NCBI GenBank assembly: GCA_030917445.1
Contig: JAUPUR010000016.1
Location: forward strand, 1 to 47,411
Length of the DNA stretch: 47,411 nt
Direction of reading: 5' to 3'
From: Patescibacteria group bacterium
Lineage (GTDB): Bacteria; Patescibacteriota; Microgenomatia; Levybacterales; UBA12049
Both the position numbers and the translations under genes were made by a program. The notes under the pieces are model-generated. The model was not told where the DNA came from. It saw only the letters and a list, made by a program, of their open reading frames with translations, and ran no database searches. This document shows, piece by piece, positions 1 to 47,411 of this stretch; the stretch's first letter is position 1; the number at the start of each line of letters is the position of its first letter.

Positions 1-20
1 ATTTTTTTTATTATCCATAA

Positions 21-311
21 TTATCCTCTTTTCTCTTTTGAGTCATCATCATGACTGATGAGGTTTTTAACAACTTTAGCTACTGTTAGGAGTGAACTAG
101 CTTTTAAACCCATTGTTACTGAAGAAAAAGATGCGACTGGTTTTGAAATACTTTCAGTAATTGTTCCAGTATCATCAAGAACTTTATTTGTTTTTTCAAT
201 TGTCCTTCTTACTTCTTTCAATATGTAATAGACCTGAACTCCAAGGACTACAAGTAATATTGTCAGAACAATAATAACAAAGAATAAAACAATTTGTACT
301 GTATCTACCAT
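21..311 (-). CDS. Small membrane-anchored protein, DUF948-like (hypothetical)
   Basis: 96-aa ORF with ATG at 311. One N-terminal TM helix (VQIVLFFVIIVLTILLVVLGVQVYYIL) is followed by a charged helical segment. The family resemblance is from memory only. Confidence 0.55.
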   Translation of the reverse strand: MVDTVQIVLFFVIIVLTILLVVLGVQVYYILKEVRRTIEKTNKVLDDTGTITESISKPVASFSSVTMGLKASSLLTVAKVVKNLISHDDDSKEKRG

Positions 312-350
312 AGTGAGTAATATTTAGCTTACTGCACTCCCACATTACTG

Positions 351-989
351 TCAAGGAGTGGTCTTAACTTCTATTTTTCTCTGAATAATTGTTTCTCTAC
401 CAAATGCATTCACAGCTTTAATTATAATAACTGAAGGACCGGGAAAAACAGCAATCTGTTTAGTGAATTTTCCTTGTCTTGTCAAAACAACTGGAGCTTC
501 ATTTACTGTAACTGTTGCGCTCGGATCTGCTTCTCCGCTCACTTTAATATCTGTTGAGGTCACTTCATTTTCTTTTGGAGTCTCAATCACTAGTTTTGGA
601 TCAATAAACGCTGCTCTGTACTGAAAAAGTAAAAATCCTCCAAGAAGTACTAATGCAAGAAGAACAAGAAGGACTGATTGATGAAACTTTATTCTTCGTG
701 CGGGAAGACTCTCATCTTTCACAAATCCTTCAGGAAGTACTCTAAAACTCTTTTCTTCATCAAATTCTCGTCTAAAAAGAGCCATTATTTCTTTCACGGG
801 AAGATCAAGATACTCAGCATAATTTCGCACAAACCCTTGTGCGTATGAACTTGAAGGCAATTTATGATACTCTCCCTTTTCAATCGCTGAAAGAAATGAC
901 GAGCGTATTTTTGTTTCTTTTGCCACATCTTCAAGTGTTAAATTTCTTTGAAGCCTCGCTTCCCTAAACCTTTGTCCAATTCGAATCAT
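351..989 (-). CDS. rodZ: RodZ-like protein: N-terminal XRE-type HTH, central TM helix, C-terminal beta-rich domain
   Basis: N-terminus IGQRFREARLQRNLTLEDVAKETKIRSSFLSAIEKGEY..LPSSSYAQGFVRNYAEYL matches the RodZ HTH layout. TM segment SVLLVLLALVLLGGFLLF. ATG at 989. Confidence 0.6.
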   Translation of the reverse strand: MIRIGQRFREARLQRNLTLEDVAKETKIRSSFLSAIEKGEYHKLPSSSYAQGFVRNYAEYLDLPVKEIMALFRREFDEEKSFRVLPEGFVKDESLPARRIKFHQSVLLVLLALVLLGGFLLFQYRAAFIDPKLVIETPKENEVTSTDIKVSGEADPSATVTVNEAPVVLTRQGKFTKQIAVFPGPSVIIIKAVNAFGRETIIQRKIEVKTTP

Positions 990-1004
990 AAAATGAAAAC
1001 CTTT

Positions 1005-3158
1005 TTAAGCAGAGTGTTGATCTTGGAGACTTGTCAAATACTCATCTGCATTACGGACGAGAACATCTCGTGGTTTTGAACCTGCACCCGGACCAATAAT
1101 TCCAGACTCTTCTAATTGATCAATTATTCGTGCAGCACGTGAATATCCAATCGCCATTTTTCTCTGCAGAAATGATGCAGATGCAGTATCAAATTGACAG
1201 ACGATTCTCACCGCTTCTTCAAACATGACATCTCTTCCATCTCCTGATCCTTCACCTATTCCTGCTTTACCTCTTCCGCCACTAACTGGCTGAGTAAGTA
1301 CTTCTTCTGTATATTCAACTGGGAAATTACTACTCTTTAAGAATTCAACTAACTTCTTCACTTCTTTTTCAGAAACAAAAGCACCCTGAATTCGTGTTGG
1401 CTTTGAAGATTCAGGTGGAACATAAAGCATATCTCCTCGACCAAGAAGTTTTTCTGCGCCTGGTCCGTCAATTATTACACGAGAGTCAATCATTGATGAG
1501 ACGTTAAAAGCAATCCGACATGGAATATTTGCTTTAATCAAACCTGTAATAACATTCACGGAAGGACGCTGTGTCGCGATAACAAGGTGAATACCTGTTG
1601 CACGAGCCATTTGAGCGAGACGAGCAATAGCATCCTCAACCTCGACAGGGGCAAACATCATAAGGTCTGCTAACTCGTCAATCACTATAACAATGTATGG
1701 AAGAGCTTGAAATCCAGATAATTCATTGTACCCTTCAATATTTTTTACACCACGTTCTGCAAATAATTTATATCGACGATCCATCTCCGTCATACTCCAC
1801 TTCAGTGCCGAAAGTATCTTATCCACTTCAACAATAACGGGAGTTAACAAATGAGGAATACCATTATATGCAGTAAACTCTACTCTCTTTGGATCAACGA
1901 GAATAAGTTTTACCTCTTGCGGAGATGCTCTAAAGAGAAGGGAACAGATAAATGAATTTACCAGAACCGATTTTCCAGATCCTGTTGTTCCAGCTACAAG
2001 AACGTGAGGCATTTTGGCTATATCAGCAATTAATGGACTTCCAGAAACATCAAGTCCCATAGAAACAGCAAGTTTATTCTTTGCTTTCTGCATAATGTTT
2101 GAACTAAGCATCGTACGGAGAGTAACAACTTCTAGAGATCTATTTGGAATTTCAATACCAACAAGATTTCTTCCGGGAATAGGAGCTTCAATACGAATTT
2201 GACCAGTCGGAGCTTCAGTTGCAAGAGCTAAGTCATTTGCAAGTGATGTAATCTTTGATACTTTTGTGCCAAGTGCTATTTCAAGTGCGTACTGAGTAAC
2301 AGCAGGCCCCAAATTAACTTCAGCTACACGAGCATCTACACCAAAGCTTTGCAGAGTATCCTCAATTTTTTTAGCGATCTTATTGATATCCCCTCTTTCT
2401 GCCTTTGCTCCTGGATTTTCTGCAAGTAGAGACAAAGGTGGATACTCCCATATTCCATTTCCAGTTTCTGAAAGAACATTTGAGACAAGTTTTGCAGAAA
2501 TGAGCTCTTCTGGCTCTTTCTTATTTATAACAGGAGCAGGCGCACCCTTACCAAGTGGGGGAGACTGATCAACCTTTTGGCCACCTTTTATTGAGATTGG
2601 CCTACTTCTATCAAGCAGTGAGGTCTTCCCATCCTTTTCACTCTTTTGGAAAAGTGATGTAGGGAACAACCTATGTATATTTCCACCCAGCATCTGAAGA
2701 AACTGGAAAATTTCGTCAACCGATGTATCAAAAAACACAATATTTCCTACGATCAGTCCACCTATAAAAATAACTGAAGCTCCAGGAGTGGTAACAATGT
2801 TTTCTAAGATCTCAAACATTCCTATTCCAATTGATCCACTTTGAGTAAGACCCAGAAGTGATACAAAAAAAACAAGAAACCCAAAGGCAACGTGAGCTTG
2901 AGAAAGAAAGAATTTTTTAAAATGAAGCATGAAAAATGCAAAAAAGAAGAAAATAAACGGAAGAAGAAAAGCAACTCCACCAAATTTATCAGAAATCATA
3001 TCATTCAATGATATTGCTGAAGAACCGCTACGAGTAAATGAAATAAGAAGAAGTGCACATGCTAAAAAAAGTCCAACAGCAAAGAGGTTATAGATTGTAT
3101 TTTTCTTTAATTTTACTTTTCCCGATCGTCGTCGGGTTGGGCGGCGTTTTGATTTCAT
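1005..3158 (-). CDS. ftsK: DNA translocase FtsK/SpoIIIE
   Basis: N-terminal TM helices. Walker A GTTGSGKS, Walker B VIVIDELADLM, and a C-terminal gamma winged helix (ASASFLQRKMAIGYSRAARIIDQLEESGIIG). The ORF-track start at 3194 is TTG. The first ATG (MKSKRRP) is at 3158. Confidence 0.94.
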   Translation of the reverse strand: MKSKRRPTRRRSGKVKLKKNTIYNLFAVGLFLACALLLISFTRSGSSAISLNDMISDKFGGVAFLLPFIFFFFAFFMLHFKKFFLSQAHVAFGFLVFFVSLLGLTQSGSIGIGMFEILENIVTTPGASVIFIGGLIVGNIVFFDTSVDEIFQFLQMLGGNIHRLFPTSLFQKSEKDGKTSLLDRSRPISIKGGQKVDQSPPLGKGAPAPVINKKEPEELISAKLVSNVLSETGNGIWEYPPLSLLAENPGAKAERGDINKIAKKIEDTLQSFGVDARVAEVNLGPAVTQYALEIALGTKVSKITSLANDLALATEAPTGQIRIEAPIPGRNLVGIEIPNRSLEVVTLRTMLSSNIMQKAKNKLAVSMGLDVSGSPLIADIAKMPHVLVAGTTGSGKSVLVNSFICSLLFRASPQEVKLILVDPKRVEFTAYNGIPHLLTPVIVEVDKILSALKWSMTEMDRRYKLFAERGVKNIEGYNELSGFQALPYIVIVIDELADLMMFAPVEVEDAIARLAQMARATGIHLVIATQRPSVNVITGLIKANIPCRIAFNVSSMIDSRVIIDGPGAEKLLGRGDMLYVPPESSKPTRIQGAFVSEKEVKKLVEFLKSSNFPVEYTEEVLTQPVSGGRGKAGIGEGSGDGRDVMFEEAVRIVCQFDTASASFLQRKMAIGYSRAARIIDQLEESGIIGPGAGSKPRDVLVRNADEYLTSLQDQHSA

Positions 3159-3164
3159 ACTACT

Positions 3165-3194
3165 AGTATAAGAAGTTTTTCCATCATAACACAA
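3165..3194 (-). promoter_or_regulatory. Putative sigma70-type promoter of ftsK (TTGTGT-18-TATACT), -10 box 6 nt from the ATG
   Basis: Minus strand reads TTGTGTtatgatggaaaaacttctTATACTagtagtATG. No SD sequence. The geometry implies a leaderless mRNA. Confidence 0.35.
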
Positions 3195-3221
3195 CTAGCC
3201 TCGTAGTGCATATTTGGAGTC

Positions 3222-4925
3222 CTACACCTCAATTATTACAGGAAGAACAAGAGGTCTTCGTCTAAATTTTCTAAAAATATGCTTACTTGATACCTCTTCC
3301 AATTGTTTTCTCAAATGCACCCAGTTAGTCACTCTCCCTTTTTTACTTGAAAGTACTGTTTTAATTTCTTTCATCAGTGTACCCTGGAGCATTTCACTTT
3401 CTTTTGGTAAAAAACCTCTTTCAATGATATCTGGTGTACCAGATAACTGACCGTCAGAAGCATTTATCTCAATCATCAAAATAATAATACCGTCTTTTGC
3501 CAGTTTCTCTCTATCTCTGAGAACAAATCCCTCAACTTCCTCACCTGAAACTTGATCAACATAAACATTCTTTGTCTGAATTCTTCTACCAAATGTTATT
3601 CCTTCTTTGCTAAAAATGACTTCTTGTCCATTTTCAAGAAGAAGAACATCTTTTGCTTTATACCCCATTTTCATGGCGAGTTTTTGATATCCCAAAAGAT
3701 GCTTATAATTCCCACTAATAGGTGTAATGTAGCGAGGTTTTATAAGTGACATCATCAAGAGATGGTCTTGTTGTGATCCGTGACCTGATACATGATAGAG
3801 AGTTCCCTGCCCAGAGGTCAAAACTGTTGCTCCTCTTTTGGCGATTGTATCTATCAGCTGATTGACAGGCTCTTCATTTCCAGGAATAGGATCTGCGGAA
3901 AAGATGACAATGTCATCAGGTGTTAATTTAACATCTCGATGCTCTCCTTCTGCAATTCGAGTTAGCGCAGAATTTTCCTGACCTTGACTCCCAGCTGCAA
4001 TCATTACAACTTGTGAATCTGGATAATTTGGTAGATGTTCTAGTTCAATAATTGTTCCATCTTTAACTTCTAAATACCCTGCACGCTTTGCAACATCTGC
4101 AACTTTGATTAGCGACCTTCCAACAAAGCAAACTCTTCTCTTAAAGCGTTCAGAGGCAGCAATTATTTGATTTATACGAGCAACATTTGACGAATATGTT
4201 GTAACAATCAGCTTTCCCTTACAGTGTTGGAGCGCATTCTCAAATGATTGCTGTAATCCATCTTCACTTGGAGTGTGTCCTGGTCTATCCGAACCAAGAG
4301 AATCAGTAAGCATAGCCAACACCCCCTCATTCCCAACTTTAACAATACTTTGAAAATCCATACGTTGTTGATCATGGGGAGTAAGATCTATTTTAAAATC
4401 ACTCCCATGATAAAAAATACCTGCAGGAGTACGAATAACAATATTAGTACTATCTGGAACAGAGTGAGTAATTCGAATTAAATTAATAGTAAAACTACCC
4501 AGTGAAAGAGGTTTGTCATGGAATTCAACAGTTTTCACACTTGGATGCATCTTAAATTCTCTTAATTTTTCATTTGTCAGCGCAGCAGTAAAAGGTGATG
4601 CAAAAACAGGAATCTGGGGAGGTAGTTGTGGGAGGATATATGGAACAGCTCCAATATGATCTTCGTGGCCATGGCTCAAAATCATACCTACAATTTTTTT
4701 CTTTGTTTGAAGCAGATAAGTTATATCAGGAAGCAAGAGATCAACACCTAACATTGAAGCATCTGCAAAACCTATTCCACAATCAACAATGAGTATTTCA
4801 TCTTTGTATTCATAAACATACATGTTTTTTGTGACATCTTCCATTCCACCAAGTGGAATAAGAGAAAGGGAGGGTGTATTGGACACTCTTTGTGGTGGGT
4901 TTTGGTTTGTTTTTTCCATATCCAT
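3222..4925 (-). CDS. rnj: Ribonuclease J (metallo-beta-lactamase / beta-CASP)
   Basis: HGHEDHIGAVPYIL motif and LIPLGGMEDVTKNMYVYEY..ILIVDCGIGF N-terminus, about 560 aa. The ORF-track start at 4937 is TTG. In-frame ATGs are at 4925 and 4919, and 4919 fits a leaderless start. Confidence 0.92.
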   Translation of the reverse strand: MDMEKTNQNPPQRVSNTPSLSLIPLGGMEDVTKNMYVYEYKDEILIVDCGIGFADASMLGVDLLLPDITYLLQTKKKIVGMILSHGHEDHIGAVPYILPQLPPQIPVFASPFTAALTNEKLREFKMHPSVKTVEFHDKPLSLGSFTINLIRITHSVPDSTNIVIRTPAGIFYHGSDFKIDLTPHDQQRMDFQSIVKVGNEGVLAMLTDSLGSDRPGHTPSEDGLQQSFENALQHCKGKLIVTTYSSNVARINQIIAASERFKRRVCFVGRSLIKVADVAKRAGYLEVKDGTIIELEHLPNYPDSQVVMIAAGSQGQENSALTRIAEGEHRDVKLTPDDIVIFSADPIPGNEEPVNQLIDTIAKRGATVLTSGQGTLYHVSGHGSQQDHLLMMSLIKPRYITPISGNYKHLLGYQKLAMKMGYKAKDVLLLENGQEVIFSKEGITFGRRIQTKNVYVDQVSGEEVEGFVLRDREKLAKDGIIILMIEINASDGQLSGTPDIIERGFLPKESEMLQGTLMKEIKTVLSSKKGRVTNWVHLRKQLEEVSSKHIFRKFRRRPLVLPVIIEV

Positions 4926-4954
4926 AGTATAGTTCAAATAGCTTATCGAGACAA
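4926..4954 (-). promoter_or_regulatory. Putative promoter of rnj (TTGTCT-17-TATACT)
   Basis: Minus strand reads TTGTCTcgataagctatttgaacTATACTATGGATATG. The -10 box abuts ATG 4925 and lies 6 nt from ATG 4919. Confidence 0.4.
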
Positions 4955-4963
4955 GCTAAAGTA

Positions 4964-6124
4964 TTACCATTGAGGTAAATATTCTTTCAAATTAGTATCA
5001 TTGACTCTTACAGCTGTAACCTTACCTTCAACAATCTGACGTGCCACTTTTCGGCACATTCCTTGAATTGTTCTTTCAAGTGATCGAATTCCAGAGTCAA
5101 AACCCAAAGGACGAATAACACCTGGCCATACTGTTTCATCAATGACGAGATTTTGATCACTGAGACCTGCTTCTGTTCGAATTTTGTTAAATAAATATTT
5201 CTTAGCAATCACAATTTTTTCTTCGTCTGTATATGATGGCATTTGAATAATCTCCAGACGATCAAGAACAGCAGTAGAGATACTACTAGTATTATTGGCA
5301 GTAGCAATGAATAATACATTTGAAAGGTCAAATGGATAATCAATATAATGATCAGTAAAAGCGAAATTTTGCTCTGGATCTAAAAGCTCTACAAGAACAC
5401 CCATAATATCTGCACGCGCTGACTCCGTTACACGATCTAATTCATCAAGGAGAATAACTGGGTTACTTGACCTTGCATGAAAAAGTTTTTTAGTAACAAA
5501 TCCAGGCTCTGCATCAGGGAACGCTTTTGATTGACCACGGAGTGCTCGTGAGTCTGCCATTCCTCCAAATGGAATTCGCTCAAACTTTTTACCCAATGCT
5601 TCTGCAACTGATGAGGCAAGTGTGGTTTTACCTGTGCCAGCCAGTCCTACCAAACATAGAATTGGTGCTCTTTGGACAATGTCCTGTCTTTGTTGTTTCA
5701 TATTTAAAATAATAGTAGCTAGATAATCTAAGATACGGTTTTTAATGACATCTAAACCATAATGATGGTTGTCCATCACTTCTTTTGCCTTTACAAGATC
5801 AAGAGTATCTTGCGTATGTATTCCCCATGGGAGACCGACAACCCAATTAACATAATTTGCTGTATTTTCATATTCAAGTATATAATTTGCGCTCATAAAT
5901 CCAGAACTTGCTCTTAATAGTGCAAGTCTCGATACTCGTTCAAGAAGGTTTTGTTTCAAGACATCCGGAAGCTGAGCTTTTTCAACTCTTTCACCTAGTT
6001 TTCTAATTTGATCATTGGACTCACCTTTGCCTGTGGTTGTTGTAAAAGAAGATGTCGATGTATTCTGTTGTTGTGGAGTTGATCCATCAGCAACAGGAAA
6101 TGTAGGTAGGGCAGAATCTATCAT
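4964..6124 (-). CDS. Lon-family AAA+ ATPase module lacking both the Lon N-domain and the protease domain
   Basis: Colinear with Lon from GLPWG..HHYGLDVIKNRILDYLA through Walker A GLAGTGKT, Walker B VILLDELD and LLDPEQNFAFTDHY to SLERTIQGMCRKVARQ. It stops at ..LKEYLPQW, where Lon normally continues into the Ser-Lys protease domain. Confidence 0.8.
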   Translation of the reverse strand: MIDSALPTFPVADGSTPQQQNTSTSSFTTTTGKGESNDQIRKLGERVEKAQLPDVLKQNLLERVSRLALLRASSGFMSANYILEYENTANYVNWVVGLPWGIHTQDTLDLVKAKEVMDNHHYGLDVIKNRILDYLATIILNMKQQRQDIVQRAPILCLVGLAGTGKTTLASSVAEALGKKFERIPFGGMADSRALRGQSKAFPDAEPGFVTKKLFHARSSNPVILLDELDRVTESARADIMGVLVELLDPEQNFAFTDHYIDYPFDLSNVLFIATANNTSSISTAVLDRLEIIQMPSYTDEEKIVIAKKYLFNKIRTEAGLSDQNLVIDETVWPGVIRPLGFDSGIRSLERTIQGMCRKVARQIVEGKVTAVRVNDTNLKEYLPQW

Positions 6125-6167
6125 TAGTTAATCATACTAAGTTTAGCTCAAAATCAAAAGAGAGCTT

Positions 6168-8558
6168 TTAATAGTGGGTTTTACGTCGAGGATTGGTTCT
6201 ATCTGTTTGACGACGTTCTCTTTCAAATTGTTGTGCTAATGGGTGCTTTGCTCGAGTTGGATCAGCACTTGCGTTTGGACCTTGGCTTGAATTTGATCGA
6301 TCTGTTCTCATAGGTCGATCAGCACGTGGAGCTCTAAAATCTCTTCTTGGAGCACTAGTCTCTCTTCTAAAATTATCTGGAGGGCCAAAGCGTGGTCCCT
6401 GATCTCCACTACCACCTCTGTCTCTATTACCCTGATTTCCTGTATCGTCCGCACTTTCATCAAGCTTCATGGTTAAGTTGATTCTACCTTGATCATCAAT
6501 TTCACTCACTTTAACTTTTACAATATCACCAAGATGAACAACATCTTCAGGACTCTTTATAAATCCTTGACCCATCTTTGAAACATGGACCATTCCTTCT
6601 TTCCCTGGTAAAATCTCAACAAATGCTCCAAATGGAAGGATCCTTTTAACAGGACCTTCAAAAAGTTCCCCTGCCAAGACTTCTCGAGTCAATCCTTTAA
6701 CCCATTCGACGGCTTTCTGAACTGCTTCTTCAGATGTTCCTGAAATTGTTACTATTCCGTCATCTTCTACATCCACTGTTGCCCCCGTTGTTGCAATAAT
6801 GTTCTTAATAACTCGACCACCAGGACCAATAACTTCTCCAATTTTTTCAACAGGAATAGTTACTTGTTCAATCTTAGGTGCGAATTCAGAAACATTTTCT
6901 CTCGGTGCTGGAATTGCTTTTAACATTGTCTCAAGAATTGAAAGACGAGCTGTTCTTGCTCTCTCTAAAATCTCTTTAACTTGTACATCAGTCAATCCTG
7001 GAATCTTTACATCCAACTGAATAGCTGTAATACCTGAGTCAGTTCCAGCAACTTTAAAGTCCATATCTCCAGAAAAATCTTCAAGACCAATAATGTCTGT
7101 TAAAAGTACATAATCTTTTTCCTCAGACATCATTCCAATGGAAATTCCAGCAACTGGTTTGAGAATTGGAACTCCAGCATCCATGAGAGCAAGAGTCGAT
7201 CCACATGTTGAAGCCATCGAACTTGAACCATTCTGAGAGAGGACTTCGGAAACAATTCGAATTGTGTATGGAAATTTATCCTGTGAAGGAATAACAGCCA
7301 TTAATGCTCTTTCAGCCAAAGCTCCATGTCCAATTTCACGTCGTGAAGGTGTCCCTATTCTCCCAGCTTGACCAAATGAGTATGGTGGACCTGAATAGTG
7401 ATGAATATATCTTTTACTCTCTTCTCCTTCTGCTGATTCAATAAGTTGTTCCATTCGAGGAGATCCTAAGGTAACAATTGAGAGTGCTTGAGTAAGACCT
7501 CTTTCAAAAAGTGCAGAACCATGTGTTCGAGGTAAGAATCCAGTTTCTGCTGTAATTGTTCTAATTTCATCAATTTTTCTTCCATCCGGTCTTTGCTGCT
7601 TCTTTACAATATTACTTTTAATAATCTTAAACATGACATACTCAAGTGCTTGTGAGAATGTCTTTTTATCTAATTGTGTTTCAGGATTAATATTTTTTTC
7701 ATGCTCGTAAATTTTTGCAAGAAGATCATCTGTCTCTGATCCTCCACCTTCTTTATTTGCTCTACCTGCAATGAGTGATTCTACTTCAGCTTTATATGCT
7801 TTTTCAATAATTTTTACTGCGTCGTCAACAAGAACATTTCTCGAAACTTCAAGCTTTGGAAGACCAACTTTTTTAACAAGATCTTCAATAGCTGCAATCA
7901 TTTTTTGAGTTTCTTTATGAGCACTTACTACTGCACTATGTACGATATCTTCGGAAACCTGAAGTGCACCAGCTTCAATCATCACTGTGAGGTCTTTACT
8001 TTGTGAAACGACTATATCCAAATCAGATGTACTTCCTTCAGTTACAGTTGGATTAAAAATAAGTGTTGAGTCTTCACCTTCTGGATTTTTTACTGCACCC
8101 ATGCGAATTGCTGCAATAGGACCCTTCCATGGGATTGGAGACATCGCAAGAGCTGCAGAAACTGCGTTGAGGGATAAGATATCAGGTTCATGTTCTCCAT
8201 CTACAGAAAGAACAGTAATAACCACCTGTACTTCATTTTTAAATTCCTTTGGAAAAAGTGGTCTGATAGATCGATCAATCAATCTTCCAGTCAAAATAGC
8301 GTCATCAGTTGGTCTTCCTTCTCTCTTTACCCAACGACTACCTTTAATACGTCCACCTGCATATAATTTCTCTGTATATTCAACACTCAGTGGGAAATAA
8401 TCAAGGTCAGTTCGAGCGTTTCCTGCAACAACAGTTACCAAAACGACAGTCTCACCCAACTTAGCAAGCACTGACGTAGTTGCTTGTGGAGCAAGTTTTC
8501 CTGTTTCAAATATAATTGTTTTACCTGCAAAATCTACAGATACAGAGGTTTTTTCCAT
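6168..8558 (-). CDS. pnp: Polyribonucleotide nucleotidyltransferase (PNPase) with a 97-aa Arg/Pro/Asp-rich C-terminal tail
   Basis: Two RNase PH-like halves, KH (IGEVIGPGGRVIK) and S1 (GMVHVSKM) domains. The ATG overlaps the rpsO stop by 1 nt (TAATG). Confidence 0.96.
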   Translation of the reverse strand: MEKTSVSVDFAGKTIIFETGKLAPQATTSVLAKLGETVVLVTVVAGNARTDLDYFPLSVEYTEKLYAGGRIKGSRWVKREGRPTDDAILTGRLIDRSIRPLFPKEFKNEVQVVITVLSVDGEHEPDILSLNAVSAALAMSPIPWKGPIAAIRMGAVKNPEGEDSTLIFNPTVTEGSTSDLDIVVSQSKDLTVMIEAGALQVSEDIVHSAVVSAHKETQKMIAAIEDLVKKVGLPKLEVSRNVLVDDAVKIIEKAYKAEVESLIAGRANKEGGGSETDDLLAKIYEHEKNINPETQLDKKTFSQALEYVMFKIIKSNIVKKQQRPDGRKIDEIRTITAETGFLPRTHGSALFERGLTQALSIVTLGSPRMEQLIESAEGEESKRYIHHYSGPPYSFGQAGRIGTPSRREIGHGALAERALMAVIPSQDKFPYTIRIVSEVLSQNGSSSMASTCGSTLALMDAGVPILKPVAGISIGMMSEEKDYVLLTDIIGLEDFSGDMDFKVAGTDSGITAIQLDVKIPGLTDVQVKEILERARTARLSILETMLKAIPAPRENVSEFAPKIEQVTIPVEKIGEVIGPGGRVIKNIIATTGATVDVEDDGIVTISGTSEEAVQKAVEWVKGLTREVLAGELFEGPVKRILPFGAFVEILPGKEGMVHVSKMGQGFIKSPEDVVHLGDIVKVKVSEIDDQGRINLTMKLDESADDTGNQGNRDRGGSGDQGPRFGPPDNFRRETSAPRRDFRAPRADRPMRTDRSNSSQGPNASADPTRAKHPLAQQFERERRQTDRTNPRRKTHY

Positions 8559-8827
8559 TAGTCTTTTAATCCAATCTTCTTTTTAATATCAGAGGAGCGG
8601 GCCTTATCGACCTTTACCAAAAAATTAAGAAGTCTTCGTCTTTTAGCGATCATGGAGAGAAGTCCACGTCTACTGTGAACATCATGAGCATGATCTTTTA
8701 GATGATCTGCAAGTCTTGTAATGCGATGAGTGAGAAGCGCGATCTGCACCTCTGGACTGCCAGTATCTCCATTTGCGGTCTGAAAGTTCTTAATTATATC
8801 TTGTTTTTGTGTCGTTGAAAGCGGCAT
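8558..8827 (-). CDS. rpsO: 30S ribosomal protein S15
   Basis: 89 aa. GDTGSPEVQIALLTHRITRLADHLKDHAHDVHSRRGLLSMIAKRRRLLNFL is the canonical S15 pattern. Confidence 0.96.
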   Translation of the reverse strand: MPLSTTQKQDIIKNFQTANGDTGSPEVQIALLTHRITRLADHLKDHAHDVHSRRGLLSMIAKRRRLLNFLVKVDKARSSDIKKKIGLKD

Positions 8828-8835
8828 AGGCTTGT

Positions 8836-8865
8836 ATTATACCAGAAAGAAGCCAAGAATCGCAA
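8836..8865 (-). promoter_or_regulatory. Putative promoter of rpsO-pnp (TTGCGA-18-TGGTATAAT)
   Basis: Extended -10 TGgTATAAT lies 8 nt upstream of the rpsO ATG. No SD. Confidence 0.35.
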
Positions 8866-8874
8866 CCAGCTTTA

Positions 8875-9795
8875 TTAAACAGTGGTAGACCCTTTATAAA
8901 CTTTTGGCGTTAACCAATCTGAAGGAGGTTTTTGTGCTCCGCGATTGTCTTGTTTTACTTCTTGTCTTGGTTGTTCTTGTGGACGCTGTGCTCGTTGTTC
9001 ACGTGGTTGCTGTTGCTGCTGATGTGGTTGATCACGACGTTCTTCTCGTCTTGGAAGAGATGCTGATTGTACGCGGACTGCACCACGTTTCATCAAAATA
9101 GCTGCAATTTCAAACGCTAAATATGATGTTGCTGGACTTTGAAAATTACTTGTTGCTGATGTAATTCCAGCAAGAAGATTTTGTGCAGCATCGATATCAA
9201 TATCCATTTCAAGATTTAAAAGGAGATCAGCAACTTGTTCAGAAAGAGAAGAGAATTTTGGTGAAACAAGCACAATTTGACCAAACCCTTCGTTTTTATC
9301 TGAATTATCAATATTAACAATAGTGACATCTTTTAACGCTTCTTCTGATAACAAAACATTAAGATCTTGCATTGTCTGTGTTCCAATTGCAAAAACAAGG
9401 TCAGACTTATCTGCTCCACGCTTGAATTCAACATCTGTTTCAGAAAAGGTCAATCCAGTTTCACCAGCTTTAACAACAATATTCAAAAATCCGCCATCAA
9501 TTGTATATGATACTTTTTCAATTTCTCCTTCTCTGTAAGGAAATGAAACAACAAGATCTCCTGTTGATCCTTCAGTAGCTCCTTTTACTTTATCTATTCC
9601 AACAAGAGATGAAAGTTCAACAATTGCCTCTGTAGGTGAAAGTACTGATGCTTTTTTATTAAGTGAGTTAAGTGTTAAGTAAAGTGATAGTGCAGCTGCC
9701 ATTTGGTCAACTGTGGGATTTGCAGACACAGCAATAGAGACAGTGTTACTGCGTGCAATTGTGTCCTTAATTCGTTGAAGTGATGTATTGTCCAT
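8875..9795 (-). CDS. Degenerate DHH-domain protein (NrnA/CnpB-like position, catalytic motifs lost, no DHHA1 domain) with Gln/Arg/Pro-rich tail
   Basis: DHH-fold colinearity, but motif I reads SANPTVDQMAAA (expected H..PD.D..GS). Motif III reads IDNSDKNEGFG (expected IDHH..N..FG). Motif IV reads GITSATSNF (expected GI.TDTG.F). The last ~66 aa are low-complexity Q/R/P. Confidence 0.6.
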   Translation of the reverse strand: MDNTSLQRIKDTIARSNTVSIAVSANPTVDQMAAALSLYLTLNSLNKKASVLSPTEAIVELSSLVGIDKVKGATEGSTGDLVVSFPYREGEIEKVSYTIDGGFLNIVVKAGETGLTFSETDVEFKRGADKSDLVFAIGTQTMQDLNVLLSEEALKDVTIVNIDNSDKNEGFGQIVLVSPKFSSLSEQVADLLLNLEMDIDIDAAQNLLAGITSATSNFQSPATSYLAFEIAAILMKRGAVRVQSASLPRREERRDQPHQQQQQPREQRAQRPQEQPRQEVKQDNRGAQKPPSDWLTPKVYKGSTTV

Positions 9796-9806
9796 AATAT
9801 CCTATA

Positions 9807-11267
9807 TTATTCATGGGATATTACCACATCTCCTACCTGAAAGTCAAGCAAAGGGGAGATAATTATGCCTGCTTCATTACCCTTTTCTATCTTAGATATT
9901 GGATTTTTACCAACACGAAGTGAGTTAATTTGAGTCTCACCAATAACCTCATCTCCACGCATGATTCTAGCCTTGTCACCTCGAGCGATTCTCCCATCAA
10001 GAACCTGAATTCCAAGTGCAAATGTTTTTTCAAATGGAAATTTTGCTAGTACCCTTGCTGTACCATAAATCTGCTCTATCATCGCAAGTGCTTTCCCTTC
10101 TAAAACCTCAGAAATCTCGTCCAATAGTTCATAAATAATAGTATAATTTTTCATCAGAACTTTCTCTGTTCGCGCAAATTTTGCAACCTCTGGTCTTATT
10201 TTTATTCCAAATCCAATAATAAGCGCACCAGTTGATTTAGCCATAAGAACATCAGCTTCAGCAATTTCACCTGTTTTTTGTGTAATTATATTTGCTTTTT
10301 TTGGAAGTGCTTGAATAATAGCCTCAAGTGAACCTTCTGTATCTGCCACAAGTATCATAGTTAACTCATCTCCAACTTTTCGTGCTGCGAAGGCCTCTTC
10401 TAGAGTTAAAGATGCTTGAATCTTCTGAGCATCTTGTATAGCTTCATGAACATTTTTTGAAATAATACTTCCAACACTTGGAACTGTTGAAAAGCCACTG
10501 ACTTCAGCTGCCTGACCAATGGTCACTTCTGATACTTGTTTGCCATCATCCGTGACAAGTGATCTTACTCTAAAGCTCCCATTTTCAGAAAATACATCAT
10601 CGCGAACACGCAATGTTCCATCCTTAATTATCACAGTTGCTCTTGGCCCACTTTTTGAATCTAATTTTGATTCAATAATAATTGCTCGTAAGTCTGCATC
10701 TGGTTTTGCAGTTGTCGGATGATCATTTTCGCTCATTTGCTGTACAAGAAGTATAAGATCCAAGAGTTCTTTTATGTTTGTTTGTGTTTTTGCCGAGACT
10801 TCAATTACTGGAACATCTCCACCCATTCCTTCAAGAAGAATATTTTCACTTAAGAGTTGTTGTTTTACTTTTGTGGGATTTTTGGTAGGAAGATCAGACA
10901 TAGTAAGAACGACTATAAATGGAAGCCCTGATGTTTTTAACAGCTGAATACTTTCCCGTGTTTGAGGCATAATACCATCGATCGAGGAAATAATGAGAAG
11001 ACAAATATCTGCAGCTTGGGCTCCTCTTGATCGCATTTTAGTAAATGCTTCATGACCGGGAGTGTCTATAAAAGTTATCTGTCTTTTAACTTCATCATGT
11101 AAAATCTCAACTGAAGATGCTCCTATTTTCTGAGTAATACCACCATGTTCACGCTCTGCAATAGATGATTGGCGAATAGCATCAAGTAGTGTTGTTTTAC
11201 CATGGTCAACATGACCTAAAACGGCTACGACTGGAGGATAAAATGTTGTTGAATTTTCTGTTGCCAT
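9807..11267 (-). CDS. infB: Translation initiation factor IF-2, short form
   Basis: G-domain VAVLGHVDHGKTTLLDAIR, DTPGHEAF. The ORF-track start at 11300 is TTG and abuts the nusA stop. The first ATG is at 11267. Confidence 0.93.
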   Translation of the reverse strand: MATENSTTFYPPVVAVLGHVDHGKTTLLDAIRQSSIAEREHGGITQKIGASSVEILHDEVKRQITFIDTPGHEAFTKMRSRGAQAADICLLIISSIDGIMPQTRESIQLLKTSGLPFIVVLTMSDLPTKNPTKVKQQLLSENILLEGMGGDVPVIEVSAKTQTNIKELLDLILLVQQMSENDHPTTAKPDADLRAIIIESKLDSKSGPRATVIIKDGTLRVRDDVFSENGSFRVRSLVTDDGKQVSEVTIGQAAEVSGFSTVPSVGSIISKNVHEAIQDAQKIQASLTLEEAFAARKVGDELTMILVADTEGSLEAIIQALPKKANIITQKTGEIAEADVLMAKSTGALIIGFGIKIRPEVAKFARTEKVLMKNYTIIYELLDEISEVLEGKALAMIEQIYGTARVLAKFPFEKTFALGIQVLDGRIARGDKARIMRGDEVIGETQINSLRVGKNPISKIEKGNEAGIIISPLLDFQVGDVVISHE

Positions 11268-11300
11268 AATGATGAATGATTTCCGTAAGCTCGCATACAA

Positions 11301-12467
11301 TTACTTTTCTTCGTCGCTTACCGACTCTTGAATTGTTTTATTTTCTTCAACAAGTACTTCTTGAGCTATTTCTTCAACAGCTTCTATACTAGGTGTCTCC
11401 TCAAGACTCTCTGCTTTTATCTCTTCTTCAGAATTAACTTCTCCTACAGGAGCTTCTTCTACAACTTCTTGAGCTATCTCTTCAGTAACTTCTTCTGGTT
11501 CAGAAACAACAACTGGTGATTCGTTTCCTTCAATTTCAATTCTGTATCCTGTAAGTTTTGATGCAAGTCGCACATTTTGTCCTTCTTTACCGATCGCAAG
11601 TGATAACTCTTCTTGTGGAACAAAAACTTTAGCAACTTTTTCGTCTTCATTTAACTCAACTCTTACTTGCTTTGCAGGGGAAAGTGCTGCAGCGATATAT
11701 GATGTTGAATCATCTTGCCATTGAATAATATCAATTTTCTCTAATCCATTAAATTCTTGAATGATTGCTTGAACACGGACACCTTTTTGACCAACGCAAC
11801 TTCCTACTGGATCAATTCCAGGTTGACCTGAATAAACAGCAATTTTTGATCTATTTCCAGGCTCTCTCACAATTGCCTTAATCTCAACGCTTCCTTGTGC
11901 AACTTCTGGTACTTCTCTCTTAAAAAGTCCTTCTAAAAGACCATTGTCAGATCGAGAAACAATAACTTCTTCGCCCTTCAAACCTTCTCTAATTTCTTTA
12001 AGATAGACAACAATTCGTTGATTTTGATGATATTTTTCAGATTGAATTTGTTCTTGGATAGGCATAAGTGCTTCTGCTTTTCCAATATCTACGATAATAT
12101 TAGGACCTGCAAAACGAAGAACAGTTCCATTGACGATCGTTCCCATTTTAATTCTAAAATCGGAAATAATTGCTTCTTTTTCTTTTTCTCTAATCTTTTG
12201 TAAAATTACTTGTTTTGCAGTTTGTGCGGCAATTCTTCCAAAACCTGGAGGAGTGACATCTTCACCATTATGAAGAATTTTTGCTTCACCAGTATTTGGA
12301 TTTAATTCTGCAGCGAACTCCTCTACAACAATATCTGGATGATCTTTTCGATACGCTGCAAGAATCGCATTTTGGACTGTATCTAACACGACCTCAACAT
12401 CAACTCCTCGCTCAGTTGCGACTTGGTTGAGTGCTAAGGCAAATTCACTTCTTTGTATTGCTGGCAT
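11301..12467 (-). CDS. nusA: Transcription termination/antitermination factor NusA with acidic C-terminal tail
   Basis: N-terminal domain, S1 and two KH domains (VGSCVGQKGVRVQAI, LAIGKEGQNVRLASKLTG). Glu-rich ~70-aa tail. Confidence 0.95.
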   Translation of the reverse strand: MPAIQRSEFALALNQVATERGVDVEVVLDTVQNAILAAYRKDHPDIVVEEFAAELNPNTGEAKILHNGEDVTPPGFGRIAAQTAKQVILQKIREKEKEAIISDFRIKMGTIVNGTVLRFAGPNIIVDIGKAEALMPIQEQIQSEKYHQNQRIVVYLKEIREGLKGEEVIVSRSDNGLLEGLFKREVPEVAQGSVEIKAIVREPGNRSKIAVYSGQPGIDPVGSCVGQKGVRVQAIIQEFNGLEKIDIIQWQDDSTSYIAAALSPAKQVRVELNEDEKVAKVFVPQEELSLAIGKEGQNVRLASKLTGYRIEIEGNESPVVVSEPEEVTEEIAQEVVEEAPVGEVNSEEEIKAESLEETPSIEAVEEIAQEVLVEENKTIQESVSDEEK

Positions 12468-12476
12468 AGTCTGTTA

Positions 12477-12505
12477 AGTATACCAGATCTCACGTGTAGC
12501 TTCAA
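12477..12505 (-). promoter_or_regulatory. Putative promoter of nusA-infB operon (TTGAAG-17-TGGTATACT)
   Basis: Minus strand reads TTGAAGctacacgtgagatcTGGTATACTtaacagactATG. The -10 box is 9 nt from the ATG, with no SD. Confidence 0.45.
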
Positions 12506-12517
12506 CCTAAGAGTTTA

Positions 12518-13597
12518 CTATGTACAGATCCCTTGGACAATACTTTCAAAAATATTTGCAAGCCTACTTACACCTCGTACTTCTACATCGTAATATGTAC
12601 TAGATTGGCCAGATGGTGTTGTTGCAACAGATTTCATCAGAGTTCGAAGTCTATCACTTGAATCTACAGGAGACACAAAATAACTATCATCTTCACCACT
12701 CCGAGTATCATAAACAACAACTGAGTAGACTTTACTTTCTCTCTTTAACTGAGCTGTTAAATCTGTACGTGGATCAAGCTCTCTTGCAAAACATTTTTGG
12801 TATGGTCCAGTTGATGTTTGTCTTACAGGTGAACATGAACCCAAATTTTGATCAACAATACTATCTGCGCCTGATCTTTCTGGAACGCCATCTGAAAAAA
12901 CTATTGTTACGTAGTTGTAATCACGAAAATACGATGTTCTTTCTTGAGCCCTATCAAGTCTATCTATAGCTACTTGAAAACCCTGACGCATATAGGTTCC
13001 CCCTAAACCTCCTTGAATAAGAGTATTGACTGCTTGATCAAAGGTAGTCTTATTATCTCTATATTTATTTAAGGCTACGATTTCACGAACACCTCTTGTA
13101 CTTCCATAAGAAAAATCTGTATATGAGCCAAAAGCATACAAACCAATTCCAGTCTCTGGTTGCAATTTATCCTTGAGTAATGTCAATGCACGCTTTAACT
13201 CAACGGTTTTATCTTCAAACTGCATTGAAGCGGATAAATCTGCCAAAACTAAAATTGCAGTTCTATTCAAGCAAGCAGTCGGTGTAACAGTAACTGAAGG
13301 TGACACTGAAGGAGAAGGAACAACCGTTATAGAAGGGATGCGTGTAGGTGTTGGGGTGAAGGTAGGAGTAGGTGAAGGCTTGATTCGAATATCGACTAAT
13401 TGGAGAGAATTTTCAGAACTTCGATTTGCTGACTCCTCATCAATAATTACTTGATCCGACGCTTTTGGATTTGGGCTCAATTGAGGAGTCAGTCCGCCTG
13501 TAAGAGCAAATGCACCAGCCATTGCTGTTGCTAAAATAAATAACACATAGATACTGCCACTTCCTCTAAATGTACGAAATAATAGTTTTCTTTTCAT
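12518..13597 (-). CDS. Membrane-anchored/secreted von Willebrand factor A (vWA) domain protein with Pro/Thr/Ser linker
   Basis: N-terminal TM/signal anchor, PT-rich linker (PSPTPTFTPTPTRIPS..SPSVSPSVTVTPT). MIDAS-type DxSxS (LVLADLSASM) and a downstream VTIVFSDGVPE. Confidence 0.75.
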   Translation of the reverse strand: MKRKLLFRTFRGSGSIYVLFILATAMAGAFALTGGLTPQLSPNPKASDQVIIDEESANRSSENSLQLVDIRIKPSPTPTFTPTPTRIPSITVVPSPSVSPSVTVTPTACLNRTAILVLADLSASMQFEDKTVELKRALTLLKDKLQPETGIGLYAFGSYTDFSYGSTRGVREIVALNKYRDNKTTFDQAVNTLIQGGLGGTYMRQGFQVAIDRLDRAQERTSYFRDYNYVTIVFSDGVPERSGADSIVDQNLGSCSPVRQTSTGPYQKCFARELDPRTDLTAQLKRESKVYSVVVYDTRSGEDDSYFVSPVDSSDRLRTLMKSVATTPSGQSSTYYDVEVRGVSRLANIFESIVQGICT

Positions 13598-13603
13598 ATC
13601 ACT

Positions 13604-13632
13604 ACTCTAAGAGCAACTCCATTTAGTGTCAA
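13604..13632 (-). promoter_or_regulatory. Putative promoter of the vWA gene (TTGACA-17-TAGAGT), -35 overlapping the upstream TGA stop
   Basis: Minus strand reads TTGACActaaatggagttgctctTAGAGTagtgatATG. The -10 box is 6 nt from the ATG. Confidence 0.4.
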
Positions 13633-16034
13633 GAAACAACGATATTAAATTCATTGTTTTCAACTGAAACAACAATGGTGCTCCCTCTCACTATTTCATT
13701 TGAAAGCATTTTTTTTGAAATGAGATCTTCAAGTGTATCTTGTATATAACGTCTTATTGGACGGGCACCGAACTGTGGATCAAATCCGTCAAGCGAAATT
13801 TTTTCTATCACTTTATCGCTAAATGAAATATTTATATCCTTTTCTTTCATTCTTAAAATAAGTTCTTCAAGAAGTAGCTTTGATATTTTTGCAAGCTCAT
13901 CAGTATTTAATGGTCTAAATGTCACAATATCATCAAATCTATTTAATAATTCTGGTTTAAATAACTGCTGAGTTTGAAGAAAATCTACAAGCTTTTTTGA
14001 ATCAAGAGTTCTTCCATTTTTAACTTCTTCGCTAATATACGCGGAACCAGCATTTGATGTTGCGATAATAATAGTATTAACAAAAGAGATAGTTCTACCC
14101 TTATTATCAGTGAGTCTTCCATCATCAAGTACTTGCAAAAAGAGATCTAAAATTCTTGGATGTGCTTTTTCAAATTCATCAAGAAGAACTAAAGAATAAG
14201 GATTGTCTTTTACCTTCTCTGTTAACTCACCTCGTTCGTCTCCATCACCAGGAGCTGAGCCTAACAATCTCTTTTCACCACTACTATCAGCGTATTCACT
14301 CATATCAAGCCGTATCATGGAGCGTGTCCCACCAAAATATATTTCAGAAAGTGTTTTTGCAGTCTCTGTTTTACCCACACCTGTTGGACCCAGGAATAGA
14401 AACGAAGTTGGGCGTTTTTTATCAACCATTCCTGATCGAAGTCTTCGAAGTGCCTGAGAAAGGACTTTAATAGCCTCATCTTGACCAACAATTTTTTTAT
14501 GAAGTGTTCCTTCTAGATTGAGCAGTAATTCTTTTTCTTTTTGATCTGGTTCAGAAAGTGCAATATGTGTCTTATCTTCAACAGACTTTGTCACTATTTC
14601 TGCTGTAACATATCTTTTTTTTGTAAAACTCATAACAGGGGAGGATGATTGGAGAACTCTTTCTGCAGTATCTTGAAGAAGTCTAATAGCACTTCCAGGA
14701 AGCTGCATATCTTGCATATATCTATCTCCTAGAGCAACTGCTGCAACAATCGCATTGTATGTAATTGCAATTGATGACCTTTTCTCAAGATCAGTACTAA
14801 ACTCCATCAACATTCTTCGAGCTAACTCTTCTTCAGGCTCGGTAAGAGTTATTGGAGTAAAAAGTTGAGCAAGTGGCTTACCTTCAAGGTAGGTTTTGAA
14901 ATTCCCTGGAGTAATGGATGCAACAATTGGAAATTCACCACTCTGTAAATATGGATACAGAGCTCCAGAAAGATCCATAGAGAATGATGAAGATCCTAAA
15001 ATGTCTTGCAATTCTGGGATATACATGATCACATTTCCTGAATGAGATACCTCTTCAATAATAGCTTGAAGCCTTGTTTCAAGATCTCCTCTGTTTGCTG
15101 CGCCTGCAATAAGTGGCCCTACAAGAATTTCAAGTATTTTCTTGTGTCTTGTATGTGGAGTACTTTTCCCTGTATAACTATCAATTGCAAAACGCCTCAT
15201 TATTCCTTCTTTTCCCGATCCTTGCTCACCAACGAGAAGAATATTATTGTTTTGTGGCTTTGCCAGTGTTTCTTGAAAAAGTTCAAACTCTTTCTCACGT
15301 CCGAAAACGGATGTATTTTTCTGCATTGCATCAAAACTAAAATCTCGGGTATATTTCTGAGTCTCAGGAGTCCATCCAGTTACTAGGCCATCTCCAACGC
15401 CACTACCACTTAAATGTACTTCTAATTTTTGAGGTTTCTCTTCATTCTGGAACTTGAACCTTGTCCATCTCAAAATATTCATAAAATCACTTTCTCTAAG
15501 TTTTTTTGAAAGAAGTAGTTTCACATCTTTCTCAACATACAGAATATATGCTGCTAAAATGTCTGCAGTCGTTATGTACGTTCCATCGACAGACTTTGCG
15601 AGTTTATAAGCGTATTTAATGAGAGTACCTGCATCGATTTGACTATGAGGCAATTCTTGAGGCGAAATCTGAGCTCTTTCAAGAAGAAAATGTGCTTGTT
15701 TTGTAGATAGTAAATGAACAACGAGGTCTTCAGCAGATTCTGAACTGTAGAGAGCATATAAAACAGCTTGAGTACATGCTGCAATCGCTTCCTCTTCATT
15801 TATATTTTGCAATGTCTGGGCAGGTTTTAAACGAGATACTTTGTAGCGATAAAAAATCTCTGTCATGAGAAAAATATTGAGAAAAAATAAAGGCAAACTA
15901 TAATCGCCTTGTTGTGACAAAACCCCAAAGAGAACCAGTAATAAACAAACAAAGATAAAAAGTCTGACCGTACGTACTAGTGCTGATCTATAAAAAGCAT
16001 AGAGAGTAATAAATTGTTTTTGTGACGCTACCAT
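13629..16034 (-). CDS. Membrane-anchored Hsp100/Clp-family double-AAA+ protein with degenerate D1 ring and no pore-loop aromatics
   Basis: Two N-terminal TM helices and a Clp_N-like repeat region. D1 Walker A is GEQGSGKEG (Thr->Glu), D1 Walker B is IMYIPELQ (Asp->Pro), and the D1 pore loop is AGAANRGDLE (no Tyr). D2 is intact for ATP binding (GPTGVGKT, LVLLDEFEKAHP, GARPIRR), but its pore loop is GSAPGDGDERGE instead of GAPPGYVGYEEGG. Confidence 0.85.
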   Translation of the reverse strand: MVASQKQFITLYAFYRSALVRTVRLFIFVCLLLVLFGVLSQQGDYSLPLFFLNIFLMTEIFYRYKVSRLKPAQTLQNINEEEAIAACTQAVLYALYSSESAEDLVVHLLSTKQAHFLLERAQISPQELPHSQIDAGTLIKYAYKLAKSVDGTYITTADILAAYILYVEKDVKLLLSKKLRESDFMNILRWTRFKFQNEEKPQKLEVHLSGSGVGDGLVTGWTPETQKYTRDFSFDAMQKNTSVFGREKEFELFQETLAKPQNNNILLVGEQGSGKEGIMRRFAIDSYTGKSTPHTRHKKILEILVGPLIAGAANRGDLETRLQAIIEEVSHSGNVIMYIPELQDILGSSSFSMDLSGALYPYLQSGEFPIVASITPGNFKTYLEGKPLAQLFTPITLTEPEEELARRMLMEFSTDLEKRSSIAITYNAIVAAVALGDRYMQDMQLPGSAIRLLQDTAERVLQSSSPVMSFTKKRYVTAEIVTKSVEDKTHIALSEPDQKEKELLLNLEGTLHKKIVGQDEAIKVLSQALRRLRSGMVDKKRPTSFLFLGPTGVGKTETAKTLSEIYFGGTRSMIRLDMSEYADSSGEKRLLGSAPGDGDERGELTEKVKDNPYSLVLLDEFEKAHPRILDLFLQVLDDGRLTDNKGRTISFVNTIIIATSNAGSAYISEEVKNGRTLDSKKLVDFLQTQQLFKPELLNRFDDIVTFRPLNTDELAKISKLLLEELILRMKEKDINISFSDKVIEKISLDGFDPQFGARPIRRYIQDTLEDLISKKMLSNEIVRGSTIVVSVENNEFNIVVS

Positions 16035-16357
16035 ATTAAGATGAGAACTGTTAAGACTGGAAAAAGTAAAAATCCACCCAAAAGAAAAAGCTCCACAAGT
16101 AACAATCCTGCAAATAATAAAAGATCTACTACTATGAATATTGTTTTTACAGCTATTCCCATCCCTAGTGAAAATCCAACAAGCCCTTTTCTGTATTCAT
16201 TTTTAAGCGGTTGAAAATAGGTTCTGAGAAAGAGTGGAAGTGAAAAGAGTTGAAAAAACGCTTGATTTAATGAAAGAAAATAATCAAGCATTCTCGAAGG
16301 TACCTCAAAATACCAAAACCTAAAGAAATATAATGGGAGTGTGAGCAGTAATGGCAT
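16028..16357 (-). CDS. Small polytopic membrane protein (hypothetical), 7-nt overlap with downstream Clp-like gene
   Basis: 109-aa hydrophobic ORF with ATG at 16357. Its stop TAG overlaps ATG 16034 (ATGGTAG). Confidence 0.5.
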   Translation of the reverse strand: MPLLLTLPLYFFRFWYFEVPSRMLDYFLSLNQAFFQLFSLPLFLRTYFQPLKNEYRKGLVGFSLGMGIAVKTIFIVVDLLLFAGLLLVELFLLGGFLLFPVLTVLILIW

Positions 16358-16400
16358 GTTTCACTTAAAAGTATAAGTGCTTTTGAGGCAAAGAACAAGT

Positions 16401-19055
16401 TTAGTTTACTGCAGCGGAAGCAGAGGGAACTGAAGGTTGTTGAGGTTCTTCTTTTTTCAAAAATGGCGGACTAAAATCTGGAGTAGCAAACTGAGCCTGC
16501 TCTTGTGGCAGCGGTAAAGATTGACCTACACTACTAGGTGATTGTGGAGGAGTAATAGGTTGAGGAATTGAAGAATCTACCACATCTGTTTTTATCTCAT
16601 TTGACTGAGTTGTCACTGTTGGAGACTGCTCTTGATTCACCTGTGTTCCAGCACCTTTTGCAAAAACAAAAGTTGCTTTTGTACTATCGTAATCAATAAG
16701 AATAGTATCTCCTGGTACAAATGATTTATTTATCAAGAGAAGTGCTATCTGATTCTCAATCGAAGTCTGTATCAATCTTCGAAGCGGACGAGCTCCATTC
16801 GCAGGATCGTATCCTTCATCAGCTAGTTGTGCAAGAGCTTTATCTGAAGTTTGAATATGATAACCTTGTTCTTCAAGAAGTTTGGCGGTTTTTGAAATAC
16901 CAAGCTTTGCGATTTGCGACATATCTTGTCTTCTCAAAGGTTTAAAGATCACAACATCATCAAATCTATTCAGAAGTTCTGGTCTAAAGAATTTTCTTAA
17001 TTCGCCATTTACCATACTTGATAATTCAGCAAATTGCTTATCAAAGCTTTCTTGTGTTGAACCTGATGGAGCTTCTGATTTTTCTGACAATTGTTGTTGA
17101 ATAAGAGCACTTCCAATATTTGATGTACAAATAACAATTGTATTCTTAAATGAGATTGTATTACCTTTATTATCAGTTAATCTGCCGTCTTCAAGAAGTT
17201 GAAGTAAAATATTGAATACATCAGGATGAGCTTTCTCAACCTCATCTAACAAAACTATTGAGTACGGTTTTGAACGAACTGCTTCTGTCAACTGTCCACC
17301 TTCTTCATATCCCACATAACCTGGAGGTGCCCCTATGAGCTTTGCAACTTCATGTTTTTCCATGTATTCACTCATATCTAATCTCACAAAAGCATCATCT
17401 TTGCCAAAAAGAAGTTCCGCTAATGCTTTTGCTAATTCAGTCTTTCCGACTCCTGTTGGACCAAGAAAAATAAATGAAGCGATTGGCCGATTTGCTGGAG
17501 CCAAACCGATTCTTCCACGTCTCACTGCTTCTGAAACGGCTTTTACTGCCTCGACCTGGTCAACGAGTCTCTCATGGATTTTGTCTTCCATCTTAAGTAG
17601 TTTTTGACTTTCATCTTCAGTTAGTTTTGTGATTGGAATTCCAGTCCAATCTGATACTACTTTTTCAATATCTTTTTTTACCACTTGGGTGTCTTGTCTT
17701 TTGCCTCCACCATTTGCAAGCTTCACTTCTGCAGCAGCCTCATCGAGAAGATCCACTGCCTTATCAGGAAGATATCGTTCTCCAATGTATTTTTTAGACA
17801 ATTTAACCGCAGCAACAAGAGTATCCTCTGGAAGCGTCACTCCGTGGAATTTCTCATATTTCCCCTTTAAAACTTTAAGCATTTCAACAGCAACATCTTC
17901 AGTTGGTTCTTCTGCAATAATTGGTTGGAATCGACGCTCAAATGCTTTATCCTTCTCAAAATGTTTTCTATATTCAGTTGTGGTCGTTGTACCAATAATC
18001 TGCATATGACCTCGTGCTAAATGGGGTTTTATTATATTGGATGCATCTAATGCTCCATCAGTATCACCAGCACCAATAAGAGTGTGAATTTCATCAATAA
18101 AAAGAATTATTTGACCTTCTGAAGCAATTGTTTCATTAATAACACCCTTCAACCTTTCTTCAAATTCTCCTCTATGTGACGCTCCCGCAACTAGTGAAGC
18201 AAGATCTAGTTGAAATATCTTTCTTCCACTTAATTCCTTTGGTACTTGAGATGAAACAATTTTAAGTGCAAGTCCCTCAACAATTGCTGTCTTTCCCACA
18301 CCTGCTTCTCCTATGATAATCGGATTATTTTTTGTTCTTCTCAGAAGGATATGAGTAAGTCTTTCTGTCTCTTTGTCTCGACCTGCAATTGGATCGAGTT
18401 TTCCTGCACGAGCCTCTTCAGTCAAATCAATAGCAAATTGTTCAAGGACAGATTTCTTTCCACCTTTTGCAAAGTTACCTGTTTTTGTGATCTTTTCAGT
18501 TAATGCCTGTCTTGATATTCCTTTATCTTGAATTTTCTTCGCAGCTTCGAGATCACTATTGCAAAACACAAGAAGTAAATCCTCTGGTGTCACAAAACTT
18601 GCATTTCTCCCCTCAGCCTCTCTATATGCTTTTTCAAAAAGTGCAGTTGAGTCATTACTCAAAGTTGGCTGACCACTAAAAGTCCCTAACTGCTCTTTGC
18701 CTTGAAGTTCTTGTGCGAGTTTTGCGACATCAACATCAAATTGTTCAAGGAGTTTAAAAACAGCTTCATCATACAAAAGCCCAATGAGTAACTGATCAGG
18801 TTCTATAAGTGGTTGTCTAATTCTTTTTGTCTCATCTTGGGCGTGATGAAGCACTTGAGTTGTCCGAGAATCAAGATGAGAAAGAGCTGATAAATTTTGT
18901 CTAAATGACGGATCCATCCGTGAACCTACAGCAGAAGACTGCCCAGGATCACTCGGCGGTGTTTGTGTATCGGAAGGAGTATTCTGATGAGTATTCTCAG
19001 GAATTTGTTGCTCTCCTTTTTGATCTTTATGTTGGCTGAACAGGTTACCAAGCAT
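16401..19055 (-). CDS. Hsp100/Clp-family double-AAA+ chaperone (ClpA-like architecture: no M-domain, no IGF/L ClpP loop) with disordered N- and C-terminal extensions
   Basis: Clp_N repeats. D1 has GEAGVGKTA and ILFIDEIHTLIGAG. D2 has GPTGVGKTE, VLLDEVEKAHPDVFN, GAPPGYVGYEEGG and GARPLRR. Only ~10 residues lie between DEAAAEVKL and VVSDWTGIP, where the ClpB M-domain would sit. Confidence 0.9.
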   Translation of the reverse strand: MLGNLFSQHKDQKGEQQIPENTHQNTPSDTQTPPSDPGQSSAVGSRMDPSFRQNLSALSHLDSRTTQVLHHAQDETKRIRQPLIEPDQLLIGLLYDEAVFKLLEQFDVDVAKLAQELQGKEQLGTFSGQPTLSNDSTALFEKAYREAEGRNASFVTPEDLLLVFCNSDLEAAKKIQDKGISRQALTEKITKTGNFAKGGKKSVLEQFAIDLTEEARAGKLDPIAGRDKETERLTHILLRRTKNNPIIIGEAGVGKTAIVEGLALKIVSSQVPKELSGRKIFQLDLASLVAGASHRGEFEERLKGVINETIASEGQIILFIDEIHTLIGAGDTDGALDASNIIKPHLARGHMQIIGTTTTTEYRKHFEKDKAFERRFQPIIAEEPTEDVAVEMLKVLKGKYEKFHGVTLPEDTLVAAVKLSKKYIGERYLPDKAVDLLDEAAAEVKLANGGGKRQDTQVVKKDIEKVVSDWTGIPITKLTEDESQKLLKMEDKIHERLVDQVEAVKAVSEAVRRGRIGLAPANRPIASFIFLGPTGVGKTELAKALAELLFGKDDAFVRLDMSEYMEKHEVAKLIGAPPGYVGYEEGGQLTEAVRSKPYSIVLLDEVEKAHPDVFNILLQLLEDGRLTDNKGNTISFKNTIVICTSNIGSALIQQQLSEKSEAPSGSTQESFDKQFAELSSMVNGELRKFFRPELLNRFDDVVIFKPLRRQDMSQIAKLGISKTAKLLEEQGYHIQTSDKALAQLADEGYDPANGARPLRRLIQTSIENQIALLLINKSFVPGDTILIDYDSTKATFVFAKGAGTQVNQEQSPTVTTQSNEIKTDVVDSSIPQPITPPQSPSSVGQSLPLPQEQAQFATPDFSPPFLKKEEPQQPSVPSASAAVN

Positions 19056-19061
19056 ATATTA

Positions 19062-19090
19062 ATTAAATACTAATGCCCCCTAAAGAGCAA
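19062..19090 (-). promoter_or_regulatory. Putative promoter of the Hsp100 gene (TTGCTC-17-TTTAAT)
   Basis: Minus strand reads TTGCTCtttagggggcattagtaTTTAATtaatatATG. The -10 box is 6 nt from the ATG. Confidence 0.3.
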
Positions 19091-19094
19091 GTCC

Positions 19095-22000
19095 TTATGT
19101 TTTCTCTTCTGCCTCAAGTGAAGGATTTAATATCTCTGATTTTTTTATTGAAATGTCTACTTTTGTCTCCTCACCCTCTTCTATTGCTTTAAGTGTTTCA
19201 AGCGCCATTTTTCCAGCCTCAAGTTTTGCTTTCAAATATCCTATGACTTCTTCTTTACTAAATCCACCTATCAGGAGGAAAGGGAGAATATCTCGAACAA
19301 GATCTAGTCCGTCCTGCACATCATTTGGATTTGAAGATGACAGAAGATTTATTACATCAGTGATTTGTTTTTGATCACCTTGAATCCACTCTTCTCTTGT
19401 TTGCTCATTTTCGCCAAGTTTTGGAACATCTGAATGAAGATAAATTTCGTACCACATCTTTTTCACAGCTTCATAATCATCAAGACTTACCTGCTGCAAT
19501 CGATTTTGAAGTGGGAGTATAAAAGGAGAGAATTTTTTTGATCTTTGTTTTTTATCAAAACCGTCAATAATTCTTGAAGCTATCGGATGCTTCAAACCTT
19601 TTTCCTTAATTACTTCTTTATAAAAACTCATGGTTTTATCAATTGTTTCTTTTGATGGAGTAAGAAGTGTCATAACAATATACTGAGCAAGTGGATCTCC
19701 ACTCTCAGACGATTTCATAACGAAGGTTTGAAGTTCATTTGCTTTCTCCTCGGTCAATGTCCCTTTTGTCATCTGCAAAAGTTGAGAAGCAAACTCGTGT
19801 GAACTTTCTTCTTGATGAAGTCTCTCTATGAGTTTGGTTATCTCTATCTTCTCAGTTGCAGTCCCTATTTCCTGTGGACGAGATAATTTATTTGCAAACC
19901 GTATCATCTCATTTCCTTGAAGTTGTCTCACTTCTTGAATAAAATTATTTAATCTCTCTACAAAAGCATCCTGCTTAAGTTCTGATGAATGAAGAGTTTT
20001 TTGAATTTCTTTTTCATCAGATGACAAGGTGTCTGTATTTGTTTGATTGACTGAATTTTCTACAAATTGAAAGAATGTTAATGCCTCACTCTCAGATAAT
20101 GATTCACTCTCTGTAAGTGATGTTGCACTGAGAAGTGACTCAGCAGTTTTATTCCCTTTACTACTTTCCCTTTGGAGTTGTTGACGGATCTGTTCATATT
20201 TTTCTTTTTCAGATGGTATTAACGTCTCAGGATGTGCGAGTGATGATAATACTTGAGAAACAATATGATCTTGTGAATTATTTTTTTCGTATTTTTCTTT
20301 TTCGAAAATCACAATATCTTTCATTGTTGGAAGTGTTAAATTTACAAGATTTAATATATCCCCATCATTTTGTATATTTGATGTGGAAACTGGAGATGAA
20401 TTAATAAGAGTTGGAGAAGTTAAAATTGAATCTGTCTGTGGTCTATCTGACGAATCTGATATTTCTCGTGCAACATCTGCAGACATATGCCTAACAGTTT
20501 GCGTTGATTTTCTCTCAGTATCAAGTAAAGTTTCATCTTCTTCAATTTCTTCCTGAACATCTTCCATAACACTTTTTCCAGCTTCAAGTTTTGCTTTCAA
20601 ATATGCAACTATCTCTGTTTGACTAAATCCACCTATGAGTAGGAAAGGCAATATATCTGCAACTTCTTTCATACCTTCTTCAATATCTGATTCATTTTGT
20701 GAAGTAAGGAGGCTAATCGTTTTTTCTATCTCAGTCATATCAGACGTAATCCATTCTTTGCGTGTTTGTCTTCCATTAATATTTTCAGGGACATCTAATT
20801 CTTTATAATTTTCTTTCCACATCTTTTTTACAGCTTCATAGTCATCAAGACTTACTTGCTGTATTCTGTTTACAACAGGGAATGTGCCCGCCTTAGCTTT
20901 TACTGTTGCAGACAATGGAACGGAGACCATTGTTGATTGCTTCTGAGAGATAAGTCCAAGAAGTAGTGTTGCAAGTGGATCACCTTGTTTCTTTGCTTCC
21001 TCAAGTTGAGTTCTTATTTTTTCTGAATCCCAATCTGCTGTGCTTGTTGAATTCTGAGTTCTTTGAAGAATTTCAGTCGCTAAAGGATTATTCTGACTGC
21101 TTGATTGAAGTAACTCTGTATGTATATTCTGTATATCTTGTACTGATAGTTTGTTCTCAATTGATTTAACAATTTTTGTTGCTGTCTGATTTCCTGATTT
21201 ACTTTCTTTAATAAGTTTTTCGTAAAGACTTTGATACTGTATACGCTCTTTTTCATTCTGAATTAACTCTGAGTGTGTTATCTTCTCGAGAACATTTGTT
21301 AAAGCAACTGTTTGAGAGACTTGAGACGAGGAAGCAGTTTTCAGGATTTCAGTCGCTAAAGGATTCCCTAGTGACTGTGCCTTTATTAATTCTTGCTGTA
21401 CGAATTTCACCTGCTCAACTGAGGTAGACTTATCTAGTGACTCTTTAATCAATGTTGCTAATTGATTTCCTGATCGACTTGCGTCAGTTATTTTTTCACG
21501 AAGTTTCTCGTATTGTACTCTCTCTTTTTCAGTTGAAATTTTTTCGGTATTTGATAACTTTTGAAGAACAGATTGTAGTGAAGTTTGCTCTTTTGTTTCA
21601 TTAGTGACAGAGGAAATATTACTTAAAATTGTTTTGACATACTCCTTACTCGAATTTGAAACAGTATTTAATTTTTCTCTTATCTCAATAATTTTTTCTC
21701 TTTCTGATGTATTGGTGACAGTAGATGGATTTGCTAATTGTTGAAGAATTGTTTGAAATGATTGATTAGATTGTGTTGAAGTATTACTTGATGAATACGA
21801 GGCAATTGTTCCAGCTGCATTGAGAATTGATGTAGAAATCTGATCTCCCTGCTTACTTTGTGCAACTAAGCTTTCTCGAATTTGTCTAAATCTTTCTCTC
21901 TCAGCAGGTGTAGATACTTGTGTTGGATTTGCAATATTTTTAAGGATATTACTCGTTCTTTCTTTTTCTCTCTGTAATACTGCTTTACTTGTTATCTTTT

Positions 22001-23357
22001 CTTTTTCAAACCGGGCAATATCTCTCATGGTAGGGATAGATAGTGAAGTGAGTTGTGATATCTTTGTTGTTTGTGAGCGAGCAATAGACGTTGGTCTATT
22101 AACTTGAGTTTTTTGTGAGATTGATGTTGCACGAGGAATCTCGCGCGCAAGACCTGTATTCGCAGGCGCAGTATATTTTCGAGCAAAAGGAAGATTGCGT
22201 GCAAGACCTGTATTCGCAGGTCCAACCGGTACAATAGGTGTTTTTGGATTTGCAGGTGGAATTATACGTGAATTTATAAGACCTAACATCTGTTTGTATG
22301 CTGGGCTTTCTCTATAATTAAATGACATCATATAGTCTAAAAATATTTGTAAGAGAATAAATGGCAGAATTATTACAATCCAAAGCATAATCAATGAAAC
22401 CAAGTAAAGAGCAAATGTATCGGGGAGATTGACACTATTATTAATGCCAACCTTTTGTCCTGGTCCACCAAGGAGAATATTGACAGCTGTTGGATAGATT
22501 ATTTGAGATTTATCACCGATCCCTGCAGGATTGAAAAAAAGTGGAAGACTTGTCTGCCATAATCTCACAAGTCCTGAAAGAAATATCGCAAACAGCGGAG
22601 CATACATTAGCCATCTAAAAAATTCACCAATCCAAATCTTCCCTGTATTTCTGACAGGATAAAAAAGTAGAAGTATAGGAAAAACAGGCGAAATAATAAG
22701 GAAAAACCATAAAATAATCTTTCTGATAATGAGGAGAATTGCCATCACGTAATACGTAAAAGCAGTTAGCTTTACAAAAAGTAGTGAGGTGAAAGCTGTT
22801 TCGTCAAATTCTGTTCCAAACCGCCGTAGTCCCTCAAATGTTCGATAATCAAATCCAATAAAGAGTAAATCTCTTGATGAAATAATAGCTCCTTGAGGGT
22901 TACGCAAGAAAAATCCTTGAAAGATATCAATAATTTGATACAAAAACTGCACGAGTGAAAATGAAAATGTAACAAGTAAAATGACAAGGAGGAATCTAGG
23001 TAAAAATCTTTTAGCTGACAAGCTTTTTCCTCGTGTCACAATAAGAATAAATGAGGTGATCATAATAACCACAAGGAAAAGCGCAAAGACTATTCTCTGG
23101 ACAACCTGCCAAAATGGAATAAGTGGATTTGTAGCATTATCATAATTTTGCGCAGTCCATCGATAATCTCTCAATGTCCAATCAAGAAGCATTCCTGATC
23201 GCGATGCATTTTTACCAATTTTTGTCACCTCTGCGTCTCTTATCCAGGCTCCAACTTGTGGAAGCTCATCTTCTTGAGCGTGTACTGGTTGAGGAATCAA
23301 GAAAAAGATAAACGCAATACTCAGTACAAGTAATAATTTAGGCAGCAGTAATTTCAT
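19095..23357 (-). CDS. Giant (1420 aa) polytopic membrane protein: signal peptide, ~6-8 TM N-terminal domain (possible VirB6/TrbL-like role), ~1050-aa repetitive helical extension
   Basis: Signal peptide MKLLLPKLLLVLSIAFIFFLIPQPVHAQ and a hydrophobic block to ~aa 345. Ser/Thr/Gln/Glu/Lys-rich repeats and a duplicated 117-aa domain follow. The ATG is 2 nt after the stop of the pilin-like gene. Confidence 0.85.
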   Translation of the reverse strand: MKLLLPKLLLVLSIAFIFFLIPQPVHAQEDELPQVGAWIRDAEVTKIGKNASRSGMLLDWTLRDYRWTAQNYDNATNPLIPFWQVVQRIVFALFLVVIMITSFILIVTRGKSLSAKRFLPRFLLVILLVTFSFSLVQFLYQIIDIFQGFFLRNPQGAIISSRDLLFIGFDYRTFEGLRRFGTEFDETAFTSLLFVKLTAFTYYVMAILLIIRKIILWFFLIISPVFPILLLFYPVRNTGKIWIGEFFRWLMYAPLFAIFLSGLVRLWQTSLPLFFNPAGIGDKSQIIYPTAVNILLGGPGQKVGINNSVNLPDTFALYLVSLIMLWIVIILPFILLQIFLDYMMSFNYRESPAYKQMLGLINSRIIPPANPKTPIVPVGPANTGLARNLPFARKYTAPANTGLAREIPRATSISQKTQVNRPTSIARSQTTKISQLTSLSIPTMRDIARFEKEKITSKAVLQREKERTSNILKNIANPTQVSTPAERERFRQIRESLVAQSKQGDQISTSILNAAGTIASYSSSNTSTQSNQSFQTILQQLANPSTVTNTSEREKIIEIREKLNTVSNSSKEYVKTILSNISSVTNETKEQTSLQSVLQKLSNTEKISTEKERVQYEKLREKITDASRSGNQLATLIKESLDKSTSVEQVKFVQQELIKAQSLGNPLATEILKTASSSQVSQTVALTNVLEKITHSELIQNEKERIQYQSLYEKLIKESKSGNQTATKIVKSIENKLSVQDIQNIHTELLQSSSQNNPLATEILQRTQNSTSTADWDSEKIRTQLEEAKKQGDPLATLLLGLISQKQSTMVSVPLSATVKAKAGTFPVVNRIQQVSLDDYEAVKKMWKENYKELDVPENINGRQTRKEWITSDMTEIEKTISLLTSQNESDIEEGMKEVADILPFLLIGGFSQTEIVAYLKAKLEAGKSVMEDVQEEIEEDETLLDTERKSTQTVRHMSADVAREISDSSDRPQTDSILTSPTLINSSPVSTSNIQNDGDILNLVNLTLPTMKDIVIFEKEKYEKNNSQDHIVSQVLSSLAHPETLIPSEKEKYEQIRQQLQRESSKGNKTAESLLSATSLTESESLSESEALTFFQFVENSVNQTNTDTLSSDEKEIQKTLHSSELKQDAFVERLNNFIQEVRQLQGNEMIRFANKLSRPQEIGTATEKIEITKLIERLHQEESSHEFASQLLQMTKGTLTEEKANELQTFVMKSSESGDPLAQYIVMTLLTPSKETIDKTMSFYKEVIKEKGLKHPIASRIIDGFDKKQRSKKFSPFILPLQNRLQQVSLDDYEAVKKMWYEIYLHSDVPKLGENEQTREEWIQGDQKQITDVINLLSSSNPNDVQDGLDLVRDILPFLLIGGFSKEEVIGYLKAKLEAGKMALETLKAIEEGEETKVDISIKKSEILNPSLEAEEKT
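19155..19505 (-). repeat. Copy 2 of intragenic 117-aa domain (NRLQQVSLDDYEAVKKMW..ILPFLLIGGFS..YLKAKLEAGK)
   Basis: Similarity to 20520-20870 is visible at both protein and DNA level. Example: cagcttcataatcatcaagacttacctgctg versus cagcttcatagtcatcaagacttacttgctg. Confidence 0.9.
20520..20870 (-). repeat. Copy 1 of intragenic 117-aa domain (NRIQQVSLDDYEAVKKMW..ILPFLLIGGFS..YLKAKLEAGK)
   Basis: Same length as, and colinear with, 19155-19505. The offset is 1365 nt. Confidence 0.9.
22147..22220 (-). repeat. Direct 20-bp repeat gcaagacctgtattcgcagg, two copies 54 nt apart (encodes PANTGLAR twice)
   Basis: Exact copies at 22147-22166 and 22201-22220, inside the giant ORF just after its TM domain. 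Confidence 0.9.
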
Positions 23358-23359
23358 TT

Positions 23360-23665
23360 TTATCGGGAAAATCCAGGTATAGCTAAAATATCAATCAATA
23401 CAACCTCAATAAAGAGATATCCAAAAATTGCAAGAAGAAGACCCAAGATTGCATAAAAAATATAACTTTTACCTGAGTTGATCTGAGAAGGATTCCCCCT
23501 TGATGTTAAAATGACATACCCGCCAATTATGACGAAAAGAAGTGCAACTCCCCCAATAAGACTCAGTCCAATAGTATAAAATCTTCCGATAAATTGAATT
23601 GGATCAATAGGCAGACACCCTATCTGGGTCATTGTTTCATTGACTGGGCACATAACATACAGCAA
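23360..23665 (-). CDS. T4SS-pilin-like (VirB2/TrbC-type, CPR 'T4SS_pilin' family) two-TM miniprotein
   Basis: CP..GCLPIDP..F cysteine motif, then TM1 (LSLIGGVALLFVIIGGYVIL), TSRGNP, and TM2 (IFYAILGLLLAIFGYLFIEVVL). No room for a signal peptide, because a stop lies immediately upstream. The start is TTG 23665, or ATG 23653 or 23632. Confidence 0.6.
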   Translation of the reverse strand: MLYVMCPVNETMTQIGCLPIDPIQFIGRFYTIGLSLIGGVALLFVIIGGYVILTSRGNPSQINSGKSYIFYAILGLLLAIFGYLFIEVVLIDILAIPGFSR

Positions 23666-23692
23666 ATCCGTTATAAACGGCTACTTAAGAAA

Positions 23693-23721
23693 AGTATAGA
23701 GTCTTCGTGGGGAAATTACAA
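23693..23721 (-). promoter_or_regulatory. Putative promoter of the pilin-like/giant-protein operon (TTGTAA-17-TATACT)
   Basis: Located in the 66-nt spacer after the dnaJ stop. A small hairpin CCGTTtataAACGG follows before the start codon. Confidence 0.35.
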
Positions 23722-23731
23722 TTTGAAGATC

Positions 23732-24601
23732 TTAAAACCAACTTTTTTTACCATTTTCTTTTTCAAAATTCTCTAGAAGTTCTTTTTGTTTTTTGTTAAC
23801 AGACTTTGGAATAACAATTTTAACTCTGACATAATGATCACCTTTATTTGTACTTTGAAGTCGCTGAACACCCTTTCCCCTCAATCGGATGAGAGTCTCA
23901 GGTTGAGTTCCTGGAGGAATCTTAATACTAATTTTTTCATCGATTGTCTCAATCTCGACTGTATCTCCTAATACTGCTTGAGGAAATGATATTTCTTCAA
24001 TGGTAACGATATCAGATCCCTCCCTCTGAAATCTTTTATCAGCAGCTACATCAAACACAAGATCAAATTCACCAAACCTCATTCTCACTCCCGTATCAAC
24101 ACCAGGAGGAATTTTTATTTTTTGTTTTTTTCCATCAATATTTACTTCTTTTTCAGCTCCTTTAATTGCTTCTTGGAATGTAAGGGAAAGTGAGTATACT
24201 GGCCTTCTTTGACGGCTACCAAACGGTGATGCTCCACCAAAAAATTGTTCAAAAATATCAAATGGATCTGAAAATCCTCCAAAATCCTGAGATTGACCGT
24301 TTCCGCCTGTTGAATATGAATAAGAGAATGGCCCATAGCGGCCACCCTGCCCACCAAAAGGACCACCAGCTCCAGCATTTTCAAATGCGGCTTCACCATA
24401 CTGATCATATGCTTGACGTTTACTCACATCAGACAAAACTTCATAAGCCTTTGTAATTTCTTTAAATTTACTTTCTCCTTCTTTTGTTTTATTTCGATCA
24501 GGATGATACTGAAGAGCAAGTTTCCGATATGCCTTTTTTATCTCATCTTGAGTTGCTGATTTAGCGACACCTAAAACTGAATAATAATCATTACTTGCCA
24601 T
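23732..24601 (-). CDS. dnaJ: J-domain co-chaperone, class B architecture (J domain, G/F region, C-terminal domains, no zinc finger)
   Basis: [21 protein letters not shown], then a G/F-rich stretch. The whole 289-aa product has zero cysteines, so the CxxCxGxG repeats are absent. Confidence 0.9.
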
Positions 24602-25034
24602 TTGCTTGTTCTCCTTCTTGGTTTTTTCTTTTCTTTGAATTCAGTCTCGTATTTTCTTTTGCTGTATCAAGTGCCACTCTAATTTCAGCCACCATTTTAC
24701 TCCATTGTTCAGGCGACATCCGACGAGTTGGTTCAACTGGTGTCAATGTCTGATCACTTAACCATGATGGTTCTTTCTCATTGAATGTGTCTTCTCTATC
24801 AGTTTCACGACTAACTTCAGTATTTGGGTTCGCCAGCAGAGCTCGCTCCTTGTGAAGTCTATCTATTTCATCTCGTTGTGTTGAAAAAGGTTGTCCCATA
24901 TTACTTAATCTATCAATTTCTTCGCCGATAAGGTAAATCTGAGTATCAATTTTCTCAATTCTTTGTATTACGTCATTATCAAGTGAAATAGGAGTCAGAG
25001 GAGGCTCAACGAATTCGTTATTTTTTTCCGTCAT
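24591..25034 (-). CDS. Hypothetical 147-aa charged/coiled-coil protein inserted between dnaK and dnaJ
   Basis: The ATG at 25034 overlaps the dnaK 3' end by 17 nt (ATGACGGAAAAAAATAA). The stop overlaps the dnaJ start by 11 nt. Without this ORF there would be an untypical ~416-nt gap. I recognise no motif. Confidence 0.55.
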
Positions 25035-26919
25035 CAACAACTTCTCCTTCCACCGGCTCATCAGATGATTTTGCCTCGGAAGAAGTATCTGAAGCATCTT
25101 GTGTTTCAGAAGGTTGCTCAGCTTGAGGGTTTTGAGACATTGCTTGCCCGACTTTCTGAAGACTTTCTGAAAGTTCCTGTGTTTTTGTCTGTAACTCTTC
25201 TTTTGTTCCAGTATCTAAAATTCCTTTTAGATTTGAGATTTTCTCACCTACTTCTTTTTTGAGATCTTCACTGACTTTATCTCCTGCATCTTTAAGAGAT
25301 TTTTCAGAAGTAAATATCAATGCATCTGCCTGATTTTTAGCTTCAATTTGCTCTTTCTTTTCTTCATCTTCCTTTGCATGGAGTTCTGCTTCTTTGGTCA
25401 TTCTTTCAACTTCCTCTTTTGATAGGCCTGTTGAACCTGTAATTTTGATACTTTGCTCTTTTCCAGAAGCTTTATCTTGAGCTTTTACATGTAAAAGTCC
25501 ACTTGCATCAATATCAAAGGTAACTTCAACCTGTGGCATTCCTCGAGGAGCAGGTGGAATACCGTCTAAAATAAATCTACCGAGTGACTTATTATCCTGA
25601 GCCATAGGGCGCTCTCCTTGCAAAATATTAATTTCCACTTGAGTTTGATTGTCAGACGCAGTTGAGAAAACTTGAGATTTGGATGTTGGGATGGTGGTAT
25701 TTCGTGGAATAAGTGGTGTAGATACTCCTCCAAGTGTTTCAAGTCCAAGAGTTAAAGGTGTGACATCTAAAAGAAGGACATCTTTGACATCACCTGAAAG
25801 TACTCCACCTTGTACTGCAGCTCCAATTGCAACAACTTCATCTGGGTTAACAGATTTATTTGGCTCTTTCCCAAAGAATTGAGAAACAGTTTCAACGATT
25901 TTTGGCATCCTTGTCATACCACCTACAAGTACAACCTCATCAATATCTGCTGCCTTCAGTGACGCATCACTGAGAGCTTTTTCAACTGGTTTAAGTGTTT
26001 TCTGAATAAGTTCATCAACAAGACTCTCTAACTTTGCCCGTGAAAGTGTCATGGTCAGATGAAGAGGACCTGCTGATCCTTGAGTAATAAATGGCTGATT
26101 GATTTGAGCTTCTTGAGAAACAGAGAGTTCAATTTTTGCTTTTTCAGCAGATTCTTTCAATCTTTGAAGTGCTTGTGGATCCTGTCTTAAGTCCACAGAA
26201 TTTTCCTTCTTAAATTCATCAGCAATATAATCGATTATAACTTGATCAAAATCATCTCCCCCAAGATGAGTATCTCCATTTGTGGACTTAACTTCAGTTA
26301 CTCCATCGCCAAGTTCAAGGATTGAGATATCAAATGTACCTCCACCTAGATCATAAACTGCAATTGTATGTGCATTTTTCTTATCAAGTCCATATGCAAG
26401 AGCTGCAGCAGTTGGTTCATTAATAATTCTCTTAACTTCAAGTCCAGCAATTTCTCCTGCCTGCATCGTTGCTTGTCTCTGACTGTCGTCAAAATATGCT
26501 GGAACAGTAATAACCGCTTCTGTTACTTTTTCACCAAGATAACTTTCCGCGTCAGCCTTTATTTTTTGAAGTATTTGTGCAGAAATTTCTTGAGGTGTGT
26601 ATGTTTTTCCATCTACTTCAACAACTGCCATATCATCTCTTCCGGCTTTGACAGTATAAGGAAGAAGTTTTATGTCTTTCTGTACGGAAGCATCACTAAA
26701 TTTTTTCCCCATAAGACGTTTGACAGAAAAGATTGTTTCTCTTGGCTTCAAAACCATCTGACGTTTTGCAACGTCTCCCACAACATGTGTTTTAGGATCT
26801 ACAACTGATGGAATAACATTTCTTCCTTCAGCTGAATGAATAACTTTGGGAGATCCTCCCTCCATTACTGCGACACATGAGTTTGTTGTACCTAAATCAA
26901 TTCCAATTATTTTTCCCAT
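25018..26919 (-). CDS. dnaK: Molecular chaperone DnaK (Hsp70)
   Basis: [31 protein letters not shown]. 633 aa. Confidence 0.97.
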
Positions 26920-26925
26920 AATTTA

Positions 26926-27390
26926 TTATTCCTTTTCTCCATTCCCAACGATTACTTGAGCTGGTCTTAAGAGCTTATCATGTAAGAGGAACCCTGCACG
27001 TACCTCTGATATAACAACCTCTTTTTCTCCATTTTGTGTTGTAATAACTTCCATGTGAGTAGGATCAAAATGTTGACCGATAGTCTCCATTCGAATTATT
27101 CCTTCTCTTTTAAGCGTATCTAGAAATTGTTGAGTACAGATCTTAAGCGTTTGATCTTCACTATGCAGACCTGCCATAAGTAATGTATCCAAAATTGGCA
27201 AAAATCGCAAGATTATATCTTTATTCGCTGATCTTATGAGATCGCCTCTTTCATCTCTAACCCGCTTTTCAAGGTTCTGATAATCAGCCAGTGCTCTTTT
27301 GTACTTGTTCTCCCATTCGCTTATCTGATCATCTTGAATTTCTTCTTCTTTTTCTTCTTCGTCTTGAATTTGTGTTGTATCGTCTGTCAT
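26926..27390 (-). CDS. grpE: Nucleotide exchange factor GrpE
   Basis: ALADYQNLEKRVRDE coiled coil and a C-terminal beta domain. ATG 27390 lies 1 nt after the hrcA stop, and the longer ORF-track start would overlap hrcA. Confidence 0.9.
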   Translation of the reverse strand: MTDDTTQIQDEEEKEEEIQDDQISEWENKYKRALADYQNLEKRVRDERGDLIRSANKDIILRFLPILDTLLMAGLHSEDQTLKICTQQFLDTLKREGIIRMETIGQHFDPTHMEVITTQNGEKEVVISEVRAGFLLHDKLLRPAQVIVGNGEKE

Positions 27391-27391
27391 T

Positions 27392-28129
27392 TTACCAACC
27401 CTTTGCCATTGATTCAATAAGTGTTCCAAAATAACGAACTGTTGGAACTACCGTCGTGTAATTTAACCTTACAGGACCGATGACGCCAATTTCTCCAGAA
27501 CCATGCTCTGGTGTCTCATAATGAGTAAATACAAAACTATATGGACCTGTCAACTCCTGTCCAAGCTCATCCCCCATCAATATATAAATATCCTCACCCA
27601 TGGTTGCATACGGTTGTTTACATAATTTATGAAAATAATCGTATTCATCAAGCGTTGAAAGTAAAGCTTTTGTGATATCTATATCAAAAAACTCTGGCAT
27701 ATCTAAAATGTTTGCATATCCTGAGGTAAGAACATCACCTTCATTTGTTGTTGCAATTGCAAGTGCACCTGTTTTATGTGCAAGTGATTTTGTTGCTTCT
27801 TTTAAAAATCGCTGCATAGTCTCACGGTAGTCCCAAATTTTTTCTTTGAGCGCAACTTCCTCAACTGTTGAAAGGACTTTCTCTTTCATTAACTCTTTTA
27901 CATAAAATTTCATTCCCATTGGAGTAGGCACACGACCTGCGGATGAATGAAGCTTTTTTAAGTAACCAAGTTCTGAAAGTCTTACCATTTCATTTCTGAT
28001 TGTGGCTGGTGATGCACTTAGACTATACTTCTTTTCTAAAGTCTCAGATCCCACAGCATCAGCTGTATTAATATATTCTTCAATAATTGCTTTTAAAATA
28101 TGTACCTGTCTTTGTGTAAGATTATGCAT
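27392..28129 (-). CDS. hrcA: Heat-inducible transcription repressor HrcA (short, 245 aa)
   Basis: LTQRQVHILKAIIEEYINTADAVGSETL..SPATIRNEMVRLSELGYL..HSSAGRVPT. A cognate CIRCE element lies directly upstream. Confidence 0.9.
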   Translation of the reverse strand: MHNLTQRQVHILKAIIEEYINTADAVGSETLEKKYSLSASPATIRNEMVRLSELGYLKKLHSSAGRVPTPMGMKFYVKELMKEKVLSTVEEVALKEKIWDYRETMQRFLKEATKSLAHKTGALAIATTNEGDVLTSGYANILDMPEFFDIDITKALLSTLDEYDYFHKLCKQPYATMGEDIYILMGDELGQELTGPYSFVFTHYETPEHGSGEIGVIGPVRLNYTTVVPTVRYFGTLIESMAKGW

Positions 28130-28144
28130 AAATGTAATACAGAA

Positions 28145-28171
28145 TTAGCACTATAATATCAGGAGTGCTAT
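28145..28171 (-). promoter_or_regulatory. CIRCE operator (HrcA binding site)
   Basis: TTAGCACTA-TAATATCAG-GAGTGCTAT versus consensus TTAGCACTC-N9-GAGTGCTAA (16/18 arm positions). It begins 15 nt upstream of the hrcA ATG and overlaps the -10 box. Confidence 0.88.
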
Positions 28172-28181
28172 TTTTTGTCAA
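28153..28181 (-). promoter_or_regulatory. Promoter of hrcA-grpE-dnaK operon (TTGACA-17-TATTAT)
   Basis: Minus strand reads TTGACAaaaaatagcactcctgaTATTAT. Interleaving with CIRCE is the classical arrangement. Confidence 0.55.
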
Positions 28182-28225
28182 TATTACTTTTTGAAGAAAA
28201 AAAGAAATTCTATACAATAATAAAT

Positions 28226-28567
28226 ATGAGAAGAAAAAACAGAAAATTACTCCATCTCTTCCTTGCACTTCTAAGCGGAGGAAGTCTTTTGGCGTGTATT
28301 CTACTCCTCTCCCCAAAGTATGCATTTGAACTACCATTTTTCAACATACCTATTCTCATCATTTTTTTCATTCTTCTTCCATGCTTTCTTTTCTTTGGAA
28401 TCTCTTTTGCAACAAAAAGCCGGAAACATGCGTATCTTATTACATTTTTCGTCCTTGTTTATCTTTTATTTAGACTCTGGGGGTTGACTCACCCCTTTTT
28501 CTTCTTCCTCCTCCTGGCACTCTTTCTCACCTTAGAGCTTCTCTTTACAAGTAAAAACCATTCCTGA
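28226..28567 (+). CDS. Hypothetical small polytopic membrane protein
   Basis: 113 aa from ATG 28226 (MRRKNRKLL..), with 3-4 hydrophobic helices. The ORF-track start at 28175 falls inside the hrcA promoter. Confidence 0.5.
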   Translation: MRRKNRKLLHLFLALLSGGSLLACILLLSPKYAFELPFFNIPILIIFFILLPCFLFFGISFATKSRKHAYLITFFVLVYLLFRLWGLTHPFFFFLLLALFLTLELLFTSKNHS

Positions 28568-28569
28568 GC

Positions 28570-28598
28570 TTGTTTGAGGCTGGGCACTCTGGTAAAAT
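28570..28598 (+). promoter_or_regulatory. Putative promoter of metG (TTGTTT-17-TGGTAAAAT)
   Basis: The extended -10 ends 5 nt before the metG ATG, consistent with a leaderless transcript. Confidence 0.35.
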
Positions 28599-28603
28599 GA
28601 GGT

Positions 28604-30019
28604 ATGAGCAAATTTTATATAACTAGTGCAATTCCCTACGTAAACGGCAAACCACATATTGGCCACGCACTTGAATACTTTCAGGCAGATACAGTTAAAA
28701 GATTTCACAAACTCCTCGGTGAGGAAACACTTCTCCTATCAGGAGCAGATGAAAATGCACTTAAGAACGTTCAAGCAGCAGAAAAAGAAGGTACAGAAAC
28801 TCAAGCCTTTTTAGATAAAAATTCACAAGTATTCAAAAACGCTTTTAAAACTCTTGGCGTCGAACTGGATATTTTTCAGCGTGGATCAGATAAAGAAAAA
28901 CATTGGCCAGGGGTACAAAAACTTTGGCAGCTTTGCCTAGAGAGCGGCGATATATATAAAAAATCATACGAAGGACTCTATTGTATTGGATGTGAGAGTT
29001 TTAAGATTGAAAGTGAGTTAACCCCTGAAGGTTTGTGCCCCGATCATCTCAAAAAGCCTGAACTAGTTAATGAAGAAAACTACTTCTTTAGACTCTCCAA
29101 GTATCAACAAGAGATTATAGATCTCATTGAGTCAAACACCTTGCGAGTAATACCGGAGAACAAACGCCAAGAAACTCTTTCTTTTATAAAATCAGGACTT
29201 GAAGATTTTAGTGTTTCAAGATCTGTAACAAGAGCTAGAGGAATTGGAGTTCCTGTTCCAAATGATGCACAACAGGTTATGTATGTATGGTTTGATGCGC
29301 TAACTATTTATATGACGGGAGTTGGATTTGGAACAGACGAAGAAATGTGGAAAAAATGGTGGCCAGCCGATATTCACGTTATTGGAAAAGATATTAATCG
29401 GTTTCATACAGTCTACTGGCCAGCAATGCTTCTCTCTGCCAAACTACCACTTCCAAAGACAATCCTCATCCACGATTTTATTATTAGTGGTGGTCAAAAG
29501 ATGAGTAAAACTCTTGGAAATGTGATTGATCCATTTGAGATGATCAACCAATTTGGACTTGAACCATTTAGATATTTCCTTCTCTCACAAATGCCAATTG
29601 ACGATACAGGTGATTTTACTGTCGAGAGATTTAGAGAAGTGTTTCAAGCGAATCTAGCAAATGGACTGGGCAATCTCGTCGCAAGACTTGCCAAACTCGC
29701 TGAGAATAACCAAATAACTCTGGAAGATAATACCCTATCAATTGATACAGAAGTCATAAAAGCTTTAGAAACCTTTAACTTCAGTCTTGCACTTGAATCA
29801 CTATGGAAAAGGATGACTGTCCTTGACAAAAAACTTAATGAAACAAAACCTTGGACCCTTCCACCATCTGAAGCAACACCTCTACTTATTGAACTTGCAT
29901 ATGAAGTTCGAACTATTGCCTACAATCTACAACCATTTATGCCTGAAACTGCAAAAAAGATCCTTGATCAATTTAGTGGTGAGATAAAAGCTCAATCTCC
30001 ACTTTTCCCACGCATATAA
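28604..30019 (+). CDS. metG: Methionine--tRNA ligase (short form)
   Basis: ITSAIPYVNGKPHIGHALEY (HIGH), KMSKTLGN (KMSKS), and a CIGCESF..CPDH knuckle. Confidence 0.95.
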   Translation: MSKFYITSAIPYVNGKPHIGHALEYFQADTVKRFHKLLGEETLLLSGADENALKNVQAAEKEGTETQAFLDKNSQVFKNAFKTLGVELDIFQRGSDKEKHWPGVQKLWQLCLESGDIYKKSYEGLYCIGCESFKIESELTPEGLCPDHLKKPELVNEENYFFRLSKYQQEIIDLIESNTLRVIPENKRQETLSFIKSGLEDFSVSRSVTRARGIGVPVPNDAQQVMYVWFDALTIYMTGVGFGTDEEMWKKWWPADIHVIGKDINRFHTVYWPAMLLSAKLPLPKTILIHDFIISGGQKMSKTLGNVIDPFEMINQFGLEPFRYFLLSQMPIDDTGDFTVERFREVFQANLANGLGNLVARLAKLAENNQITLEDNTLSIDTEVIKALETFNFSLALESLWKRMTVLDKKLNETKPWTLPPSEATPLLIELAYEVRTIAYNLQPFMPETAKKILDQFSGEIKAQSPLFPRI

Positions 30020-30022
30020 CCT

Positions 30023-30829
30023 ATGATTGATATTCACTGTCATCTTAATTTTCACTCATTCGAAAAAGATTATGAGCAAGTAATCAAAAGAGCTCACAAC
30101 GCAGGTGTTACGCGAATTATTAATGTCGGGACAAAAATTGATTCGAGTGAATGGGCAGTCAAGCTTGCTCATGAGTTTGATAACCTTTATGCCATTGTCG
30201 GCGTCCATCCTCATCATGCAGACAAAATAGAACTCTCGAATACTTGGCTTGAAGAACTAAGAAAAATTGCTTTAGAAAAAAAGGTAATAGGAATCGGCGA
30301 AATTGGCCTTGATTACTTTTCATACAAATCAAATGGCATTGTCGATCCTGCTCTTCAAAAAGAAATCTTTTCTTTACAAATTGAACTAGCACATGAACTA
30401 AATCTTCCTCTGCAAATTCATAATCGACATGCTGGAGAGGATGTTATCAAAATGCTTAAGGAAAGAAAAAATCTTCTACAAAATATTCCAGGCATGTTCC
30501 ATTGTTTTGCAGGTACTATGGACGTACTTAAAGATGCTCTTGATCTTGGATTTTATATTGGATTTGATGGCAACAGTACATACAAAGGTCTCGCACCAGG
30601 TGAAAGTGTTTCATTAAGTGAGCAGATCGCATATACACCTCTTGACAGAATAGTTACAGAAACAGATAGTCCTTACCTTACTCCACTCCCACATCGAGGC
30701 CAGCGGAATGAACCAGCCTATGTTATACTCGTTGGGCAGCATATAGCTTTGGTCAAAAATAAACCTTTTGAGCAAGTAGTAGAACAAACTACTAAGAACG
30801 TCTATACTGTATTTAGTCGTCTTCAGTAA
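30023..30829 (+). CDS. tatD: TatD-family metal-dependent hydrolase/DNase
   Basis: MIDIHCHLNF (HxH), GEIGLDY, HNRHA and ETDSPYL motifs. metG-tatD adjacency is common. Confidence 0.9.
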   Translation: MIDIHCHLNFHSFEKDYEQVIKRAHNAGVTRIINVGTKIDSSEWAVKLAHEFDNLYAIVGVHPHHADKIELSNTWLEELRKIALEKKVIGIGEIGLDYFSYKSNGIVDPALQKEIFSLQIELAHELNLPLQIHNRHAGEDVIKMLKERKNLLQNIPGMFHCFAGTMDVLKDALDLGFYIGFDGNSTYKGLAPGESVSLSEQIAYTPLDRIVTETDSPYLTPLPHRGQRNEPAYVILVGQHIALVKNKPFEQVVEQTTKNVYTVFSRLQ

Positions 30830-30833
30830 TAAT

Positions 30834-32327
30834 ATGACCTCATTTTTTGATAAAATTTTTACCCGTTATCCAATAAAAACCAAGCGAGCATTGGAAATCT
30901 CAATCGGTTTTGCATCATGGAGTGTTATTCTCTCTCCTCTTTGGGGATCGTTTCTTATTCCAGCCTTTCTTGCTTACTTTATACTTTTCTTTGATATTTA
31001 CTGGTTTTACAAATCATACTCTCTTGTGATCAACGCATATCGATCAAGTCAACGAATTAAAAAAGCTGAAAAAGAAGACTGGGTATCAAAAGCAAAAGTA
31101 CTTCCAGGTTTTGATAAGGTACATCATGTTCTCATCATGACAAGCTACAAAGAAAGTATTGAAAAAATGAGAACAACACTTGAGAACCTTACTCGCCAAA
31201 CACTCTCCCCTAAAAAATTATTCGTCGTTCTCGCTATGGAAGAGAGAGAACAAGAAGCAAAAGAAAAAGCAAGTATTCTCATAAAAGAATTTAAACCCTT
31301 TTTTGGAGATATGTTCGCAACATACCACATTGATGCACCTGGCGAAATTAAAGGAAAATCCTCAAATGAAGCATTTGCTGGAAAAGAAGCTCATGAAATT
31401 CTCTATCTCAAAGGCAAACTTGATATTGAATATGCAACAATCTCATCTGTCGATGTTGATTCAATATTTCATAAACATTTCTTTGCTTATCTCTCATACA
31501 AATATCTTGTTGATCCTCAGAGATATCATAAATTTTGGCAAACTGCCACAGTCTTTTACAACAATATTTGGAAAGTTCCCGCACCGATTCGAATTATTTC
31601 ATTCTTTGGAAGTTTGTGGAGGATTTCACTTCTTGTTCAAGGAGATAGACTTATTACACAATCAACTTACTCGCTTTCATTCAAAATGCTGAGAGATATT
31701 GGATTCTGGGATGCAGACGTTATACCTGAGGACTACAGAATCTTTTTCAAAGCATTCTTTAAATTAAAAGGGAAAGTCTGGGTCGAACCAATATTCCTCA
31801 AGACATCAATGGATGCAGCGTACTCACACGGATATATTAATAGTCTAAAAAACAAATATCACCAAGAAAGACGTTGGTCATGGGGTGTCTCTGATGACCC
31901 GCTTTTTATTAAATGGTGGTTCACAGTTCCAAATGTACCGTTTTTGAGAAAAACAGTTATGGTCTATCATGTGGTTATGGACCACTTCCTCTGGCCTGTA
32001 AATTGGTTCATTATAACCGTCGCAGCTAATGTTATGCCTTTTATCAATCCAGCTTTCTCTCGAACATCTCTTGGATATACACTTCCAAGCTTGGCCGGAT
32101 TTATTCTCACAGCGTGTATAGCTGCTATTTTTGCAATGATGTTTTTGGATTATAAAAACAGACCAGAGAATACCCAGCTACCACTTCACCGTAAAATATT
32201 CTTTCCGCTTGAATTTATCTTAATGCCAATTGTTGGATTTTTTCTTTCAGCATTGCCAGCACTTATTTCACATACGCAACTCATGCTTGGAAAGCGTATG
32301 GAATATAAAGTGACTGATAAAGCATGA
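30834..32327 (+). CDS. Integral-membrane processive family-2 glycosyltransferase (cellulose/chitin/hyaluronan-synthase-like)
   Basis: N- and C-terminal TM helices flank a cytoplasmic GT-A domain. It has SVDVDS (DxD-type) and HQERRWSWG (QxxRW) motifs. Confidence 0.75.
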   Translation: MTSFFDKIFTRYPIKTKRALEISIGFASWSVILSPLWGSFLIPAFLAYFILFFDIYWFYKSYSLVINAYRSSQRIKKAEKEDWVSKAKVLPGFDKVHHVLIMTSYKESIEKMRTTLENLTRQTLSPKKLFVVLAMEEREQEAKEKASILIKEFKPFFGDMFATYHIDAPGEIKGKSSNEAFAGKEAHEILYLKGKLDIEYATISSVDVDSIFHKHFFAYLSYKYLVDPQRYHKFWQTATVFYNNIWKVPAPIRIISFFGSLWRISLLVQGDRLITQSTYSLSFKMLRDIGFWDADVIPEDYRIFFKAFFKLKGKVWVEPIFLKTSMDAAYSHGYINSLKNKYHQERRWSWGVSDDPLFIKWWFTVPNVPFLRKTVMVYHVVMDHFLWPVNWFIITVAANVMPFINPAFSRTSLGYTLPSLAGFILTACIAAIFAMMFLDYKNRPENTQLPLHRKIFFPLEFILMPIVGFFLSALPALISHTQLMLGKRMEYKVTDKA

Positions 32328-33826
32328 AAAATCTATCCAAACTTGAAAAATGTAAAGAGTTTTGGTACCTCCTTTTCATAATTTGTCTTTTCTTTTTCCT
32401 CCGATTGCCTTCACTCATTGAGCCATATTGGTATGGAGATGAAGGTATCTATGAGGTACTTGGTGCAGGAATTTCACAAGGAAGAATACTTTATGCAGAA
32501 ATCTGGGATAACAAACCTCCACTACTTTATATTTTCTATGCACTCGTTGGAGCAGACCAATTTAATATTCGCCTCCTTTCTCTCTTGACGGGAATTGCAA
32601 CTATTCTTTCATTCTTTTCACTCTCACAAAAATTATTCAAAAGAACTTTCACGACTCTCATTGTAACGACTGTTTTCGCTATTGTTTTTGGACTTCCAAT
32701 TATTGAGGGCAATATCGCCAATGCTGAAAACTTTATGCTCCTTCCAATACTTCTTTCATTTTCAGTTTTTGTATCATTTTTTACTCAAAAGAAAATTTCA
32801 TATCTCAATAGTAAAAAGTTAGGATATCTTTTTTCTGGGTTTCTCCTTGGTTTTGCATTTCTCATAAAAACTGTTGCCCTTTTTGACTTTGCAGCAATAA
32901 TTTTTATTGCTATTATCGCTACGTTTAATGAGCAACTCTCCATTAAAAGATTCCTTCCCCAATTTCGAAAAATTTCACAGGAACTACTCTATCTCACTCT
33001 TGGATTTGTATCTCCATTGCTCATTTCCCTCCTGTACTTCTTAAGTGTTGGAGCATTGACACAGTATATCGATGCAATTTTTCTTTCTACAGTTGGGTAT
33101 GTAGGGTTTAATAATACTTTTTTTATTCCCCAAGGACTTCTCATCTCAAAAGTGATTCTATTAATCCTTTTTATCTCAATACTCTATTTAGTGAGAAAGA
33201 AAATATCATTTACATATCTTTTTATCTTTGTCTGGGTTGGTTTTTCAGTCTTCAATAGCTTCTTTTCTCATAGACCCTACACCCATTATTTGATTATCCT
33301 CCTTCCAAGCTTATGCCTACTTTTGGGACTTTGTCTTGAAGAATTACAGAGAAAAAGACTCATTGCTATCGGATCATTTATTTTTATTCTCTTTTTAGTT
33401 CTCAATTTCTTCAACCGATGGAGCTATACAAAAACAGTTATGTATTATCCAAATTTTGCTCTTTTTGTAACGAATAAAAAATCTCTTCATGATTACCAAT
33501 CATTTTTTGATAGAAGAACTCCACGTGATACAGAAGTTGCACTTTATGTTAAAAATCATCTGGCAAAAAATGCACATGTTTTTTACTGGGGCAACTCTGC
33601 ACAAATGTATAGGCTAAGTAACAAATTACCTCCTGGTCGTTTCACTGTTGCATATCACATAAAAACAAACGAGAATACATTGGAAGAAACATATGATGAT
33701 CTTTTACGTGTCAATCCAGAATATATTATTGTCCTTCCAGACATGGGAGCTTTTCCTTACCCAATGTACAACTATGTTCACAAACTAACCATTCAAGATA
33801 TTGAAATTTATGAACGAATTTATTAA
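32324..33826 (+). CDS. GT-C fold glycosyltransferase (ArnT/PMT_2-like, polyprenyl-phosphate-sugar dependent)
   Basis: ~12 TM helices. First loop reads FLRLPSLIEPYWYGDEGIY...DNKPPLLY, typical of the ArnT/PMT family. ATGA overlap with the upstream GT2 gene. Confidence 0.72.
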   Translation: MKNLSKLEKCKEFWYLLFIICLFFFLRLPSLIEPYWYGDEGIYEVLGAGISQGRILYAEIWDNKPPLLYIFYALVGADQFNIRLLSLLTGIATILSFFSLSQKLFKRTFTTLIVTTVFAIVFGLPIIEGNIANAENFMLLPILLSFSVFVSFFTQKKISYLNSKKLGYLFSGFLLGFAFLIKTVALFDFAAIIFIAIIATFNEQLSIKRFLPQFRKISQELLYLTLGFVSPLLISLLYFLSVGALTQYIDAIFLSTVGYVGFNNTFFIPQGLLISKVILLILFISILYLVRKKISFTYLFIFVWVGFSVFNSFFSHRPYTHYLIILLPSLCLLLGLCLEELQRKRLIAIGSFIFILFLVLNFFNRWSYTKTVMYYPNFALFVTNKKSLHDYQSFFDRRTPRDTEVALYVKNHLAKNAHVFYWGNSAQMYRLSNKLPPGRFTVAYHIKTNENTLEETYDDLLRVNPEYIIVLPDMGAFPYPMYNYVHKLTIQDIEIYERIY

Positions 33827-34163
33827 ACCAATTCTACTTGATAAAATTATAAGATTGACACTTCTGATTTCTTTAGGATTACTTTTCTTGTCACTACTCA
33901 TCGTCGGAATATTTTACACAAGCTTACCTCCATTTATTCCACTCTTTAATCAAATGCCATGGGGAGAAGGTCGCCTTGCACCTACATGGATGTTTTTTCT
34001 TTTACCAGCTGTAACTATCTTTATCGCGATACTCAATATTGCTATCACAAAATTTATATATGAAAAAATGCCGCTTGTTGCAAGAATGCTCCATACTACA
34101 ACACTTCTTCTCAGTATTTTTACAATCATCTTTATTTTTAGAAGTATAAGACTTATAATTTAG
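33810..34163 (+). CDS. Small hypothetical membrane protein
   Basis: 117 aa from ATG 33810 (the ORF-track start at 33801 is TTG), with 3-4 TM helices. Embedded in the glycan cluster. Confidence 0.5.
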   Translation: MNEFIKPILLDKIIRLTLLISLGLLFLSLLIVGIFYTSLPPFIPLFNQMPWGEGRLAPTWMFFLLPAVTIFIAILNIAITKFIYEKMPLVARMLHTTTLLLSIFTIIFIFRSIRLII

Positions 34164-34164
34164 C

Positions 34165-35226
34165 ATGCTTATCGTCACACTTTTACCATTTATTCTCTCA
34201 CTTTGCATAACTGCAGTACTCACATGGCTCCTTCTCCCTCTAATTAAAAAATATGGCCTTATTGATGACCCAAAACTCCATAAACATCCAGGAATTATTC
34301 ACACCAAACCAATCCCGCGCGGTGGTGGATTACCATTCTTTGTAGGAATACTACTTGTCTCACTTATACTTCTTCCATTTAACACTCAACTTTCAGCAAT
34401 ATTTCTTGCAAGTGCAATTGCGCTAATAGTTGGATTGATTGATGACAAATTTAATGCAGAGTCAAAAGATATTAGTCCTTATATAAGATTTCTTGTCAAC
34501 ATTTTATGTGCAACCATAGTAGTCGGAAGTGGAGTTAGTATCTCATTTATTACCAATCCATTTGGCGGAATACTCCATCTTGATACTATTTTAATTCCAC
34601 TACTTAACATTCCAATTGGAGATGTCATTGCAGGGCTTTGGATAATCTGGGTTATGAATATGCTCAACTGGAGCAAAGGTGTTGACGGACAAATGCCTGG
34701 AATTGTAGCGATATCTGCCCTAGTCATTGGATTACTTAGTCTTAGATTTACTGGGGGTGTGATAGATGCCCAATTGTCTTTCATCATTGCAGGAAGTGCT
34801 GTTGGATTTCTCATATTTAATTTTTCCCCAGCCAAAATATTTCCAGGATACGGCGCAACATCTGTCTATCTTCTATTGGCAGTTGTGTCTATTTTTTCAG
34901 GCGCAAAACTAGCTACTGCAATTCTTGTCATGGGAGTCCCAATTGTTGATGCTGTTTTCACAATTATCAGACGACTCATAAATAAAAAATCTCCTTTTAA
35001 GGGAGATCGACTACATCTCCATCATATTCTCCTTGACCTAGGTTACTCCCAAAGACAAGTTGCTTTTGCATATTGGGGATTCTCAGCTCTTCTAGGAACA
35101 GCTGCGTTAACACTTGAAAATAAAAGTAAAATTTTTGCACTCATTATGCTTCTGGTTATAGTCACGGGTGGATTACTTTTTTTACACTTTATGGTACGCT
35201 TAAGGCATGAAAAAGACGTTTCGTGA
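34165..35226 (+). CDS. Polyprenyl-phosphate N-acetylhexosamine-1-phosphate transferase (GT4, WecA/MraY family)
   Basis: 10-11 TM helices. GLIDDKF, NMLNWSKGVDGQ (the NxxNxxDGxDG position), and DRLHLHHILLDLGYS (WecA-type HIHH motif). Confidence 0.85.
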   Translation: MLIVTLLPFILSLCITAVLTWLLLPLIKKYGLIDDPKLHKHPGIIHTKPIPRGGGLPFFVGILLVSLILLPFNTQLSAIFLASAIALIVGLIDDKFNAESKDISPYIRFLVNILCATIVVGSGVSISFITNPFGGILHLDTILIPLLNIPIGDVIAGLWIIWVMNMLNWSKGVDGQMPGIVAISALVIGLLSLRFTGGVIDAQLSFIIAGSAVGFLIFNFSPAKIFPGYGATSVYLLLAVVSIFSGAKLATAILVMGVPIVDAVFTIIRRLINKKSPFKGDRLHLHHILLDLGYSQRQVAFAYWGFSALLGTAALTLENKSKIFALIMLLVIVTGGLLFLHFMVRLRHEKDVS

Positions 35227-36151
35227 TTATTTAAGACTTCTCCGTCCTCGACAATGGATTAAAAATCTAGCAGTATTTGCTGCCATTACTTTCAATGGTC
35301 AACTATTTAATATTGTGACACTTGAACAGGTCTTTGCAGGCTTTATTGTTTTTTGTGCAACATCAAGCGCGATCTATGTTATCAACGATATTTTTGATAT
35401 TGAGAAAGATAGACTACATCCTTTTAAAAAATTTAGACCTCTAGCAAATGGAGACATCCCAATCCCAGTGGCACTAGTAATTGCTCTTGTTTTGGGAACA
35501 AGTGCTGTCATTGCAAGTTATTTTATTTCAGAAGCATTCTTTCTTATTACTCTTGTCTATTTAATCCTACAGTTATCATATTCAATTGTTCTTAAAAATA
35601 TTGCGGTAATCGATATTCTTGCACTCGCTGGAGGATATATACTTCGAGTGTGGGCTGGAGAATTTTTAAGTGGATTTCATATTTCAGTTTGGTTATTGCT
35701 GACTGCAATTTCACTCTCGCTCTTTCTCGCTATAGGAAAAAGACGATCTGAACTTACCCTTGTTTCGCAGCACTCAAGTGCGCATATAGCAGCAATGAGA
35801 AAATCATTGTCACATTATTCAGAAAGACTTCTTGATGTTTATGCATCAATTTTTGCGACATCTACGTTTATCTCATACTCACTTTTTACGTTTCTTGAAA
35901 ATTCACGACGTTTTTCAATAACTAATGATTTTCTTTTTCCGGACTTTCTTCCCGGTTACCTTCAAAGAAAATGGCTAATGATAACAATTATTCCAGTAGT
36001 ATATGGACTGATGAGATATTTACAGGATATTTACGAAAAACATGAGGGAGAAAGTCCTGACAAAGTACTTCTTTCTGACAAACCTCTTTTAGCTACAGTT
36101 ATTACATGGATAGTCATGGTAATTGTCATTATTTATATTATCCAAGCCTGA
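35207..36151 (+). CDS. UbiA-superfamily prenyl-phosphate phosphoribosyltransferase (decaprenyl-phosphate phosphoribosyltransferase-like)
   Basis: LRPRQWIKNLAVFAA and NDIFDIEKDRLHPFKKFRPLANG match the DPPR-synthase (Rv3806c-type) signature. The start overlaps the WecA-like gene by 20 nt. Confidence 0.72.
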   Translation: MKKTFRDYLRLLRPRQWIKNLAVFAAITFNGQLFNIVTLEQVFAGFIVFCATSSAIYVINDIFDIEKDRLHPFKKFRPLANGDIPIPVALVIALVLGTSAVIASYFISEAFFLITLVYLILQLSYSIVLKNIAVIDILALAGGYILRVWAGEFLSGFHISVWLLLTAISLSLFLAIGKRRSELTLVSQHSSAHIAAMRKSLSHYSERLLDVYASIFATSTFISYSLFTFLENSRRFSITNDFLFPDFLPGYLQRKWLMITIIPVVYGLMRYLQDIYEKHEGESPDKVLLSDKPLLATVITWIVMVIVIIYIIQA

Positions 36152-37015
36152 TTATTCCTCTTTTCTCGCATATTGACTACTAATCCAACCTTCATCCCCA
36201 GTGGTTAATTTAATTTTGTACCAACCAGGAGCTTCATCTAAAATATCAAACGTATCACCTGGATTCACACGACCGATTTCATCAGAAGATGTTGATGCTG
36301 TTTGTCTAACTCTCAAAAATCCATTTGGTGTTTGAAGGATTGTTATTTTTGTAGGCAAAGAAACTGGAGTAATAGTGGCAGATGGAGAGGCTGTTGGACT
36401 CACTGTAGGCGTTGGCGTTGCGATAACACCATCTTCATCTACCCCGAGGTAAACTGATGCAACTAATTTATATCCATTTGGTGTGCGAATTCTTACTCTT
36501 TTTTCCGTGTAACCAGTTTTTTTAAGAATTATTTCATGATCAGACTCTGTAACATCTTTTAAAAGAATAGGTGAGAACCCCGATGGAGTATTATCAAGAA
36601 GGACTTCTGATTTATCTGGTTTCGAGATAACAAGTAGCTCCCTTTTGTTACCCTCCTTTAACGGCTCCAGAGTGATAATACTTCCTTCACTAGTTGCTCC
36701 TTTTCCAAATTTTCTATCAACAACTGTAAGTACTGATTTAGAAATTGTGATCTTTTCTTGAAACTCTGAAAATCCTCCAGAAAGAGGTACTATCCTTATT
36801 GTATACTCACCAGTTCTGAGCATATCTTTGGAGTCACATTTGCAAAGTGGAGTTTTTCCAATTGATTTTCCATTTATAAAAACCTCACTCTGAGGCGAAG
36901 ATGTCACCTGCAATGCTCCTTTTTCATTTCCTCTTAAAATAATTGACTGAACAATAAGAAAAGCAACCGAAGCAAAAATAAATGAAGGTATAAGAATAAG
37001 AAGAGCTTTTTTCAT
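36152..37015 (-). CDS. Anchored surface protein with two PEGA-like domains, PT linker and C-terminal SH3b-like domain
   Basis: Signal anchor, SSPQSEVFINGKSIGKTPL and SKPDKSEVLLDNTPSGFSP (PEGA-type). Linker TPTPTVSPTASPSATITP, then GFLRVRQ..GDTFDILDEAPGWYKIKL (SH3b). Confidence 0.7.
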   Translation of the reverse strand: MKKALLILIPSFIFASVAFLIVQSIILRGNEKGALQVTSSPQSEVFINGKSIGKTPLCKCDSKDMLRTGEYTIRIVPLSGGFSEFQEKITISKSVLTVVDRKFGKGATSEGSIITLEPLKEGNKRELLVISKPDKSEVLLDNTPSGFSPILLKDVTESDHEIILKKTGYTEKRVRIRTPNGYKLVASVYLGVDEDGVIATPTPTVSPTASPSATITPVSLPTKITILQTPNGFLRVRQTASTSSDEIGRVNPGDTFDILDEAPGWYKIKLTTGDEGWISSQYARKEE

Positions 37016-37065
37016 TGATAATACAGAGTAGTACTATACCAGATGGTTCATGCTTCGTAAATAAT

Positions 37066-39324
37066 TTAAGCTTTCACAATACCAAAAACCTCAATCTCTC
37101 CACCACAGTACTTTATTATCCTGTCACATGCATCTTTAAGTGTCTTTTCTATTTGATCTGGAGAGATATCATATATTCCATCTACATTTACATAAAGATT
37201 TTTTGTCTCAAGTGTGACTGCAGTTCTTTTACTATCTCGGAAATTGAAATCGATATTATATCCACCAACTTTATCAAAATAAGCGATCTCTGTTGATTTA
37301 TACGAAGTCTCTTCCGAATCACCTAAAAGCTCTATTTTCTCTCCCTCTTGTGCAAATCTTAAAACTGTAGGGAAAAGTATAGAGTCAAAATCAAACGCTC
37401 CTATGGAAATTTTACTTTCAAGTACCACCATATTATATGCATCAACACAGGTATTAACGGTGTAGAGACCTTTTCCTGTCGCCAACCGTCTCAGAAGAGC
37501 TTCAGGGGACGGTCTTCGAGAATGATAATCAATTCCCATTTCTTTATAAAGTTTTCTATATTGCAATACCTCAGGAATTGTATTTATATCTTCAGTTGTA
37601 AGTGAAGAAAATGAACTCACTATTCTTTCTTTTTCTTCTTCTAAGTTTTTATCTATCTTTTCAATTGTGACACCTTTAATAACTGCAATACCTACTGATA
37701 TACTTGGAAATTTCTCAGAAACTTTCTGATCTATATGAAAATATCCTGTGTTTTTTAAAAGTGTTATCGGTGCATCGTTATTTTGCTTTAAAGATATATT
37801 CGAAACATCCTCAAATCGGGAACGAACAAAATCTTTATCAAGTGATAAGATAAGCCAACCTGCTTTTGGCCCATGTGATTTCCCAAGCAACGCCTGATAT
37901 AAAGCACCAAATGCATCTTTAGATGGAACATTTAATTCCTTTGACTTTTCATAAATTGCTTTTTGAAATGATTCAGGATCCCATTCTTCTAGCATCATGT
38001 CACTAACTTCTTTAAGAAATTTCTTTTGTAAATCATTCAAATCTTTCGCAGAAAGGGGGATCTCTTTTTGCACGGTAAATTTCTCATTTTCAGAAGCAAA
38101 TCTATCAACCCAAATACGCGCATATTTTGCCCATTCTTCGAGACCTTCTTTCTCAATATATGACTTCATATTAGGCATCTGGACAAACTGTGCTAGTGCT
38201 GAAAAACGGATTTGGGGAGGAAGTGTAATACTTTCATTCACCTGAGAAAGCTCAAAGATTCTTGCCATTTCCTCATCTGAATTTGACTCGTAAGCCAAAG
38301 CATATCTTTGGTATTCGTCAAAAAGTTTTGGGATCACATCTGGTTCATATGGATCAAAATTAGTTTGTTTTCTAATATCCATTTTAACAATTAAAAATCT
38401 GACAAGTTCTGGCGGAAGGATTTCTACCATATCAGCAGCAGCAAAACCACGACCTTTTGAAGATGACATTTTTTTACCTCCAATCAACATAAACTCATAA
38501 CTAACGGGGTAGGGTACATCATAATGGAATACTCTCTCACAAAAAAGTTTTGCCATATCATGTGATCCACCGGCACTCATATGATCTTTTCCAGCTCCTT
38601 CAACAGTTACACCAATTGCTTGCCACTTAGCTGGCCACTCAACTTTCCATGGAAGCTTTCCTCTCATCTCTAATTCGTCACTAAAGGGTGATACCTTACC
38701 TTCGTATCCACAACCCTTAGTCCACTCTGTTGCATCGACTGGACATCTATAAAAGACTTTTTCACCATCCCAATTAAAAACTCTTGTTGTTGAAACTTTC
38801 TGGCAATTTTCACAGTACACCTGAAAGGGATACCAATCAGATGGAAGATCTTTTTTATACATCTCTTTATAGATCTTTCTTATTTCCTCAGCGTTATCAA
38901 GAACAACTTTTATTCCAGGATTCATTTTCCCTGAGGTATACAGATCTTTAGTCCAAATTATTTCAGGATGGCAACCAATTTTGTTAAATGCTCCTTTAAA
39001 CTCATACGCATAATACTCAGCAAAATCTTTATACCCATCTACTGGAGATGGAATTTTGTATAAAGGCATACCTAAATATTTTTCAAAAATCTCTCGAGGT
39101 AAATAAGAAGGGATATCATCCATCGGATCGTGATTTTCAAAAACGTATGTATATTTTGTATTTACTCCTGCATCTTTAAGTGATTTATAAACGAGGTCAT
39201 GAAAAACAACACCAAGTAACGATCCTACGTGAACTCTTCCTGAGGGTGTTTTCATATCATCTACCCACTCAAGTGGTAAATTTCTTTTCTTTAATTGTTG
39301 TGCTACTTCGTCTGCCCAAAACAT
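37066..39324 (-). CDS. lysK: Class I lysine--tRNA ligase fused to a C-terminal B3/B4 (PheRS-beta editing-domain-like, COG3382-type) domain
   Basis: Class I LysRS: TPSGRVHVGSLLG (HIGH-type), KMSSSKG (KMSKS), ~525 aa. The extra ~225 aa read IPEVLQYRKLYKEMGIDYHSRRPSPEALLRRL..LYTVNTCVDAYNMVVLESKISIGAFDFD..FRDSKRTAVT. The ORF-track start at 39369 is TTG, and the first ATG is at 39324. Confidence 0.88.
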   Translation of the reverse strand: MFWADEVAQQLKKRNLPLEWVDDMKTPSGRVHVGSLLGVVFHDLVYKSLKDAGVNTKYTYVFENHDPMDDIPSYLPREIFEKYLGMPLYKIPSPVDGYKDFAEYYAYEFKGAFNKIGCHPEIIWTKDLYTSGKMNPGIKVVLDNAEEIRKIYKEMYKKDLPSDWYPFQVYCENCQKVSTTRVFNWDGEKVFYRCPVDATEWTKGCGYEGKVSPFSDELEMRGKLPWKVEWPAKWQAIGVTVEGAGKDHMSAGGSHDMAKLFCERVFHYDVPYPVSYEFMLIGGKKMSSSKGRGFAAADMVEILPPELVRFLIVKMDIRKQTNFDPYEPDVIPKLFDEYQRYALAYESNSDEEMARIFELSQVNESITLPPQIRFSALAQFVQMPNMKSYIEKEGLEEWAKYARIWVDRFASENEKFTVQKEIPLSAKDLNDLQKKFLKEVSDMMLEEWDPESFQKAIYEKSKELNVPSKDAFGALYQALLGKSHGPKAGWLILSLDKDFVRSRFEDVSNISLKQNNDAPITLLKNTGYFHIDQKVSEKFPSISVGIAVIKGVTIEKIDKNLEEEKERIVSSFSSLTTEDINTIPEVLQYRKLYKEMGIDYHSRRPSPEALLRRLATGKGLYTVNTCVDAYNMVVLESKISIGAFDFDSILFPTVLRFAQEGEKIELLGDSEETSYKSTEIAYFDKVGGYNIDFNFRDSKRTAVTLETKNLYVNVDGIYDISPDQIEKTLKDACDRIIKYCGGEIEVFGIVKA

Positions 39325-39349
39325 GTGCTTTATTATAAGTGATTGCTCG

Positions 39350-40315
39350 CTATTTCGAAAGTTTTTCAAAACCTTTCAAAAATGATGTTGCCATCTCCCC
39401 TAAATCACTTATATTGTATCCTCCTTCCTGAACAAGTAGAGTCGGTACTTTTAATGTTGAGATGTCTTCAGCCATCGATTGATAATATGGTATTGTTAAT
39501 TGAAATCCCCCAATTGGATCGTGTTCGTATGTGTCAAATCCTAAAGACACAATGAGATAATCGGGTTTAAATATCCGAATATCTGAAAGAGCACGCTGTA
39601 AAAATTTCTGATATTTTTGAGGTGTCGTTCCCAACGGAAGAGGATAATTCATTGTATACCCTTCTCCCTCTCCCCGTCCTTTTTCATCACTAAAACCTGA
39701 ACTATATGGGAATTTTACTTTTGGATCTGCATGAATTGAAACGTACAATACATCTGATCTGTCGTAAAAAAGATTTTGTGTTCCATTTCCGTGATGGAAA
39801 TCGACGTCAAGAATTGCTACTTTTCCATGTTGTGCTAAATAATGCGCTGCAATCGCGGCATTATTAAAGTAACAATAACCCCCCATCATTTTTTGCTCAG
39901 CGTGATGACCAGGAGGTCGACAAAGTGAATAAACAATATTCTCACCACCGATAATGAGTTCTGCTCCTGTTAACGCAACATTGACAGAACTATATGCTGC
40001 ACCATAAGTGCCTGCAGTAATAGGAGAGTATGTATCCATTATAAAATATGAGGGATACAATATCTCGTCATCACGTAATCTTTTTGACCTTGTTCTGACA
40101 AAATCAACATATACTTTTTGATGAAGCGCATGAATATGATCTAATGAAAATCTTCTTGGTGACATAAAAGACGTAAAATTATTATTTTTTAACGTCGTCA
40201 CTATTGACTCAATGCGATCAGCTTTTTCAGCGTACGACTCTTTAACCCCATCATATATCTCATATGGAGGATTATGTTCTTTATGTTTTTTTGTATAAAT
40301 AATTGGTAATTTCAT
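39350..40315 (-). CDS. Histone-deacetylase-family Zn amidohydrolase (protein-lysine or acetylpolyamine deacetylase)
   Basis: CRPPGHHA, DVDFHHGNGTQ, GFDTYEHDP. SD GGAGG lies 7 nt upstream of the ATG. Confidence 0.9.
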   Translation of the reverse strand: MKLPIIYTKKHKEHNPPYEIYDGVKESYAEKADRIESIVTTLKNNNFTSFMSPRRFSLDHIHALHQKVYVDFVRTRSKRLRDDEILYPSYFIMDTYSPITAGTYGAAYSSVNVALTGAELIIGGENIVYSLCRPPGHHAEQKMMGGYCYFNNAAIAAHYLAQHGKVAILDVDFHHGNGTQNLFYDRSDVLYVSIHADPKVKFPYSSGFSDEKGRGEGEGYTMNYPLPLGTTPQKYQKFLQRALSDIRIFKPDYLIVSLGFDTYEHDPIGGFQLTIPYYQSMAEDISTLKVPTLLVQEGGYNISDLGEMATSFLKGFEKLSK

Positions 40316-40359
40316 AAAATTTCCTCCTGCCAGCCGGCCGGACTGACAGTTCTCTGATA

Positions 40360-41394
40360 CTAGCTCCTTGTCATTCTTAGCATTGTATCAACTTGCACTG
40401 GGTCATAAAAGCTTTCTATGACATCCCGTGGCATATACATAAATGTGAAGTCACGAAGACTTCCTTCTGGGACATCTTGTCCATCGTTAACAAGAACATT
40501 TTGGACAATAATTTGAGGTGCACGCTCTCTACTTGGGACTATCAATCCTGCTCCTGCACCTGCACGATCTGATCGAGACTGAAAATTGCATTCAGCATAA
40601 ATAAGTGGCAATCCATTCCCTCCATGCCTAAAATCTGAAAGAATTCGACTATTAAGCATAGCGAGAGTCGCTGTCATAAGACCCCTTCCTGCATATTCAT
40701 CTCTTGTTCTCCATTCAGTATTTTCAACAAGATGAAGGTCACCTTCTCTCCCAGGGATTGATAATCTTTCAGCCATTGCTGCACTTACGATAGTACCATT
40801 ATCATGAACAGCACTAAACCAGACATCTCTATCAGTTGGGTCAGTTGTTCTAGATCCATCAAGCCTTCGCCTAAGTGCATCTACCTCATGTCTCTCCCAA
40901 CCAAAAGTCGGTCCCCAAAGACTATGTAATTGATCAACCTGATCCTCTTGAATAGAATCACTAAAATGTAGTCCGGATTCAACGACACTTCTTACCCTTT
41001 CAAGTGGATTACTCCGCATAACATCTGACTCCGTTGCTGATATCATCTGTTCTGTCGACGTTAATTGCTGCCTACTCGCTGAATTTTGTGCAAAATACAC
41101 TAAATATGCATTTTCTTGAGAAAATTCTTGGAGTGGTACAGCAACTTCTAATAAATGCTCAAACTCTGTTCCTGCAACAGCTTCAACAACTTCTTCACTT
41201 ACTACACCACGAAGTACCCCACGAGAAATCTGCGGATGATTTTCCACAATGGAGCTCACTCTCCTCACGTTTCTTCCGACTTCATCGAAACTTGAAGAAA
41301 AACGAGTAGCGTTTCCATAAATTCGATCATATGGTCTTCTTGTAACTCCAGCACTTCCTGTACTAGAAAATATTTGTTCTTTTTCTTGATTCAT
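40360..41394 (-). CDS. Hypothetical 344-aa protein, nearly lysine-free, C-terminal half GNAT-acyltransferase-like
   Basis: Strong SD AAAGGAGGTG with a 6-nt spacer before ATG 41394 (the ORF-track TTG at 41421 is unlikely). GNAT-like strand/helix pattern VHDNGTIVSAAMAERL..LHLVENTEWRTRDEYAGRGLMTATLAML..LIYAECNF..AGAGAGLIV. One Lys against roughly three dozen Arg. Confidence 0.75.
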   Translation of the reverse strand: MNQEKEQIFSSTGSAGVTRRPYDRIYGNATRFSSSFDEVGRNVRRVSSIVENHPQISRGVLRGVVSEEVVEAVAGTEFEHLLEVAVPLQEFSQENAYLVYFAQNSASRQQLTSTEQMISATESDVMRSNPLERVRSVVESGLHFSDSIQEDQVDQLHSLWGPTFGWERHEVDALRRRLDGSRTTDPTDRDVWFSAVHDNGTIVSAAMAERLSIPGREGDLHLVENTEWRTRDEYAGRGLMTATLAMLNSRILSDFRHGGNGLPLIYAECNFQSRSDRAGAGAGLIVPSRERAPQIIVQNVLVNDGQDVPEGSLRDFTFMYMPRDVIESFYDPVQVDTMLRMTRS

Positions 41395-41416
41395 ATTTTT
41401 CACCTCCTTTTTCAAA

Positions 41417-41444
41417 CACAAAAAAACCCCTTCTGAGAGGGGTT
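41417..41444 (-). terminator. Intrinsic-terminator-like hairpin B (AACCCCT-ctcaga-AGGGGTT + TTTTTgtgttt)
   Basis: 7-bp stem with a U-tract on the minus strand. It ends ~7 nt before the SD of the lysine-free ORF. Confidence 0.6.
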
Positions 41445-41455
41445 ACTTTTACACG

Positions 41456-41478
41456 AAAAAAGCCCCTCTTATGAGAGG
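41456..41478 (-). terminator. Weaker terminator-like hairpin A (CCTCT-cata-AGAGG ggc TTTTTT)
   Basis: 5-bp stem followed by a T6 run. Its 3' arm AGAGGGG can alternatively pair with CCCCTCT of hairpin B. Confidence 0.4.
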
Positions 41479-41516
41479 TTTTTCTTGTTTGCTACTAATG
41501 TAACACGTGTTTGCAT
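41469..41516 (-). other. Candidate 15-codon leader mini-ORF MQTRVTLVANKKNLS*
   Basis: The ATG is 9 nt downstream of a consensus -10 box. Two adjacent Lys codons (AAG AAA) lie just 5' of hairpin A. The stop TAA sits in the loop of hairpin A. Confidence 0.25.
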
Positions 41517-41525
41517 AAGAAATTT

Positions 41526-41553
41526 ATTATAGTCGAGAAATATTTTTTGTCAA
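41526..41553 (-). promoter_or_regulatory. Consensus sigma70-type promoter TTGACA-16-TATAAT, -35 overlapping the murB TGA stop
   Basis: Minus strand reads cTTGACAaaaaatatttctcgacTATAATaaatttcttATG. Both hexamers are perfect. Confidence 0.6.
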
Positions 41554-42518
41554 GTTGTCTCTTGAATCATTACTTCAGGAGTAGGATAAAACCCAAATGT
41601 TTGATGAAATGTATCTTTAATATCATTGATAATCTCTATGATATCTTCTGACCTTGCCTGACCTACATTCACGATATAATTTGAATGTTTTGGAGACACT
41701 TGTGCACCTCCGACCTTTTTCCCTGTGAAACCAAGTCTGTGGATAATATATCCCATGGAGATCTTTCCATGCCATTTTTCATCACTTATCTTCTTAACAT
41801 CCGGCCAAATACCTAGTATCGTGTCCACCTCATCCTTTTTAACAATATTCATATATACTGAACCGCAAGATGGATATTCCATTGGATGGTTTTTTTCACG
41901 ATATGCAATATTTTCATGATATGTCTGCCATGCTTTTTCTACTTCTTCTTTTGTTCCAGCTCGTAACTGAAAAGTAACTGATGTTATAAGAAATGAAGGA
42001 TTATCTTTAAAGATACTGTGTCTATAGGAAAAGCTGCACTCCTCATTCTTAAAGGTATATAGACGTTTATCATCTGATACATAATCAATTGATGATACTT
42101 CTAAAACAGTATTTCTTATCTCTGAACCAAATGCCCCAGCATTCCCCCTCACTGCACCTCCTACCGTACTTGGAAGGCCACCAGCCCACTCAAGGCCAAC
42201 CAAACCTTTTCTAAGTGCATACTGTAGAAGAGTGTCCATACTTTCACCTGCAAAAACTTTTATAACATCTTTACCAACAAGTTCACATCCAGAACCATCC
42301 CCATGTAACCATAAAACTAATCCATCAAACTGCTTATCGGAAAGAAGAAGATTTGCTCCCATTCCGAGGACAAGAAGATTCTCTATTTTATTGTCTTTTC
42401 TATACTCAAGTGCATTTCTTATATCTTGTTCAGACGTCACTTCAATAACAGTTTGTGCTTTACCACCAATACGATAATAAGAAAGAGAAGAAAGAGGAAT
42501 GTTATAATGCAGTTTCAT
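41550..42518 (-). CDS. murB: UDP-N-acetylenolpyruvoylglucosamine reductase
   Basis: FAD-binding YYRIGGKA, GMGANLL, GGAQVSPKHSNYIVN. 322 aa. Confidence 0.93.
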   Translation of the reverse strand: MKLHYNIPLSSLSYYRIGGKAQTVIEVTSEQDIRNALEYRKDNKIENLLVLGMGANLLLSDKQFDGLVLWLHGDGSGCELVGKDVIKVFAGESMDTLLQYALRKGLVGLEWAGGLPSTVGGAVRGNAGAFGSEIRNTVLEVSSIDYVSDDKRLYTFKNEECSFSYRHSIFKDNPSFLITSVTFQLRAGTKEEVEKAWQTYHENIAYREKNHPMEYPSCGSVYMNIVKKDEVDTILGIWPDVKKISDEKWHGKISMGYIIHRLGFTGKKVGGAQVSPKHSNYIVNVGQARSEDIIEIINDIKDTFHQTFGFYPTPEVMIQETT

Positions 42519-42536
42519 GTAATGAACTGTATTGTA

Positions 42537-43004
42537 CTACTTTACGGAGACGACTGTGTAGAGTACTTTTCCTGCAGGAGCTTCAACTTCAACTTGTTCA
42601 CCAATTTTTTTACCCATTAAAGCTTTGCCGAGAGGAGACTCATGTGAAATCTTTTTTTCTGCAGGATCTGCTTCCCACTCTCCAACAAGTCTATAAACTT
42701 CTTCTTTGCCATTAATATGAATTGTTACTTCAGATCCAAGCACAACACTAGCGTGTTCCCCATTGTTTTCTTCAATAATCTGTACTTGCTTGAGCATTTC
42801 TTCAAGTTCGTCAATTCTACCATCAATAAATGCAAGTTCTTCTCTTGCTGCTGAGTACTCAGCGTTTTCAGAAAGATCTCCTTGATTTCGCGCATCAGAG
42901 ACTCTTACTACCACTTCCGGGCGTTTTATTTTAGCAAGTTCTTCATGCTCTTTTTTTAACTCTTCAAGTCCATCTTTTGTGAGGTATATTTTTTTAGAAT
43001 CCAT
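42537..43004 (-). CDS. greA: Transcription elongation factor GreA
   Basis: YLTKDGLEELKKEHEEL...GDLSENAEYSAAREELAFIDGRIDELE coiled coil plus a C-terminal FKBP-like domain. Confidence 0.95.
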   Translation of the reverse strand: MDSKKIYLTKDGLEELKKEHEELAKIKRPEVVVRVSDARNQGDLSENAEYSAAREELAFIDGRIDELEEMLKQVQIIEENNGEHASVVLGSEVTIHINGKEEVYRLVGEWEADPAEKKISHESPLGKALMGKKIGEQVEVEAPAGKVLYTVVSVK

Positions 43005-43010
43005 AACTTA

Positions 43011-43046
43011 AATAAAGAAAATCTCTCTTTTTTTGCAGAGAGATTT
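43011..43046 (-). terminator. Terminator-like hairpin in the greA 5' leader (AAATCTCTCT-gcaaaaaa-AGAGAGATTT + TCTTTATTT)
   Basis: Perfect 10-bp stem at 43019-43046 plus a U-rich tail. It lies between the predicted greA promoter and the greA ATG, which is 14 nt downstream. Confidence 0.5.
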
Positions 43047-43067
43047 GTTATCCTTAATTCAAAAACG

Positions 43068-43096
43068 AGTATAAAGAAATAAAAAATGTTTGTCAA
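43068..43096 (-). promoter_or_regulatory. Promoter of greA-murB (TTGACA-17-TATACT)
   Basis: Minus strand reads gtaTTGACAaacattttttatttcttTATACTcg. Confidence 0.55.
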
Positions 43097-43155
43097 TACA
43101 AGGCTAAACGACCTATAAAAAATAGGTTAACCTCATAAAAGCAGTATTGATTTAG

Positions 43156-44019
43156 TTATAATAAATTTGCTTTTTTTATTCTTCGATAATATTCAGATAA
43201 AACAATCATTTTCTTATCATTTGGATGAAAAAATAGTGCATTGTTAGTCACATTTTCAGTTGTTTGATGTCTTTTAATGAAGCTAAGTTGAACTATCCTT
43301 AAGAGATATTCAAACCACTGAAGATATTTCATAGTACTCATATTTTTACGAATAAATTTGCGACTTTTCCCAGTAAGACTATTTGCAAGAAAGTCACCAA
43401 CCCATATATTTTGACGGAGAAATCGCTTGTAAGTACCACCTCTTTCAAATAGTGGTTCAATTTGAGCTATCTCACGAGCAGTATAGATATTTCTTGTCTT
43501 TCTAGAAAACATTAATTCTTCTTCAGAAAGGAACATATTGAGACAGATTTTATCAGGAGCATATTTTTGATTTCTCCTCCTGAGATTTCCTGTTAGACGT
43601 AAAAATAAAATACAAAAAAAACGAGTAAAGTAGATATATTTTTTTTGAGTAATAATAAAGAAATCGATATCACTTTCTCCTGAAGCTGCACCTGCCCCAA
43701 GACTTCCACTCAAACCAATAAAATAGATTGTCGGTATCCATGAAAGATTTTCAGCTATTTTTTGTGCTTTTTCTAGCTTGGCAGCAAAAATATCTTCATT
43801 TTTTTGTCGAAAAATAGCAGTATTCTTCCTTCCTTTCAGAAAAAAATAATCACCATTTCTGTCTATCTCATTGGCAATACTCAAGTATTTTTCAATTGTT
43901 TTTTTAGATGTTTTTTTTGAAGAATGAAAATAATAGTATATTTCATCTAAAGTTAACGGAAATGAGAAAATATCACTATAGTGGAGTGTTTGTAATAATT
44001 TATTTTTACCATCGCCCAT
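43156..44019 (-). CDS. Hypothetical protein with Pol-beta-superfamily nucleotidyltransferase motif
   Basis: GLSGSLGAGAASGESDIDFFII fits the G[SG]-x(9-13)-DxD signature. ATG 44019 overlaps the SBP gene stop by 14 nt (the ORF-track start at 44052 is TTG). Confidence 0.62.
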   Translation of the reverse strand: MGDGKNKLLQTLHYSDIFSFPLTLDEIYYYFHSSKKTSKKTIEKYLSIANEIDRNGDYFFLKGRKNTAIFRQKNEDIFAAKLEKAQKIAENLSWIPTIYFIGLSGSLGAGAASGESDIDFFIITQKKYIYFTRFFCILFLRLTGNLRRRNQKYAPDKICLNMFLSEEELMFSRKTRNIYTAREIAQIEPLFERGGTYKRFLRQNIWVGDFLANSLTGKSRKFIRKNMSTMKYLQWFEYLLRIVQLSFIKRHQTTENVTNNALFFHPNDKKMIVLSEYYRRIKKANLL

Positions 44020-45520
44020 ATTTTGATAGAACCTGTGACACGCCTTGGGCAAGTGTGTCTACTGCAGTTTGGATTGAAGATGCATTTTCTACAGAACGAA
44101 CAGTATTCCCTAAATAAGTATTCATCTGAGTATTGATGCCATCGTCATATGTATCACTGACAAAGTAGCTTGAAACAGCTTTTTCACCTTGGGATACAAA
44201 TGGATAAATTTGAGTATTGTTTTGGAGTGTCTGAGCGAGATCTTTTCTCGCATAAAGTTCACCAAATGCTCGTGTTTTTGCAGATTCAGTATAGAATTTT
44301 TCTGCAGTTGTTCGTTGAGCTAAATATTTCATGAATAACATTGCTTCTTTTTGATGAGGACTTTTACTTGACACACCATCTACCCAATAACTTGCAATAC
44401 TCATCTCTCTTCCCGGAAGACTTGGTACTGGGTGAACTGTATATTTTAATTCTTTATTTAATTCACTCAGAGCAAAAATATCCCATGAATACCCAAAATA
44501 CATTGCTAGATTTCCTTTTGCAAAGGCAACAAGTGATGGATCTAATGTGCCTGTCCAAACACTTCCTTCACCACTCGAAAACGCTCTATAGAATTCAATT
44601 GCTTGAGCAGCATTTGCCTTTGTCTTATCAAAATTTGAAAAGTCTGTGCCATTTTGTGCCATAAGAAGTGCAATTATGTCAGGAGCATGAGTAATATTGT
44701 CATATGTACCTAAAGCTGCACCCGCAGTTTGAATTTCACCAGCTTCATTTTTTACCGTCAATGCTTTTGAAGCCACAATGAAATCATCCCATGTTTTTGG
44801 GACGGCTGTTCCATTGCTTTCAAAAATATCCGTATTAACGAAAAGAGCCAATGTATCAAAACCTAATGGAATTCCATATATCCCTCCATTACGAATTAAA
44901 TCTCTTGAAACGACGGGAAAGTATGTTTGTTTAAAGTCTTCTGGTGAAACAACGTCTGTACTCAATGGACTAAGAAACGAACTCATCATACCAACCCAAC
45001 TATTATGAAATCTATAAATATCTGGTCCTGATCCTTCACTCAATTGAGTAGAAAGACTTTGCCTATACTGTTTTATATCTTTTCGAATATATTCAATTGT
45101 TATTGATGGGTTTTCTCTTTGAAAATCATTAATAAGTCCTTGCATAACAGACTTATCTTCCCACAGACTCCAATATGTCAAAGTAACTTTTTCGGCTTCT
45201 TTTTCGCCAAAAAACGGAACAACAAATCGAACAATGAGGAAAACAACTAAAAGAACTGCTATTAATGCACCGACGATTTTTAGAATTTTAGGAAGAATAG
45301 ATTGTGAAGGAGGCTTGGGAAGAGTGCCATCTGTTCCAGCAGGTACTCCTTGAGGAGGAATTGGTGTTACTGACGCAGGAACAACAACGGGAGGAGTAGC
45401 CGACTGAGGAATTGATGGAGATTGCGTAGGTATCTGAGTGTTCGAACTCTCACCAGCTGTATTTACAGAACCAGGAGGGTCTTGTGTTTTATTCTGATTG
45501 AAAATGACATTTTCATCCAT
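44006..45520 (-). CDS. Membrane-anchored extracellular solute-binding protein (ABC-type, family 1, sugar-like) with Pro/Ser/Thr/Gln-rich N-terminus
   Basis: TM anchor ILKIVGALIAVLLVVFLIV, then TLTYWSLWEDKSVMQGLINDFQRENPSITIEYI, typical of SBP_bac_1. No permease or ATPase genes are adjacent. Confidence 0.82.
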   Translation of the reverse strand: MDENVIFNQNKTQDPPGSVNTAGESSNTQIPTQSPSIPQSATPPVVVPASVTPIPPQGVPAGTDGTLPKPPSQSILPKILKIVGALIAVLLVVFLIVRFVVPFFGEKEAEKVTLTYWSLWEDKSVMQGLINDFQRENPSITIEYIRKDIKQYRQSLSTQLSEGSGPDIYRFHNSWVGMMSSFLSPLSTDVVSPEDFKQTYFPVVSRDLIRNGGIYGIPLGFDTLALFVNTDIFESNGTAVPKTWDDFIVASKALTVKNEAGEIQTAGAALGTYDNITHAPDIIALLMAQNGTDFSNFDKTKANAAQAIEFYRAFSSGEGSVWTGTLDPSLVAFAKGNLAMYFGYSWDIFALSELNKELKYTVHPVPSLPGREMSIASYWVDGVSSKSPHQKEAMLFMKYLAQRTTAEKFYTESAKTRAFGELYARKDLAQTLQNNTQIYPFVSQGEKAVSSYFVSDTYDDGINTQMNTYLGNTVRSVENASSIQTAVDTLAQGVSQVLSKYGRW

Positions 45521-45569
45521 AGGTACCTTTAAGTATAGTATAATACCTTAAGAAAGTGCTCGCAATTCT

Positions 45570-47006
45570 ATGAAACTACGTCTTCCCATCCCTTCACAGT
45601 TAAAAAAACACAAAAAAGTTAATACGCTGCTTTTATCATTTTTTTGGTTTTTTCTCGGTGCAGGAATTGGACTCTTCTTTTTTTCAAGTTTTGTCTATAT
45701 TTACTATAAAAACACTTATACAGATAAGGTTTATCCTGGTGTTTACGTAAACAATGTTGATTTCGGTGGTAAAACAGAGGATCAAGTTAGAACATTTTAT
45801 GATCAAAAAAACAAATCTCTTGCTTCAAAAAAAATAATATTTCGTGCTGATGATACTGTTGCCACTCGATCCGCGACTGAACTTGCACTTGGATATGACA
45901 GCAATCTTCTCTCCTCTCAAGCATACAGTATCGGTAGAAGCAATAACTTTTTCTCAGATGTGACACGAATTTTCGAATCCTATACCAAAGGAATTCATCT
46001 CAGTGAAGCATATACATACTCAGATAAAATGCTCCTTGAAACATTACAACCATTTCAACAAGCTATCGATGTCGAACCAATAAATGCAAGTTTTACATTT
46101 GAGGACGGTAAAGTTACTGAATTCACCTTTAGTAAAAATGGAAAAAAAGTTGCAGTTGATGAAATAACACATATATTAAGAGAAAAAACTATCCCAACAC
46201 TGCTTGCAAACAGCTCCTCATTTACTCTCATTCTTCCCATAAAAACATTTGAACCAGATATTACGACAGAGGAAGTCAATGATATGGGTATTAAAGAAAG
46301 AATTGGTGTTGGTTCTTCCTTCTTTACAGGATCGATTCCTAATAGAATTTATAATCTTACACTCGCATCCGAGAAAATCAATGGTGTACTTATTAAACCT
46401 GGTGAAATCTTCTCATTCAATAAAGTCATTGGAGATATTTCTACAAATACTGGTTATAAACAAGCATATGTCATTCAAAATGGACGAACCGTTCTTGGTG
46501 ACGGTGGTGGTGTATGTCAGGTCTCTACTACACTTTTTAGAGCGATCTTAAATACAGGACTACCTATTGTCGAGCGCAATCAGCATGCCTACAGAGTAAG
46601 CTATTATGAACAAGATCTTGGACCAGGAATAGATGCTGCAATTTACACTCCCACAGTTGATTTTAAATTTAAAAACGATACGGCACATCATATTCTCATT
46701 CAAACGATAGTTAATCCAGAAAATTCTAGTCTTACTTTTGAACTTTATGGAACAAGTGATGGAAGAACTGCAGAAATTAGCAAACCTGTTATTTCATCAC
46801 AAAGTCCTGCACCCGAACCGTTATATCAAGATGATCCTACGCTACCAAAAGGACAGATAAAACAGGTTGACTTTGCCGCATCTGGAGCAGTTGTCTCATT
46901 CAAACGTGCAGTTAAAAAAGATGGGAAAGTCATTATCGACGAAACCTTCACCTCTCGATATAGACCATGGCAAGCTGTCTTCCTCCGTGGCACAAAAGAA
47001 GGATGA
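45570..47006 (+). CDS. VanW-family protein (TM anchor, PG_binding_4-like, VanW domain, G5-like C-terminus)
   Basis: GYKQAYVIQNGRTVLGDGGGVCQVSTTLFRA is the VanW core. C-terminus reads YQDDPTLPKGQIKQVDFAASGAVVSF. Confidence 0.88.
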   Translation: MKLRLPIPSQLKKHKKVNTLLLSFFWFFLGAGIGLFFFSSFVYIYYKNTYTDKVYPGVYVNNVDFGGKTEDQVRTFYDQKNKSLASKKIIFRADDTVATRSATELALGYDSNLLSSQAYSIGRSNNFFSDVTRIFESYTKGIHLSEAYTYSDKMLLETLQPFQQAIDVEPINASFTFEDGKVTEFTFSKNGKKVAVDEITHILREKTIPTLLANSSSFTLILPIKTFEPDITTEEVNDMGIKERIGVGSSFFTGSIPNRIYNLTLASEKINGVLIKPGEIFSFNKVIGDISTNTGYKQAYVIQNGRTVLGDGGGVCQVSTTLFRAILNTGLPIVERNQHAYRVSYYEQDLGPGIDAAIYTPTVDFKFKNDTAHHILIQTIVNPENSSLTFELYGTSDGRTAEISKPVISSQSPAPEPLYQDDPTLPKGQIKQVDFAASGAVVSFKRAVKKDGKVIIDETFTSRYRPWQAVFLRGTKEG

Positions 47007-47411
47007 AAACACAGATCCACATATATTCCCATCAACAAAAATCCTTAAACTCGGTTGATTTTCCATCAAAAACCGTCCTTATTGGTGGATGTTTTGATAT
47101 GTTCCATCATGGACATGAAGCTTTTATCAAAGCAGCAGCGAACACAGGGGAATTCCTTGTTTTGATTTTAGAAAGCGATAAAGATATACAAAAAAGAAAA
47201 GGCCCCACAAGGCCAGTACAAACTCAAGAATTACGAGCACAAAAAATTGCAGCACTGGGCATTGTTGATGTAGTTATCTGTCTACCTCCTTTCATGACTG
47301 ATAAAGATTATGAAAATATTGTTTCTTTGGTAAAACCTGCTATAATCGCTACTACAAAAGGTGACCCTTATAGGACATACAAAGAACTTCATGCACAAAA
47401 ATTTCATGCAG
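47003..47411 (+). CDS. Cytidylyltransferase-like nucleotidyltransferase (HxGH family), 3'-truncated by window end
   Basis: Not in the ORF track because the frame stays open to the edge. ATG 47003 overlaps the VanW stop (ATGA). My translation is MKTQIHIYSHQQKSLNSVDFPSKTVLIGGCFDMFHHGHEAFIKAAANTGEFLVLILESD.., containing the GxFDxxHxGH motif. Confidence 0.75.
   Translation, partial: MKTQIHIYSHQQKSLNSVDFPSKTVLIGGCFDMFHHGHEAFIKAAANTGEFLVLILESDKDIQKRKGPTRPVQTQELRAQKIAALGIVDVVICLPPFMTDKDYENIVSLVKPAIIATTKGDPYRTYKELHAQKFHA

Follow-up and report, generated by a model that had tools for sequence, protein, structure and literature searches.

Q801, an 801-aa membrane-anchored Clp/Hsp100 derivative, and TM109, a 109-aa small membrane protein encoded immediately ahead of it, are put forward here, with a probability of roughly 0.5, as the two subunits of a single Levybacteria-specific membrane complex that would serve membrane proteostasis through a D2-only motor and without processive threading. 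Both genes lie in a 47,411-nt stretch of DNA from a Patescibacteria group bacterium (GCA_030917445.1 JAUPUR010000016.1:1-47411), referred to as the window, and the TM109-Q801 unit is confined to Levybacteria, a group of tiny uncultured bacteria, and their close relatives among the Microgenomatia (Patescibacteria). No description of the family was found in the literature on Patescibacteria/CPR/Levybacteria chaperones and AAA+ proteins, on membrane-anchored or degenerate Hsp100s, or on Microgenomates T4SS. The features on which the argument draws, with the evidence for each, are as follows.

12518..13597, minus strand: vWA protein with a MIDAS motif and an N-terminal anchor, context only and outside the module (Pfam VWA)
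13629..16034, minus strand: Q801 (Pfam, NCBIfam, PDB alignment, AF2, Foldseek)
13632..14504, minus strand: D2 AAA+ module and D2-small domain of Q801, aa 511-801 (Pfam, alignments, survey of 185 orthologues)
14640..15308, minus strand: D1 AAA+ module of Q801, a conserved pseudo-ATPase, aa 243-465 (alignments, survey of 185 orthologues)
15450..15797, minus strand: Clp_N-like N-domain of Q801, aa 80-195, eight helices, followed by the invariant linker motif GWTPET(K/Q)(K/N)(Y/F) (TIGR02639 alignment, AF2, invariant columns)
15837..15974, minus strand: predicted N-terminal transmembrane hairpin of Q801, aa 21-66, with conserved R24 and E59 (family hydropathy/charge profile, AF2)
16028..16034, minus strand: 7-nt stop/start overlap of TM109 and Q801, ATGGTAG (sequence)
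16028..16357, minus strand: TM109, obligate partner (ORF, homologues, AF2, synteny, fusions)
16401..19055, minus strand: 884-aa soluble Hsp100 paralogue, context (Pfam, alignments, synteny)
23732..28171, minus strand: hrcA-grpE-dnaK-dnaJ heat-shock genes, context (Pfam, CIRCE, promoter, synteny)
28145-28171: CIRCE operator upstream of hrcA (operator scan)

Results

A membrane-anchored member of the Clp/Hsp100 superfamily

The Q801 ORF is present as the preliminary description had placed it (801 aa, 13629-16034, minus strand). Pfam matches to AAA_2 (1.3e-47), ClpB_D2-small (2e-21) and AAA_lid_9 (1.9e-8) give it the architecture of the class-I Clp/Hsp100 superfamily, i.e. a tandem of AAA+ modules in which D1 is followed by AAA_lid_9 and D2 contains AAA_2 plus ClpB_D2-small, and its AF2 model (pLDDT 86) resembles ClpC/ClpB protomers within hexamers in Foldseek (TM about 0.83). 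Of the Clp_N + D1 + D2 order originally claimed, D1 and D2 stand, but Pfam Clp_N has no match in Q801; the region is assigned as a Clp_N-like N-domain because the ClpA model TIGR02639 aligns in part, starting no earlier than residue 106, which corresponds to model position 50, and because AF2 predicts eight helices at 80-194 that fit a double four-helix repeat. The GWTPET linker motif is both invariant in the Q801 family and specific to it.

The two N-terminal transmembrane helices proposed for Q801 are predicted as a hairpin throughout the family. Hydrophobic helices at about 21-41 and 45-62 are kept family-wide, with positive flanks and a short, neutral loop, and AF2 places the helices at 18-40 and 46-66. 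Both ends of the hairpin are predicted to be cytoplasmic.

A pseudo-ATPase D1 ring and an intact D2 ring without aromatic pore loops

HMMER alignments of Q801 with B. subtilis ClpC, over two domains, and with the neighbouring 884-aa paralogue bear out every motif loss that had been attributed to the protein. In D1 the Walker A motif reads GEQGSGKE (Thr to Glu), Walker B IMYIPELQ (Asp to Pro) and the pore loop AGAANRG (Tyr to Asn), while the Arg fingers, a point missed by the preliminary description, are also absent (ERRF to AQLF). The same holds across 185 distinct Q801 orthologues, whose D1 consensus is GxxGxG[KR]E and LYIPEFQ without Arg fingers or an aromatic pore loop: Walker A has GKE in 142/185, the Walker B Asp position is occupied by Pro in 179/185 and by Asp in 0/185, and Arg fingers and a pore-loop aromatic are each found in 0/185. 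The catalytically competent D1 (GKT/S, hhhhDE, Arg fingers) of a functional class-I unfoldase is therefore lacking in Q801, and the aromatic pore loops of such an unfoldase (D1 KYR, D2 GYVG) are lacking in its family. D1 nevertheless has its own invariant motifs and a mean pairwise identity of 0.52 over the 185 orthologues, and from this identity the module is taken to be under selection.

D2 retains GPTGVGKT, LLDEFEKAH, TSN, NRFD and GARPIRR, with Walker A and B, sensor 1, Arg finger and sensor 2 all intact. Its Lys, Asp and Glu are invariant among the 185 orthologues and its Thr/Ser, Asn and arginines nearly so, the Arg finger R699 being present in 184/185. The reported replacement of the GYVGY loop is equally clear in the alignment, where it becomes G-D-G-D-E with a 2-residue deletion; an aromatic survives at this loop in 1/185 orthologues. 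The loop is 2 residues shorter than canonical in 163/185, and in 21/185 a further 2-11 residues are cut, leaving 4-13 fewer than canonical. The common 12-residue loop of the family (PGxGxERGELT) is itself conserved. Since these traits are shared across 185 orthologues, they are traits of a family and not of decay.

The accessory elements of the known Hsp100 classes are also missing. The M-domain is the DnaK coupling element of ClpB/Hsp104; no M-domain is present in Q801, where residues 461-473 bridge the ClpC/ClpB M-domain position in the alignment and the span from D1-small to the D2 Walker A is 104 aa. Lacking this coiled-coil in D1-small and scoring 471 bits against a cut-off of 1232 on TIGR03346 (ClpB), Q801 falls outside the ClpB/Hsp104 disaggregases. 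It likewise falls outside the ClpP-partner unfoldases ClpA/ClpC/ClpE: the ClpP-docking tripeptide [LIVM]G[FLM] between D2 sensor 1 and the Arg finger occurs in 0/185 orthologues, and Q801 reaches 415 bits on TIGR02639 (ClpA), whose cut-off is 993. The current annotation, 'ATP-dependent Clp protease ATP-binding subunit', is probably misleading. A ClpV/TssH identity was considered and rejected, the TIGR03345 (TssH) score being 383 bits against an equivalog cut-off of 885 and no T6SS genes turning up in those window ORFs that were examined with Pfam. PADLOC DolB / PDC-M37B matches to Q801 (1e-36) are confined to the generic D2 region and recur in the 884-aa paralogue, no PADLOC match was obtained for TM109 or the vWA protein, and the conserved housekeeping synteny of Q801 argues against a defence island.

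TM109 is the constant partner of Q801

TM109 has two long predicted helices, 4-45 and 57-108, connected by an invariant basic loop (T46, P50, K52-N-E-Y-R56, G58); K71 is invariant and E89 nearly so, both within a hydrophobic stretch of 50 residues that could cross the membrane once or twice. The AF2 model is of high confidence (pLDDT 95) and has no Foldseek PDB match at E<=0.001, and Pfam gave nothing credible for TM109 alone or with 91 members. Its 121 homologues are all about 109 aa and all annotated hypothetical. A search of 1.84 billion representatives returned only 65 matches, the relatives of TM109 amounting to no more than a handful of small standalone proteins. TM109 is an orphan family.

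The preliminary description had noted that the start of Q801 and the stop of the 109-aa ORF share 7 nt, and had proposed a coupling between the two products. The overlap is ATGGTAG at 16028-16034, an arrangement consistent with translational coupling, and the wider family strongly supports the association. TM109 lies directly upstream of Q801 in 78 loci, where a 4-nt overlap is the commonest junction (25 loci) and most others are within 11 nt. In two unrelated lineages (L073 and L058) TM109 is fused in frame to Q801, and the fusions drop one TM helix, keeping only the second hairpin helix of Q801. A large protein database search with the L073 fusion N-terminus gave one partial match, so fusions are rare.

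Genomic context

Neighbourhood counts cover 10-kb flanks, with 9-10 kb of upstream sequence available for 49 loci. The recurring gene order is hrcA-grpE-dnaK-dnaJ-(insert)-TM109-Q801-(variable)-nusA-infB, and TM109-Q801 follow the hrcA-grpE-dnaK-dnaJ string in most loci. The operator scans located CIRCE ahead of hrcA alone and in no case immediately before TM109, and heat-shock control of TM109-Q801 is implied by position only. Promoter and terminator counts were not above shuffled expectation, the only standouts being the hrcA promoter and a promoter-like site ahead of the vWA gene (13632-13604). The compact genomes of such bacteria conserve the order of many housekeeping genes, and common descent, rather than function, may account for the synteny with dnaKJ and nusA.

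The upstream 884-aa Hsp100, previously called canonical-looking, has intact catalytic sites and retains the D2 GYVGY loop, yet it is not canonical, having His for Tyr in the D1 pore loop and neither an M-domain nor a ClpP loop. A paralogue of this type is found within 10 kb upstream of TM109-Q801 in 34/49 loci and is absent there in 15/49. In the window and in 33/49 loci, the Hsp100 pair is preceded by genes for a pilin-like protein (Pfam T4SS_pilin, E=9e-6, just below cut-off) and a 1420-aa polytopic protein (TrbL, E=0.002, below the Pfam threshold); these accompany the 884-aa gene in 33/34 loci. A duplication in the 1420-aa protein is visible by eye in the translation; a BLAST self-comparison for an internal repeat gave no off-diagonal match. 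VirB6 homologues are scarce or highly divergent in Microgenomatia, and the paper on Patescibacteria T4SS that reports this does not mention Clp (PMC12102498).

On the other side of Q801, 31 nt downstream in the window, the predicted vWA protein exists (Pfam VWA, E=1e-7), with DLSAS as its MIDAS motif and a hydrophobic anchor at the N-terminus. Its proposed pairing with Q801 does not hold: of the trio put forward for synteny, TM109 and Q801 are conserved together, but vWA homologues follow Q801 in only 6/63 loci, among them the closest relatives. The slot is otherwise taken by TIR, transposase, TPR, peptidase or Nramp genes, or by nusA directly, and a Pfam check of 10 other downstream neighbours revealed one further VWA-containing surface protein (L020).

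Discussion

Proposed function

Without aromatic paddles, a ClpP loop or an M-domain, Q801 probably does not act as a processive threading unfoldase, as the partner of a protease or as a disaggregase of the ClpB type. The earlier suggestion that it does not thread substrates canonically is a reasonable one given that the pore-loop aromatics are gone across the 185 orthologues. We infer a hexamer oriented at the membrane, with ATPase activity, a non-threading action and a role in proteostasis, its oligomeric state and orientation being extrapolated from homologues. Q801 would have descended from an Hsp100 without an M-domain, would fold like a ClpC/ClpB protomer and would presumably form a hexameric double ring, in which one TM hairpin per subunit would hold the N-domain/D1 face against the cytoplasmic side of the membrane. 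D1 would be a conserved but catalytically dead scaffold and D2 the sole motor, whose ATP hydrolysis may drive rigid-body movements of the ring; these could act at the membrane interface on membrane or envelope proteins, or on TM109 itself, to remodel, hold or release them. In its mode of working the complex would resemble Torsin and its membrane cofactors, and in its geometry FtsH or Msp1. A membrane-proximal proteostasis role is proposed because of the fixed position after hrcA-grpE-dnaK-dnaJ. Some AAA+ motors translocate with non-aromatic loops, and with a conserved 12-residue D2 loop, substrate contact of some form in the Q801 pore is conceivable.

A wider and more tentative reading is that TM109-Q801 is an unrecognised prokaryotic AAA+ machine, either a non-threading membrane Hsp100 in which D2 moves its own hairpin and the TM109 helices, or the motor of a Clp-powered conduit built with the pilin-like and VirB6-like genes. 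If true, the first of these would make the pair a membrane actuator or gate powered by ATP, and in function a bacterial counterpart to Torsin-cofactor systems.

Several other explanations were weighed. Q801 might be a tether or regulatory subunit mixed into hexamers with the 884-aa Hsp100, recruiting the unfoldase to the membrane or damping its activity. TM109 alone separates the two genes in the window, the 884-aa type is a frequent upstream neighbour, the proteins share 36% identity over both rings, a D1-D2 span of 103-104 aa and the lack of an M-domain, and loss of the Q801 D1 Arg fingers would alter the D1 site of an adjoining subunit. TM109-Q801 is nevertheless intact in the 15/49 loci without a nearby 884-aa gene, the complete D2 catalytic site lies in Q801 itself, and the constant partner is TM109, the 884-aa gene instead tracking the pilin-like and giant membrane genes; mixed hexamers are thus considered unlikely. 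Slightly less probable again is a membrane-protein extractase that still threads in the manner of FtsH or Msp1, gripping its substrate by non-aromatic pore contacts or by the GWTPET Trp at the ring entrance. The N-terminal anchor and an entry face toward the membrane would reproduce the FtsH/Msp1 geometry, and the D2 motor, the 12-residue loop and the GWTPET motif are all preserved, but essentially all members lack aromatics in both loops, almost nothing of the D2 loop is left in 21, D1 can give no power strokes and no protease or downstream acceptor is evident.

The genes upstream raise the idea that TM109-Q801 energises an envelope transport or assembly module with the pilin-like, VirB6/TrbL-like and 884-aa proteins, and that the TM helices build a conduit over the AAA+ pore. 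Each protomer pair would contribute two Q801 TM helices and at least two TM109 hydrophobic helices, the T4SS_pilin-like and TrbL-like genes precede the Hsp100 pair in the window as in 33/49 loci, and the divergence of VirB6 in Microgenomatia is in keeping with it (PMC12102498). This is judged improbable, as both T4SS matches are under Pfam thresholds, the block is missing in 15/49 loci, where dnaJ stands directly before TM109, the pore loops offer no grip for a threaded substrate, and a D1 face at the membrane, the entry side of an Hsp100, would thread from membrane to cytoplasm and not outward. An AAA+/vWA pair of the MoxR type, with the downstream vWA protein as functional partner, is suggested by the adjacent MIDAS gene, its homologues in the closest relatives and the VWA-containing protein in L020; it largely fails for want of conserved synteny and becomes very improbable when the unrelated genes that otherwise fill the slot, the promoter-like site before the vWA gene and the predicted extracytoplasmic location of its product, opposite a cytoplasmic ATPase, are taken into account. 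That Q801 is a decaying, non-functional Hsp100 duplicate is scarcely credible. Many canonical motifs are indeed lost, but at least 99 species-level genomes carry full-length intact ORFs of this type, D2 shows almost no variation in its catalytic residues, D1 and the linker have conserved motifs peculiar to the family, and the TM109 partner is conserved and has been fused twice; the conservation pattern rules out a pseudogene.

Comparison with known systems

Q801 shares with class-I Clp/Hsp100 proteins the order of N-domain, D1, D2 and D2-small and an intact D2 site, its best sequence and fold matches are ClpC/ClpB, and like ClpA it has no M-domain. It differs in its TM hairpin, obligate small membrane partner, dead D1 and lack of aromatic loops or a ClpP-docking loop, and in scores far under the ClpA/ClpB equivalog cut-offs. 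A double Clp architecture with degenerate motifs is also found in the ClpB-like plant proteins of the SMAX1/D53 type, which act other than as unfoldases, and SMAX1 is among the weak PDB matches (9kkx); the plant proteins, however, are soluble nuclear regulators, whereas Q801 is membrane-embedded with D2 fully intact. The resemblance to MoxR-vWA systems is limited to an AAA+ gene adjoining a MIDAS vWA gene in the window, since the AAA+ modules of Q801 are of Clp type and not the single MoxR AAA+ (AAA_3/AAA_5), and the vWA neighbour is not conserved.

FtsH and Msp1/ATAD1 have an N-terminal anchor, a ring entry face against the membrane, aromatic pore loops and a single classical-clade ring, and FtsH has two TM helices per subunit, small membrane partners and an M41 protease domain. 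The N-terminal TM hairpin and the predicted entry face at the membrane are FtsH-like, but the AAA modules of Q801 are of Clp type and form two rings without aromatic loops, and Pfam finds no Peptidase_M41 domain. Torsins, found in the eukaryotic ER and nuclear envelope, are Clp/Hsp100-related proteins associated with the membrane by an N-terminal hydrophobic segment, lack aromatic pore loops and rely on the membrane-protein cofactors LAP1/LULL1 (PMC5425593); they set a precedent for Q801, which is similarly membrane-associated, Clp-related, without aromatic loops and with a membrane partner. A Torsin has a single D2-like AAA+ module without its own Arg finger, which is supplied by the cofactor, a degenerate AAA+-like membrane protein (PMC5425593), whereas Q801 has two modules and its own D2 Arg finger (R699), TM109 is a helical hairpin and not an AAA+-like cofactor fold, and Torsins are luminal where Q801 is cytoplasmic. 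The relation is one of analogy, with no homology apparent beyond the superfamily.

Aromatic pore-loop threading is the textbook action of Hsp100 motors, and the Q801 family, widespread within one lineage, strongly conserved and keeping a complete D2 ATPase despite its losses, provides a natural test of a Clp ring without threading. Q801-TM109 suggests a lineage-specific function, in membrane proteostasis or in the envelope, among the Patescibacteria, whose cell biology is largely unexplored, and could offer a tractable bacterial parallel to the still unexplained mechanism of the Torsins.

Motif conservation in Q801 and its family

Q801, a membrane-anchored Clp/Hsp100 derivative, is encoded in a part of the window (G+C ~37%) where all genes read up to position 28129 lie on the minus strand, in the following order:

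27392-28129, minus strand: hrcA
between hrcA and dnaJ, minus strand: grpE, dnaK
23732-24601, minus strand: dnaJ
after dnaJ, minus strand: T4SS-pilin-like gene, 101 aa
19095-23357, minus strand: polytopic protein, 1420 aa, with a sub-threshold TrbL/VirB6 match
16401-19055, minus strand: Hsp100 paralogue, 884 aa
16028-16357, minus strand: TM109, hydrophobic ORF, 109 aa
13629-16034, minus strand: Q801, 801 aa
12518-13597, minus strand: vWA protein, 359 aa
after the vWA gene, minus strand: nusA, then a short infB

HMMER alignment to Bacillus subtilis ClpC bore out each motif statement of the preliminary description, i.e. the losses in D1, the retention of D2 and the change in the D2 loop. In the first AAA+ ring, D1, Walker A reads GEQGSGKE (GEPGVGKT in ClpC), the pore loop AGAANRG (AGTKYRG) and Walker B IMYIPELQ (ILFIDELH), and the Arg fingers are lost (ERRF to AQLF). 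The second ring, D2, retains Walker A GPTGVGKT, Walker B LLDEFEKAH and sensor 2 GARPIRR, and its loop is GSAPG--DGDERGE compared with GSPPGYVGYDEGGQ in ClpC. The Clp_N + D1 + D2 order claimed earlier was recovered for the D1 and D2 modules (Pfam AAA_lid_9, AAA_2 and ClpB_D2-small), with no Pfam match to Clp_N, and the NCBIfam ClpB, ClpA and TssH models score Q801 far under their cut-offs.

Database searching recovered 206 relatives of full length (~800 aa, 44-98% identity), the named ones being Levybacteria or 'Patescibacteria group' MAGs with Clp ATP-binding subunit as their sole annotation, and a GTDB scan with the motif GWT[PLI]ET[KQ][KN][YF] placed the family at 99 species-level loci.

Residue states in 185 distinct Q801 orthologues
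D1 Walker A Thr: Glu in 142/185
D1 Walker B Asp: Pro in 179/185, Asp in 0/185
D1 Arg fingers: Arg in 0/185
D1 pore-loop aromatic: 0/185
D2 Walker A Lys, Walker B Asp and Glu: invariant
D2 sensor 1 Asn, D2 Arg finger: 184/185
D2 sensor 2 Arg: 181/185
D2 pore-loop aromatic: 1/185

The D2 loop is two residues shorter in 163/185 orthologues, and 21, spread over several sub-clades, have lost another 2-11. Mean pairwise identity is 0.52 for D1 versus 0.68 for D2, and D1 has invariant motifs of its own, e.g. EEVSHAGNVILYIPEFQN. The motif changes are family traits, not decay. It follows that selection maintains D1 as a pseudo-ATPase scaffold and D2 as an ATPase, but does not maintain an aromatic grip in the pore loops. 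The ClpP-docking tripeptide [LIVM]G[FLM] occurs in 0/185 family members, and the D1-D2 connection of Q801 has no room for an M-domain.

The linker between the N-domain and D1 is usually variable and flexible in Hsp100s. In this family it carries an invariant, family-specific motif (G.G...L..GWTPETKKYT, Q801 residues 212-229, window about 15348-15401), one of whose invariant residues is a Trp close to where the ring entrance is presumed to lie. Patescibacteria-type loci with the same synteny are also found under the title 'uncultured Gammaproteobacteria bacterium' (L004, L006-L010 and many GTDB loci) and in single 'Lysobacterales' and 'Methylomirabilota' records; these labels are probably wrong.

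Membrane anchor and fold

The N-terminal TM helices proposed for Q801 were substantiated by both family profile and model. Family-averaged hydropathy peaks twice (about 21-41 and 45-61), with a net charge of +1.8 before and about +2.3 after these peaks and a short neutral loop between; a hairpin with both ends cytoplasmic is therefore predicted. R24 and E59 are near-invariant. The AlphaFold2 model (94-sequence alignment, pLDDT 86, pTM 0.75) has helices at 18-40 and 46-66, eight more at 80-194 in a Clp_N-like pattern, then D1 and D2, and superposes on ClpC/ClpB subunits from hexamers with a TM score of about 0.83 (about 4.7 Å over about 590 columns).

The TM109 partner

The 7-nt overlap between the two genes reported earlier is real, since the ATG of ATGGTAG starts Q801 and its TAG ends TM109. 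TM109 homologues are all ~109 aa and hypothetical, none with a Pfam family, and only 65 matches turned up when 1.84 billion representatives were searched exhaustively with HMMER, nearly all of them small standalone proteins. Its AlphaFold2 model (pLDDT 95), for which no fold match was found, consists of long helices at 4-45 and 57-108 joined by an invariant basic loop (T46, P50, K52, N53, E54, Y55, R56, G58); within the hydrophobic stretch K71 is invariant and E89 nearly so.

The TM109 gene immediately precedes that of the ATPase in 78 loci, among them every locus that has enough upstream sequence and carries TM109 as an ORF of its own. A 4-nt overlap is the most frequent junction (25 loci), +1 comes second (17 loci), and the remainder are mostly within 11 nt. 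In two related loci, L073 and L058, the genes are fused in frame, with N bases in neither gene. The fusion proteins are only 48% identical, and L075, the nearest relative of L058 at 73% identity, has no fusion; the two fusions therefore arose independently. Both have lost the ATPase N-tail and first TM helix, leaving one TM helix between the parts, an arrangement that would put the TM109 C-terminus on the extracytoplasmic side; the 50-residue C-terminal hydrophobic stretch may make one or two membrane crossings. Such fusions are Rosetta-stone evidence for a single complex of TM109 and Q801, and together with the upstream position and tight junctions they uphold the earlier coupling of Q801 to a small TM protein.

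Genomic context

The order recurring across loci is hrcA-grpE-dnaK-dnaJ, an optional pilin-like/giant membrane/884-aa block, the 109-aa and 801-aa genes, a variable slot, then nusA-infB. The best sigma-70-like promoter of hrcA (TTGACA-17-TATTAT with TG extension) is overlapped just upstream of the gene, at 28145-28181, by a CIRCE element, the HrcA operator, with two mismatches (TTAGCACTATAATATCAGGAGTGCTAT), and in five related loci CIRCE-like sites either immediately precede hrcA or occur in that region of the locus. CIRCE was never found directly upstream of the TM109-Q801 pair in the scanned loci, hence the heat-shock link is positional only. A putative 168-aa ORF without Pfam match (24591-25097, minus strand) sits between dnaK and dnaJ and shares ~80 nt with the 3' end of dnaK.

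The 884-aa Hsp100, previously described as canonical-looking, proved atypical. Its D1 pore loop is AGASHRGEFE, with Tyr replaced by His in 39/40 orthologues; the GYVGY loop of D2 is preserved, as is every catalytic motif. It has neither M-domain nor ClpP-docking loop and thus is no standard ClpB, ClpC or ClpA. Some orthologues reach 1200-1500 aa.

In 33/34 loci the 884-aa gene is accompanied by the pilin-like and giant membrane genes. The 101-aa product (gene within 19095-23665, minus strand) has a T4SS_pilin match just short of cut-off (E=9e-6), the 1420-aa protein matches TrbL/VirB6 weakly (E=0.002), and no VirB4 was found in the window. VirB6 homologues are reported to be scarce or highly divergent in Microgenomatia (PMC12102498), and the 1420-aa protein could be such a divergent VirB6. 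By eye, its translation contains a ~110-aa module twice, at residues about 800-930 and 1290-1400 (QQVSLDDYEAVKKMW ... ILPFLLIGGFS ... YLKAKLEAGK), and an ERxxY..LRE..SGNQ.AT-like motif recurs many times; when the protein was compared with itself by BLAST, no off-diagonal match was printed.

Downstream, nusA directly follows the ATPase gene in 24 loci. A Pfam scan of ten other downstream neighbours gave TIR, IS1595 transposase, TPR, M48/S26 peptidase and Nramp domains and one SdrD/VWA surface protein, with no domain in three. The slot between the 801-aa gene and nusA (12518-13597 in the window; also L011, L020, L022, L027, L042, L049 and L054) is a variable hot spot, occupied according to genome by vWA, these same types or PMT/TPR.

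Elsewhere in the window, a 386-aa AAA+ protein (4964-6124, minus strand) has a Lon lid domain without the Lon protease domain, and its gene adjoins RNase J both here and in L003 (20504-21568), the locus of a 45%-identity relative. The class-I lysyl-tRNA synthetase (tRNA-synt_1f, 37066-39369, minus strand) carries a C-terminal B3_4 domain, whose usual home is the PheRS beta subunit.

Discussion

TM109 and Q801 constitute a conserved two-gene, at times one-gene, membrane unit. The D2 site of Q801 has every catalytic residue and D1 does not, the pores are without aromatic paddles and the protein is without the elements for coupling to ClpP or DnaK. By homology, the N-terminal anchor would set the N-domain/D1 face at the membrane. 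Confidence in these anatomical conclusions is high. Q801 would act as a hexamer in which only D2 hydrolyses ATP, working non-processively at the membrane interface, where its targets would be proteins of the membrane or envelope or else its partner's helices; the combined statement of this anatomy and a proteostasis role is given a probability of about 0.5.

Q801 as a tether for the 884-aa protein, or in a mixed ring with it, would fit the 34/49 loci in which the 884-aa gene lies within 10 kb upstream, but that gene is missing there in the other 15, where dnaJ often abuts TM109, and this reading is doubtful. More doubtful still is a threading extractase, which would have to use non-aromatic contacts. 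An envelope conduit built with the pilin-like and VirB6-like genes, which together with the 884-aa gene form a trio recurring in 33/49 loci, is quite improbable. A MoxR-like pair with the vWA protein is very improbable: a vWA homologue is downstream in only 6/63 loci with downstream sequence, the slot otherwise holds unrelated genes and the vWA gene has its own promoter-like site (TTGACA-17-TAGAGT), so the AAA+/vWA pairing suggested earlier is not supported. That Q801 is a decaying duplicate is barely credible given the near-invariant D2 catalytic residues and D1's own invariant motifs among 185 orthologues.

No description of the Q801/TM109 family was found in the literature, including the Patescibacteria T4SS paper; Q801 is confined to one Patescibacteria lineage and its partner is an orphan. 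By structure Q801 belongs to the class-I Clp/Hsp100 superfamily, but it lacks the M-domain of ClpB and the ClpP loop of ClpA/ClpC, fails as ClpV on score and context, and differs from unfoldases in general in the absence of D1 catalysis and aromatic loops. Nor is it FtsH, MoxR or Torsin, the last being Clp-related, membrane-associated and devoid of aromatic pore loops (PMC5425593). This anatomy is surprising from the viewpoint of AAA+ specialists and offers a testable system for a function that is put forward as a proposal, for which the closest working analogies are the pairing of Torsin with membrane cofactors and, in geometry, FtsH or Msp1.

Follow-up and report, generated by a model that had tools for sequence, protein, structure and literature searches.

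The T4SS encoded on Patescibacteria chromosomes, described in Southlakia epibionticum and others (Quinonero-Coronel et al. 2025, PMC12102498; PMC12857230), belongs to the same phylum as the locus presented here and combines VirB2-like pilins, detected with PF18895, with a VirB6 homologue; it is essential in Southlakia (PMC12102498, PMC12857230). Its pilin and VirB6 genes are usually near virB4, trsD and prgI and often close to dnaA, and virB4 itself is usually found near dnaA (PMC12102498). The VirB4 of these systems belongs to a clade related to MPF-FATA (PMC12102498). In Microgenomatia, VirB6 has been reported as "scarce", "suggesting extreme sequence divergence", and Table S3 of that study has no VirB6 entry for two VirB4-positive Levybacteria (PMC12102498).

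TrwI/VirB6 and TrwL/VirB2 of R388 (PDB 7O3V, 8RT9; PMC9259494) are a pilin and platform pair, in which helix alpha1 of VirB6 recruits VirB2 and a VirB6 pentamer forms the pilus base (PMC9259494). R388 VirB6 has seven long, mostly hydrophobic helices in about 340 aa, carries no tail and has VirB5, VirB3, VirB4 and VirB8 as its partners. Extended VirB6 proteins have precedent (PMC12857230, PMC7648143). VirB6-3 and VirB6-4 of the obligately host-associated Anaplasma phagocytophilum (Rickettsiales; PMC7648143, PMC3556328) join a TrbL/VirB6 domain to a huge hydrophilic C-terminal extension, which bears repeats and differs in length between strains, and are accompanied by multiple VirB2 genes. The extended VirB6 of Gram-positive MPF-FA systems and TraG of the F plasmid (PMC12857230, PMC7648143) also have a polytopic N-terminal domain and a hydrophilic C-terminal region, of 700-900 aa in MPF-FA. 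A small two-helix pilin-like conjugal transfer protein is known from the monoderm T4SS of Mycoplasma ICEs (NF045849).

The locus described here lies in a window of 47,411 nucleotides, which is the whole stretch of DNA that was analysed, and consists of a gene for a small pilin-like protein followed by a gene for a 1420-aa protein. The two products are probably a VirB2-like pilin and an extended VirB6-type platform of a Patescibacteria T4SS-type apparatus, with their genes at a distance from virB4.

The locus shares with the described Patescibacteria systems its chromosomal location, the lack of a relaxase and, in some genomes, the presence of several pilins. It differs from them in its place in a heat-shock operon, its divergent VirB6, its giant modular tail and the lack of a nearby VirB4. 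R388 VirB6 is the best structural match of the N-terminal domain of the large window protein, at identities of 12-18% and TM-scores of only 0.3-0.5, but none of its partner proteins was seen at the window locus, and the window organism has a monoderm envelope, unlike the R388 setting. The repeats of Anaplasma are recent tandem repeats at the DNA level, whereas the modules of the window protein are old (about 30% identity) and terminate in a folded domain that is conserved; the two kinds of tail have unrelated sequences, and the Anaplasma genes belong to a sodB-virB3-virB4 operon. MPF-FA VirB6 and F-plasmid TraG are encoded in conjugation operons with VirB4 and a coupling protein, and their extensions, which the literature calls unstructured or assigns to mating-pair or entry-exclusion domains, have no similarity to the C-terminal domain (CTD) of the window protein. 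The Mycoplasma protein belongs to a mobile element, while the window pilin is in a chromosomal heat-shock operon.

The gene pair and its heat-shock string

Both open reading frames are on the minus strand, and the pilin stop codon is separated from the ATG of the large gene by 2 nt (TAAaaATG). The 1420-aa gene is not an assembly artefact, since it is present in two independent assemblies at 98.7-99.2% identity. The features of the locus are the following:

28145..28181, minus strand: extended -10 promoter and CIRCE-like repeat, just upstream of hrcA
23732..28129, minus strand: upstream heat-shock genes hrcA (27392-28129), grpE (26926-27429), dnaK (25018-26919) and dnaJ (23732-24601)
23360..23653, minus strand: VirB2-like (T4SS_pilin) gene, 97 aa from the ATG at 23653; PF18895, 26.2 bits
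19095..23357, minus strand: gene of the 1420-aa extended VirB6-like protein, starting 2 nt past the pilin stop
23277..23357, minus strand: signal peptide, aa 1-27, ending VHA/Q; Ala27 invariant in the family
22263..23276, minus strand: VirB6/TrbL-like domain, aa 28-365, from the TrbL profile, AF2 and Foldseek
22044..22262, minus strand: Pro-rich and Ser/Thr/Gln-rich linker, aa 366-438
20478..22043, minus strand: tail module 1, aa 439-960, with LSIPTMRDIARFE motif, helical units, CTD1 and acidic stretch
20574-20885, minus strand: CTD1, aa 825-928, within tail module 1
19098..20339, minus strand: tail module 2, aa 1007-1420, with LTLPTMKDIVIFE motif, helical units, CTD2 and acidic C-terminus
19209-19517, minus strand: CTD2, aa 1281-1383, within tail module 2
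16401..19055, minus strand: Clp/Hsp100 AAA+ ATPase, 884 aa, conserved downstream neighbour

The order dnaK-(dnaJ)-pilin-VirB6-like-Clp/Hsp100 is kept in about 80 species, and the pair has been inherited stably within an hrcA-grpE-dnaK-(dnaJ)-pilin-VirB6-like-clp string. Carriers of the pair include the complete or near-complete genomes OZ246394.1 (1.61 Mb), CAZDOJ010000001.1 (1.32 Mb) and BPJB01000001.1 (1.08 Mb). A pilin-family gene stands immediately upstream of the VirB6-like gene in 76 of 82 loci by an HMM-based count, which, with the 2-nt gap, gives the genetic proxy for linkage of VirB6 to a VirB2-type pilin. The Clp gene follows the pair within 200 nt in 62 of 71 loci, and its product apparently lacks the ClpB middle domain and the ClpP-binding loop. 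Relatives with 40-44% identity also have the two genes side by side, with unrelated surroundings; the pair occurs without dnaK in two loci (L086 and L087), and clpB1 orthologues (56-64% identity) adjoin it in three further gene orders (L005, L087 and L088). Pilin genes can form arrays: L088 has four or five genes of the family, and 12 Levybacteria loci have two or three pilin-family matches.

A near-consensus promoter (TTGACA-17-TATTAT, 11/12) precedes hrcA and is overlapped by a CIRCE-like inverted repeat at 28145-28171, which has 2 mismatches, with 0.01 such repeats expected by chance. This element is likely the control point of the whole string. The first-pass annotation had described the pair as wedged between two chaperone loci, with a promoter-like element of its own, and had proposed that its synteny be examined in relatives. 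The synteny is borne out by the 76 of 82 loci, which makes the pair a stable part of the string across about 80 species rather than a wedged one, and the supposed promoter is background: its hexamers match at 9/12, and 38 such matches occur in the region where shuffled sequences lead one to expect 36.6, the convincing promoter being the one with the CIRCE element upstream of hrcA.

The pilin-like protein and the VirB6-like domain

The small open reading frame, counted from a TTG codon, spans 23360..23665 and has 101 aa, while homologues point to the ATG at 23653 and a 97-aa product. The protein has two Cys residues, which form a conserved pair, a GCLPIDP motif, two hydrophobic helices (about aa 36-54 and 73-91 in the numbering of the 101-aa frame) and, between them, an RGNP...GK loop, TSRGNPSQINSGKSY, which is short and positively charged and has conserved G, K and S residues. 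This is the two-helix and charged-loop layout expected of PF18895. The PF18895 model scores the window protein at 26.1-26.2 bits (E about 9e-6), under the curated cut-off of 26.6, and matches 29 of 31 close relatives (E<=0.01, best 5.4e-8); precomputed PF18895 matches exist for many homologues. The Mycoplasma model NF045849 gives a weak match (E 4.5e-4, 19.8 bits against a cut-off of 40), and a search of PDB sequences with the pilin-family profile returned chance matches of GPCR type only. From the PF18895 matches, the small protein is very probably a member of the T4SS_pilin (VirB2-like) family.

The signal peptide expected of PF18895 pilins is absent from the small protein. A TAG in the same frame stands 7 codons upstream of the TTG and the end of dnaJ is just 67 nt off, which leaves no space for one. 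In orthologues of 127-151 aa, a signal peptide with an AxA-type site ends directly before the same Cys-Pro, and therefore the 97-aa form is the equivalent of their mature product.

The large protein begins with a signal peptide, which has an invariant Ala-Gln cleavage-type site, and has six hydrophobic segments after it, all within aa 1-340. AF2 predicts seven helices past the signal peptide (aa 42-63, 79-108, 115-151, 182-229, 233-269, 312-345 and 352-365; pLDDT 83), and both counts exceed the minimum of five long hydrophobic helices of VirB6/TrbL proteins. The Pfam TrbL model aligns positions 3-182 of its 215 with aa 97-269 at 18.4-18.9 bits, under the curated cut-off of 25.9, and matches 15 of 31 relatives (E<=0.01, best 5.1e-7), while some homologues have precomputed PF04610 or PF19590 matches. 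VirB6/TrbL homology is therefore likely, with the window sequence as an outlier. In a Foldseek comparison of the domain with 350,542 PDB chains, R388 TrwI/VirB6 takes ranks 1-5 and 7, with top-five probabilities of 0.99, 0.97, 0.92, 0.80 and 0.60, and all non-VirB6 matches have probabilities of at most 0.11; in absolute terms the VirB6 match is weak (E 0.05, TM-score 0.36/0.48). A PDB sequence search with the membrane-domain profile, like that for the pilin, gave chance GPCR-type matches only. The first 365 or so residues are thus likely homologous to VirB6/TrbL, as a divergent domain of this type, from profile and predicted fold.

These results agree with what the first-pass annotation had proposed from the letters of the DNA: a T4SS_pilin family member that has no room for a signal peptide, followed by a protein with a cleavable signal peptide and a VirB6/TrbL-like block of about 6-8 transmembrane segments, on which profile and fold now concur.

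The modular tail

The tail has about 1050 aa and is hydrophilic (S 12%, T 11%, and K, E and Q about 9% each). Extended VirB6 proteins are described as having at least five hydrophobic helices together with at least one large hydrophilic domain, in the centre or near the C-terminus (PMC12857230), and the large protein has this architecture. AF2 predicts the tail as all-helical, with 18 helices in module 2 (pLDDT 84.7), and module 1 has several helical "ER.KF..IR.KL...GNP.A..IL" units. The repeats are two modules that resemble each other at the protein level, with about 30% identity; no DNA-level tandem repeats are found in the large gene. The two modules are, to judge from their sequences, old duplicates of a lineage-specific all-helical module. 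Of the repetitive, helical tail rich in Ser, Thr, Gln, Glu and Lys that had been proposed earlier, the composition, the predicted helices and the repetition, as two protein-level modules, stand.

The number of module copies ranges from one to about seven among relatives and is two in the window protein. The CTD of about 105 aa is the most conserved stretch of the large protein (67% mean column identity), and among 1.84 billion protein clusters it is found in only 334. Nothing meaningful was matched by the tail and CTD among Pfam models and PDB sequences, and Foldseek found no fold match of the tail in the PDB (best probability 0.10). A candidate stand-alone CTD protein in L087 and L088, encoded past a short VirB6-like reading frame, was rejected. 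These CTD genes are frameshift-split copies of the fused gene, because their frame is open upstream through NLSIPT/MRDIA and overlaps the VirB6-like reading frame in another frame.

It is possible that the tail is at the cell surface. The analogies with R388 and Anaplasma favour a tail outside the cell (PMC9259494, PMC7648143), and the tail could be a host-contact adhesin carried on a VirB6 stalk, as in the extended VirB6 of Anaplasma, a proposal that would refine the preferred reading without excluding it and that we give somewhat less than an even chance. Only alpha1 and alpha2 of R388 VirB6 are in the membrane (PMC9259494), and the AF2 helix count is equally seven; the Pro-rich linker comes directly past the last helix, the number of modules differs between species, and the C-terminal repeats of VirB6-3 and VirB6-4 of Anaplasma are trypsin-sensitive on intact cells (PMC7648143). 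The composition gives a mixed signal: the helical repeats have 31-40% S/T/N/Q, which suits an adhesin, and the CTD is cytoplasm-like. However, Lys and Arg are about five times denser past the last hydrophobic helix than before it, a charge bias that favours a cytoplasmic C-terminus, the tail is free of Cys, in contrast to the exported part of the pilin with its conserved Cys pair, and the conservation of the CTD suits a conserved partner better than variable hosts.

The probable place of the pair in a secretion apparatus

As the first-pass annotation had stated, the window has no T4SS ATPase: neither VirB4 nor VirD4, nor a relaxase, is among the large reading frames scanned, and the only FtsK is of the chromosomal type with a gamma domain. 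In about 88 loci, BLAST with reference proteins, and for 11 of these loci precomputed Pfam matches, found no VirB4, TrsD, VirB3 or VirB8 within 10 kb. The only T4SS-type gene that adjoins the pilin is the VirB6-like one, whereas VirB4 is the signature neighbour of PF18895 pilins. In the published per-genome table, in which a "No" score comes from a draft MAG and one HMM threshold, only 20 of the 44 drafts of Levybacteria are VirB4-positive. The pair is known from four drafts, of which two are scored positive for VirB4 and two (L036 and L046) negative.

The preferred reading, a pilin and an extended VirB6-type platform of a T4SS-type apparatus, takes the pair as a version of a known machine and not as a new kind of device. 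The earlier description of a minimal device of unknown type was an overstatement, since chromosomal T4SSs with VirB2-like pilins and VirB6 are known in Patescibacteria (PMC12102498) and some Levybacteria that carry the pair are VirB4-positive. By analogy with R388, the pilin would enter the membrane as a helical hairpin, and it would need no signal peptide because its mature N-terminus would be made directly. The VirB6-like domain, once its signal peptide is cleaved, may oligomerise and recruit the pilin through its first membrane helix, and the top of the oligomer would then serve as base for a pilin fibre or channel, again as in R388. The tail modules would most likely be a spacer-plus-docking element for a conserved partner, and the pair is probably transcribed within the HrcA/CIRCE-controlled hrcA-grpE-dnaK-dnaJ...clp string. 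We infer in this way the pilus and platform function, the oligomeric state, the co-transcription and the role of the tail, whereas the assignments to families and to a fold, the modular build, the conserved gene order, the CIRCE promoter and the window's lack of a T4SS ATPase are results of the analysis.

Counting for the preferred reading are the 2-nt gap, the adjacency in 76 of 82 loci and in the more distant relatives, the family matches to PF18895, NF045849 and TrbL, the fold, the CIRCE control, the roles of VirB2 and VirB6 in R388, the PF18895 pilins and scarce VirB6 reported for Patescibacteria and Microgenomatia, and the known extended VirB6 proteins. Counting against it are the Pfam scores of both window proteins under their curated cut-offs (26.1 against 26.6 and 18.4 against 25.9), the weak fold match (E 0.05), the negative searches for VirB4, TrsD, VirB3 and VirB8 within 10 kb of about 88 loci, VirB4 in only 20 of 44 drafts with the pair in the VirB4-negative L036 and L046, and the Levybacteria virB4, which, where present, already has two PF18895 pilins next to it.

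The patchy VirB4 and the recurring Clp/Hsp100 neighbour raise the question of a pilin and a VirB6 that work without VirB4. The pair could be a VirB4-independent device, to which the neighbouring Clp/Hsp100 AAA+ ATPase, possibly with DnaK/DnaJ, gives energy or unfolding activity while the tail domains dock the ATPase or substrates. This is unlikely, although a clpB1 orthologue is beside the pair in four gene orders, when the Levybacteria string is counted, and the VirB4-negative drafts, two of which carry the pair, are similar in size to the VirB4-positive ones (about 852 kb against 916 kb, computed from the published table). The apparent absence of the ClpB M-domain and ClpP loop from the Clp protein and the cytoplasm-like CTD, with the charge bias towards a cytoplasmic C-terminus, also agree with such a device. 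But gene order in one lineage may simply be inherited vertically or result from common heat-shock regulation, the Clp gene may be a mere housekeeping disaggregase, a pairing of VirB6 with a Clp ATPase is known from no secretion system, and the VirB4-negative scores come from draft MAGs and one threshold; by the R388 and Anaplasma analogy (PMC9259494, PMC7648143), the tail may be outside, beyond a cytoplasmic ATPase. In its strongest form, to which a slightly smaller chance still is given, the pair would be a self-standing, VirB4-free envelope machine of Levybacteria and related Microgenomatia, whose tail domains recruit Clp, possibly with DnaK/DnaJ, to drive extraction of the pilin or threading of a substrate.

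The pair may instead be a membrane-homeostasis or envelope-stress part of the heat-shock regulon, derived from a T4SS, that has lost the building of a fibre or channel. Its stable place inside a CIRCE/HrcA-controlled chaperone string, with no promoter of its own above background and no further T4SS genes close by, is what a stress component would predict, but the pilin retains every hallmark of its family, including the extracellular Cys pair, the multi-copy pilin arrays (L088 and 12 Levybacteria loci) are a pattern typical of surface-exposed pilins, and the pair is found without dnaK in L086 and L087; we consider this reading improbable.

For the preferred reading, the pair is a concrete and near-universal Levybacteria candidate for the missing VirB6 of Microgenomatia, sited in a heat-shock operon with a dedicated pilin; the only systematic survey of Patescibacteria T4SSs (PMC12102498) ascribed the scarcity of VirB6 in this group to divergence. 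The tail represents a new type of extended VirB6, with one to about seven folded helical modules and a terminal domain found in a few hundred clusters, and the role of extended VirB6 domains is an acknowledged open question (PMC12857230). A VirB4-free machine driven by Clp, if true, would be a previously undescribed hybrid of chaperone and secretion system. Levybacteria are thought to live attached to other cells, and the pair is a candidate component of their interface with the host.

Gene layout of the pair

The pilin-family gene and the large gene lie head to tail, with 2 nt between the TAA of the first and the ATG of the second. The features to which the text refers are the following.

23360..23665, minus strand: small ORF, 101 aa from TTG
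19095..23357, minus strand: large ORF, 1420 aa
16401-19055: first Clp/Hsp100 gene
13629-16034: second Clp/Hsp100 gene
28145-28181: CIRCE-like inverted repeat TTAGCACTATAATATCAGGAGTGCTAT and extended -10 promoter, directly upstream of hrcA
1005-3194: chromosomal FtsK, alpha and gamma domains

Close homologues of the small protein start at the ATG at 23653 (MCPVNET...), which gives 97 aa. The reading frame is closed by a TAG 7 codons upstream of the TTG and the end of dnaJ is 67 nt away, so the gene cannot encode a signal peptide, as the first-pass annotation had stated. The 1420-aa gene is also found in two independent metagenome assemblies (98.7-99.2% identity) and its structure is therefore real. 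Among four contigs of the near-identical locus, two (L092 and L093) stop within the part that encodes the tail (at aa 829 and aa 652); assembly breaks are seemingly favoured in the tail, and database lengths of the VirB6-like family are therefore often underestimates.

The remaining large ORFs of the window are housekeeping genes, coding for FtsK, RNase J, a Lon-like AAA protein, PNPase, IF-2, NusA, the two Clp/Hsp100 proteins, HrcA-GrpE-DnaK-DnaJ, MetRS, TatD, glycosyltransferases, LysRS, MurB, GreA, a solute-binding protein and a VanW protein. None of the window's large ORFs is a VirB4, VirD4, VirB11 or relaxase gene, which agrees with the earlier claim that no secretion ATPase is near the pair. 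The 416-nt gap between dnaK and dnaJ is filled by a 168-aa ORF (24591-25097) that overlaps both ends, is called as 147 aa in the near-identical contigs L090-L093 and has no family match; the same gap in the relative L001 is 296 nt, with no gene called. The G+C content falls to 0.289 near 43001-44052, around an ORF (43156-44052) with a weak nucleotidyltransferase match, located between the GreA/MurB and the solute-binding/VanW genes.

Pilin-like protein and VirB6-like domain

The small protein scores 26.1-26.2 bits against the Pfam T4SS_pilin model (PF18895), just under the cut-off of 26.6, and 29 of 31 relatives match this model (best 5e-8), which supports the proposed family assignment; in NCBIfam it weakly matches a Mycoplasma ICE "pilin-like conjugal transfer protein". 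The family alignment shows two conserved Cys, a GC(L/I)P.DP motif and a Gly-rich first helix, followed by a (S/T)(R/Q)GNP...GKSY loop, a second helix and a C-terminal IPGFS. Long forms (127-151 aa) have a classical signal peptide with an AxA-type site right before the first Cys, while short forms (93-101 aa) start 1-4 residues before the same Cys, so that the window pilin is the counterpart of the mature product of the long form. Its N-terminal tail is net acidic and its loop basic, a pattern that would fit an N-out/C-out hairpin like that of VirB2. Arrays of pilin-family genes adjoin the VirB6-like gene in L088 (Daviesbacteria GCA_000991695.1, 1-6957), which has four small genes and a 397-aa protein with a weak pilin match, and 12 Levybacteria loci have two or three pilin-family matches each; these arrays resemble those of divergent pilins that have been reported in Saccharimonadia.

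The large protein starts with a signal peptide whose Ala27-Gln is invariant across the family, and it has six more hydrophobic segments, all within aa 1-340. It scores 18.4 bits against Pfam TrbL/VirB6, below the cut-off of 25.9, and TrbL is matched independently by 15 of 31 relatives (best 5e-7); some relatives carry precomputed PF04610 or PF19590 matches. The AF2 model of the N-terminal domain, built on 31 sequences, has seven helices after the signal peptide (pLDDT 83, pTM 0.76). In a Foldseek search of 350,542 PDB chains, TrwI/VirB6 chains of the R388 T4SS take ranks 1-5 and 7 (probability 0.99-0.51) and all non-VirB6 matches are at or below 0.11, the best VirB6 match being modest in absolute terms (E 0.05, TM-score 0.36/0.48). 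PDB sequence searches with the pilin-family and membrane-domain profiles gave chance matches only. Since two independent weak signals indicate the same family, we accept the domain as a distant VirB6 homologue with a sub-threshold Pfam score of its own, in agreement with the VirB6/TrbL-like character first suggested for the membrane block.

Modular tail and its side of the membrane

The last ~1050 aa of the large protein are hydrophilic (S 12%, T 11%, and K, E and Q about 9% each). The canonical protein has a single module, which follows a Pro-rich linker and consists of an "NLSIPTMRDIA.(F/Y)E" motif, a helical "ANP...ER.KF..IR.KL...KGNP.A.SIL" unit, a C-terminal domain (CTD) of ~105 aa and an acidic stretch. 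The CTD is rich in invariant residues (N..Q.V...DYE..K..W..NY...P......ILP.LL.GGFS..E...YLKAK.EA.K). Two modules are present in the window protein (CTDs at aa 825-928 and 1281-1383), together with several additional helical units. The AF2 prediction for the tail is all-helical, with 18 helices (pLDDT 84.7), in line with the repeated-unit helical tail noticed initially. The two modules share about 30% identity overall and 59% in the CTD; because of this low identity, and because no DNA-level tandem repeats were found in the tail-coding region, the duplication is taken to be old.

Canonical relatives in the protein database have about 670-690 aa, and the longest-ORF estimate on the genome loci gives a median of 810 aa. 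The 77 complete relatives range from 524 to 2147 aa, and 51 of them have one CTD, 19 have two, 6 have three and 1 has none. An exhaustive profile search of 1.84 billion cluster representatives found the CTD in only 334. All of these apparently belong to this one family; they have as many as six or seven copies, and the longest proteins reach about 3,300 aa. No relatives of the tail were found by fold search or by PDB and Pfam sequence searches; the tail is a lineage-specific module. A stand-alone CTD gene in L087 and L088 was considered and rejected, being a piece of a split fused gene: the VirB6-like gene is frameshifted in the linker region (L087 9628-11780, L088 6964-9251) and the tail with its CTD appears in the annotation as a gene of its own (238 or 249 aa), whose start Met is that of the conserved PTMRDIA motif. 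An assembly error, a pseudogene or genuine frameshifting could explain the split.

The family-wide charge bias of the VirB6-like protein is N-out/C-in, which would place the tail on the cytoplasmic side: the loop at 108-121 has a strong basic charge, those at 141-192 and 265-321 are acidic or contain little Lys/Arg, and the density of Lys/Arg rises about fivefold past the last helix. The composition of the CTD also looks cytoplasmic. On the other hand, only alpha1 and alpha2 of the seven long helices of R388 VirB6 lie in the membrane (PMC9259494), and by analogy with this structure and with Anaplasma data the whole protein beyond the second helix, including the tail, could be outside the cell. 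The Pro-rich linker, the variation in copy number and repeats with 31-40% S/T/N/Q would fit such a surface fibre.

Conserved neighbourhood, energy source and T4SS context

In a scan of one genome per species, relatives were found in 230 genomes, and the best 80 of the 230 are almost all Levyibacteriota. The best loci share the same-strand order hrcA-grpE-dnaK-(dnaJ)-pilin-VirB6-like-clp...orf109-clp2; where dnaJ is shifted downstream, the pair is still between dnaK and clp. The pair is syntenic in relatives, a pilin-family gene being directly upstream of the VirB6-like gene in 76/82 loci, and a Clp/Hsp100 gene follows within 200 nt in 62/71. Many MAG records with a Levybacteria-type locus (L006, L007, L009 and others) are labelled "uncultured Gammaproteobacteria bacterium", apparently as a placeholder or by mistake. 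Gene order differs in more distant relatives (40-47% identity).

L005: glycosyltransferases, VirB6-like gene, clp
L087: unrelated genes, pilin, VirB6-like gene, clp
L088 (Daviesbacteria): clp, pilin, one other gene, three pilins, VirB6-like gene
L086: pilin and VirB6-like gene amid transposases, no clp
L089: tail-less VirB6-like paralogue, no pilin

The paralogue in L089 (P0047, 424 aa), flanked by 309-aa and 315-aa genes, is in a region (3485-6984) that is the same neighbourhood as window 43001-44052, which looks like a variable site. The Clp genes of L005, L087 and L088 are orthologues of the Clp next to the pair in the window (56-64% identity).

The CIRCE-like repeat has 2 mismatches (0.01 matches expected by chance) and overlaps a near-consensus extended -10 promoter (11/12); the heat-shock string looks HrcA-regulated in the window's organism. 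The pair had been credited with a promoter-like element of its own, which is a 9/12 match at background rate (38 found, 36.6 expected from shuffling) and is not retained. As no convincing terminator was found in the dnaJ-pair-clp stretch either, co-transcription of the pair with the heat-shock operon is the most economical reading.

The first Clp matches the ClpA model in one stretch and ClpB models in two, with the middle-domain positions absent, and has no IGF-type ClpP loop; it appears to lack both the ClpB M-domain and the ClpP loop. The second has a single Walker A motif, its first AAA module being degenerate. The scores of both are far under the NCBIfam ClpB cut-offs. Between them lies a 109-aa ORF (16028-16357) that is conserved in this position in most related loci and has no Pfam or NCBIfam match.

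Chromosomal T4SS are widespread in Patescibacteria, with VirB4, TrsD, PrgI/VirB3, VirB6 and VirB2-like pilins found via PF18895, usually near dnaA and without relaxase (PMC12102498). In its Table S3, two VirB4-positive Levybacteria have two PF18895 pilins, TrsD and VirB4 together and no VirB6; the Levybacteria "T4CP (t4cp1)" matches lie far from virB4 and may be of the chromosomal FtsK type, as in window 1005-3194, instead of a true coupling protein. In the block of Table S1 covered, VirB4 is scored in 20/44 Levybacteria drafts and in almost all Magasanikbacteria and Kaiserbacteria, and by our arithmetic VirB4-negative drafts there are of nearly the same size as VirB4-positive ones (about 852 kb versus about 916 kb). 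No VirB4-type gene was found in the flanks of the loci by reference-protein BLAST or, for 11 loci, in precomputed Pfam matches. Of four drafts of our locus set, L019 and L077 are scored VirB4-positive and L036 and L046 negative. That the pair works as a VirB4-independent, chaperone-coupled device is improbable; the idea is kept alive by these drafts without detected VirB4 and by the Clp/Hsp100 ATPase that stays beside the pair through several rearrangements, and the apparent lack of M-domain and ClpP loop would suit it.

On the best-supported reading, the pair comprises a VirB2-like pilin and its VirB6-type platform, a Levybacteria-specific extended VirB6 located apart from virB4, inside the HrcA/CIRCE operon. 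In R388, alpha1 of VirB6 is the proposed VirB2 recruitment site and the top of the pentamer the pilus assembly site (PMC9259494), and extended VirB6 proteins, with extra domains without known role, have been defined (PMC12857230). The device of unknown type envisaged at first is read here as a variant of known pilin and VirB6 machinery. VirB6 homologues were found scarce in Microgenomatia, "suggesting extreme sequence divergence" (PMC12102498), and the VirB6-like protein of the pair plausibly accounts for this scarcity.

What the first reader, a model, noticed from the sequence alone, without database searches (positions are those of the whole stretch)
37069..37740. Class I LysRS carries a C-terminal B3/B4 domain, the fold PheRS-beta uses for editing
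Class I LysRS is normally ~520-530 aa. This one is ~750 aa. The extra C-terminal ~225 aa match the stand-alone B3/B4 (COG3382-type) pattern: ..YRKLYKEMGIDYHSRRPSPEALLRRL..G..LYTVNTCVDAYNMVVLESKISIGAFDFD..FRDSKRTAVT... In PheRS the B3/B4 domain hydrolyses mischarged Tyr-tRNAPhe. LysRS enzymes are not known to have a dedicated post-transfer editing domain. The fusion may add cis-editing, for example against ornithine, homocysteine or other near-cognates or modified Lys-tRNA. Alternatively it may add extra tRNA binding.
Basis: partly seen in the sequence, partly recalled or inferred. Interest (0 to 1): 0.6.

Follow-up and report, generated by a model that had tools for sequence, protein, structure and literature searches.

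The report
LysRS with tethered CtdA-like deacylase
The only lysine-charging enzyme of this tiny uncultured (Patescibacteria) bacterium ends in a complete, very strongly conserved copy of a tRNA-proofreading enzyme of the CtdA/B3-B4 type, which probably gives lysyl-tRNA synthetase an error-correction step that has not been described for it.

Summary
One uninterrupted gene (window 37066-39324, minus strand, 752 aa from ATG 39324) encodes a complete class I LysRS, a short variable linker, and a 226-aa module. The LysRS part scores 361 bits on TIGR00467. The module scores 73.8 bits on Pfam B3_4 against a cut-off of 29.3.

It is not an assembly error: more than 100 homologs on separate contigs have the same architecture.

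The module is a whole free-standing deacylase of the CtdA kind, not only a PheRS B3/B4 core. Foldseek gives TM 0.81-0.83 over the entire CtdA chain. It is the most conserved part of the protein.

In a module tree it falls in a well-supported clade made only of C-terminal fusions to class I and class II LysRS. The characterised CtdA nests among ArgRS-fused modules. The two groups have different pocket signatures.

The fusion is patchy: 5 of 60 class I LysRS genes in 401 sampled genomes of the phylum. Cores 75-78% identical occur with and without it, so it is an accessory.

My best reading is a tethered post-transfer proofreading domain for mischarged tRNALys (confidence about 0.6). The substrate is unknown.

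I found no paper describing it. This scan has already reported the same fusion on other DNA, in at least 20 genomes.

The parts
37066..39324 (-). Whole gene: class I LysRS, linker and CtdA-like module. 752 codons from ATG 39324, plus the stop codon at 37066-37068. The ORF is also open upstream to a TTG at 39369 (767 codons), which is unlikely to be used.
   Evidence: Homologs start at the same Met (M1 invariant in 109 sequences).
38239..39321 (-). Class I LysRS catalytic (Rossmann) domain, ORF residues 17-377. The HIGH-type motif HVGS is at 39220-39231. The KMSKS-type motif KMSSSKG is at 38452-38472. Four invariant Cys lie at ORF residues 186, 189, 209 and 220.
   Evidence: Pfam PF01921, E 7e-90. 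TIGR00467, 361 bits. Motif positions. Invariant columns. Foldseek match to 1irx, TM 0.84-0.85.
37810..38043 (-). C-terminal helical anticodon-binding region of LysRS, ORF residues 443-520. Unfused relatives end just after this point.
   Evidence: Pfam Anticodon_2, E 3.1e-5. Unfused sister proteins end at ...LDKEFVKKRF.
37747..37809 (-). Variable inter-domain linker, ORF residues 521-541. It contains the only low-confidence stretch of the model, at 37774-37788.
   Evidence: Mean column conservation for ORF residues 521-545 is 0.38, against 0.68-0.83 elsewhere. AF2 pLDDT is below 50 only at residues 513-517 of the 752-aa protein.
37069..37746 (-). Complete CtdA-like (B3/B4-fold) aminoacyl-tRNA deacylase module, ORF residues 542-767. 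It is as long as a free-standing family member.
   Evidence: It aligns end to end with stand-alone 220-240-aa proteins. Profile against the PDB: CtdA 9f7e 3.5e-33 and 9mkl 1.1e-31. Foldseek TMt 0.81-0.83 over 232-238 columns. It is the most conserved part of the protein, 0.83.
37102..37560 (-). Pfam B3_4 match inside the module, ORF residues 604-756.
   Evidence: 73.8 bits, cut-off 29.3. One search gives the same coordinates from the genome search.
37186..37464 (-). Span holding the predicted aminoacyl-pocket and catalytic positions, by alignment to S. enterica CtdA (CtdA residue in brackets): Y636 (A95), N646 (N105), G657 (G116), F659 (E118), D660 (N119), N705 (C166), I706 (R167), F708 (W169), N709 (N170), R711 (R172), D712 (Q173), T716 (T177), N728 (I189).
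   Evidence: Site mapping. Codon positions. N646, G657, F659, D660, N705, F708, N709, R711, D712, T716 and N728 are invariant or at least 90% conserved in 109 fused homologs; Y636 and I706 are not in that list. The roles of the CtdA residues come from PMC12449066.

Best explanation
The gene encodes the cell's housekeeping class I lysyl-tRNA synthetase with a complete CtdA-type aminoacyl-tRNA deacylase tethered to its C-terminus by a flexible linker of about 20 residues.

Proposed mechanism:
- The synthetase body charges tRNALys.
- When it attaches a non-cognate amino acid, the tethered module captures the 3' end of that aa-tRNA as it leaves the synthetic site, or just after release and before EF-Tu binds.
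- The module hydrolyses the ester bond. A conserved Asn (N646) would position the water, as in PheRS-beta and CtdA.
- The non-cognate amino acid is most likely a cationic lysine look-alike such as ornithine, thialysine or arginine.
- Cognate Lys-tRNALys is spared by the shape and chemistry of a pocket whose lining is specific to LysRS-attached modules (F659, N705, I706, F708, D712, N728).

Shown here: domain identities, fold, integrity of the fusion, strong purifying selection on the module and its pocket positions, recurrence on both unrelated LysRS classes, and dispensability for aminoacylation.

Inferred: hydrolytic activity, action on tRNALys, the identity of the rejected amino acid, and the tethered trans-like geometry.
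For: 1. The fusion is real and intact: a single ORF, and the same architecture in at least 118 of the 120 best homologs.

2. The module is a whole CtdA-type protein:
- It matches stand-alone 220-240-aa proteins end to end.
- The module-family profile hits CtdA at 3.5e-33 and 1.1e-31, against 2.4e-14 for PheRS-beta.
- The AF2 model has pLDDT 92.5.
- Foldseek gives TMt 0.81-0.83 to CtdA over its whole chain.
- CtdA is an experimentally proven aa-tRNA deacylase (PMC10018355, PMC12449066).

3. Selection acts on the module. It is the most conserved region: 0.83, against 0.75 for the catalytic domain and 0.38 for the linker. Eleven of the 13 positions that align with CtdA pocket or catalytic residues are invariant or at least 90% conserved in 109 homologs. 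These include the Asn and Gly whose mutation inactivates CtdA.

4. The module follows the substrate, not the scaffold. Closely related modules sit on class II LysRS, an unrelated fold (P0133, P0148, P0192). In a careful ML tree the window's module lies in a clade of 28 rows (support 98/97) made of 18 LysRS1 fusions, 9 LysRS2 C-terminal fusions and 1 short ORF. Characterised CtdA nests among ArgRS-fused modules (96/93).

5. Pocket signatures differ by partner. ArgRS-fused modules keep the CtdA pattern (E118 11/11, R167 11/11, C166 8/11, W169 9/11). C-terminal LysRS modules of both classes share F/Y118, mostly I/L167, D173 and a plurality of N at 166 and 189.

6. The module is accessory. LysRS1 cores 75-78% identical exist with and without it. 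No core column tracks its presence. This fits conditional proofreading rather than a role in charging.

7. This is the only LysRS found in the genome. No lysA was found, so lysine is probably scavenged from an uncontrolled pool.
Against: There is no biochemical data for any LysRS-fused module.

Several CtdA pocket residues are replaced (E118F, C166N, Q173D, I189N). Activity therefore cannot be carried over from CtdA by residue identity.

The attachment point lies at the anticodon-binding end of LysRS1, far from the acceptor end. A classical CCA-flip cis-editing geometry is therefore not evident, and pTM 0.67 gives no reliable inter-domain orientation.

Most class I LysRS in the phylum manage without the module: 55 of 60 in the sample.

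Class I LysRS is reported to be rather selective, and Orn-tRNA is intrinsically labile (my own knowledge, not tested here).

Two N-terminal LysRS2 fusions carry the Arg/CtdA-like signature. The link between partner and pocket is therefore not absolute.
Confidence: 0.6

Rival explanations
1. The module is a non-catalytic tRNA-binding or tRNA-retention domain. A B3/B4 fold would have been co-opted to raise affinity for tRNALys, or to hold the product, and it would have no hydrolytic role.
For: aaRS often gain RNA-binding appendages. One LysRS2 fusion also carries a tRNA_bind/YtpR-like domain next to the module (P0148), which shows selection for tRNA contacts in these architectures. Several CtdA pocket residues are not conserved.
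Against: The strictest conservation falls on positions homologous to the CtdA and PheRS catalytic or pocket residues (N646, G657, N709, R711, D712, T716) and not on a surface patch. The module is more conserved than the synthetase core. Closely related cores work without it, and no core column separates fused from unfused proteins.
Confidence: 0.15
2. The module is an active enzyme, but its job is not to correct LysRS errors. Possibilities:
- A general trans-acting deacylase for other aa-tRNAs.
- Removal of D-aminoacyl or N-blocked (for example N-acetyl) Lys-tRNA.
- Controlled hydrolysis or transfer of Lys from Lys-tRNALys for a non-translational use such as cell-envelope chemistry.
For: Free-standing deacylases often have specificities unrelated to their aaRS relatives (PMC11415595). 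The gene sits among envelope genes (MurB, glycosyltransferase family 4, UbiA, PEGA/SH3). In the window and its closest relative an HDAC-type deacetylase lies directly upstream. LysRS fusions that divert Lys-tRNA are known: the NCBIfam model for LysX is listed.
Against: The module recurs on both unrelated LysRS classes, and a separate subclade occurs on ArgRS. This ties function to the partner's substrate. The upstream deacetylase is not conserved: it is absent in L028 and replaced by a decarboxylase in L029. No transferase activity is known for this fold (my own knowledge).
Confidence: 0.2
3. The fusion is an artefact: two adjacent genes merged by a frameshift, by a lost stop codon, or by chimeric assembly.
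For: None found.
Against: The same continuous architecture occurs in more than 100 homologs at 53-100% identity from independent samples and assemblers. It also occurs in 4 other genomes of the sampled phylum, as single frames of 773-782 aa with no internal stops. The AF2 model folds both bodies confidently.
Confidence: 0.01

Closest known systems
CtdA, canavanyl-tRNA(Arg) deacylase (free-standing B3/B4 protein; PDB 9f7e and 9mkl; PMC10018355, PMC12449066)
   Same: The whole-chain fold is shared, including the CtdA-type N-terminal helices (TMt 0.81-0.83). It is the best sequence-profile match in the PDB. The Asn (N105/N646) and Gly (G116/G657) whose mutation inactivates CtdA are conserved, as are N170, R172 and T177. 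The size is the same, about 226-230 aa.
   Different: This module is fused to a synthetase, not free-standing. Its partner is LysRS, not ArgRS. The pocket residues differ: E118 to F, C166 to N, R167 to I, W169 to F, Q173 to D, I189 to N. It lies in a different, well-supported clade from CtdA, which groups with ArgRS-fused modules. Its substrate is unknown and is unlikely to be canavanine.
B3/B4 editing domain of PheRS beta subunit (hydrolyses Tyr- and m-Tyr-tRNAPhe)
   Same: Same Pfam family (B3_4). The Asn of the NTCVDAYN motif (E. coli N254) and the xAFD motif (E. coli F267-D268) are shared. Both are a cis-attached hydrolytic domain on a synthetase.
   Different: The profile match is far weaker than to CtdA (2.4e-14 against 3.5e-33), and Foldseek hits are partial (about 1e-9). 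H265 is replaced by G and G318 by D. The module has the CtdA-type inserts rather than the PheRS-type ones. The genome's own PheT carries its own separate B3/B4 domain.
Class I LysRS (Pyrococcus horikoshii, PDB 1irx; TIGR00467)
   Same: The N-terminal 505 aa match in sequence (361 bits) and in fold (TMt 0.84-0.85). The HIGH-type and KMSKS-type motifs and the Cys cluster are intact.
   Different: Canonical enzymes are about 505-560 aa and end where this protein's linker begins. None is described with a hydrolytic editing domain.
Trans-editing factors acting on LysRS products (INS-superfamily ProXp-type deacylases, as reviewed in PMC11415595)
   Same: They show that tRNALys mischarging occurs and is worth correcting after transfer.
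   Different: They have an unrelated fold (INS/YbaK-like) and are free-standing. They act on small uncharged residues such as Ser and Thr (my own knowledge). The module here has an Asp at the predicted pocket floor, by alignment to CtdA Q173.

Membership tests
Class I lysyl-tRNA synthetase (TIGR00467 / PF01921) | Score above the curated cut-offs of the family models over the full length | tested here: met
   TIGR00467: 361.4 bits against 147.55, model positions 1-512 of 515. PF01921: 302 bits against 27.
Class I lysyl-tRNA synthetase (TIGR00467 / PF01921) | Class I signature motifs (HIGH-type and KMSKS-type) intact | tested here: met
   HVGS at ORF residue 47 and KMSSSKG at ORF residue 300. 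H32, G34, K285, M286, S289 and G291 (752-aa numbering) are invariant or nearly invariant in 109 homologs.
Class I lysyl-tRNA synthetase (TIGR00467 / PF01921) | Fold of the solved class I LysRS | tested here: met
   Foldseek match to 1irx: E 8.5e-37, TMt 0.84-0.85 over 532 columns.
Class I lysyl-tRNA synthetase (TIGR00467 / PF01921) | Lysylation of tRNALys | not testable with these tools
   Indirect only. It is the sole LysRS candidate in an 87%-complete genome.
Pfam B3_4 domain (PF03483) | Profile match above the gathering threshold | tested here: met
   73.8 bits against 29.3, profile positions 2-174 of 174. The module alone scores 77 bits.
CtdA family (canavanyl-tRNAArg deacylase) | Complete B3/B4 fold with CtdA-type inserts, about 230 aa | tested here: met
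   TMt 0.81-0.83, rmsd about 3 A, over 232-238 columns of the 226-231-residue chains.
CtdA family (canavanyl-tRNAArg deacylase) | Free-standing single-domain protein | tested here: not met
   It is fused to the C-terminus of LysRS in one ORF.
CtdA family (canavanyl-tRNAArg deacylase) | Functionally essential N105 and G116 | tested here: met
   N646 and G657 align to them and are invariant in 109 homologs.
CtdA family (canavanyl-tRNAArg deacylase) | Specificity residues E118, C166, Q173 and I189 | tested here: not met
   The window has F659, N705, D712 and N728 at these positions.
CtdA family (canavanyl-tRNAArg deacylase) | Phylogenetic placement with characterised CtdA | tested here: not met
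   The window's module lies in a 28-row LysRS-only clade (98/97). CtdA lies among ArgRS-fused modules (96/93).
CtdA family (canavanyl-tRNAArg deacylase) | Hydrolysis of canavanyl-tRNAArg | not testable with these tools
PheRS beta-subunit editing domain | Embedded in PheT between the B1/B2 and B5 domains | tested here: not met
   The partner here is LysRS. The genome's PheT is a separate gene on contig C73.
PheRS beta-subunit editing domain | E. coli editing-site residues N254, H265, F267 and G318 | tested here: inconclusive
   N and F are conserved (N646, F659). H265 is replaced by G657 and G318 by D712.

The most novel reading that the evidence does not exclude
CtdA-like modules form a general, partner-tuned proofreading system for the cationic amino acids, recruited in cis by CPR bacteria. 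One subclade would be attached to ArgRS (Arg look-alikes, as for CtdA). A distinct subclade would be attached to either class of LysRS, making it the first dedicated post-transfer editing domain of lysyl-tRNA synthetase, specific for a lysine analogue that these scavenging cells meet in their host-derived amino-acid pool.
Probability: 0.5. Interest if true: 0.75.

Novelty: new variant of a known kind. Interest (0 to 1): 0.62.

Why it matters
It has no hydrolytic editing domain.

A conserved deacylase tethered to both non-homologous LysRS classes would add LysRS, and by the parallel fusions ArgRS, to the synthetases with post-transfer editing. It would extend the newly discovered CtdA family beyond canavanine. 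It would also point to a lysine antimetabolite that matters in the ecology of ultra-small, amino-acid-scavenging bacteria.

The partner-specific pocket signatures give a concrete mutagenesis map. The natural fused and unfused sister pairs, at 75-78% identity, are ready-made controls for experiments.

Tried and rejected
- A single-sequence AF2 run of the 752-aa protein was useless (pLDDT 32.7). It was replaced by a run with a 109-sequence alignment.
- I looked for LysRS1 core positions that co-vary with presence of the module. Only one weak column turned up (I/L at 492), and it differs in 1 of 5 sister pairs, so there is no detectable co-adaptation.
- I looked for module remnants or the PEGA/SH3 neighbour beside the unfused same-family LysRS genes (G328, G106). 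None was found within the roughly 1.1 kb fetched downstream.
It is present in the closest relative, absent in one further relative, and replaced by an Orn/DAP/Arg decarboxylase in another. I rejected it as a functional link.
- There are no tRNA genes in the window.
- A class II LysRS was suspected on contig C9. It is AspRS.
- Literature searches for LysRS with B3/4, CtdA or Patescibacteria found nothing that describes the fusion. One search was badly phrased and uninformative.
- I could not analyse pocket geometry because model coordinates are not exposed. Pocket assignments therefore rest on sequence alignment to CtdA.
Full report
**What is there.** The minus-strand ORF 37066..39369 is open for 767 codons from a TTG. 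The real start is almost certainly ATG 39324, which gives 752 aa. It lies 25 nt after the stop of the upstream gene, and all 108 aligned homologs begin with the same Met. Residue numbers below are ORF numbers; subtract 15 for the 752-aa protein.

Profile hits:
- Pfam tRNA-synt_1f on residues 17-377 (E 7e-90), Anticodon_2 on 443-520, and B3_4 on 604-756 (E 1.6e-20, 73.8 bits against a cut-off of 29.3).
- NCBIfam lysS_arch at 361 bits against a cut-off of 147.6, over residues 16-520.
- The class I motifs HVGS (residue 47) and KMSSSKG (residue 300) are intact.

**Not an artefact.** A search of 5.8 billion proteins returned 3743 relatives. At least 118 of the best 120 (53-100% identity, about 750 aa, many independent samples) carry both PF01921 and PF03483. 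Four other genomes of the same phylum have the fusion as single frames of 773-782 aa with no internal stops. Organism names on related contigs are Gottesmanbacteria, Levyibacteriota, Woesebacteria, Roizmanbacteria and 'Patescibacteria group'.

The window's assembly is 0.75 Mb and 87% complete. It holds only two B3_4 domains, one in PheT and this one. Other genome checks:
- No class II LysRS was found; the only class II D/K/N hit is AspRS.
- ArgRS is unfused.
- No lysA was detected.

**What the appended part is.** It is a whole protein of the free-standing B3/B4 family, not just a B3/B4 core.
- A HMMER scan of 1.84 billion representatives gave 1922 hits. These include many 220-240-aa proteins aligned end to end at 25-59% identity.
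- A profile of the module plus 48 stand-alone relatives hits the two CtdA structures at 3.5e-33 and 1.1e-31. The best PheRS-beta hit is 2.4e-14.
- An AlphaFold2 model built on 109 homologs has mean pLDDT 92.5. Its only disordered stretch is the linker, residues 513-517 of the 752-aa protein. pTM is 0.67, so the two bodies are confident but their mutual orientation is not.
- Foldseek matches the N-terminal body to class I LysRS 1irx (TMt 0.84-0.85). It matches the C-terminal body to CtdA 9f7e and 9mkl over their entire chains (TMt 0.81-0.83, 232-238 columns). PheRS-beta hits are weaker and partial.

CtdA is a proven canavanyl-tRNAArg deacylase (PMC10018355, PMC12449066).

**Selection.** Among 112 full-length homologs, mean column conservation is as follows:

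| Region | Conservation |
|---|---|
| B3_4 region | 0.83 |
| Catalytic domain | 0.75 |
| Anticodon-binding region | 0.68 |
| Linker | 0.38 |

I mapped the CtdA residues studied by mutagenesis onto the window:

| S. enterica CtdA | Window |
|---|---|
| N105 | N646 |
| G116 | G657 |
| E118 | F659 |
| N119 | D660 |
| C166 | N705 |
| R167 | I706 |
| W169 | F708 |
| N170 | N709 |
| R172 | R711 |
| Q173 | D712 |
| T177 | T716 |
| I189 | N728 |

All of these except I706 are invariant or at least 90% conserved in the 109 aligned fused proteins. The Asn and Gly whose mutation kills CtdA are kept. The residues proposed to read the canavanine side chain are replaced, but by an equally conserved alternative set.

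**The module follows lysine, not the scaffold.** I classified the top 150 representatives by their partner domain:

| Partner | Count |
|---|---|
| Class I LysRS | 24 |
| Class II LysRS | 15 |
| ArgRS | 10 |
| TyrRS | 1 |
| ORFs of 280 aa or less (stand-alone proteins and fragments) | 92 |

Family scans confirm these architectures. Examples:
- LysRS2 + B3/4 (P0133).
- LysRS2 + tRNA_bind + B3/4 + HD (P0148).
- B3/4 + LysRS2 (P0192).
- B3/4 + ArgRS (nine proteins).

I built a careful ML tree of 75 modules, rooted on the genome's own PheT B3/4. The window's module lies in a clade of 28 rows (UFBoot/SH-aLRT 98/97). That clade consists of 18 LysRS1 fusions, 9 LysRS2 C-terminal fusions and one short ORF. 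The two characterised CtdA sequences nest among ArgRS-fused modules (96/93). A 17-row clade (97/79) holds all 11 ArgRS-fused modules. The quick 138-row tree agrees.

Pocket signatures follow the same split:
- ArgRS-fused modules keep the CtdA pattern: E118 11/11, R167 11/11, C166 8/11, W169 9/11, E/Q173.
- C-terminal LysRS modules of both classes share F/Y118, D173 and mostly I/L167. N is the most common residue at 166 and 189, and position 169 is mostly F, Y or L.

Caveats:
- The CtdA rows are partial sequences taken from the PDB alignment print-out, and they sit on a long branch.
- Some short ORFs are fragments.
- Two N-terminal LysRS2 fusions carry the Arg-like signature.

**Accessory, not integral.** In 401 sampled genomes of the phylum, 60 have a class I LysRS, and only 5 of these are in frames of 750 aa or more. 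Both other genomes of the window's own family have 506- and 508-aa enzymes and no module anywhere.

On a tree of LysRS1 cores, fused and unfused proteins interleave, and starred branches force at least 7 changes. The two same-family unfused proteins are sisters of fused ones at 75-78% core identity. They end exactly where the linker starts. No core column separates fused from unfused.

The module is therefore a plug-in that is gained or lost cleanly and is not needed for charging. One genome (G317) has an unfused LysRS1 and a separate 243-aa module gene.

**Mechanism.** The evidence best fits a tethered post-transfer proofreading domain. The synthetase occasionally attaches a non-cognate amino acid to tRNALys, and the module hydrolyses it.

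The module is attached at different places on LysRS1 (C-terminus, at the anticodon-binding end), on LysRS2 (C- or N-terminus) and on ArgRS (N-terminus), always through variable linkers. I infer that it acts like a trans-editing factor held at high local concentration, rather than through a fixed CCA-flip geometry.

The Asp at the position of CtdA Q173, together with the Arg and Lys partners, suggests a cationic side chain. Ornithine, thialysine and arginine are candidates. That is inference only.

The main rivals are a non-catalytic tRNA-binding role, argued against by the pattern of conservation, and an enzymatic role unrelated to LysRS errors.

**Novelty.** Databases annotate these proteins simply as lysine--tRNA ligase. 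The CtdA papers do not mention LysRS or any fusion. Full-text searches for LysRS with B3/4, CtdA or Patescibacteria found nothing describing it. A 2024 review lists CtdA only as a free-standing factor and does not list LysRS among the synthetases it names as having editing domains.

This scan has already reported the same fusion on other DNA: 20 findings in at least 20 genomes, with the same reading. I reached CtdA and the two-class recurrence independently before seeing those notes.

Noticed in passing
window 39350-40315 (-) and 40360-41421 (-): An HDAC-type deacetylase gene (Pfam Hist_deacetyl, 1.1e-76) ends 25 nt upstream of the LysRS start. Upstream of that is a 353-aa ORF with only a sub-threshold GNAT hit. 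The pair also sits between MurB and LysRS in the closest relative (L027). It is absent in L028, and an Orn/DAP/Arg decarboxylase takes its place in L029. A lysine or polyamine-related slot next to LysRS is curious, but it is not conserved.
   Followed up: partly
P0110 (Roizmanbacteria LysRS1, 1077 aa) and P0178 (ArgRS, 1124 aa): Some fusions carry two tandem CtdA-like modules. In P0110 they lie at 582-805 and 847-1073. In P0178 they lie at 1-232 and 265-502.
   Followed up: partly
P0115 and P0076 (LysRS1 fusions, 977 and 959 aa); P0133 and P0148 (LysRS2 fusions): An extra C-terminal HD or HDIG phosphohydrolase-like tail follows the module on both LysRS classes. Pfam HD scores 1.1e-8 in P0148 and is sub-threshold in P0133. 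P0115 has no Pfam HD hit at E 1e-3 or better; its tail shows an H..HD motif. LysRS is a known Ap4A producer and some HD proteins hydrolyse Ap4A (my own knowledge), so this could be a second clean-up activity.
   Followed up: partly
P0220 (655 aa): A CtdA-like module is fused to the N-terminus of a TyrRS (TIGR00234, 307 bits). It is a single representative, on a long branch in the module tree.
   Followed up: no
P0192 and P0239 (N-terminal B3/4 + class II LysRS): These N-terminal LysRS2 fusions carry the CtdA/ArgRS-type pocket signature (D/E118, C166, K/R167, W169, E173) and cluster with the ArgRS-fused modules. This is unlike the C-terminal LysRS fusions. It may be a different specificity, such as Arg-like residues on tRNALys.
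   Followed up: partly
G317 (C1:106611-107666 and C3:106900-107550): One genome of the phylum has an unfused 514-aa LysRS1 and a separate 243-aa module gene on another contig. This is a natural split version of the system.
   Followed up: no
window 36152-37015 (-), 35207-36151 (+), 34165-35226 (+), 32324-33826 (+): The downstream neighbourhood is conserved in relatives (L027-L029). It comprises a PEGA/SH3 protein, a UbiA prenyltransferase and a glycosyltransferase family 4 (MraY/WecA-like) protein, and in L027-L028 also a 117-aa ORF and a PMT-like membrane protein. This looks like a cell-envelope block.
   Followed up: partly

Follow-up and report, generated by a model that had tools for sequence, protein, structure and literature searches.

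A lysine-themed operon of Patescibacteria with a putative Lys-codon leader-peptide attenuator and a conserved acetyltransferase-like and deacetylase gene pair

Organization of the locus

The window, that is, the whole stretch of 47,411 nucleotides analysed from a Patescibacteria group bacterium, carries on its minus strand a promoter with a 12/12 match to the consensus, followed by a leader ORF, two terminator-like hairpins and three genes encoding ORF1, a deacetylase and a lysyl-tRNA synthetase (LysRS). The sigma-70-type promoter (41526-41553; all coordinates are on the minus strand) consists of TTGACA (41553-41548), a 16-nt spacer and TATAAT (41531-41526), and the upstream gene murB ends 3 nt into its -35 hexamer. 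It was the sole 12/12 match in the 5 kb scanned, where promoter-like sites as a whole showed no excess (17 found and 16.9 expected from shuffles). All the elements listed in an initial annotation of this DNA were recovered on the same strand and at the same positions, and the spacers of 44 nt (ORF1/deacetylase) and 25 nt (deacetylase/LysRS) were reproduced from the sequence. Its claim that no terminator intervenes between the genes agreed with a terminator scan, which found no terminator-like site in either spacer. Two features had been under-described in it, namely the two hairpins between the promoter and ORF1 (41478-41463 and 41444-41425) and the Lys-codon leader, which is a real ORF of 15 codons (41516-41469).

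The first gene, ORF1 (40360-41394; 344 aa), starts at an ATG preceded by GGAGG and was found to avoid lysine, as had been claimed. It contains a single Lys residue (K5; 0.3%, P(≤1 Lys) = 5.5e-10), whereas the window mean is 6.9% and the next-lowest gene has 3.9%. Arg makes up 9.9% of its residues against a window mean of 4.6%, and 22 of its 34 Arg codons are AGA or AGG, which lie one transition away from Lys codons. The protein is acidic overall (pI 5.0), and the GC content of the gene (0.41) is the highest in the window, which is otherwise about 0.37. In the AlphaFold model (pLDDT 92), residues 143-320 (40435-40968) form a GNAT domain that matched many GNATs in Foldseek (E about 2e-6, target-normalised TM about 0.7), so that an acyltransferase call that had been motif-level is now supported by structure. 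The N-terminal alpha/beta domain (residues 1-142; 40969-41394) is conserved, Arg-rich and carries five invariant Arg residues, and gave no significant match in the fold search. The ORF1 family comprises 95 close clusters and, at 50% identity, 421 representatives, and every named source belongs to the Candidate Phyla Radiation (CPR). The GNAT P-loop motif is only partially conserved in this family, and 30 of 46 members matched the acetyl-CoA-type profile PF13527. ORF1 appears to combine a GNAT of the acetyl-CoA type with a novel N-domain rich in Arg. The median Lys content of the family is 2.8% against a background of 7.5%; several distant members have 0-1 Lys, many others tolerate 4-7%, and the depletion persists over lineages sharing only 32-45% identity.

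The second gene (39350-40315; 321 aa) encodes an HDAC-family Zn amidohydrolase (PF00850, E = 1e-76), in agreement with the initial annotation. Among solved structures it is closest to bacterial acetylpolyamine amidohydrolases (APAHs; PDB 9gkz, 1e-81; 6phr, 1.5e-74; 3q9b, 9e-72), and the APAH matches span E = 1e-81 to 3e-63. The motifs RPPGHH, DxH, EGGY and PIG are present and the catalytic set is complete, RPPGHH and EGGY being the acetyl-preferring forms. The Zn and catalytic residues, RPPGHH and EGGY are common to this enzyme and the APAHs, which belong to cluster 4 of the classical deacylases, and so is the gatekeeper Ile (PIG here, PIS in APAH). Unlike APAH, the deacetylase has no counterpart to the 20 residues in which 9gkz carries its L2 loop (R95), and D163, the salt-bridge partner of R95, aligns to a Lys; the polyamine-restricting head-to-head APAH dimer is therefore unlikely here. 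A further difference is its constant pairing with ORF1. The enzyme may best be described as an APAH-like Zn deacetylase without the polyamine-specificity loop. The spacer upstream of its gene contains a hairpin, CTGTCAG-TCCGGCCGG-CTGGCAG (40327-40349), the 3' arm of which reaches into the beginning of the Shine-Dalgarno sequence for the deacetylase, and an equivalent hairpin is preserved through compensatory changes in three related loci (L001, L002 and L044).

The third gene (37066-39324; 752 aa) encodes a class I LysRS (TIGR00467, 361 bits against a cutoff of 147; PF01921) with the appended domain that had been noted, a C-terminal B3/4 domain at residues 589-741 (37102-37560; PF03483 B3_4, 74 bits against a cutoff of 29). 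The fusion is shared with L001, L009 and L028, and the B3/4 domain is missing from five further linked genes for class I LysRS, which encode about 500 aa. Neither LysRS (9.3% Lys) nor the deacetylase (6.5%) of the window is lysine-poor. A TATAAT (39332-39337) lies 7 nt before the LysRS ATG, which has no Shine-Dalgarno sequence, and probably serves as a promoter of its own giving a leaderless mRNA. The same arrangement of a -10-like hexamer, 6-7 nt and an ATG lacking a Shine-Dalgarno sequence was found in at least six loci, including L001, L002, L009, L027 and L022 (where the hexamer reads TAGAAT), which bears out an earlier caveat on independent LysRS expression. Because of this arrangement, the co-regulation of LysRS with the first two genes is uncertain.

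A Lys-codon leader and its predicted attenuator

The leader-peptide ORF, MQTRVTLVANKKNLS* (41469-41516), lacks a Shine-Dalgarno sequence and begins 9 nt past the -10 hexamer, so it is effectively leaderless. The predicted regulatory Lys codons, AAG AAA (41481-41486), stand 3 nt 5' of the 5' arm of hairpin 1, and the stop codon falls within the loop of this hairpin. The window leader has two Lys codons only, in an AT-rich genome where Lys residues are common. The comparison was made with 44 distinct related loci, all from CPR/Patescibacteria, in which the leader was found to be conserved together with its attenuator architecture. A near-leaderless ORF with clustered Lys codons was present in 31 of the 37 distinct loci with sufficient upstream sequence. 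At L001 (MQTRMTIVANKKNLS) the substitutions in the leader are synonymous, so that the peptide is preserved, and a compensatory substitution preserves the stem. All 30 of the 31 leaders taken for statistics contain 2-5 clustered Lys codons just 5' of, or within, the first hairpin arm. Lys accounts for 16.9% of leader residues, and AAG for 62% of leader Lys codons as compared with 24% in genes (p = 1e-16). A control scan for clusters gave 30 hits for Lys and 2-14 for seven other amino acids. The ATG of the Lys frame is the first ATG past the best -10-like hexamer in 23 of the 30 leaders, and four of the other seven simply have an earlier ATG in frame. A 9-12/12 promoter lies 5' of the leader ORF in 22 of the 30 loci (at least 10/12 in 19), with the ATG 7-14 nt past the -10 in these 22. 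Equivalent promoters occur also at related loci having another upstream gene. By inspection, L002, L003, L010 and L013 have another gene upstream or one on the opposite strand, indicating that the hairpins are not merely the terminator of murB.

Hairpin 1 (regions 1:2, CCTCTC-ATAA-GAGGGG followed by CTTTTTT; 41455-41478), recognized from the terminator scan, folding and its conservation among related loci, is the predicted anti-antiterminator and first terminator. Hairpin 2 (regions 3:4, AACCCCT-CTCAGA-AGGGGTT followed by T7; 41418-41444) was found in the terminator scan and is the predicted decisive intrinsic terminator; it ends 11 nt ahead of the ORF1 Shine-Dalgarno sequence and is conserved in a set of 22 leaders, where 4 of 6 consensus pairs show compensatory changes. 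The alternative 2:3 pairing of GAGGGGCUUUU with AAAAG..CCCCUC (41437-41468), the predicted antiterminator, is contained in the minimum-free-energy fold of the window leader. The set as a whole fits a classic 1:2 / 2:3 / 3:4 attenuator. A-rich tracts 5' of terminators can also have the role of pairing with the U-tract. When the ribosome was masked at the first Lys codon and region 4 was left unmade, region 3 was paired to region 2 at 5 of 5 nt (dG -13.2), and masking at the stop codon reduced this pairing to 0 of 5 nt. Region 3 was sequestered in 24 of 30 leaders under the first-Lys mask (9.1 of 30 expected from shuffles, p = 3e-8) and in 8 of 30 under the stop-codon mask. In a purely thermodynamic fold with region 1 masked, the final terminator of the window leader was still favoured, and the switch would thus work only kinetically or co-transcriptionally, as in trp.

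The scheme predicted from these features would run as follows. Transcription would start a few nt 5' of the leader ATG. When Lys-tRNA(Lys) is abundant, the ribosome would reach the stop codon inside hairpin 1 and mask region 2, so that the 3:4 terminator forms and transcription ends ahead of ORF1. When it is scarce, the ribosome would stall at AAG AAA and mask region 1, allowing the 2:3 pairing with neither terminator, and read-through to ORF1 and the deacetylase would follow, possibly extending to LysRS in addition to its probable leaderless promoter. Termination, read-through, lysine dependence and a lysine response in vivo are at this stage predictions.

The layout of promoter, leader ORF, two T-tailed hairpins and Shine-Dalgarno sequence is that of the classic attenuators. 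Like trpL, hisL, leuL, thrL and pheM, the locus has a short ORF with tandem codons of the controlling amino acid and four RNA segments with mutually exclusive 1:2, 2:3 and 3:4 pairings, the terminator lying directly before the genes, and as in pheM-pheST a cognate aminoacyl-tRNA synthetase gene is found within the controlled neighbourhood. It differs from them in its use of Lys as the controlling codons and in a leader ORF that lacks a Shine-Dalgarno sequence and begins 7-14 nt past the -10. Hairpin 1 also has a T-run of its own, which places two terminators one after the other, the hosts belong to the CPR and the main controlled genes form no biosynthetic pathway. A lysine riboswitch (L-box) and the lysK T-box turn on lysC (aspartokinase) and LysRS genes upon shortage of lysine or Lys-tRNA, a regulatory job common to the leader described here, in which sensing is predicted to occur by translation of Lys codons instead of direct binding of lysine or tRNA. 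An Rfam search detected neither element at the window leader and gave no relevant match at E ≤ 1, the best (0.066-0.33) being a retroviral element, a microRNA and a Yersinia sRNA. In mycobacteria, polycysteine leaderless short ORFs are cysteine-responsive attenuators (bioRxiv 10.1101/834739), and these too are small 5' ORFs in which clustered codons of one amino acid tune downstream genes; the amino acid and the phylum differ here, and a predicted terminator/antiterminator mechanism is plain in the window. A Lys-codon leader-peptide attenuator is new in that the literature searched gave no description of one, nor did the libraries and papers searched give an earlier account of either the switch or the ORF1/deacetylase pair.

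Lysine-related context of the related loci

The initial annotation had proposed that a lysine-bearing substrate is acylated and de-acylated by a circuit tied to LysRS. Its lysine theme, synteny, LysRS linkage, leader and acyltransferase fold have stood, and the theme reaches well beyond the window; the precedents it drew from GNAT toxins, FemX and MprF have not. Downstream of ORF1, 40 of 41 testable loci have the deacetylase gene, and the gap between the two is -23 to +12 nt in 31 of 45 compared loci. LysRS adjoins the pair in 17 of 32 testable loci, ten with the class I enzyme and seven with the non-homologous class II. These loci are scattered across the ORF1 tree; for example, the window and L001 have a class I LysRS and the sister locus L018 has a class II. 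The pair is thus widely conserved in CPR bacteria, often with a lysine-charging enzyme. At L004 and L005 a leader of the same type lies ahead of aspartokinase genes, and L022 has a second such leader, ahead of a Lys-poor 87-aa ORF (2.3% Lys) and LysRS. Five of the six loci lacking the Lys leader carry instead a divergent ACT-domain protein, the profile of which hit aspartokinase regulatory domains in 13 of 14 PDB matches. Besides aspartokinase, no lysine-pathway genes were seen in the flanks of the related loci. Other, unrelated operon partners are also Lys-poor in some lineages, namely class II LysRS (3.2-3.7%), cluster 19 (2.3-3.8%) and, in Saccharibacteria-type loci, the deacetylase (1.5-3.5%).

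Possible functions of the ORF1/deacetylase pair

We consider it fairly probable that this is a lysine-limitation operon of CPR/Patescibacteria, in which a ribosome-mediated Lys-codon attenuator would control a two-step ORF1/deacetylase module that helps to restore the supply of lysine or Lys-tRNA. The GNAT fold of ORF1, the complete catalytic set of the deacetylase and the presence at four loci of an acetate-CoA ligase gene 1-3 genes upstream speak for this reading. As the first cistron with almost no Lys codons, ORF1 could be translated under the inducing condition and operon polarity would be avoided, which may be why it is lysine-poor; within the window this explanation fits ORF1 alone. Acetyltransferases and deacetylases act in one pathway or cycle in AcuA-AcuC of Bacillus, DapH/DapL and ArgA/ArgE; the Acu genes are clustered, the other two pairs are each under one regulon, and DapH/DapL belong to lysine synthesis. 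ORF1 and the deacetylase share this pairing, although ORF1 is twice the size of AcuA with a novel N-domain, and DapH, a hexapeptide-repeat enzyme, and DapL and ArgE, which are M20 peptidases, are not homologous to them. HDAC tunnels fit an N-acetyl group on unbranched alkyl amines and not alpha-N-acetyl amino acids. As a leading guess, we propose an N-acetyl-protected route for salvage or interconversion, in which a final N-epsilon-deacetylation would release lysine. No third enzyme for such a protect-modify-deprotect pathway was conserved near the pair. An acetyltransferase and a deacetylase expressed together could also form a futile cycle.

It is possible, though rather unlikely, that ORF1 is a protein lysine acetyltransferase that avoids acetylating itself and the deacetylase its eraser, the two reversibly switching, under lysine limitation, a target that might be acetyl-CoA synthetase, LysRS or a translation factor. 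AcuA/AcuC likewise combine a GNAT with an HDAC-family enzyme in one operon, the deacetylase has no loop of the kind that confines APAH to polyamines, and an acetate-CoA ligase (Acs) gene lies 1-3 genes upstream in L022, L027, L028 and L046. Bacterial APAH-type enzymes retain lysine-deacetylase activity, including on AcsA (PMC11532494), and the near-total loss of Lys from ORF1 resembles the 'lysine deserts' that prevent self-modification (PMC10169902). However, Acs is near ORF1 at only these 4 of 44 loci, within a syntenic greA-murB block; many family members retain appreciable Lys; and class II LysRS, cluster 19 and the 87-aa ORF are Lys-poor too, for which avoidance of self-acetylation fails as a reason. 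Moreover, the genes for writer and eraser would share a transcript and are in most cases translationally coupled, and there is no clear path from lysine starvation to protein acetylation.

We regard as improbable a role in polyamine homeostasis, with ORF1 as a SpeG-like polyamine N-acetyltransferase and its partner as an acetylpolyamine amidohydrolase adjusting the pools of cadaverine or other polyamines during lysine shortage so as to spare lysine. Cadaverine is derived from lysine, APAHs are the best solved relatives of the deacetylase and SpeG structures rank among the top fold matches of the GNAT domain. Yet the SpeG matches were no better than those to many unrelated GNATs, neither the L2 loop nor the R95-D163 salt bridge, the defining features of bacterial polyamine deacetylases, is present, and the five invariant Arg residues suit an anionic acceptor and not a polycation. 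Co-expression of the two enzymes would set up a futile cycle, and the linkage to LysRS is left unexplained.

A still lower probability is given to the proposal that ORF1 acetylates Lys-tRNA(Lys) or uses it as a lysyl donor, the deacetylase or LysRS-B3/4 reversing or repairing the product. The adjacency of both LysRS classes to the pair, the association of the B3/4 domain with both classes and an invariant Arg cluster in ORF1 that could bind RNA speak for it. FemX and tRNA-dependent peptide synthases did appear among the ORF1 fold hits, but with TM of only 0.24-0.34 and rmsd of 11-12 A, and the 46 family members gave no Fem, MprF or DUF2156 Pfam match while 30 matched PF13527. ORF1 is acidic, and the attenuator predicts induction when Lys-tRNA is scarce, a poor moment to consume or block it, which argues against a Lys-tRNA-consuming enzyme. 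The analogy to the toxins TacT, AtaT and ItaT is not supported, given the length of ORF1, its extra N-domain and its partner, which is an enzyme and not an antitoxin; a PADLOC search gave no match. HDAC enzymes have no known action on alpha-N-acetyl aminoacyl esters.

Least probable, and already contradicted by the comparative data, is that nothing special occurs at the locus, the hairpins being the murB terminator, the leader a chance frame in A-rich sequence, the synteny inherited and the low Lys content of ORF1 a relic of a high-GC donor: the overlap of murB with the -35 hexamer, the frequency of tandem terminators after genes and the GC content of ORF1 would fit this, but the leader is kept 5' of ORF1 where the upstream gene is another one or lies on the other strand, 30 loci preserve its frame and Lys cluster, beyond the control counts, the pair is conserved with two unrelated LysRS classes adjoining, and Lys depletion spans distant lineages although a single transition would turn most of the Arg codons into Lys codons.

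The lysine-codon leader and its predicted attenuator

The operon lies on the minus strand, and its promoter, leader, ORF1, deacetylase and lysyl-tRNA synthetase (LysRS) with B3/4 domain were all found where the initial annotation had placed them. The promoter TTGACA-16-TATAAT (41553–41526, minus strand), the sole 12/12 match in the 5 kb scanned, is overlapped at its -35 hexamer by the 3′ end of murB (41550, minus strand). The leader ORF of 15 codons, MQTRVTLVANKKNLS (41516–41469, minus strand), starts 9 nt past the -10 hexamer, and no Shine-Dalgarno sequence was found upstream of its ATG. The Lys codons AAG AAA (41486–41481, minus strand) are located 3 nt 5′ of the first arm of T-tailed hairpin 1 (41478–41463, minus strand), the loop of which holds the leader stop codon. 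A near-duplicate, hairpin 2 (41444–41425, minus strand), is followed by T7, with its 3′ end 11 nt before the Shine-Dalgarno sequence (GGAGG) of the 344-aa ORF1 (ATG at 41394, minus strand). ORF1 is followed on the same strand by the gene of the 321-aa HDAC-family deacetylase after a 44-nt spacer and by the class I LysRS with B3/4 domain (752 aa) after a further 25 nt. Both spacers were scanned for terminator-like sites and none was found, in agreement with the initial annotation. An Rfam search (E ≤ 1) of positions 36500–42000 returned only three weak matches to unrelated families (E 0.066–0.33) and no L-box, T-box or leader family, and a search for tRNA genes in the window found none.

The window was compared with related loci of CPR bacteria (designated L001, L002 and so on); the window, 16 loci taken from species-representative genomes and 32 metagenomic ones made up 44 distinct loci, every one of which is metagenome-assembled sequence. 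In L001, whose ORF1 is 76% identical to that of the window, the leader (MQTRMTIVANKKNLS) shows synonymous or conservative substitutions, and its stem has changed in a compensatory way (TCA-TAA-GA to TCG-TAA-CGA). The order of promoter, small ORF, hairpin 1, hairpin 2, Shine-Dalgarno sequence and ORF1 was retained in loci where the upstream gene is a different one or lies on the opposite strand, with leader peptides such as MNNISCFNAVSKKAKKTAQGGMLLA, MQILCIQILDSKKKPLKGLSLLLR, MAIYLVSKNKTKKNPNRGVLVVD and MNFVSNISKKTKKPF. Altogether, the leader ORF was found in 31 loci, 30 of which were analysed in detail, with 2–5 Lys codons clustered directly 5′ of hairpin 1; in the Saccharibacteria-type leaders the cluster falls within the 5′ arm of this hairpin. 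Loci of the Saccharibacteria type with the system include L010, L013 and L014. The promoter (9–12 of 12 consensus positions) ends 7–14 nt before the leader ATG in 22/30, so the leader mRNA would be effectively leaderless. This ATG is the first after the best -10-like hexamer in 23 of the 30, and in 4 of the remaining 7 the sole earlier ATG is in frame. The conservation of frame and the synonymous changes point to a short, putatively translated ORF with clustered Lys codons, as expected of an attenuator.

Some manual curation went into leader detection before an unbiased scan was made, in which a small ORF containing a two-residue cluster had to precede a terminator and, beyond that, a gene. 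Lys returned 30 hits, and seven other amino acids 2–14; LL occurs in many of the Lys leaders, which may therefore account for part of the 14 Leu hits. Of the leader residues 16.9% are Lys, and AAG accounts for 62% of the leader Lys codons versus 24% in genes (p = 1e-16).

The predicted intrinsic terminators between the leader ORF and ORF1 are two stem-loops with T-runs, conserved through compensatory changes. When 22 leaders were aligned with MAFFT and folded with RNAalifold, hairpin 2 alone was recovered, since the lengths of hairpin 1 and of the spacers vary too much. Of the four RNA segments forming these hairpins, two (regions 1 and 3) resemble CCYCTC and two (regions 2 and 4) GAGGGG, so that 1:2, 2:3 and 3:4 pairings are all possible, and the 2:3 helix is present in the minimum-free-energy fold of the window. 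Plain minimum-free-energy masking with the ribosome at the first Lys codon was mixed, the final terminator being lost in 19/30 leaders and not in the window, and it was replaced by a co-transcriptional test with a shuffle control. In the trp attenuator the choice of structure is kinetic, and a purely thermodynamic test likewise fails to show it. In the co-transcriptional test, the RNA before region 4 was taken as made and a ribosome footprint, of approximate size, was placed at a chosen codon. A footprint on the first Lys codon left region 3 sequestered by region 2 in 24/30 leaders; 5/5 nt of region 3 were paired in the window (dG -13.2 versus -10.1 for the terminator). When the footprint was moved to the stop codon, region 3 was sequestered in 8/30 leaders and the window had 0/5 nt paired. 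Dinucleotide shuffles of the intervening sequence, the control for the 24/30, gave 9.1/30 (p = 3e-8). These folds together predict an antiterminator that excludes the terminator and would form on stalling of the ribosome at the Lys codons, and the element, as read from sequence, has every structural feature of leader-peptide attenuators that can be tested in silico.

Leader-peptide attenuation is textbook knowledge for Trp, His, Leu, Thr, Ile/Val and Phe, and control by lysine is usually put down to T-boxes or the L-box riboswitch. The Lys leader would work like trpL, hisL and pheM but would sense another amino acid, has a leaderless start and carries two terminators in tandem. In the literature searched, we found no prior description of a lysine leader peptide, of any CPR attenuator or of CPR lysine synthesis, and no Rfam family was found for a lysine leader attenuator. 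The Lys-codon, essentially leaderless attenuator appears to be the standard device in the window and its relatives, from Microgenomates to Saccharibacteria, a large and little understood portion of the bacterial tree. The nearest precedent for a leaderless small ORF that senses an amino acid is the mycobacterial polycysteine system (10.1101/834739).

Linkage of the gene pair to lysine charging and probable lysine control

The ORF1–deacetylase order seen in the window was kept in 40 of 41 loci with a contig that permits the test, the deacetylase gene lying directly 3′ of ORF1. The gap between the two genes was between -23 and +12 nt in 31/45 loci compared, and such short gaps suggest translational coupling. 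When the deacetylase, LysRS, acetate–CoA ligase and M23-like protein were set aside, no other flanking gene (murB, greA and other syntenic genes included) recurred in more than 8 of 49 loci, and the flanks of the pair were often on the opposite strand.

A minority of the loci have a gap of 43–52 nt, and in these it contains a GC-rich hairpin, CTGYCAG...CTGRCAG, which is maintained through compensatory changes and overlaps the start of the deacetylase Shine-Dalgarno sequence. It lies at 40327–40349 (minus strand) in the window and at ~11045–11075 in L001, ~3665–3695 in L002 and ~5935–5965 in L044, and could have a role in translational coupling or mRNA processing. A cytoplasmic M23-like protein of ~227 aa adjoins ORF1 in three loci, L026 (1737–3500), L011 and L024; in L026, the sole locus without the deacetylase, it occupies the place of that enzyme. 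This protein (cluster 23 of the flanking proteins) gave only a sub-threshold Pfam match and no PDB match.

The tie of LysRS to the pair, which the initial annotation had proposed from the window, was recovered as adjacency in 17 of 32 testable loci with two non-homologous classes of the enzyme, class I in 10 and class II in 7. The class I genes are directly downstream of the pair, and the class II genes (TIGR00499, 497 bits versus a cutoff of 428) are downstream or upstream of it. The LysRS-bearing loci are dispersed across the ORF1 tree; class I is found in the window and L001, and class II in their sister L018. That the pair stands beside one LysRS class in some lineages and beside an unrelated one in others is gene-neighbourhood evidence of a strong kind, and linkage to two non-homologous enzymes of the same function is hard to explain unless the pair is tied, functionally or through regulation, to lysine charging.

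At domain level, the window LysRS matched TIGR00467 (361.5 bits versus a cutoff of 147.55) and PF01921 (E = 7e-90). A -10-like hexamer (TATAAT; TAGAAT in L022) ends 6–7 nt before the class I LysRS ATG and no Shine-Dalgarno sequence is present; the hexamer is at 39332–39337 (minus strand) in the window, and the arrangement recurs in L001, L002, L009, L022 and L027, which upholds the earlier caveat that LysRS may have a promoter of its own. With this spacing and the missing Shine-Dalgarno sequence, LysRS probably has its own leaderless transcript, which would be supplemented by read-through of the attenuated operon. These hexamers and the leader ORFs suggest in combination that leaderless mRNAs are regularly used in these CPR genomes. 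In two loci, L032 and L037, the deacetylase gene runs up to or into the start of LysRS.

The B3/4 domain of the window LysRS (residues 589–741; 37102–37560, minus strand) matched PF03483 with 73.9 bits versus 29.3. The fusion was seen in four linked class I genes (window, L001, L009 and L028) and was absent in five others of ~500 aa. Its close homologues (P0235–P0318, 50–69% identity) occur as stand-alone proteins (~210–260 aa), behind class I LysRS anticodon domains (PF19269+PF03483) and, as a third form, with the class II core PF00152 (P0244, P0251 and P0269). This association with parts of both LysRS classes suggests a subfamily tied to lysine charging and a role on tRNA(Lys); that the domain edits mischarged tRNA is a reasonable guess. 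The class II LysRS of L004 (1528–2997), L005 (8035–9507) and L018 (2483–3814) are Lys-poor (3.2–3.7% Lys, ~8% Arg), other linked class II genes having 7.6–9.8% Lys, and these may be starvation-adapted versions.

Additional Lys-codon leaders were found in L004 (5318–5429; MILNSIKLTKKTTKKALP) and L005 (12036–12157, also in L020; MILNFIKLTKKQVKKLKKLLFRG), preceding an aspartokinase gene which itself follows the deacetylase gene. The aspartokinase (TIGR00657, 282 bits) is a catalytic-domain gene without ACT domains. In other bacteria lysine classically controls aspartokinase, and the presence of this gene behind the leader is thus an internal positive control for what the leader senses. The second leader of L022 (7032–7120; MRMQFTNMSKKNSS) precedes a Lys-poor 87-aa ORF and then the class I LysRS; no family was found for this ORF or for the flanking proteins of cluster 19.

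The leader was absent in six loci (L006, L011, L024, L025, L028 and L029). In four of these, a protein of ~217 aa is encoded immediately upstream and divergent from ORF1 (L006, 9260–9913; L025, 960–1601; L028, 4196–4855; L029, 4260–4907) across repeat-rich intergenic DNA, with inverted or direct repeats such as TGTATCAAACGATACA and GTTACA. It is a few genes downstream in L011 (4912–5562), absent in L024, and present, again divergent, together with the leader in L046 (4051–4743). Five of the six members matched the ACT_7 and ACT_9 domains, and 13 of the 14 PDB matches of their profile were aspartokinase regulatory domains (3l76, 5e-5). We infer with moderate confidence that this ACT protein is an amino-acid-sensing regulator, possibly a lysine-responsive transcription factor, that replaces the attenuator.

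Composition and fold of ORF1 and the nature of the deacetylase

ORF1 contains one Lys (residue 5) and 34 Arg and is acidic (pI 5.0). The Lys content of the other 29 genes in the window is 3.9–10.3%, with a mean of 6.9% over all 30, and the probability of at most one Lys in 344 residues was 5.5e-10. Among the 34 Arg codons 22 are AGA or AGG, which are one transition from AAA or AAG. A first search found 95 clusters of the family (~345 aa), which has 421 representatives when clustered at 50% identity, and its named sources are all CPR, including Blackburn-, Levy-, Woese-, Davies- and Roizmanbacteria among other Microgenomates as well as Saccharibacteria. Its median Lys content is 2.8% versus 7.5% in 264 neighbouring proteins, with Arg about doubled and members with 0–1 Lys in distant branches. 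ORF1 would be Lys-poor so as to be made during Lys-tRNA shortage, when a stall in the first cistron would cut off the rest. The other explanation is avoidance of self-acetylation, and translation under starvation is preferred to it because unrelated proteins under the same control are Lys-poor in some lineages (class II LysRS 3.2–3.7%, cluster 19 2.3–3.8%, the 87-aa ORF 2.3% and the Saccharibacteria-type deacetylases 1.5–3.5%). The ordinary Lys content of the deacetylase (6.5%) and LysRS (9.3%) of the window, however, counts against this reason. With a single Lys in a proteome of ~7% lysine, ORF1 is an unusually clean case of composition shaped by a nutrient which, as read here, would also control the expression of its own gene.

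The AlphaFold model of ORF1, made from 46 sequences (pLDDT 92, pTM 0.91), has in residues 143–320 the GNAT order beta1-alpha1-alpha2-beta2-4-alpha3-beta5-alpha4-beta6, so the GNAT call made initially at motif level now has a fold behind it. The model gave 464 PDB matches at E ≤ 0.001; among the matches listed, the best-scoring were GNATs (E about 2e-6), mostly with target-normalised TM of 0.5–0.7, and SpeG, Ard1/Naa and aminoglycoside acetyltransferases matched the domain alike, with no one standing out. PF13527 (Acetyltransf_9) was matched by 30/46 family members (best E = 1.9e-6), the window ORF1 scoring 20.1 bits, under the 25-bit cutoff. At the place of the acyl-CoA pyrophosphate-binding loop of GNATs (Q/R-x-x-G-x-G/A, beta4-alpha3) the window ORF1 reads E-Y-A-G-R-G, and across the family the final Gly is largely conserved and the first is variable. 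The ORF1 profile found nothing among PDB sequences (best E = 2.2), NCBIfam models matched neither ORF1 nor the deacetylase, and PADLOC gave no match. Residues 1–142 form a separate alpha/beta domain containing most of the invariant residues (G13, G16, R20, R24, Y26, N28, R58, R62, E83, N104 and R108). A fold search with this domain alone (pLDDT 85) gave nothing significant (best E = 0.024, TM ≤ 0.43), with weak scattered matches to GNATs and methyltransferases. Together with E268, the invariant G13, G16, R20, R24, Y26, N28, R58, R62 and R108 form a pocket in the ORF1 model. The invariant Arg cluster suggests that the acceptor substrate may be anionic.

The two precedents brought forward for ORF1 in the initial annotation were not supported. 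The toxins TacT, AtaT and ItaT have a single GNAT domain of ~170 aa with a small DNA-binding antitoxin, and the ORF1 system has neither; ORF1 is 344 aa with a conserved extra N-domain, and its partner is a 321-aa Zn hydrolase. For Fem/MprF-type transferases, no Fem or DUF2156 Pfam match was obtained in the 46 members, and FemX and Sba18/Sbb17 superposed at TM 0.24–0.34 with rmsd of 11–12 Å; these enzymes have tandem GNAT-like domains, whereas the N-domain of ORF1 has no significant fold match. Thus, ORF1 is a member of the GNAT superfamily that is neither a GNAT toxin nor a Fem/MprF enzyme.

The deacetylase matched PF00850 (258 bits) and has the full HDAC catalytic set, comprising the His-His dyad, the Asp/His/Asp Zn ligands and the catalytic Tyr, with RPPGHH, DVDFHHGNG, GFDTY and EGGY seen in its alignment to 9gkz. 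Bacterial acetylpolyamine amidohydrolases (APAH) are the nearest to it (9gkz, 1e-81); two-domain HDAC6 chains scored 1e-67 to 1e-70 and the closest single-domain protein lysine deacylases about 1e-39 (HDAC15, 5zmp). The bacterial polyamine deacetylases feature an L2 polyamine-specificity loop that mediates a head-to-head dimer (R95–D163 salt bridge), and APAH (cluster 4) carry the motifs RPPGHH, EGGY and PIS, the first two going with acetyl preference (PMC11532494). RPPGHH and EGGY are identical in the deacetylase, and PIS is changed to PIG with the Ile gatekeeper retained, but 9gkz residues 85–104, which contain the L2 loop with R95, have no counterpart and the residue aligned to D163 is Lys. 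It is thus, by these alignments, a classical deacylase nearest to APAH yet failing its defining loop, and with loop and salt bridge missing it probably lacks the way in which APAH exclude bulkier substrates.

Possible roles of the module

We propose that a shortage of Lys-tRNA would stall ribosomes on the leader Lys codons, and that the stall would open both terminators and induce ORF1 and the deacetylase. The two enzymes would then be the two ends of an acetyl-protected route with N-epsilon-acetyl-lysine to lysine as its last step, a natural one given the presumed preference of the deacetylase for acetyl on straight alkyl amines. The chemistry is the weak part of this explanation, and no middle enzyme for such a route was found conserved near the pair.

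The rivals concern what the pair acts on, and the first in rank is a regulatory cycle of protein acetylation, in favour of which the deacetylase lacks the loop that confines APAH to polyamines. An acetate–CoA ligase (NF003313, 805 bits) is located 1–3 genes upstream of ORF1 in four loci (L022, 1662–3416; cluster-14 genes in L027, L028 and L046) and carries SGKIMRR, the motif at which Acs enzymes are usually acetylated; it bears on an AcuA/AcuC-like rival or on the recycling of acetate to acetyl-CoA. Polyamine turnover, ranked second, has the closeness to APAH on its side and the missing polyamine-specificity loop against it. Action on Lys-tRNA comes third; the linkage to LysRS speaks for it, and ORF1 resembles neither of the GNAT types put forward as precedents. 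Replacement of DapH/DapL in the acetyl branch of the diaminopimelate pathway was down-weighted, as HDAC tunnels suit N-acetyl groups carried by unbranched chains rather than alpha-N-acetyl-diaminopimelate, and aspartokinase was the one dap gene seen in the flanks.

A further reading, which we regard as improbable, makes the operon a codon-gated timer. Starvation would open the attenuator with only ORF1 translatable, and an acetyl mark on a metabolite, the translation apparatus or Lys-tRNA would accumulate and hold the cell in a protected, slow state; the deacetylase and LysRS, which contain lysine, could be finished only on its return, and would then remove the mark and let growth resume. Writer and eraser would be ordered by how much lysine each cistron needs, not by separate promoters.

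CPR bacteria are thought to depend on hosts for amino acids, and to our knowledge almost nothing is known of their gene regulation. The predicted attenuator would mark a CPR-specific two-enzyme module as part of the response to lysine limitation, a link that gives experimenters a concrete condition and substrates. Elsewhere in the window, the lowest GC (0.29–0.30 versus ~0.37) is at 43001–44000, in a stretch with the gene for a 287-aa protein of 9.8% Lys and 7.0% Arg (43156–44019, minus strand).

Follow-up and report, generated by a model that had tools for sequence, protein, structure and literature searches.

In the trpL, hisL, pheL, and pheM attenuators of E. coli, a short ORF in which codons for the regulating amino acid are clustered is followed by four RNA segments whose pairings 1:2, 2:3 (antiterminator), and 3:4 (terminator with U-run) are mutually exclusive, and in the case of pheST (pheM leader) the genes under control include that of an aminoacyl-tRNA synthetase. 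Proteins needed for recovery from the shortage of one amino acid may themselves contain unusually little of that amino acid, which is referred to as cognate amino-acid bias and was reportedly treated by Alves and Savageau in 2005. The idea has also been presented by Fasani & Savageau 2014 (PMC4209129), and Trp-content-coded translation has been described in Chlamydia (PMC3937554). With regard to enzymes, a GNAT (AcuA) and an HDAC-type deacetylase (AcuC) form a switch encoded beside acsA in Bacillus subtilis, and SpeG and acetylpolyamine amidohydrolases (APAHs) provide another acetyltransferase/deacetylase comparison. Bacterial polyamine deacetylases (cluster 4 deacylases) are characterized by RPPGHH, xGGY, and PIS gatekeeper motifs as well as an extended L2 loop (including R95), which drives head-to-head dimerisation and restricts the active site (PMC11532494). 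Long Lys-free stretches that are conserved across divergence are also found in lysine deserts and in Lys-free toxin A chains, where they are attributed to escape from tagging with ubiquitin or Pup.

Most CPR/Patescibacteria have not been cultured; they rely on their hosts for amino acids, and almost nothing is known of how they regulate their genes. We analysed a stretch of 47,411 nucleotides (hereafter the window) of contig JAUPUR010000016.1 from a Patescibacteria group bacterium (GCA_030917445.1), in which an original prediction made from the sequence alone had pointed to a 344-aa protein almost devoid of Lys. This ORF is real and heads the structural genes of an operon conserved in CPR bacteria (Table 1), in which a promoter, a Lys-codon leader, and a terminator/antiterminator region would be followed by genes for a GNAT-family acyltransferase, an APAH-like deacetylase and, in the lineage of the window, lysS. 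On balance, the arrangement of these elements makes it fairly probable that they form a lysine-limitation operon controlled by leader-peptide attenuation, whose first enzyme avoids Lys codons as a case of cognate amino-acid bias.

Table 1. Annotated and predicted features of the operon in the window (nucleotide positions unless residues are given)
Feature	Position	Strand	Details
Sigma-70-type promoter, TTGACA-16 nt-TATAAT	41526..41553	(-)	12/12 match; best-scoring site of region
Putative leader ORF, 15 codons, MQTRVTLVANKKNLS and stop	41469..41516	(-)	no Shine-Dalgarno; predicted from sequence
Tandem Lys codons AAG AAA, proposed sensing codons	41481..41486	(-)	leader sequence
Hairpin T1 (segments 1:2), CCUCUC-AUAA-GAGGGG then CUUUUUU	41456..41478	(-)	-8.4 kcal/mol, z -3.0; terminator-like
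Predicted antiterminator (segments 2:3)	41437..41468	(-)	GAGGGGCUUUU pairs with AAAAG..CCCCUC; -12.1 kcal/mol
Predicted intrinsic terminator T2 (segments 3:4), AACCCCU-CUCAGA-AGGGGUU then U run	41418..41444	(-)	-9.9 kcal/mol
Shine-Dalgarno GGAGG of GNAT gene	41403..41407	(-)	precedes ATG 41394
Lys-depleted two-domain GNAT-family gene	40360..41394	(-)	344 aa, 1 Lys, 34 Arg
N-domain of GNAT protein	residues 1-145		unmatched fold; invariant Arg cluster R20, R24, R58, R62
GNAT domain	residues ~140-320		invariant E224, E227, E268
Intercistronic hairpin, CCGGCCGG at apex	40327..40349	(-)	3' arm abuts deacetylase Shine-Dalgarno
Zn-dependent deacetylase, HDAC/acetylpolyamine-amidohydrolase type, 321 aa, 21 Lys	39350..40315	(-)	PF00850, 1e-76
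Class I lysyl-tRNA synthetase (LysRS) with C-terminal B3_4 domain	37066..39369	(-)	tRNA-synt_1f, B3_4; TIGR00467 above cut-off

The start codon at 41394 agrees with the N-termini of homologues, and the sole Lys of the protein is encoded by codon 5 (AAA). Lys and Arg account for 7.0% and 4.4%, respectively, of the residues encoded by the 29 other genes of the window, and the probability of at most one Lys in 344 residues given this Lys frequency is 3.3e-10. Both the near-total avoidance of Lys and the Lys-rich character of the surrounding proteins, including the neighboring deacetylase with 21 Lys in 321 residues, are therefore as originally claimed.

All homologues that we found (about 175 sequence clusters) come from CPR bacteria, and the two-domain enzyme thus appears to be specific to CPR/Patescibacteria. 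Lys depletion is conserved throughout the family: the median Lys content is 2.3% in 209 members, 33 of which have no more than two Lys, and homologues with ordinary Lys content are rare (only 7 of 209 at 6% or above). The family median was 2.0% vs 6.9% for 202 neighboring ORFs (Mann-Whitney 2e-11), and the near-zero state arose separately in at least nine clades. When the window protein was compared with its 75%-identical orthologue from locus L001, Lys was involved in only three of 88 differences, all of which lie at the protein termini or in an upstream TTG extension included in the alignment, whereas in 14 orthologue pairs of flanking genes Lys was involved in 16.5% of the differences. We conclude that selection and not composition underlies the avoidance of Lys, which characterises the family as a whole.

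Directly upstream of the GNAT gene lies a candidate attenuator whose layout is close to that of trpL, with 14-15 codons and two tandem regulatory codons (the only two Lys codons of the leader in the window, a number that speaks against our reading) located three codons before the stop. The promoter partly coincides with the end of murB, and 9 nt separate its -10 box from the leader ATG, so that the leader ORF would start at or beside the predicted transcription start; the leader stop codon sits in the loop of T1, and T2 ends about 25 nt before the GNAT start. Pairing of GAGGGGCUUUU with AAAAG..CCCCUC would occupy the 5' arm of T2; this antiterminator is predicted to be more stable than either T1 or T2 and is contained in the minimum free energy structure of the whole leader (z -4.64). 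Rfam searches of the leader returned sub-threshold noise only, including Phe_leader (21.7 bits, E 0.87). From this architecture we infer that the operon responds to Lys. When Lys-tRNA(Lys) is plentiful, the ribosome would pass the tandem Lys codons, reach the leader stop, and cover segment 2, so that T2 forms and transcription ends upstream of the GNAT gene. Under shortage of Lys-tRNA(Lys), the ribosome would stall on the Lys codons and cover segment 1 only, which may allow segment 2 to pair with the 5' arm of T2 and RNA polymerase to enter the operon. As the first enzyme would be needed at the very time when translation of Lys codons is difficult, selection may have stripped these codons from its gene and mostly substituted Arg, giving an extreme form of cognate amino-acid bias.

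The same architecture is conserved in relatives. Lys-cluster leaders were detected in 33 of 39 assessable related loci, and the 33 unique loci with leader architecture belong to Microgenomates and Saccharibacteria. A short ORF with at least three Lys in six codons together with a terminator was present in 26 of 43 family loci vs only one of 85 other upstream regions (Fisher 1e-14). The Lys cluster of relatives typically reads KKxKK or KAKK; 17% of leader residues are Lys, and AAG accounts for 64% of Lys codons in leaders vs 28% in the background. In L001, the orthologous leader is MQTRMTIVANKKNLS followed by a stop, and four of its six codon differences from the window leader are synonymous. 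Of 33 related loci, 26 have a promoter matching at least nine of 12 positions 6-14 nt upstream of the leader ATG. Terminators were detected in 19 of the 22 loci that we analysed, and CCCCTC...GAGGGG with a T-run, the equivalent of T2, precedes the gene in most related loci. Furthermore, in 13 of 19 loci the 5' arm of the terminator is matched by a complementary segment starting 8-12 nt downstream of the last Lys codon (combined p 8e-15), and this antiterminator segment co-varies in L015. When the ribosome was simulated as a mask in folding calculations, a switch from antiterminator to terminator was obtained in many loci. However, T2 persists when leaders of the 15-codon class are folded at equilibrium with a stalled ribosome simulated, and a kinetic argument is therefore needed for this class.

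One of the reasons offered in the original prediction, namely that the protein must be made when Lys-tRNA is scarce, is independently backed by this conserved Lys-codon attenuator and by the association of Lys depletion with the leader: the median number of Lys in the GNAT protein is 8 in loci with a leader (n=32) vs 18 in loci without (n=6; p=0.003), a comparison that covers about five independent clades and has no phylogenetic correction. All seven cases with no more than two Lys are among the leader-bearing loci, although some leader-bearing members still have 14-19 Lys, and the most Lys-rich members with examinable loci come from clades that lost the leader. The candidate attenuator differs from those of E. 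coli in several respects. It is predicted to sense lysine and occurs in CPR/Patescibacteria, its leader ORF is apparently translated from a leaderless or near-leaderless mRNA, it comes in two length classes (about 15 and about 25 codons) that align poorly, and its core cargo is an acetyltransferase/deacetylase pair rather than a biosynthetic pathway. In the literature searched, we found nothing relevant on a Lys-codon leader attenuator, LysRS attenuation, or a GNAT/HDAC pair in Saccharibacteria. Compared with known cases of cognate bias, the depletion is extreme here (0-2 residues vs about 24 expected), the window enzyme is not a recognised lysine-biosynthetic enzyme, and one protein of the operon is affected (two in Saccharibacteria). 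The deacetylase, LysRS (9% Lys), and aspartate kinase (5.5-6%) of these operons argue against our reading in that they are not Lys-poor, and being translated during Lys shortage is therefore not a general property of the operon.

An AlphaFold2 model of the GNAT protein (pLDDT 93.7) shows the mixed alpha/beta GNAT fold (beta1-alpha1-alpha2-beta2-4-alpha3-beta5-alpha4-beta6) in the C-terminal half, as had been supposed from the sequence, and Foldseek against the PDB gave 453 matches at E<=1e-3, with GNATs on top (2i79, SpeG, AAC(6'), Naa60, and RimI) and target-normalised TM scores of 0.6-0.72 to the top GNAT structures. The N-terminal 145 residues, described as unassignable by eye, have no significant structural match; when this domain was modelled alone, the best Foldseek match had an E value of 0.019. 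FemX-type two-domain transferases also appear in the full-length Foldseek list with a TM score of 0.25 and an rmsd of 12 A, and were not taken as relatives. Against PF13527 (Acetyltransf_9), the window protein reached 20.1 bits, where the cut-off is 25; within the family, 27 of 64 members have a match at E<0.01 (best 1.9e-6), and searches of NCBIfam, PDB sequences (single sequence and profile), and PADLOC gave no matches for the GNAT protein. The pyrophosphate-binding loop that GNATs have between beta4 and alpha3 (Q/R-x-x-G-x-G/A) is present in the window protein as E-Y-A-G-R-G-L at positions 233-239, in which the first position is not Q/R; among 210 sequences, G236 and G238 are conserved in 64% and 86%, respectively. 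A catalytic role of Cys269, by which an acyl-enzyme intermediate might endanger nearby Lys, was dropped on finding that this Cys is only 74% conserved (Thr in 15%). Conserved acidic residues of the GNAT fold are E209, E224, E227, E268, D304, and D315. The protein is probably an acetyl-CoA-dependent N-acyltransferase for a cationic amine that would always act together with an APAH-type deacetylase.

The GNAT gene is immediately followed by the deacetylase gene in 41 of the 42 unique loci. The product of the latter is most similar in PDB sequence searches to APAHs (9gkz, 6phr, and 3q9b; 1e-81), AcuC-type chains being far weaker matches, and contains the motifs LCRPPGHH, QEGGY, and DPIGG, in the last of which the Ile of the PIS gatekeeper is kept and the Ser is replaced by Gly. 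The pair thus resembles SpeG and APAH in that SpeG is among the top structural matches and the partner carries RPPGHH, EGGY, and PI(S/G) motifs. However, the structural matches of the GNAT protein are generic GNAT ones with 10-15% identity, and the partner lacks the ~20-residue L2 loop that defines polyamine specificity (residues 85-104 of 9gkz are unmatched in the phmmer alignment). As in the AcuA/AcuC system, the genes for a GNAT and a classical Zn deacetylase occur side by side, and two related loci have an Acs-like AMP-binding enzyme and CoA genes just upstream, recalling the position of AcuA/AcuC beside acsA. Unlike AcuA, the window GNAT has no NCBIfam or Pfam match to this family, is twice the size, and contains an extra N-domain; unlike AcuC, its partner is closest to APAH/HDAC6-type enzymes, and neither protein has an NCBIfam match. 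Between the deacetylase gene and the LysRS gene, which overlap or abut, there is no terminator; as in pheST, a synthetase gene would belong to the controlled set. Among the first 20 loci, 8 have LysRS of class I or II next to the pair, with the class swapping at the same position, and LysRS is also nearby in L023 and L028, which were fetched later; aspartate kinase, a Lys exporter, and a DAP/Orn decarboxylase are found near the pair in related loci. We suggest that the GNAT and the APAH-type deacetylase might restore or safeguard lysine supply through salvage or handling of N-acylated lysine-type amines. Genes of the DAP pathway or an aminotransferase do not accompany the pair, which does not favour a role of the acetyltransferase in lysine supply; an acetylase variant of the diaminopimelate/lysine pathway was rejected on the same grounds, since the two Aminotran_1_2 matches near the pair (including an SHMT) do not represent a genuine aminotransferase.

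Several other explanations of the Lys depletion have to be weighed against the lysine-limitation reading. It is possible, although we consider it unlikely, that the substrates of the enzyme are primary amines of the lysine type (protein Lys, free Lys, cadaverine, or other polyamines) and that it lost its own Lys to avoid inactivating itself or its partner by acetylation; the leader and the linkage to LysRS would then be incidental or have a regulatory role only. The acidic residues of the GNAT fold would suit a cationic amine and the obligate partner is a deacetylase for N-acetylated primary amines, while Arg takes the place of the missing Lys and charge is therefore kept (K+R 10.2% vs 11.4% in the background). 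The deacetylase is also Lys-poor, only in Saccharibacteria, and the relative Lys contents of the two proteins correlate (rho 0.68); since the LysRS and aspartate kinase encoded in these operons show no such depletion, the pressure would be specific to the GNAT/deacetylase proteins. A loss of active-site residues in Lys-rich members was considered and rejected: Lys content is uncorrelated with retention of 37 conserved sites (rho -0.01), and there is only a weak trend for the R274/D276 motif, kept in 31% of the 16 most Lys-rich members vs about 70%. Moreover, P0100, P0045, and P0019 have 20-32 Lys with an intact motif, and Lys is therefore compatible with an intact active site. Self-protection also does not predict the association between the leader and Lys depletion, and to our knowledge amine-acetylating GNATs have not been reported to be Lys-free. 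A functional requirement for Arg (for CoA phosphates, carboxylates, or RNA binding) combined with drift, in which the remaining Lys would have been lost by chance in a few lineages, seems improbable. It fits the 16 alignment columns with at least 70% Arg, nine of which are invariant or nearly so, and the already low family baseline (about 2.3% Lys), given which one Lys in 344 residues is only moderately extreme. However, about half of the 34 Arg fall in the conserved columns, and no Lys occurs at the ~18 variable basic positions of the window protein, with a genome-wide K/(K+R) of 0.6. Chance loss is also at odds with continued avoidance of Lys over the 88 substitutions between the window and L001 and with recurrence of the near-zero state in so many clades; the protein is acidic (pI 5.0) and is therefore not a general polyanion binder.

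Delivery of the pair into a host bacterium as effectors that avoid Lys-directed tagging, such as pupylation in the actinobacterial hosts of Saccharibacteria, would agree with both proteins being Lys-poor specifically in Saccharibacteria loci. Lysine deserts have been reported as prevalent in pupylation-using bacteria (PMC10665810), and an HDAC-like effector exists in Legionella (PMC11532494). We nevertheless regard this explanation as very improbable. The protein has no signal peptide or secretion-associated neighbor, PADLOC gave no matches, and the operon stands in a conserved housekeeping context (greA, murB, and lysS) under a leader predicted to sense intracellular Lys-tRNA. The analogy with toxins and host-delivered proteins drawn in the original prediction is thus not borne out, and the gene looks vertically inherited. 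Nothing here points to tagging, the ORF list of the 47-kb window showed no genes for Pup or ubiquitin-like proteins, and, unlike for lysine deserts and toxin A chains, a rationale based on translation supply is available. As to recent horizontal transfer from a GC-richer, Arg-preferring donor, the local GC shift noted earlier is present (40.9% in the gene vs a window mean of 36.7%, 4 points lower), though other parts of the window reach the same level. GC at codon positions 1/2/3 is 0.565/0.438/0.232 in the GNAT gene vs 0.511/0.367/0.224 elsewhere in the window, and because GC3 is native, the shift is not due to horizontal transfer; the local rise reflects amino-acid content only (Arg, Gly, and Val codons) and not a foreign origin. 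Arg codons are mostly AGA/AGG as in the rest of the genome, synteny with relatives is conserved, and all homologues are from CPR bacteria, which together refute this transfer and leave it hardly any credence.

If the lysine-limitation reading is correct, the conserved Lys-tRNA-sensing attenuator would be among the first regulatory mechanisms defined for CPR/Patescibacteria, would extend leader-peptide attenuation to lysine and to leaderless mRNAs, and would offer a concrete reason for an extreme compositional oddity (0-2 Lys in a proteome with 7% Lys). It would also assign the uncharacterised GNAT/deacetylase pair a central part in the response of these symbionts to lysine shortage, and unusual amino-acid depletion could then reveal hidden regulatory elements. 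A broader version is more tentative and perhaps doubtful, namely a CPR lysine-limitation regulon with the first Lys-codon attenuator on leaderless mRNA, a GNAT and a loop-less APAH-type deacetylase as a new lysine-salvage/fidelity pathway forming its universal cargo, and Lys content acting as a translational gate within one mRNA. Such a gate would let the Lys-free acetyltransferase be made in starvation and the Lys-containing deacetylase and LysRS only as Lys-tRNA recovers, and might serve as a built-in timer for a reversible acetylation response.

The palindrome CCGGCCGG noticed just after the GNAT stop does occur once in the window, at 40334-40341, with 0.01 occurrences expected. The folding energy of the intercistronic hairpin is not better than that of shuffled sequence (z -0.17); the stem is conserved in the 75%-identical L001, where the apex differs.

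The ORF at 40360..41394 on the minus strand is a genuine coding gene, with a GGAGG Shine-Dalgarno sequence preceding its ATG at 41394 and a start position common to 64 aligned homologues. As originally noticed, its 344-aa product is very poor in Lys: it has 34 Arg and a single Lys (codon 5, within the disordered N-terminus), whereas the 29 other confidently called genes of the window average 7.0% Lys and 4.4% Arg and no other ORF of more than 150 aa falls below 3.9% Lys (probability of at most one Lys in 344 residues, 3.3e-10). The local GC shift described together with it is also real (40.9% G+C vs 36.7% for the window), but the contribution of a GC-richer donor, raised as a possibility, is not supported. 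Third-position GC is 0.232 in this gene vs 0.224 elsewhere in the window, the elevation lies at codon positions one and two, and AGA/AGG are the main Arg codons as in the rest of the window; thus the shift results from amino-acid composition, and we detected no sign of horizontal transfer of the gene.

The proposal that the C-terminal half adopts a GNAT fold proved correct. The only Pfam match of the protein, Acetyltransf_9, is below threshold (27 of 64 family members match this model at E<0.01); however, an AlphaFold2 model built with the family alignment (pLDDT 93.7) places the GNAT fold at residues ~140 to 320, and Foldseek returned hundreds of GNAT matches, including SpeG, AAC(6'), Naa60, and RimI. 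No significant structural relative was found for the N-terminal 145 residues modelled separately (pLDDT 86). The conserved acidic residues of the core suggest a cationic amine as the acceptor. The family comprises ~175 clusters (50% identity, E<=1e-30), and all named members are from CPR/Patescibacteria (Levy-, Woese-, Davies-, and Blackburnbacteria, and Saccharibacteria). Several members are extended at the N-terminus by 60-230 aa in which no domain was identified, namely P0061 (576 aa), P0068/P0071 (405-410 aa), and the protein of locus L010 (415 aa); at L007, which encodes P0071, a Lys-codon leader is retained upstream of the extended ORF.

Lys depletion is conserved among homologues. The median Lys content of 209 full-length members is 2.3% (Arg, 8.0%); 33 have no more than two Lys, eight have none, and only seven reach 6%, and no column of the family alignment contains a conserved Lys. 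At each of 19 genomic loci the GNAT member is poorer in Lys than its own flanking genes; the median ratio to them is 0.26, whereas 202 other ORFs give 1.02 (Mann-Whitney 2e-11). A neighbour-joining tree places near-zero Lys in at least nine separate clades, beside relatives with 10-20 Lys. Between the window protein and its 75%-identical orthologue (locus L001), only three of 88 differences involve Lys, all confined to the protein termini or to an upstream TTG extension included in the alignment, compared with 16.5% of differences in 14 flanking orthologue pairs. Considering the low Lys content throughout the family, its recurrence, and the scarcity of Lys substitutions, Lys avoidance is under selection, extends through the whole family, and is evolutionarily labile, with the window protein at its extreme. 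Lys-rich members are rare (P0158, 396 aa, 51 Lys; P0100, 352 aa, 32 Lys); the QSRSDRAG motif that follows the invariant AECN is gone in P0158 and retained in P0100.

By its predicted architecture, the region between murB and the GNAT gene is a classical four-segment attenuator, consisting of a promoter, a short ORF with Lys codons, and two terminator-type hairpins, T1 and T2. The space after T2 is too short for a further promoter, and therefore all transcription of the GNAT gene crosses these hairpins. The T1 3' arm (GAGGGGCUUUU) is complementary to the T2 5' arm (AAAAG..CCCCUC), and the resulting antiterminator helix (-12.1 kcal/mol) compares with -8.4 for T1 and -9.9 for T2; the fold of the 101-nt leader has a z-score of -4.64, with none of 200 shuffles as good. 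The window leader is close in layout to E. coli trpL, where a peptide of 14-15 codons has its two regulatory codons in tandem, three codons ahead of the stop. The promoter and hairpins of L001 are as in the window, and its leader peptide is MQTRMTIVANKKNLS; four of the six codon differences between the two leaders are synonymous.

Locations of predicted features in the window, at related loci, and in the GNAT protein
Feature	Location	Strand	Remarks
Sigma-70 promoter (predicted)	window 41553-41526	-	12/12 match; between murB and GNAT gene
Leader ORF	window 41516-41469	-	15 codons, MQTRVTLVANKKNLS then stop; nine nt after promoter; ATG...AAG AAA AAC CTC TCA TAA
Hairpin T1	window 41478-41463 + U run	-	leader stop codon inside loop
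Terminator T2	window 41444-41425 + U run	-	followed by Shine-Dalgarno and ATG of GNAT gene
Intercistronic hairpin	window 40327-40349	-	between GNAT and deacetylase genes; CCGGCCGG at apex; adjoins deacetylase Shine-Dalgarno
Divergent ACT-domain protein	L006:9260-9910	-	Pfam
Divergent ACT-domain protein	L023:5236-5892	-	Pfam
Divergent ACT-domain protein	L027:6260-6907	-	Pfam
Synthetase slot downstream of deacetylase	L019:11978-13438 (class II) vs window 37066-39369 (class I)	- (window)	otherwise syntenic
Synthetase slot downstream of deacetylase	L023:8979-11045 (class II) vs L028:9457-10974 (class I)		otherwise syntenic
Conserved Arg cluster	R20, R24, R58, R62		N-domain of GNAT protein
Conserved acidic residues	E224, E227, E268		GNAT core
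Conserved GxG loop			at CoA pyrophosphate loop position of GNAT domain

Short ORFs with Lys clusters (14-29 codons; usually SKKAKK, KAKK, or KKxKK) precede the GNAT gene at 33 unique loci in both Microgenomates and Saccharibacteria. At 26 of these 33, the leader ATG lies 6-14 nt past the end of a promoter with a score of 9/12 or more, a proximity that implies a leaderless or near-leaderless message. When at least three Lys within six codons and a terminator downstream were demanded, leaders were identified at 26 of 43 family loci vs 1 of 85 other upstream regions of the same contigs (Fisher 1e-14). Moreover, a segment 8-12 nt past the last Lys codon, just beyond a ribosome stalled there, is significantly complementary to the 5' arm of the terminator at 13 of 19 loci (combined p 8e-15), and at L015, which has a GGCCC-type terminator, this segment has changed to match. 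In many loci a simulated ribosome mask on the Lys codons gave the antiterminator and one on the stop codon gave the terminator; this switch was not seen at equilibrium in the 15-codon leader class, which includes the window. AAG accounts for 64% of Lys codons in the 33 leaders (e.g., window 41481-41486) vs 28% in the coding background (p 6e-16). This preference may adjust how sensitive the leader is to wobble decoding or to tRNA(Lys) modification; protection from poly(A) slippage and a role in RNA pairing are other possibilities.

Six unique loci (L006, L023, L027, L036, L037, and L040) have no leader. In its place, at least five (L006, L023, L027, L037, and L040) encode a protein of ~216 aa that is transcribed divergently, with a C-terminal ACT domain (ACT_7/ACT_9) in all three proteins scanned against Pfam. 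Operator-like inverted repeats, such as TTTGTCAAG...CTTGACAAA, are present in the shared promoter region, and the ACT-domain protein could take the place of the leader as an amino-acid-responsive regulator of this operon. GNAT members at these six loci contain 7-24 Lys (median 18), compared with a median of 8 at 32 loci with a leader, which include all seven cases with no more than two Lys (one-sided Mann-Whitney p = 0.003, for about five independent clades and with no phylogenetic correction).

An HDAC-fold Zn deacetylase gene lies directly downstream on the same strand in 41 of 42 unique loci (spacing -4 to ~+50 nt), and the neighborhood beyond this pair is variable. The enzyme is closest to acetylpolyamine amidohydrolases (9gkz, 1e-81), followed by HDAC6, and contains the motifs RPPGHH, EGGY, and a PIG variant of the PIS gatekeeper. 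However, it does not have the ~20-residue L2 'polyamine-specificity loop' that is a defining feature of bacterial polyamine deacetylases (loop and motifs as defined in PMC11532494), and because this loop is missing its active site may be more open than theirs. A loop-less partner of this type suggests N-acetyl-lysine-type or other N-acetylated amines as possible substrates. Lys content of the deacetylase is ordinary in Microgenomates and low in Saccharibacteria (4-13 Lys), and across loci its relative Lys content correlates with that of the GNAT (rho 0.68). The palindrome CCGGCCGG between the two genes occurs once in the window vs 0.01 expected; L001 keeps the hairpin stem with a different loop and without this apex. 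The hairpin might affect how the mRNA is processed, its stability, or translational coupling.

LysRS recurs more often than any other family among 122 flanking ORFs. Of the first 20 loci, 8 have a LysRS gene beside the pair, and either class can occupy this position: class I enzymes are encoded at L001, L008, and in the window, and class II enzymes at L004, L005, L018, and L019. Two further loci have a synthetase gene a few genes downstream, for a class II D/K/N-type enzyme at L023 and a class I LysRS at L028. At two pairs of loci an enzyme of one class seems to have taken over the slot of the other; NCBIfam confirms the L019 enzyme as LysRS, and that of L023 has only a Pfam assignment, to the class II D/K/N family. 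Class I and class II LysRS are unrelated proteins, and so the theme that these loci share is lysine or Lys-tRNA rather than contact with any one protein. Aspartate kinase, Lys exporter, Orn/DAP decarboxylase, and LPG-synthase TM protein genes are also found near the pair. In Saccharibacteria, an Orn/DAP/Arg decarboxylase and an LPG_synthase_TM protein (MprF-like membrane domain) lie within four genes of it (L024:2689-3975, L024:8571-9491; L025:9542-10456) and may be part of the same theme.

The simplest account of this architecture combines attenuation with a Lys-purged first enzyme: ribosome stalling at the leader Lys codons would signal a shortage of Lys-tRNA(Lys) and switch the operon on, and the GNAT, purged of Lys codons, could still be made under that shortage. 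The purge would then be an instance of the 'cognate amino-acid bias' principle (PMC4209129). Such an account would also explain the repeated presence of lysS of either class downstream of the same leader, the Lys-related genes around the pair, and the lability of Lys depletion between lineages. Among the reasons originally offered for Lys avoidance, scarcity of Lys-tRNA is thus favoured by the conserved leader and by the lower GNAT Lys content where it is present, and the analogy with toxins found no support. Self-protection, in which Lys was lost to escape auto-acetylation, is a rival explanation. LysRS, aspartate kinase, and the Microgenomates deacetylase are not Lys-poor, so the pressure is specific to the GNAT (to the pair in Saccharibacteria), as the self-protection model predicts. 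Lys-tRNA shortage and self-protection may both apply. Rfam contains no model matching the leader element and our literature searches did not find a lysine-codon leader attenuator; this one, conserved in CPR bacteria, is apparently undescribed before. It is the most valuable result here, lying just outside the GNAT gene and being predicted to control an uncharacterised acetyltransferase/deacetylase pair.

Some further features of these loci were observed. At its C-terminus (residues 604-756), the class I LysRS of the window has a B3_4 domain, the type that forms the editing site in the PheRS beta subunit; the domain is also fused to the L008 LysRS and probably to the 768-aa L001 orthologue, suggesting an extra tRNA-binding or editing function in these bacteria. 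In one Microgenomates clade (L023:3488-5239, L028:3668-6843), an Acs-like AMP-binding enzyme is encoded just upstream of the pair, together with a CoA-binding protein and a CTP_transf_like+DUF359 (CoA-biosynthesis-like) fusion, resembling the acsA-acuABC neighborhood of Bacillus. Gene context gave no support for the idea that the two enzymes carry out acetylation and deacetylation in the acetylase variant of the DAP pathway. Finally, a perfect 10-bp palindromic hairpin, terminator-like on both strands, is located at 43019-43046 of the window between greA and its upstream gene.
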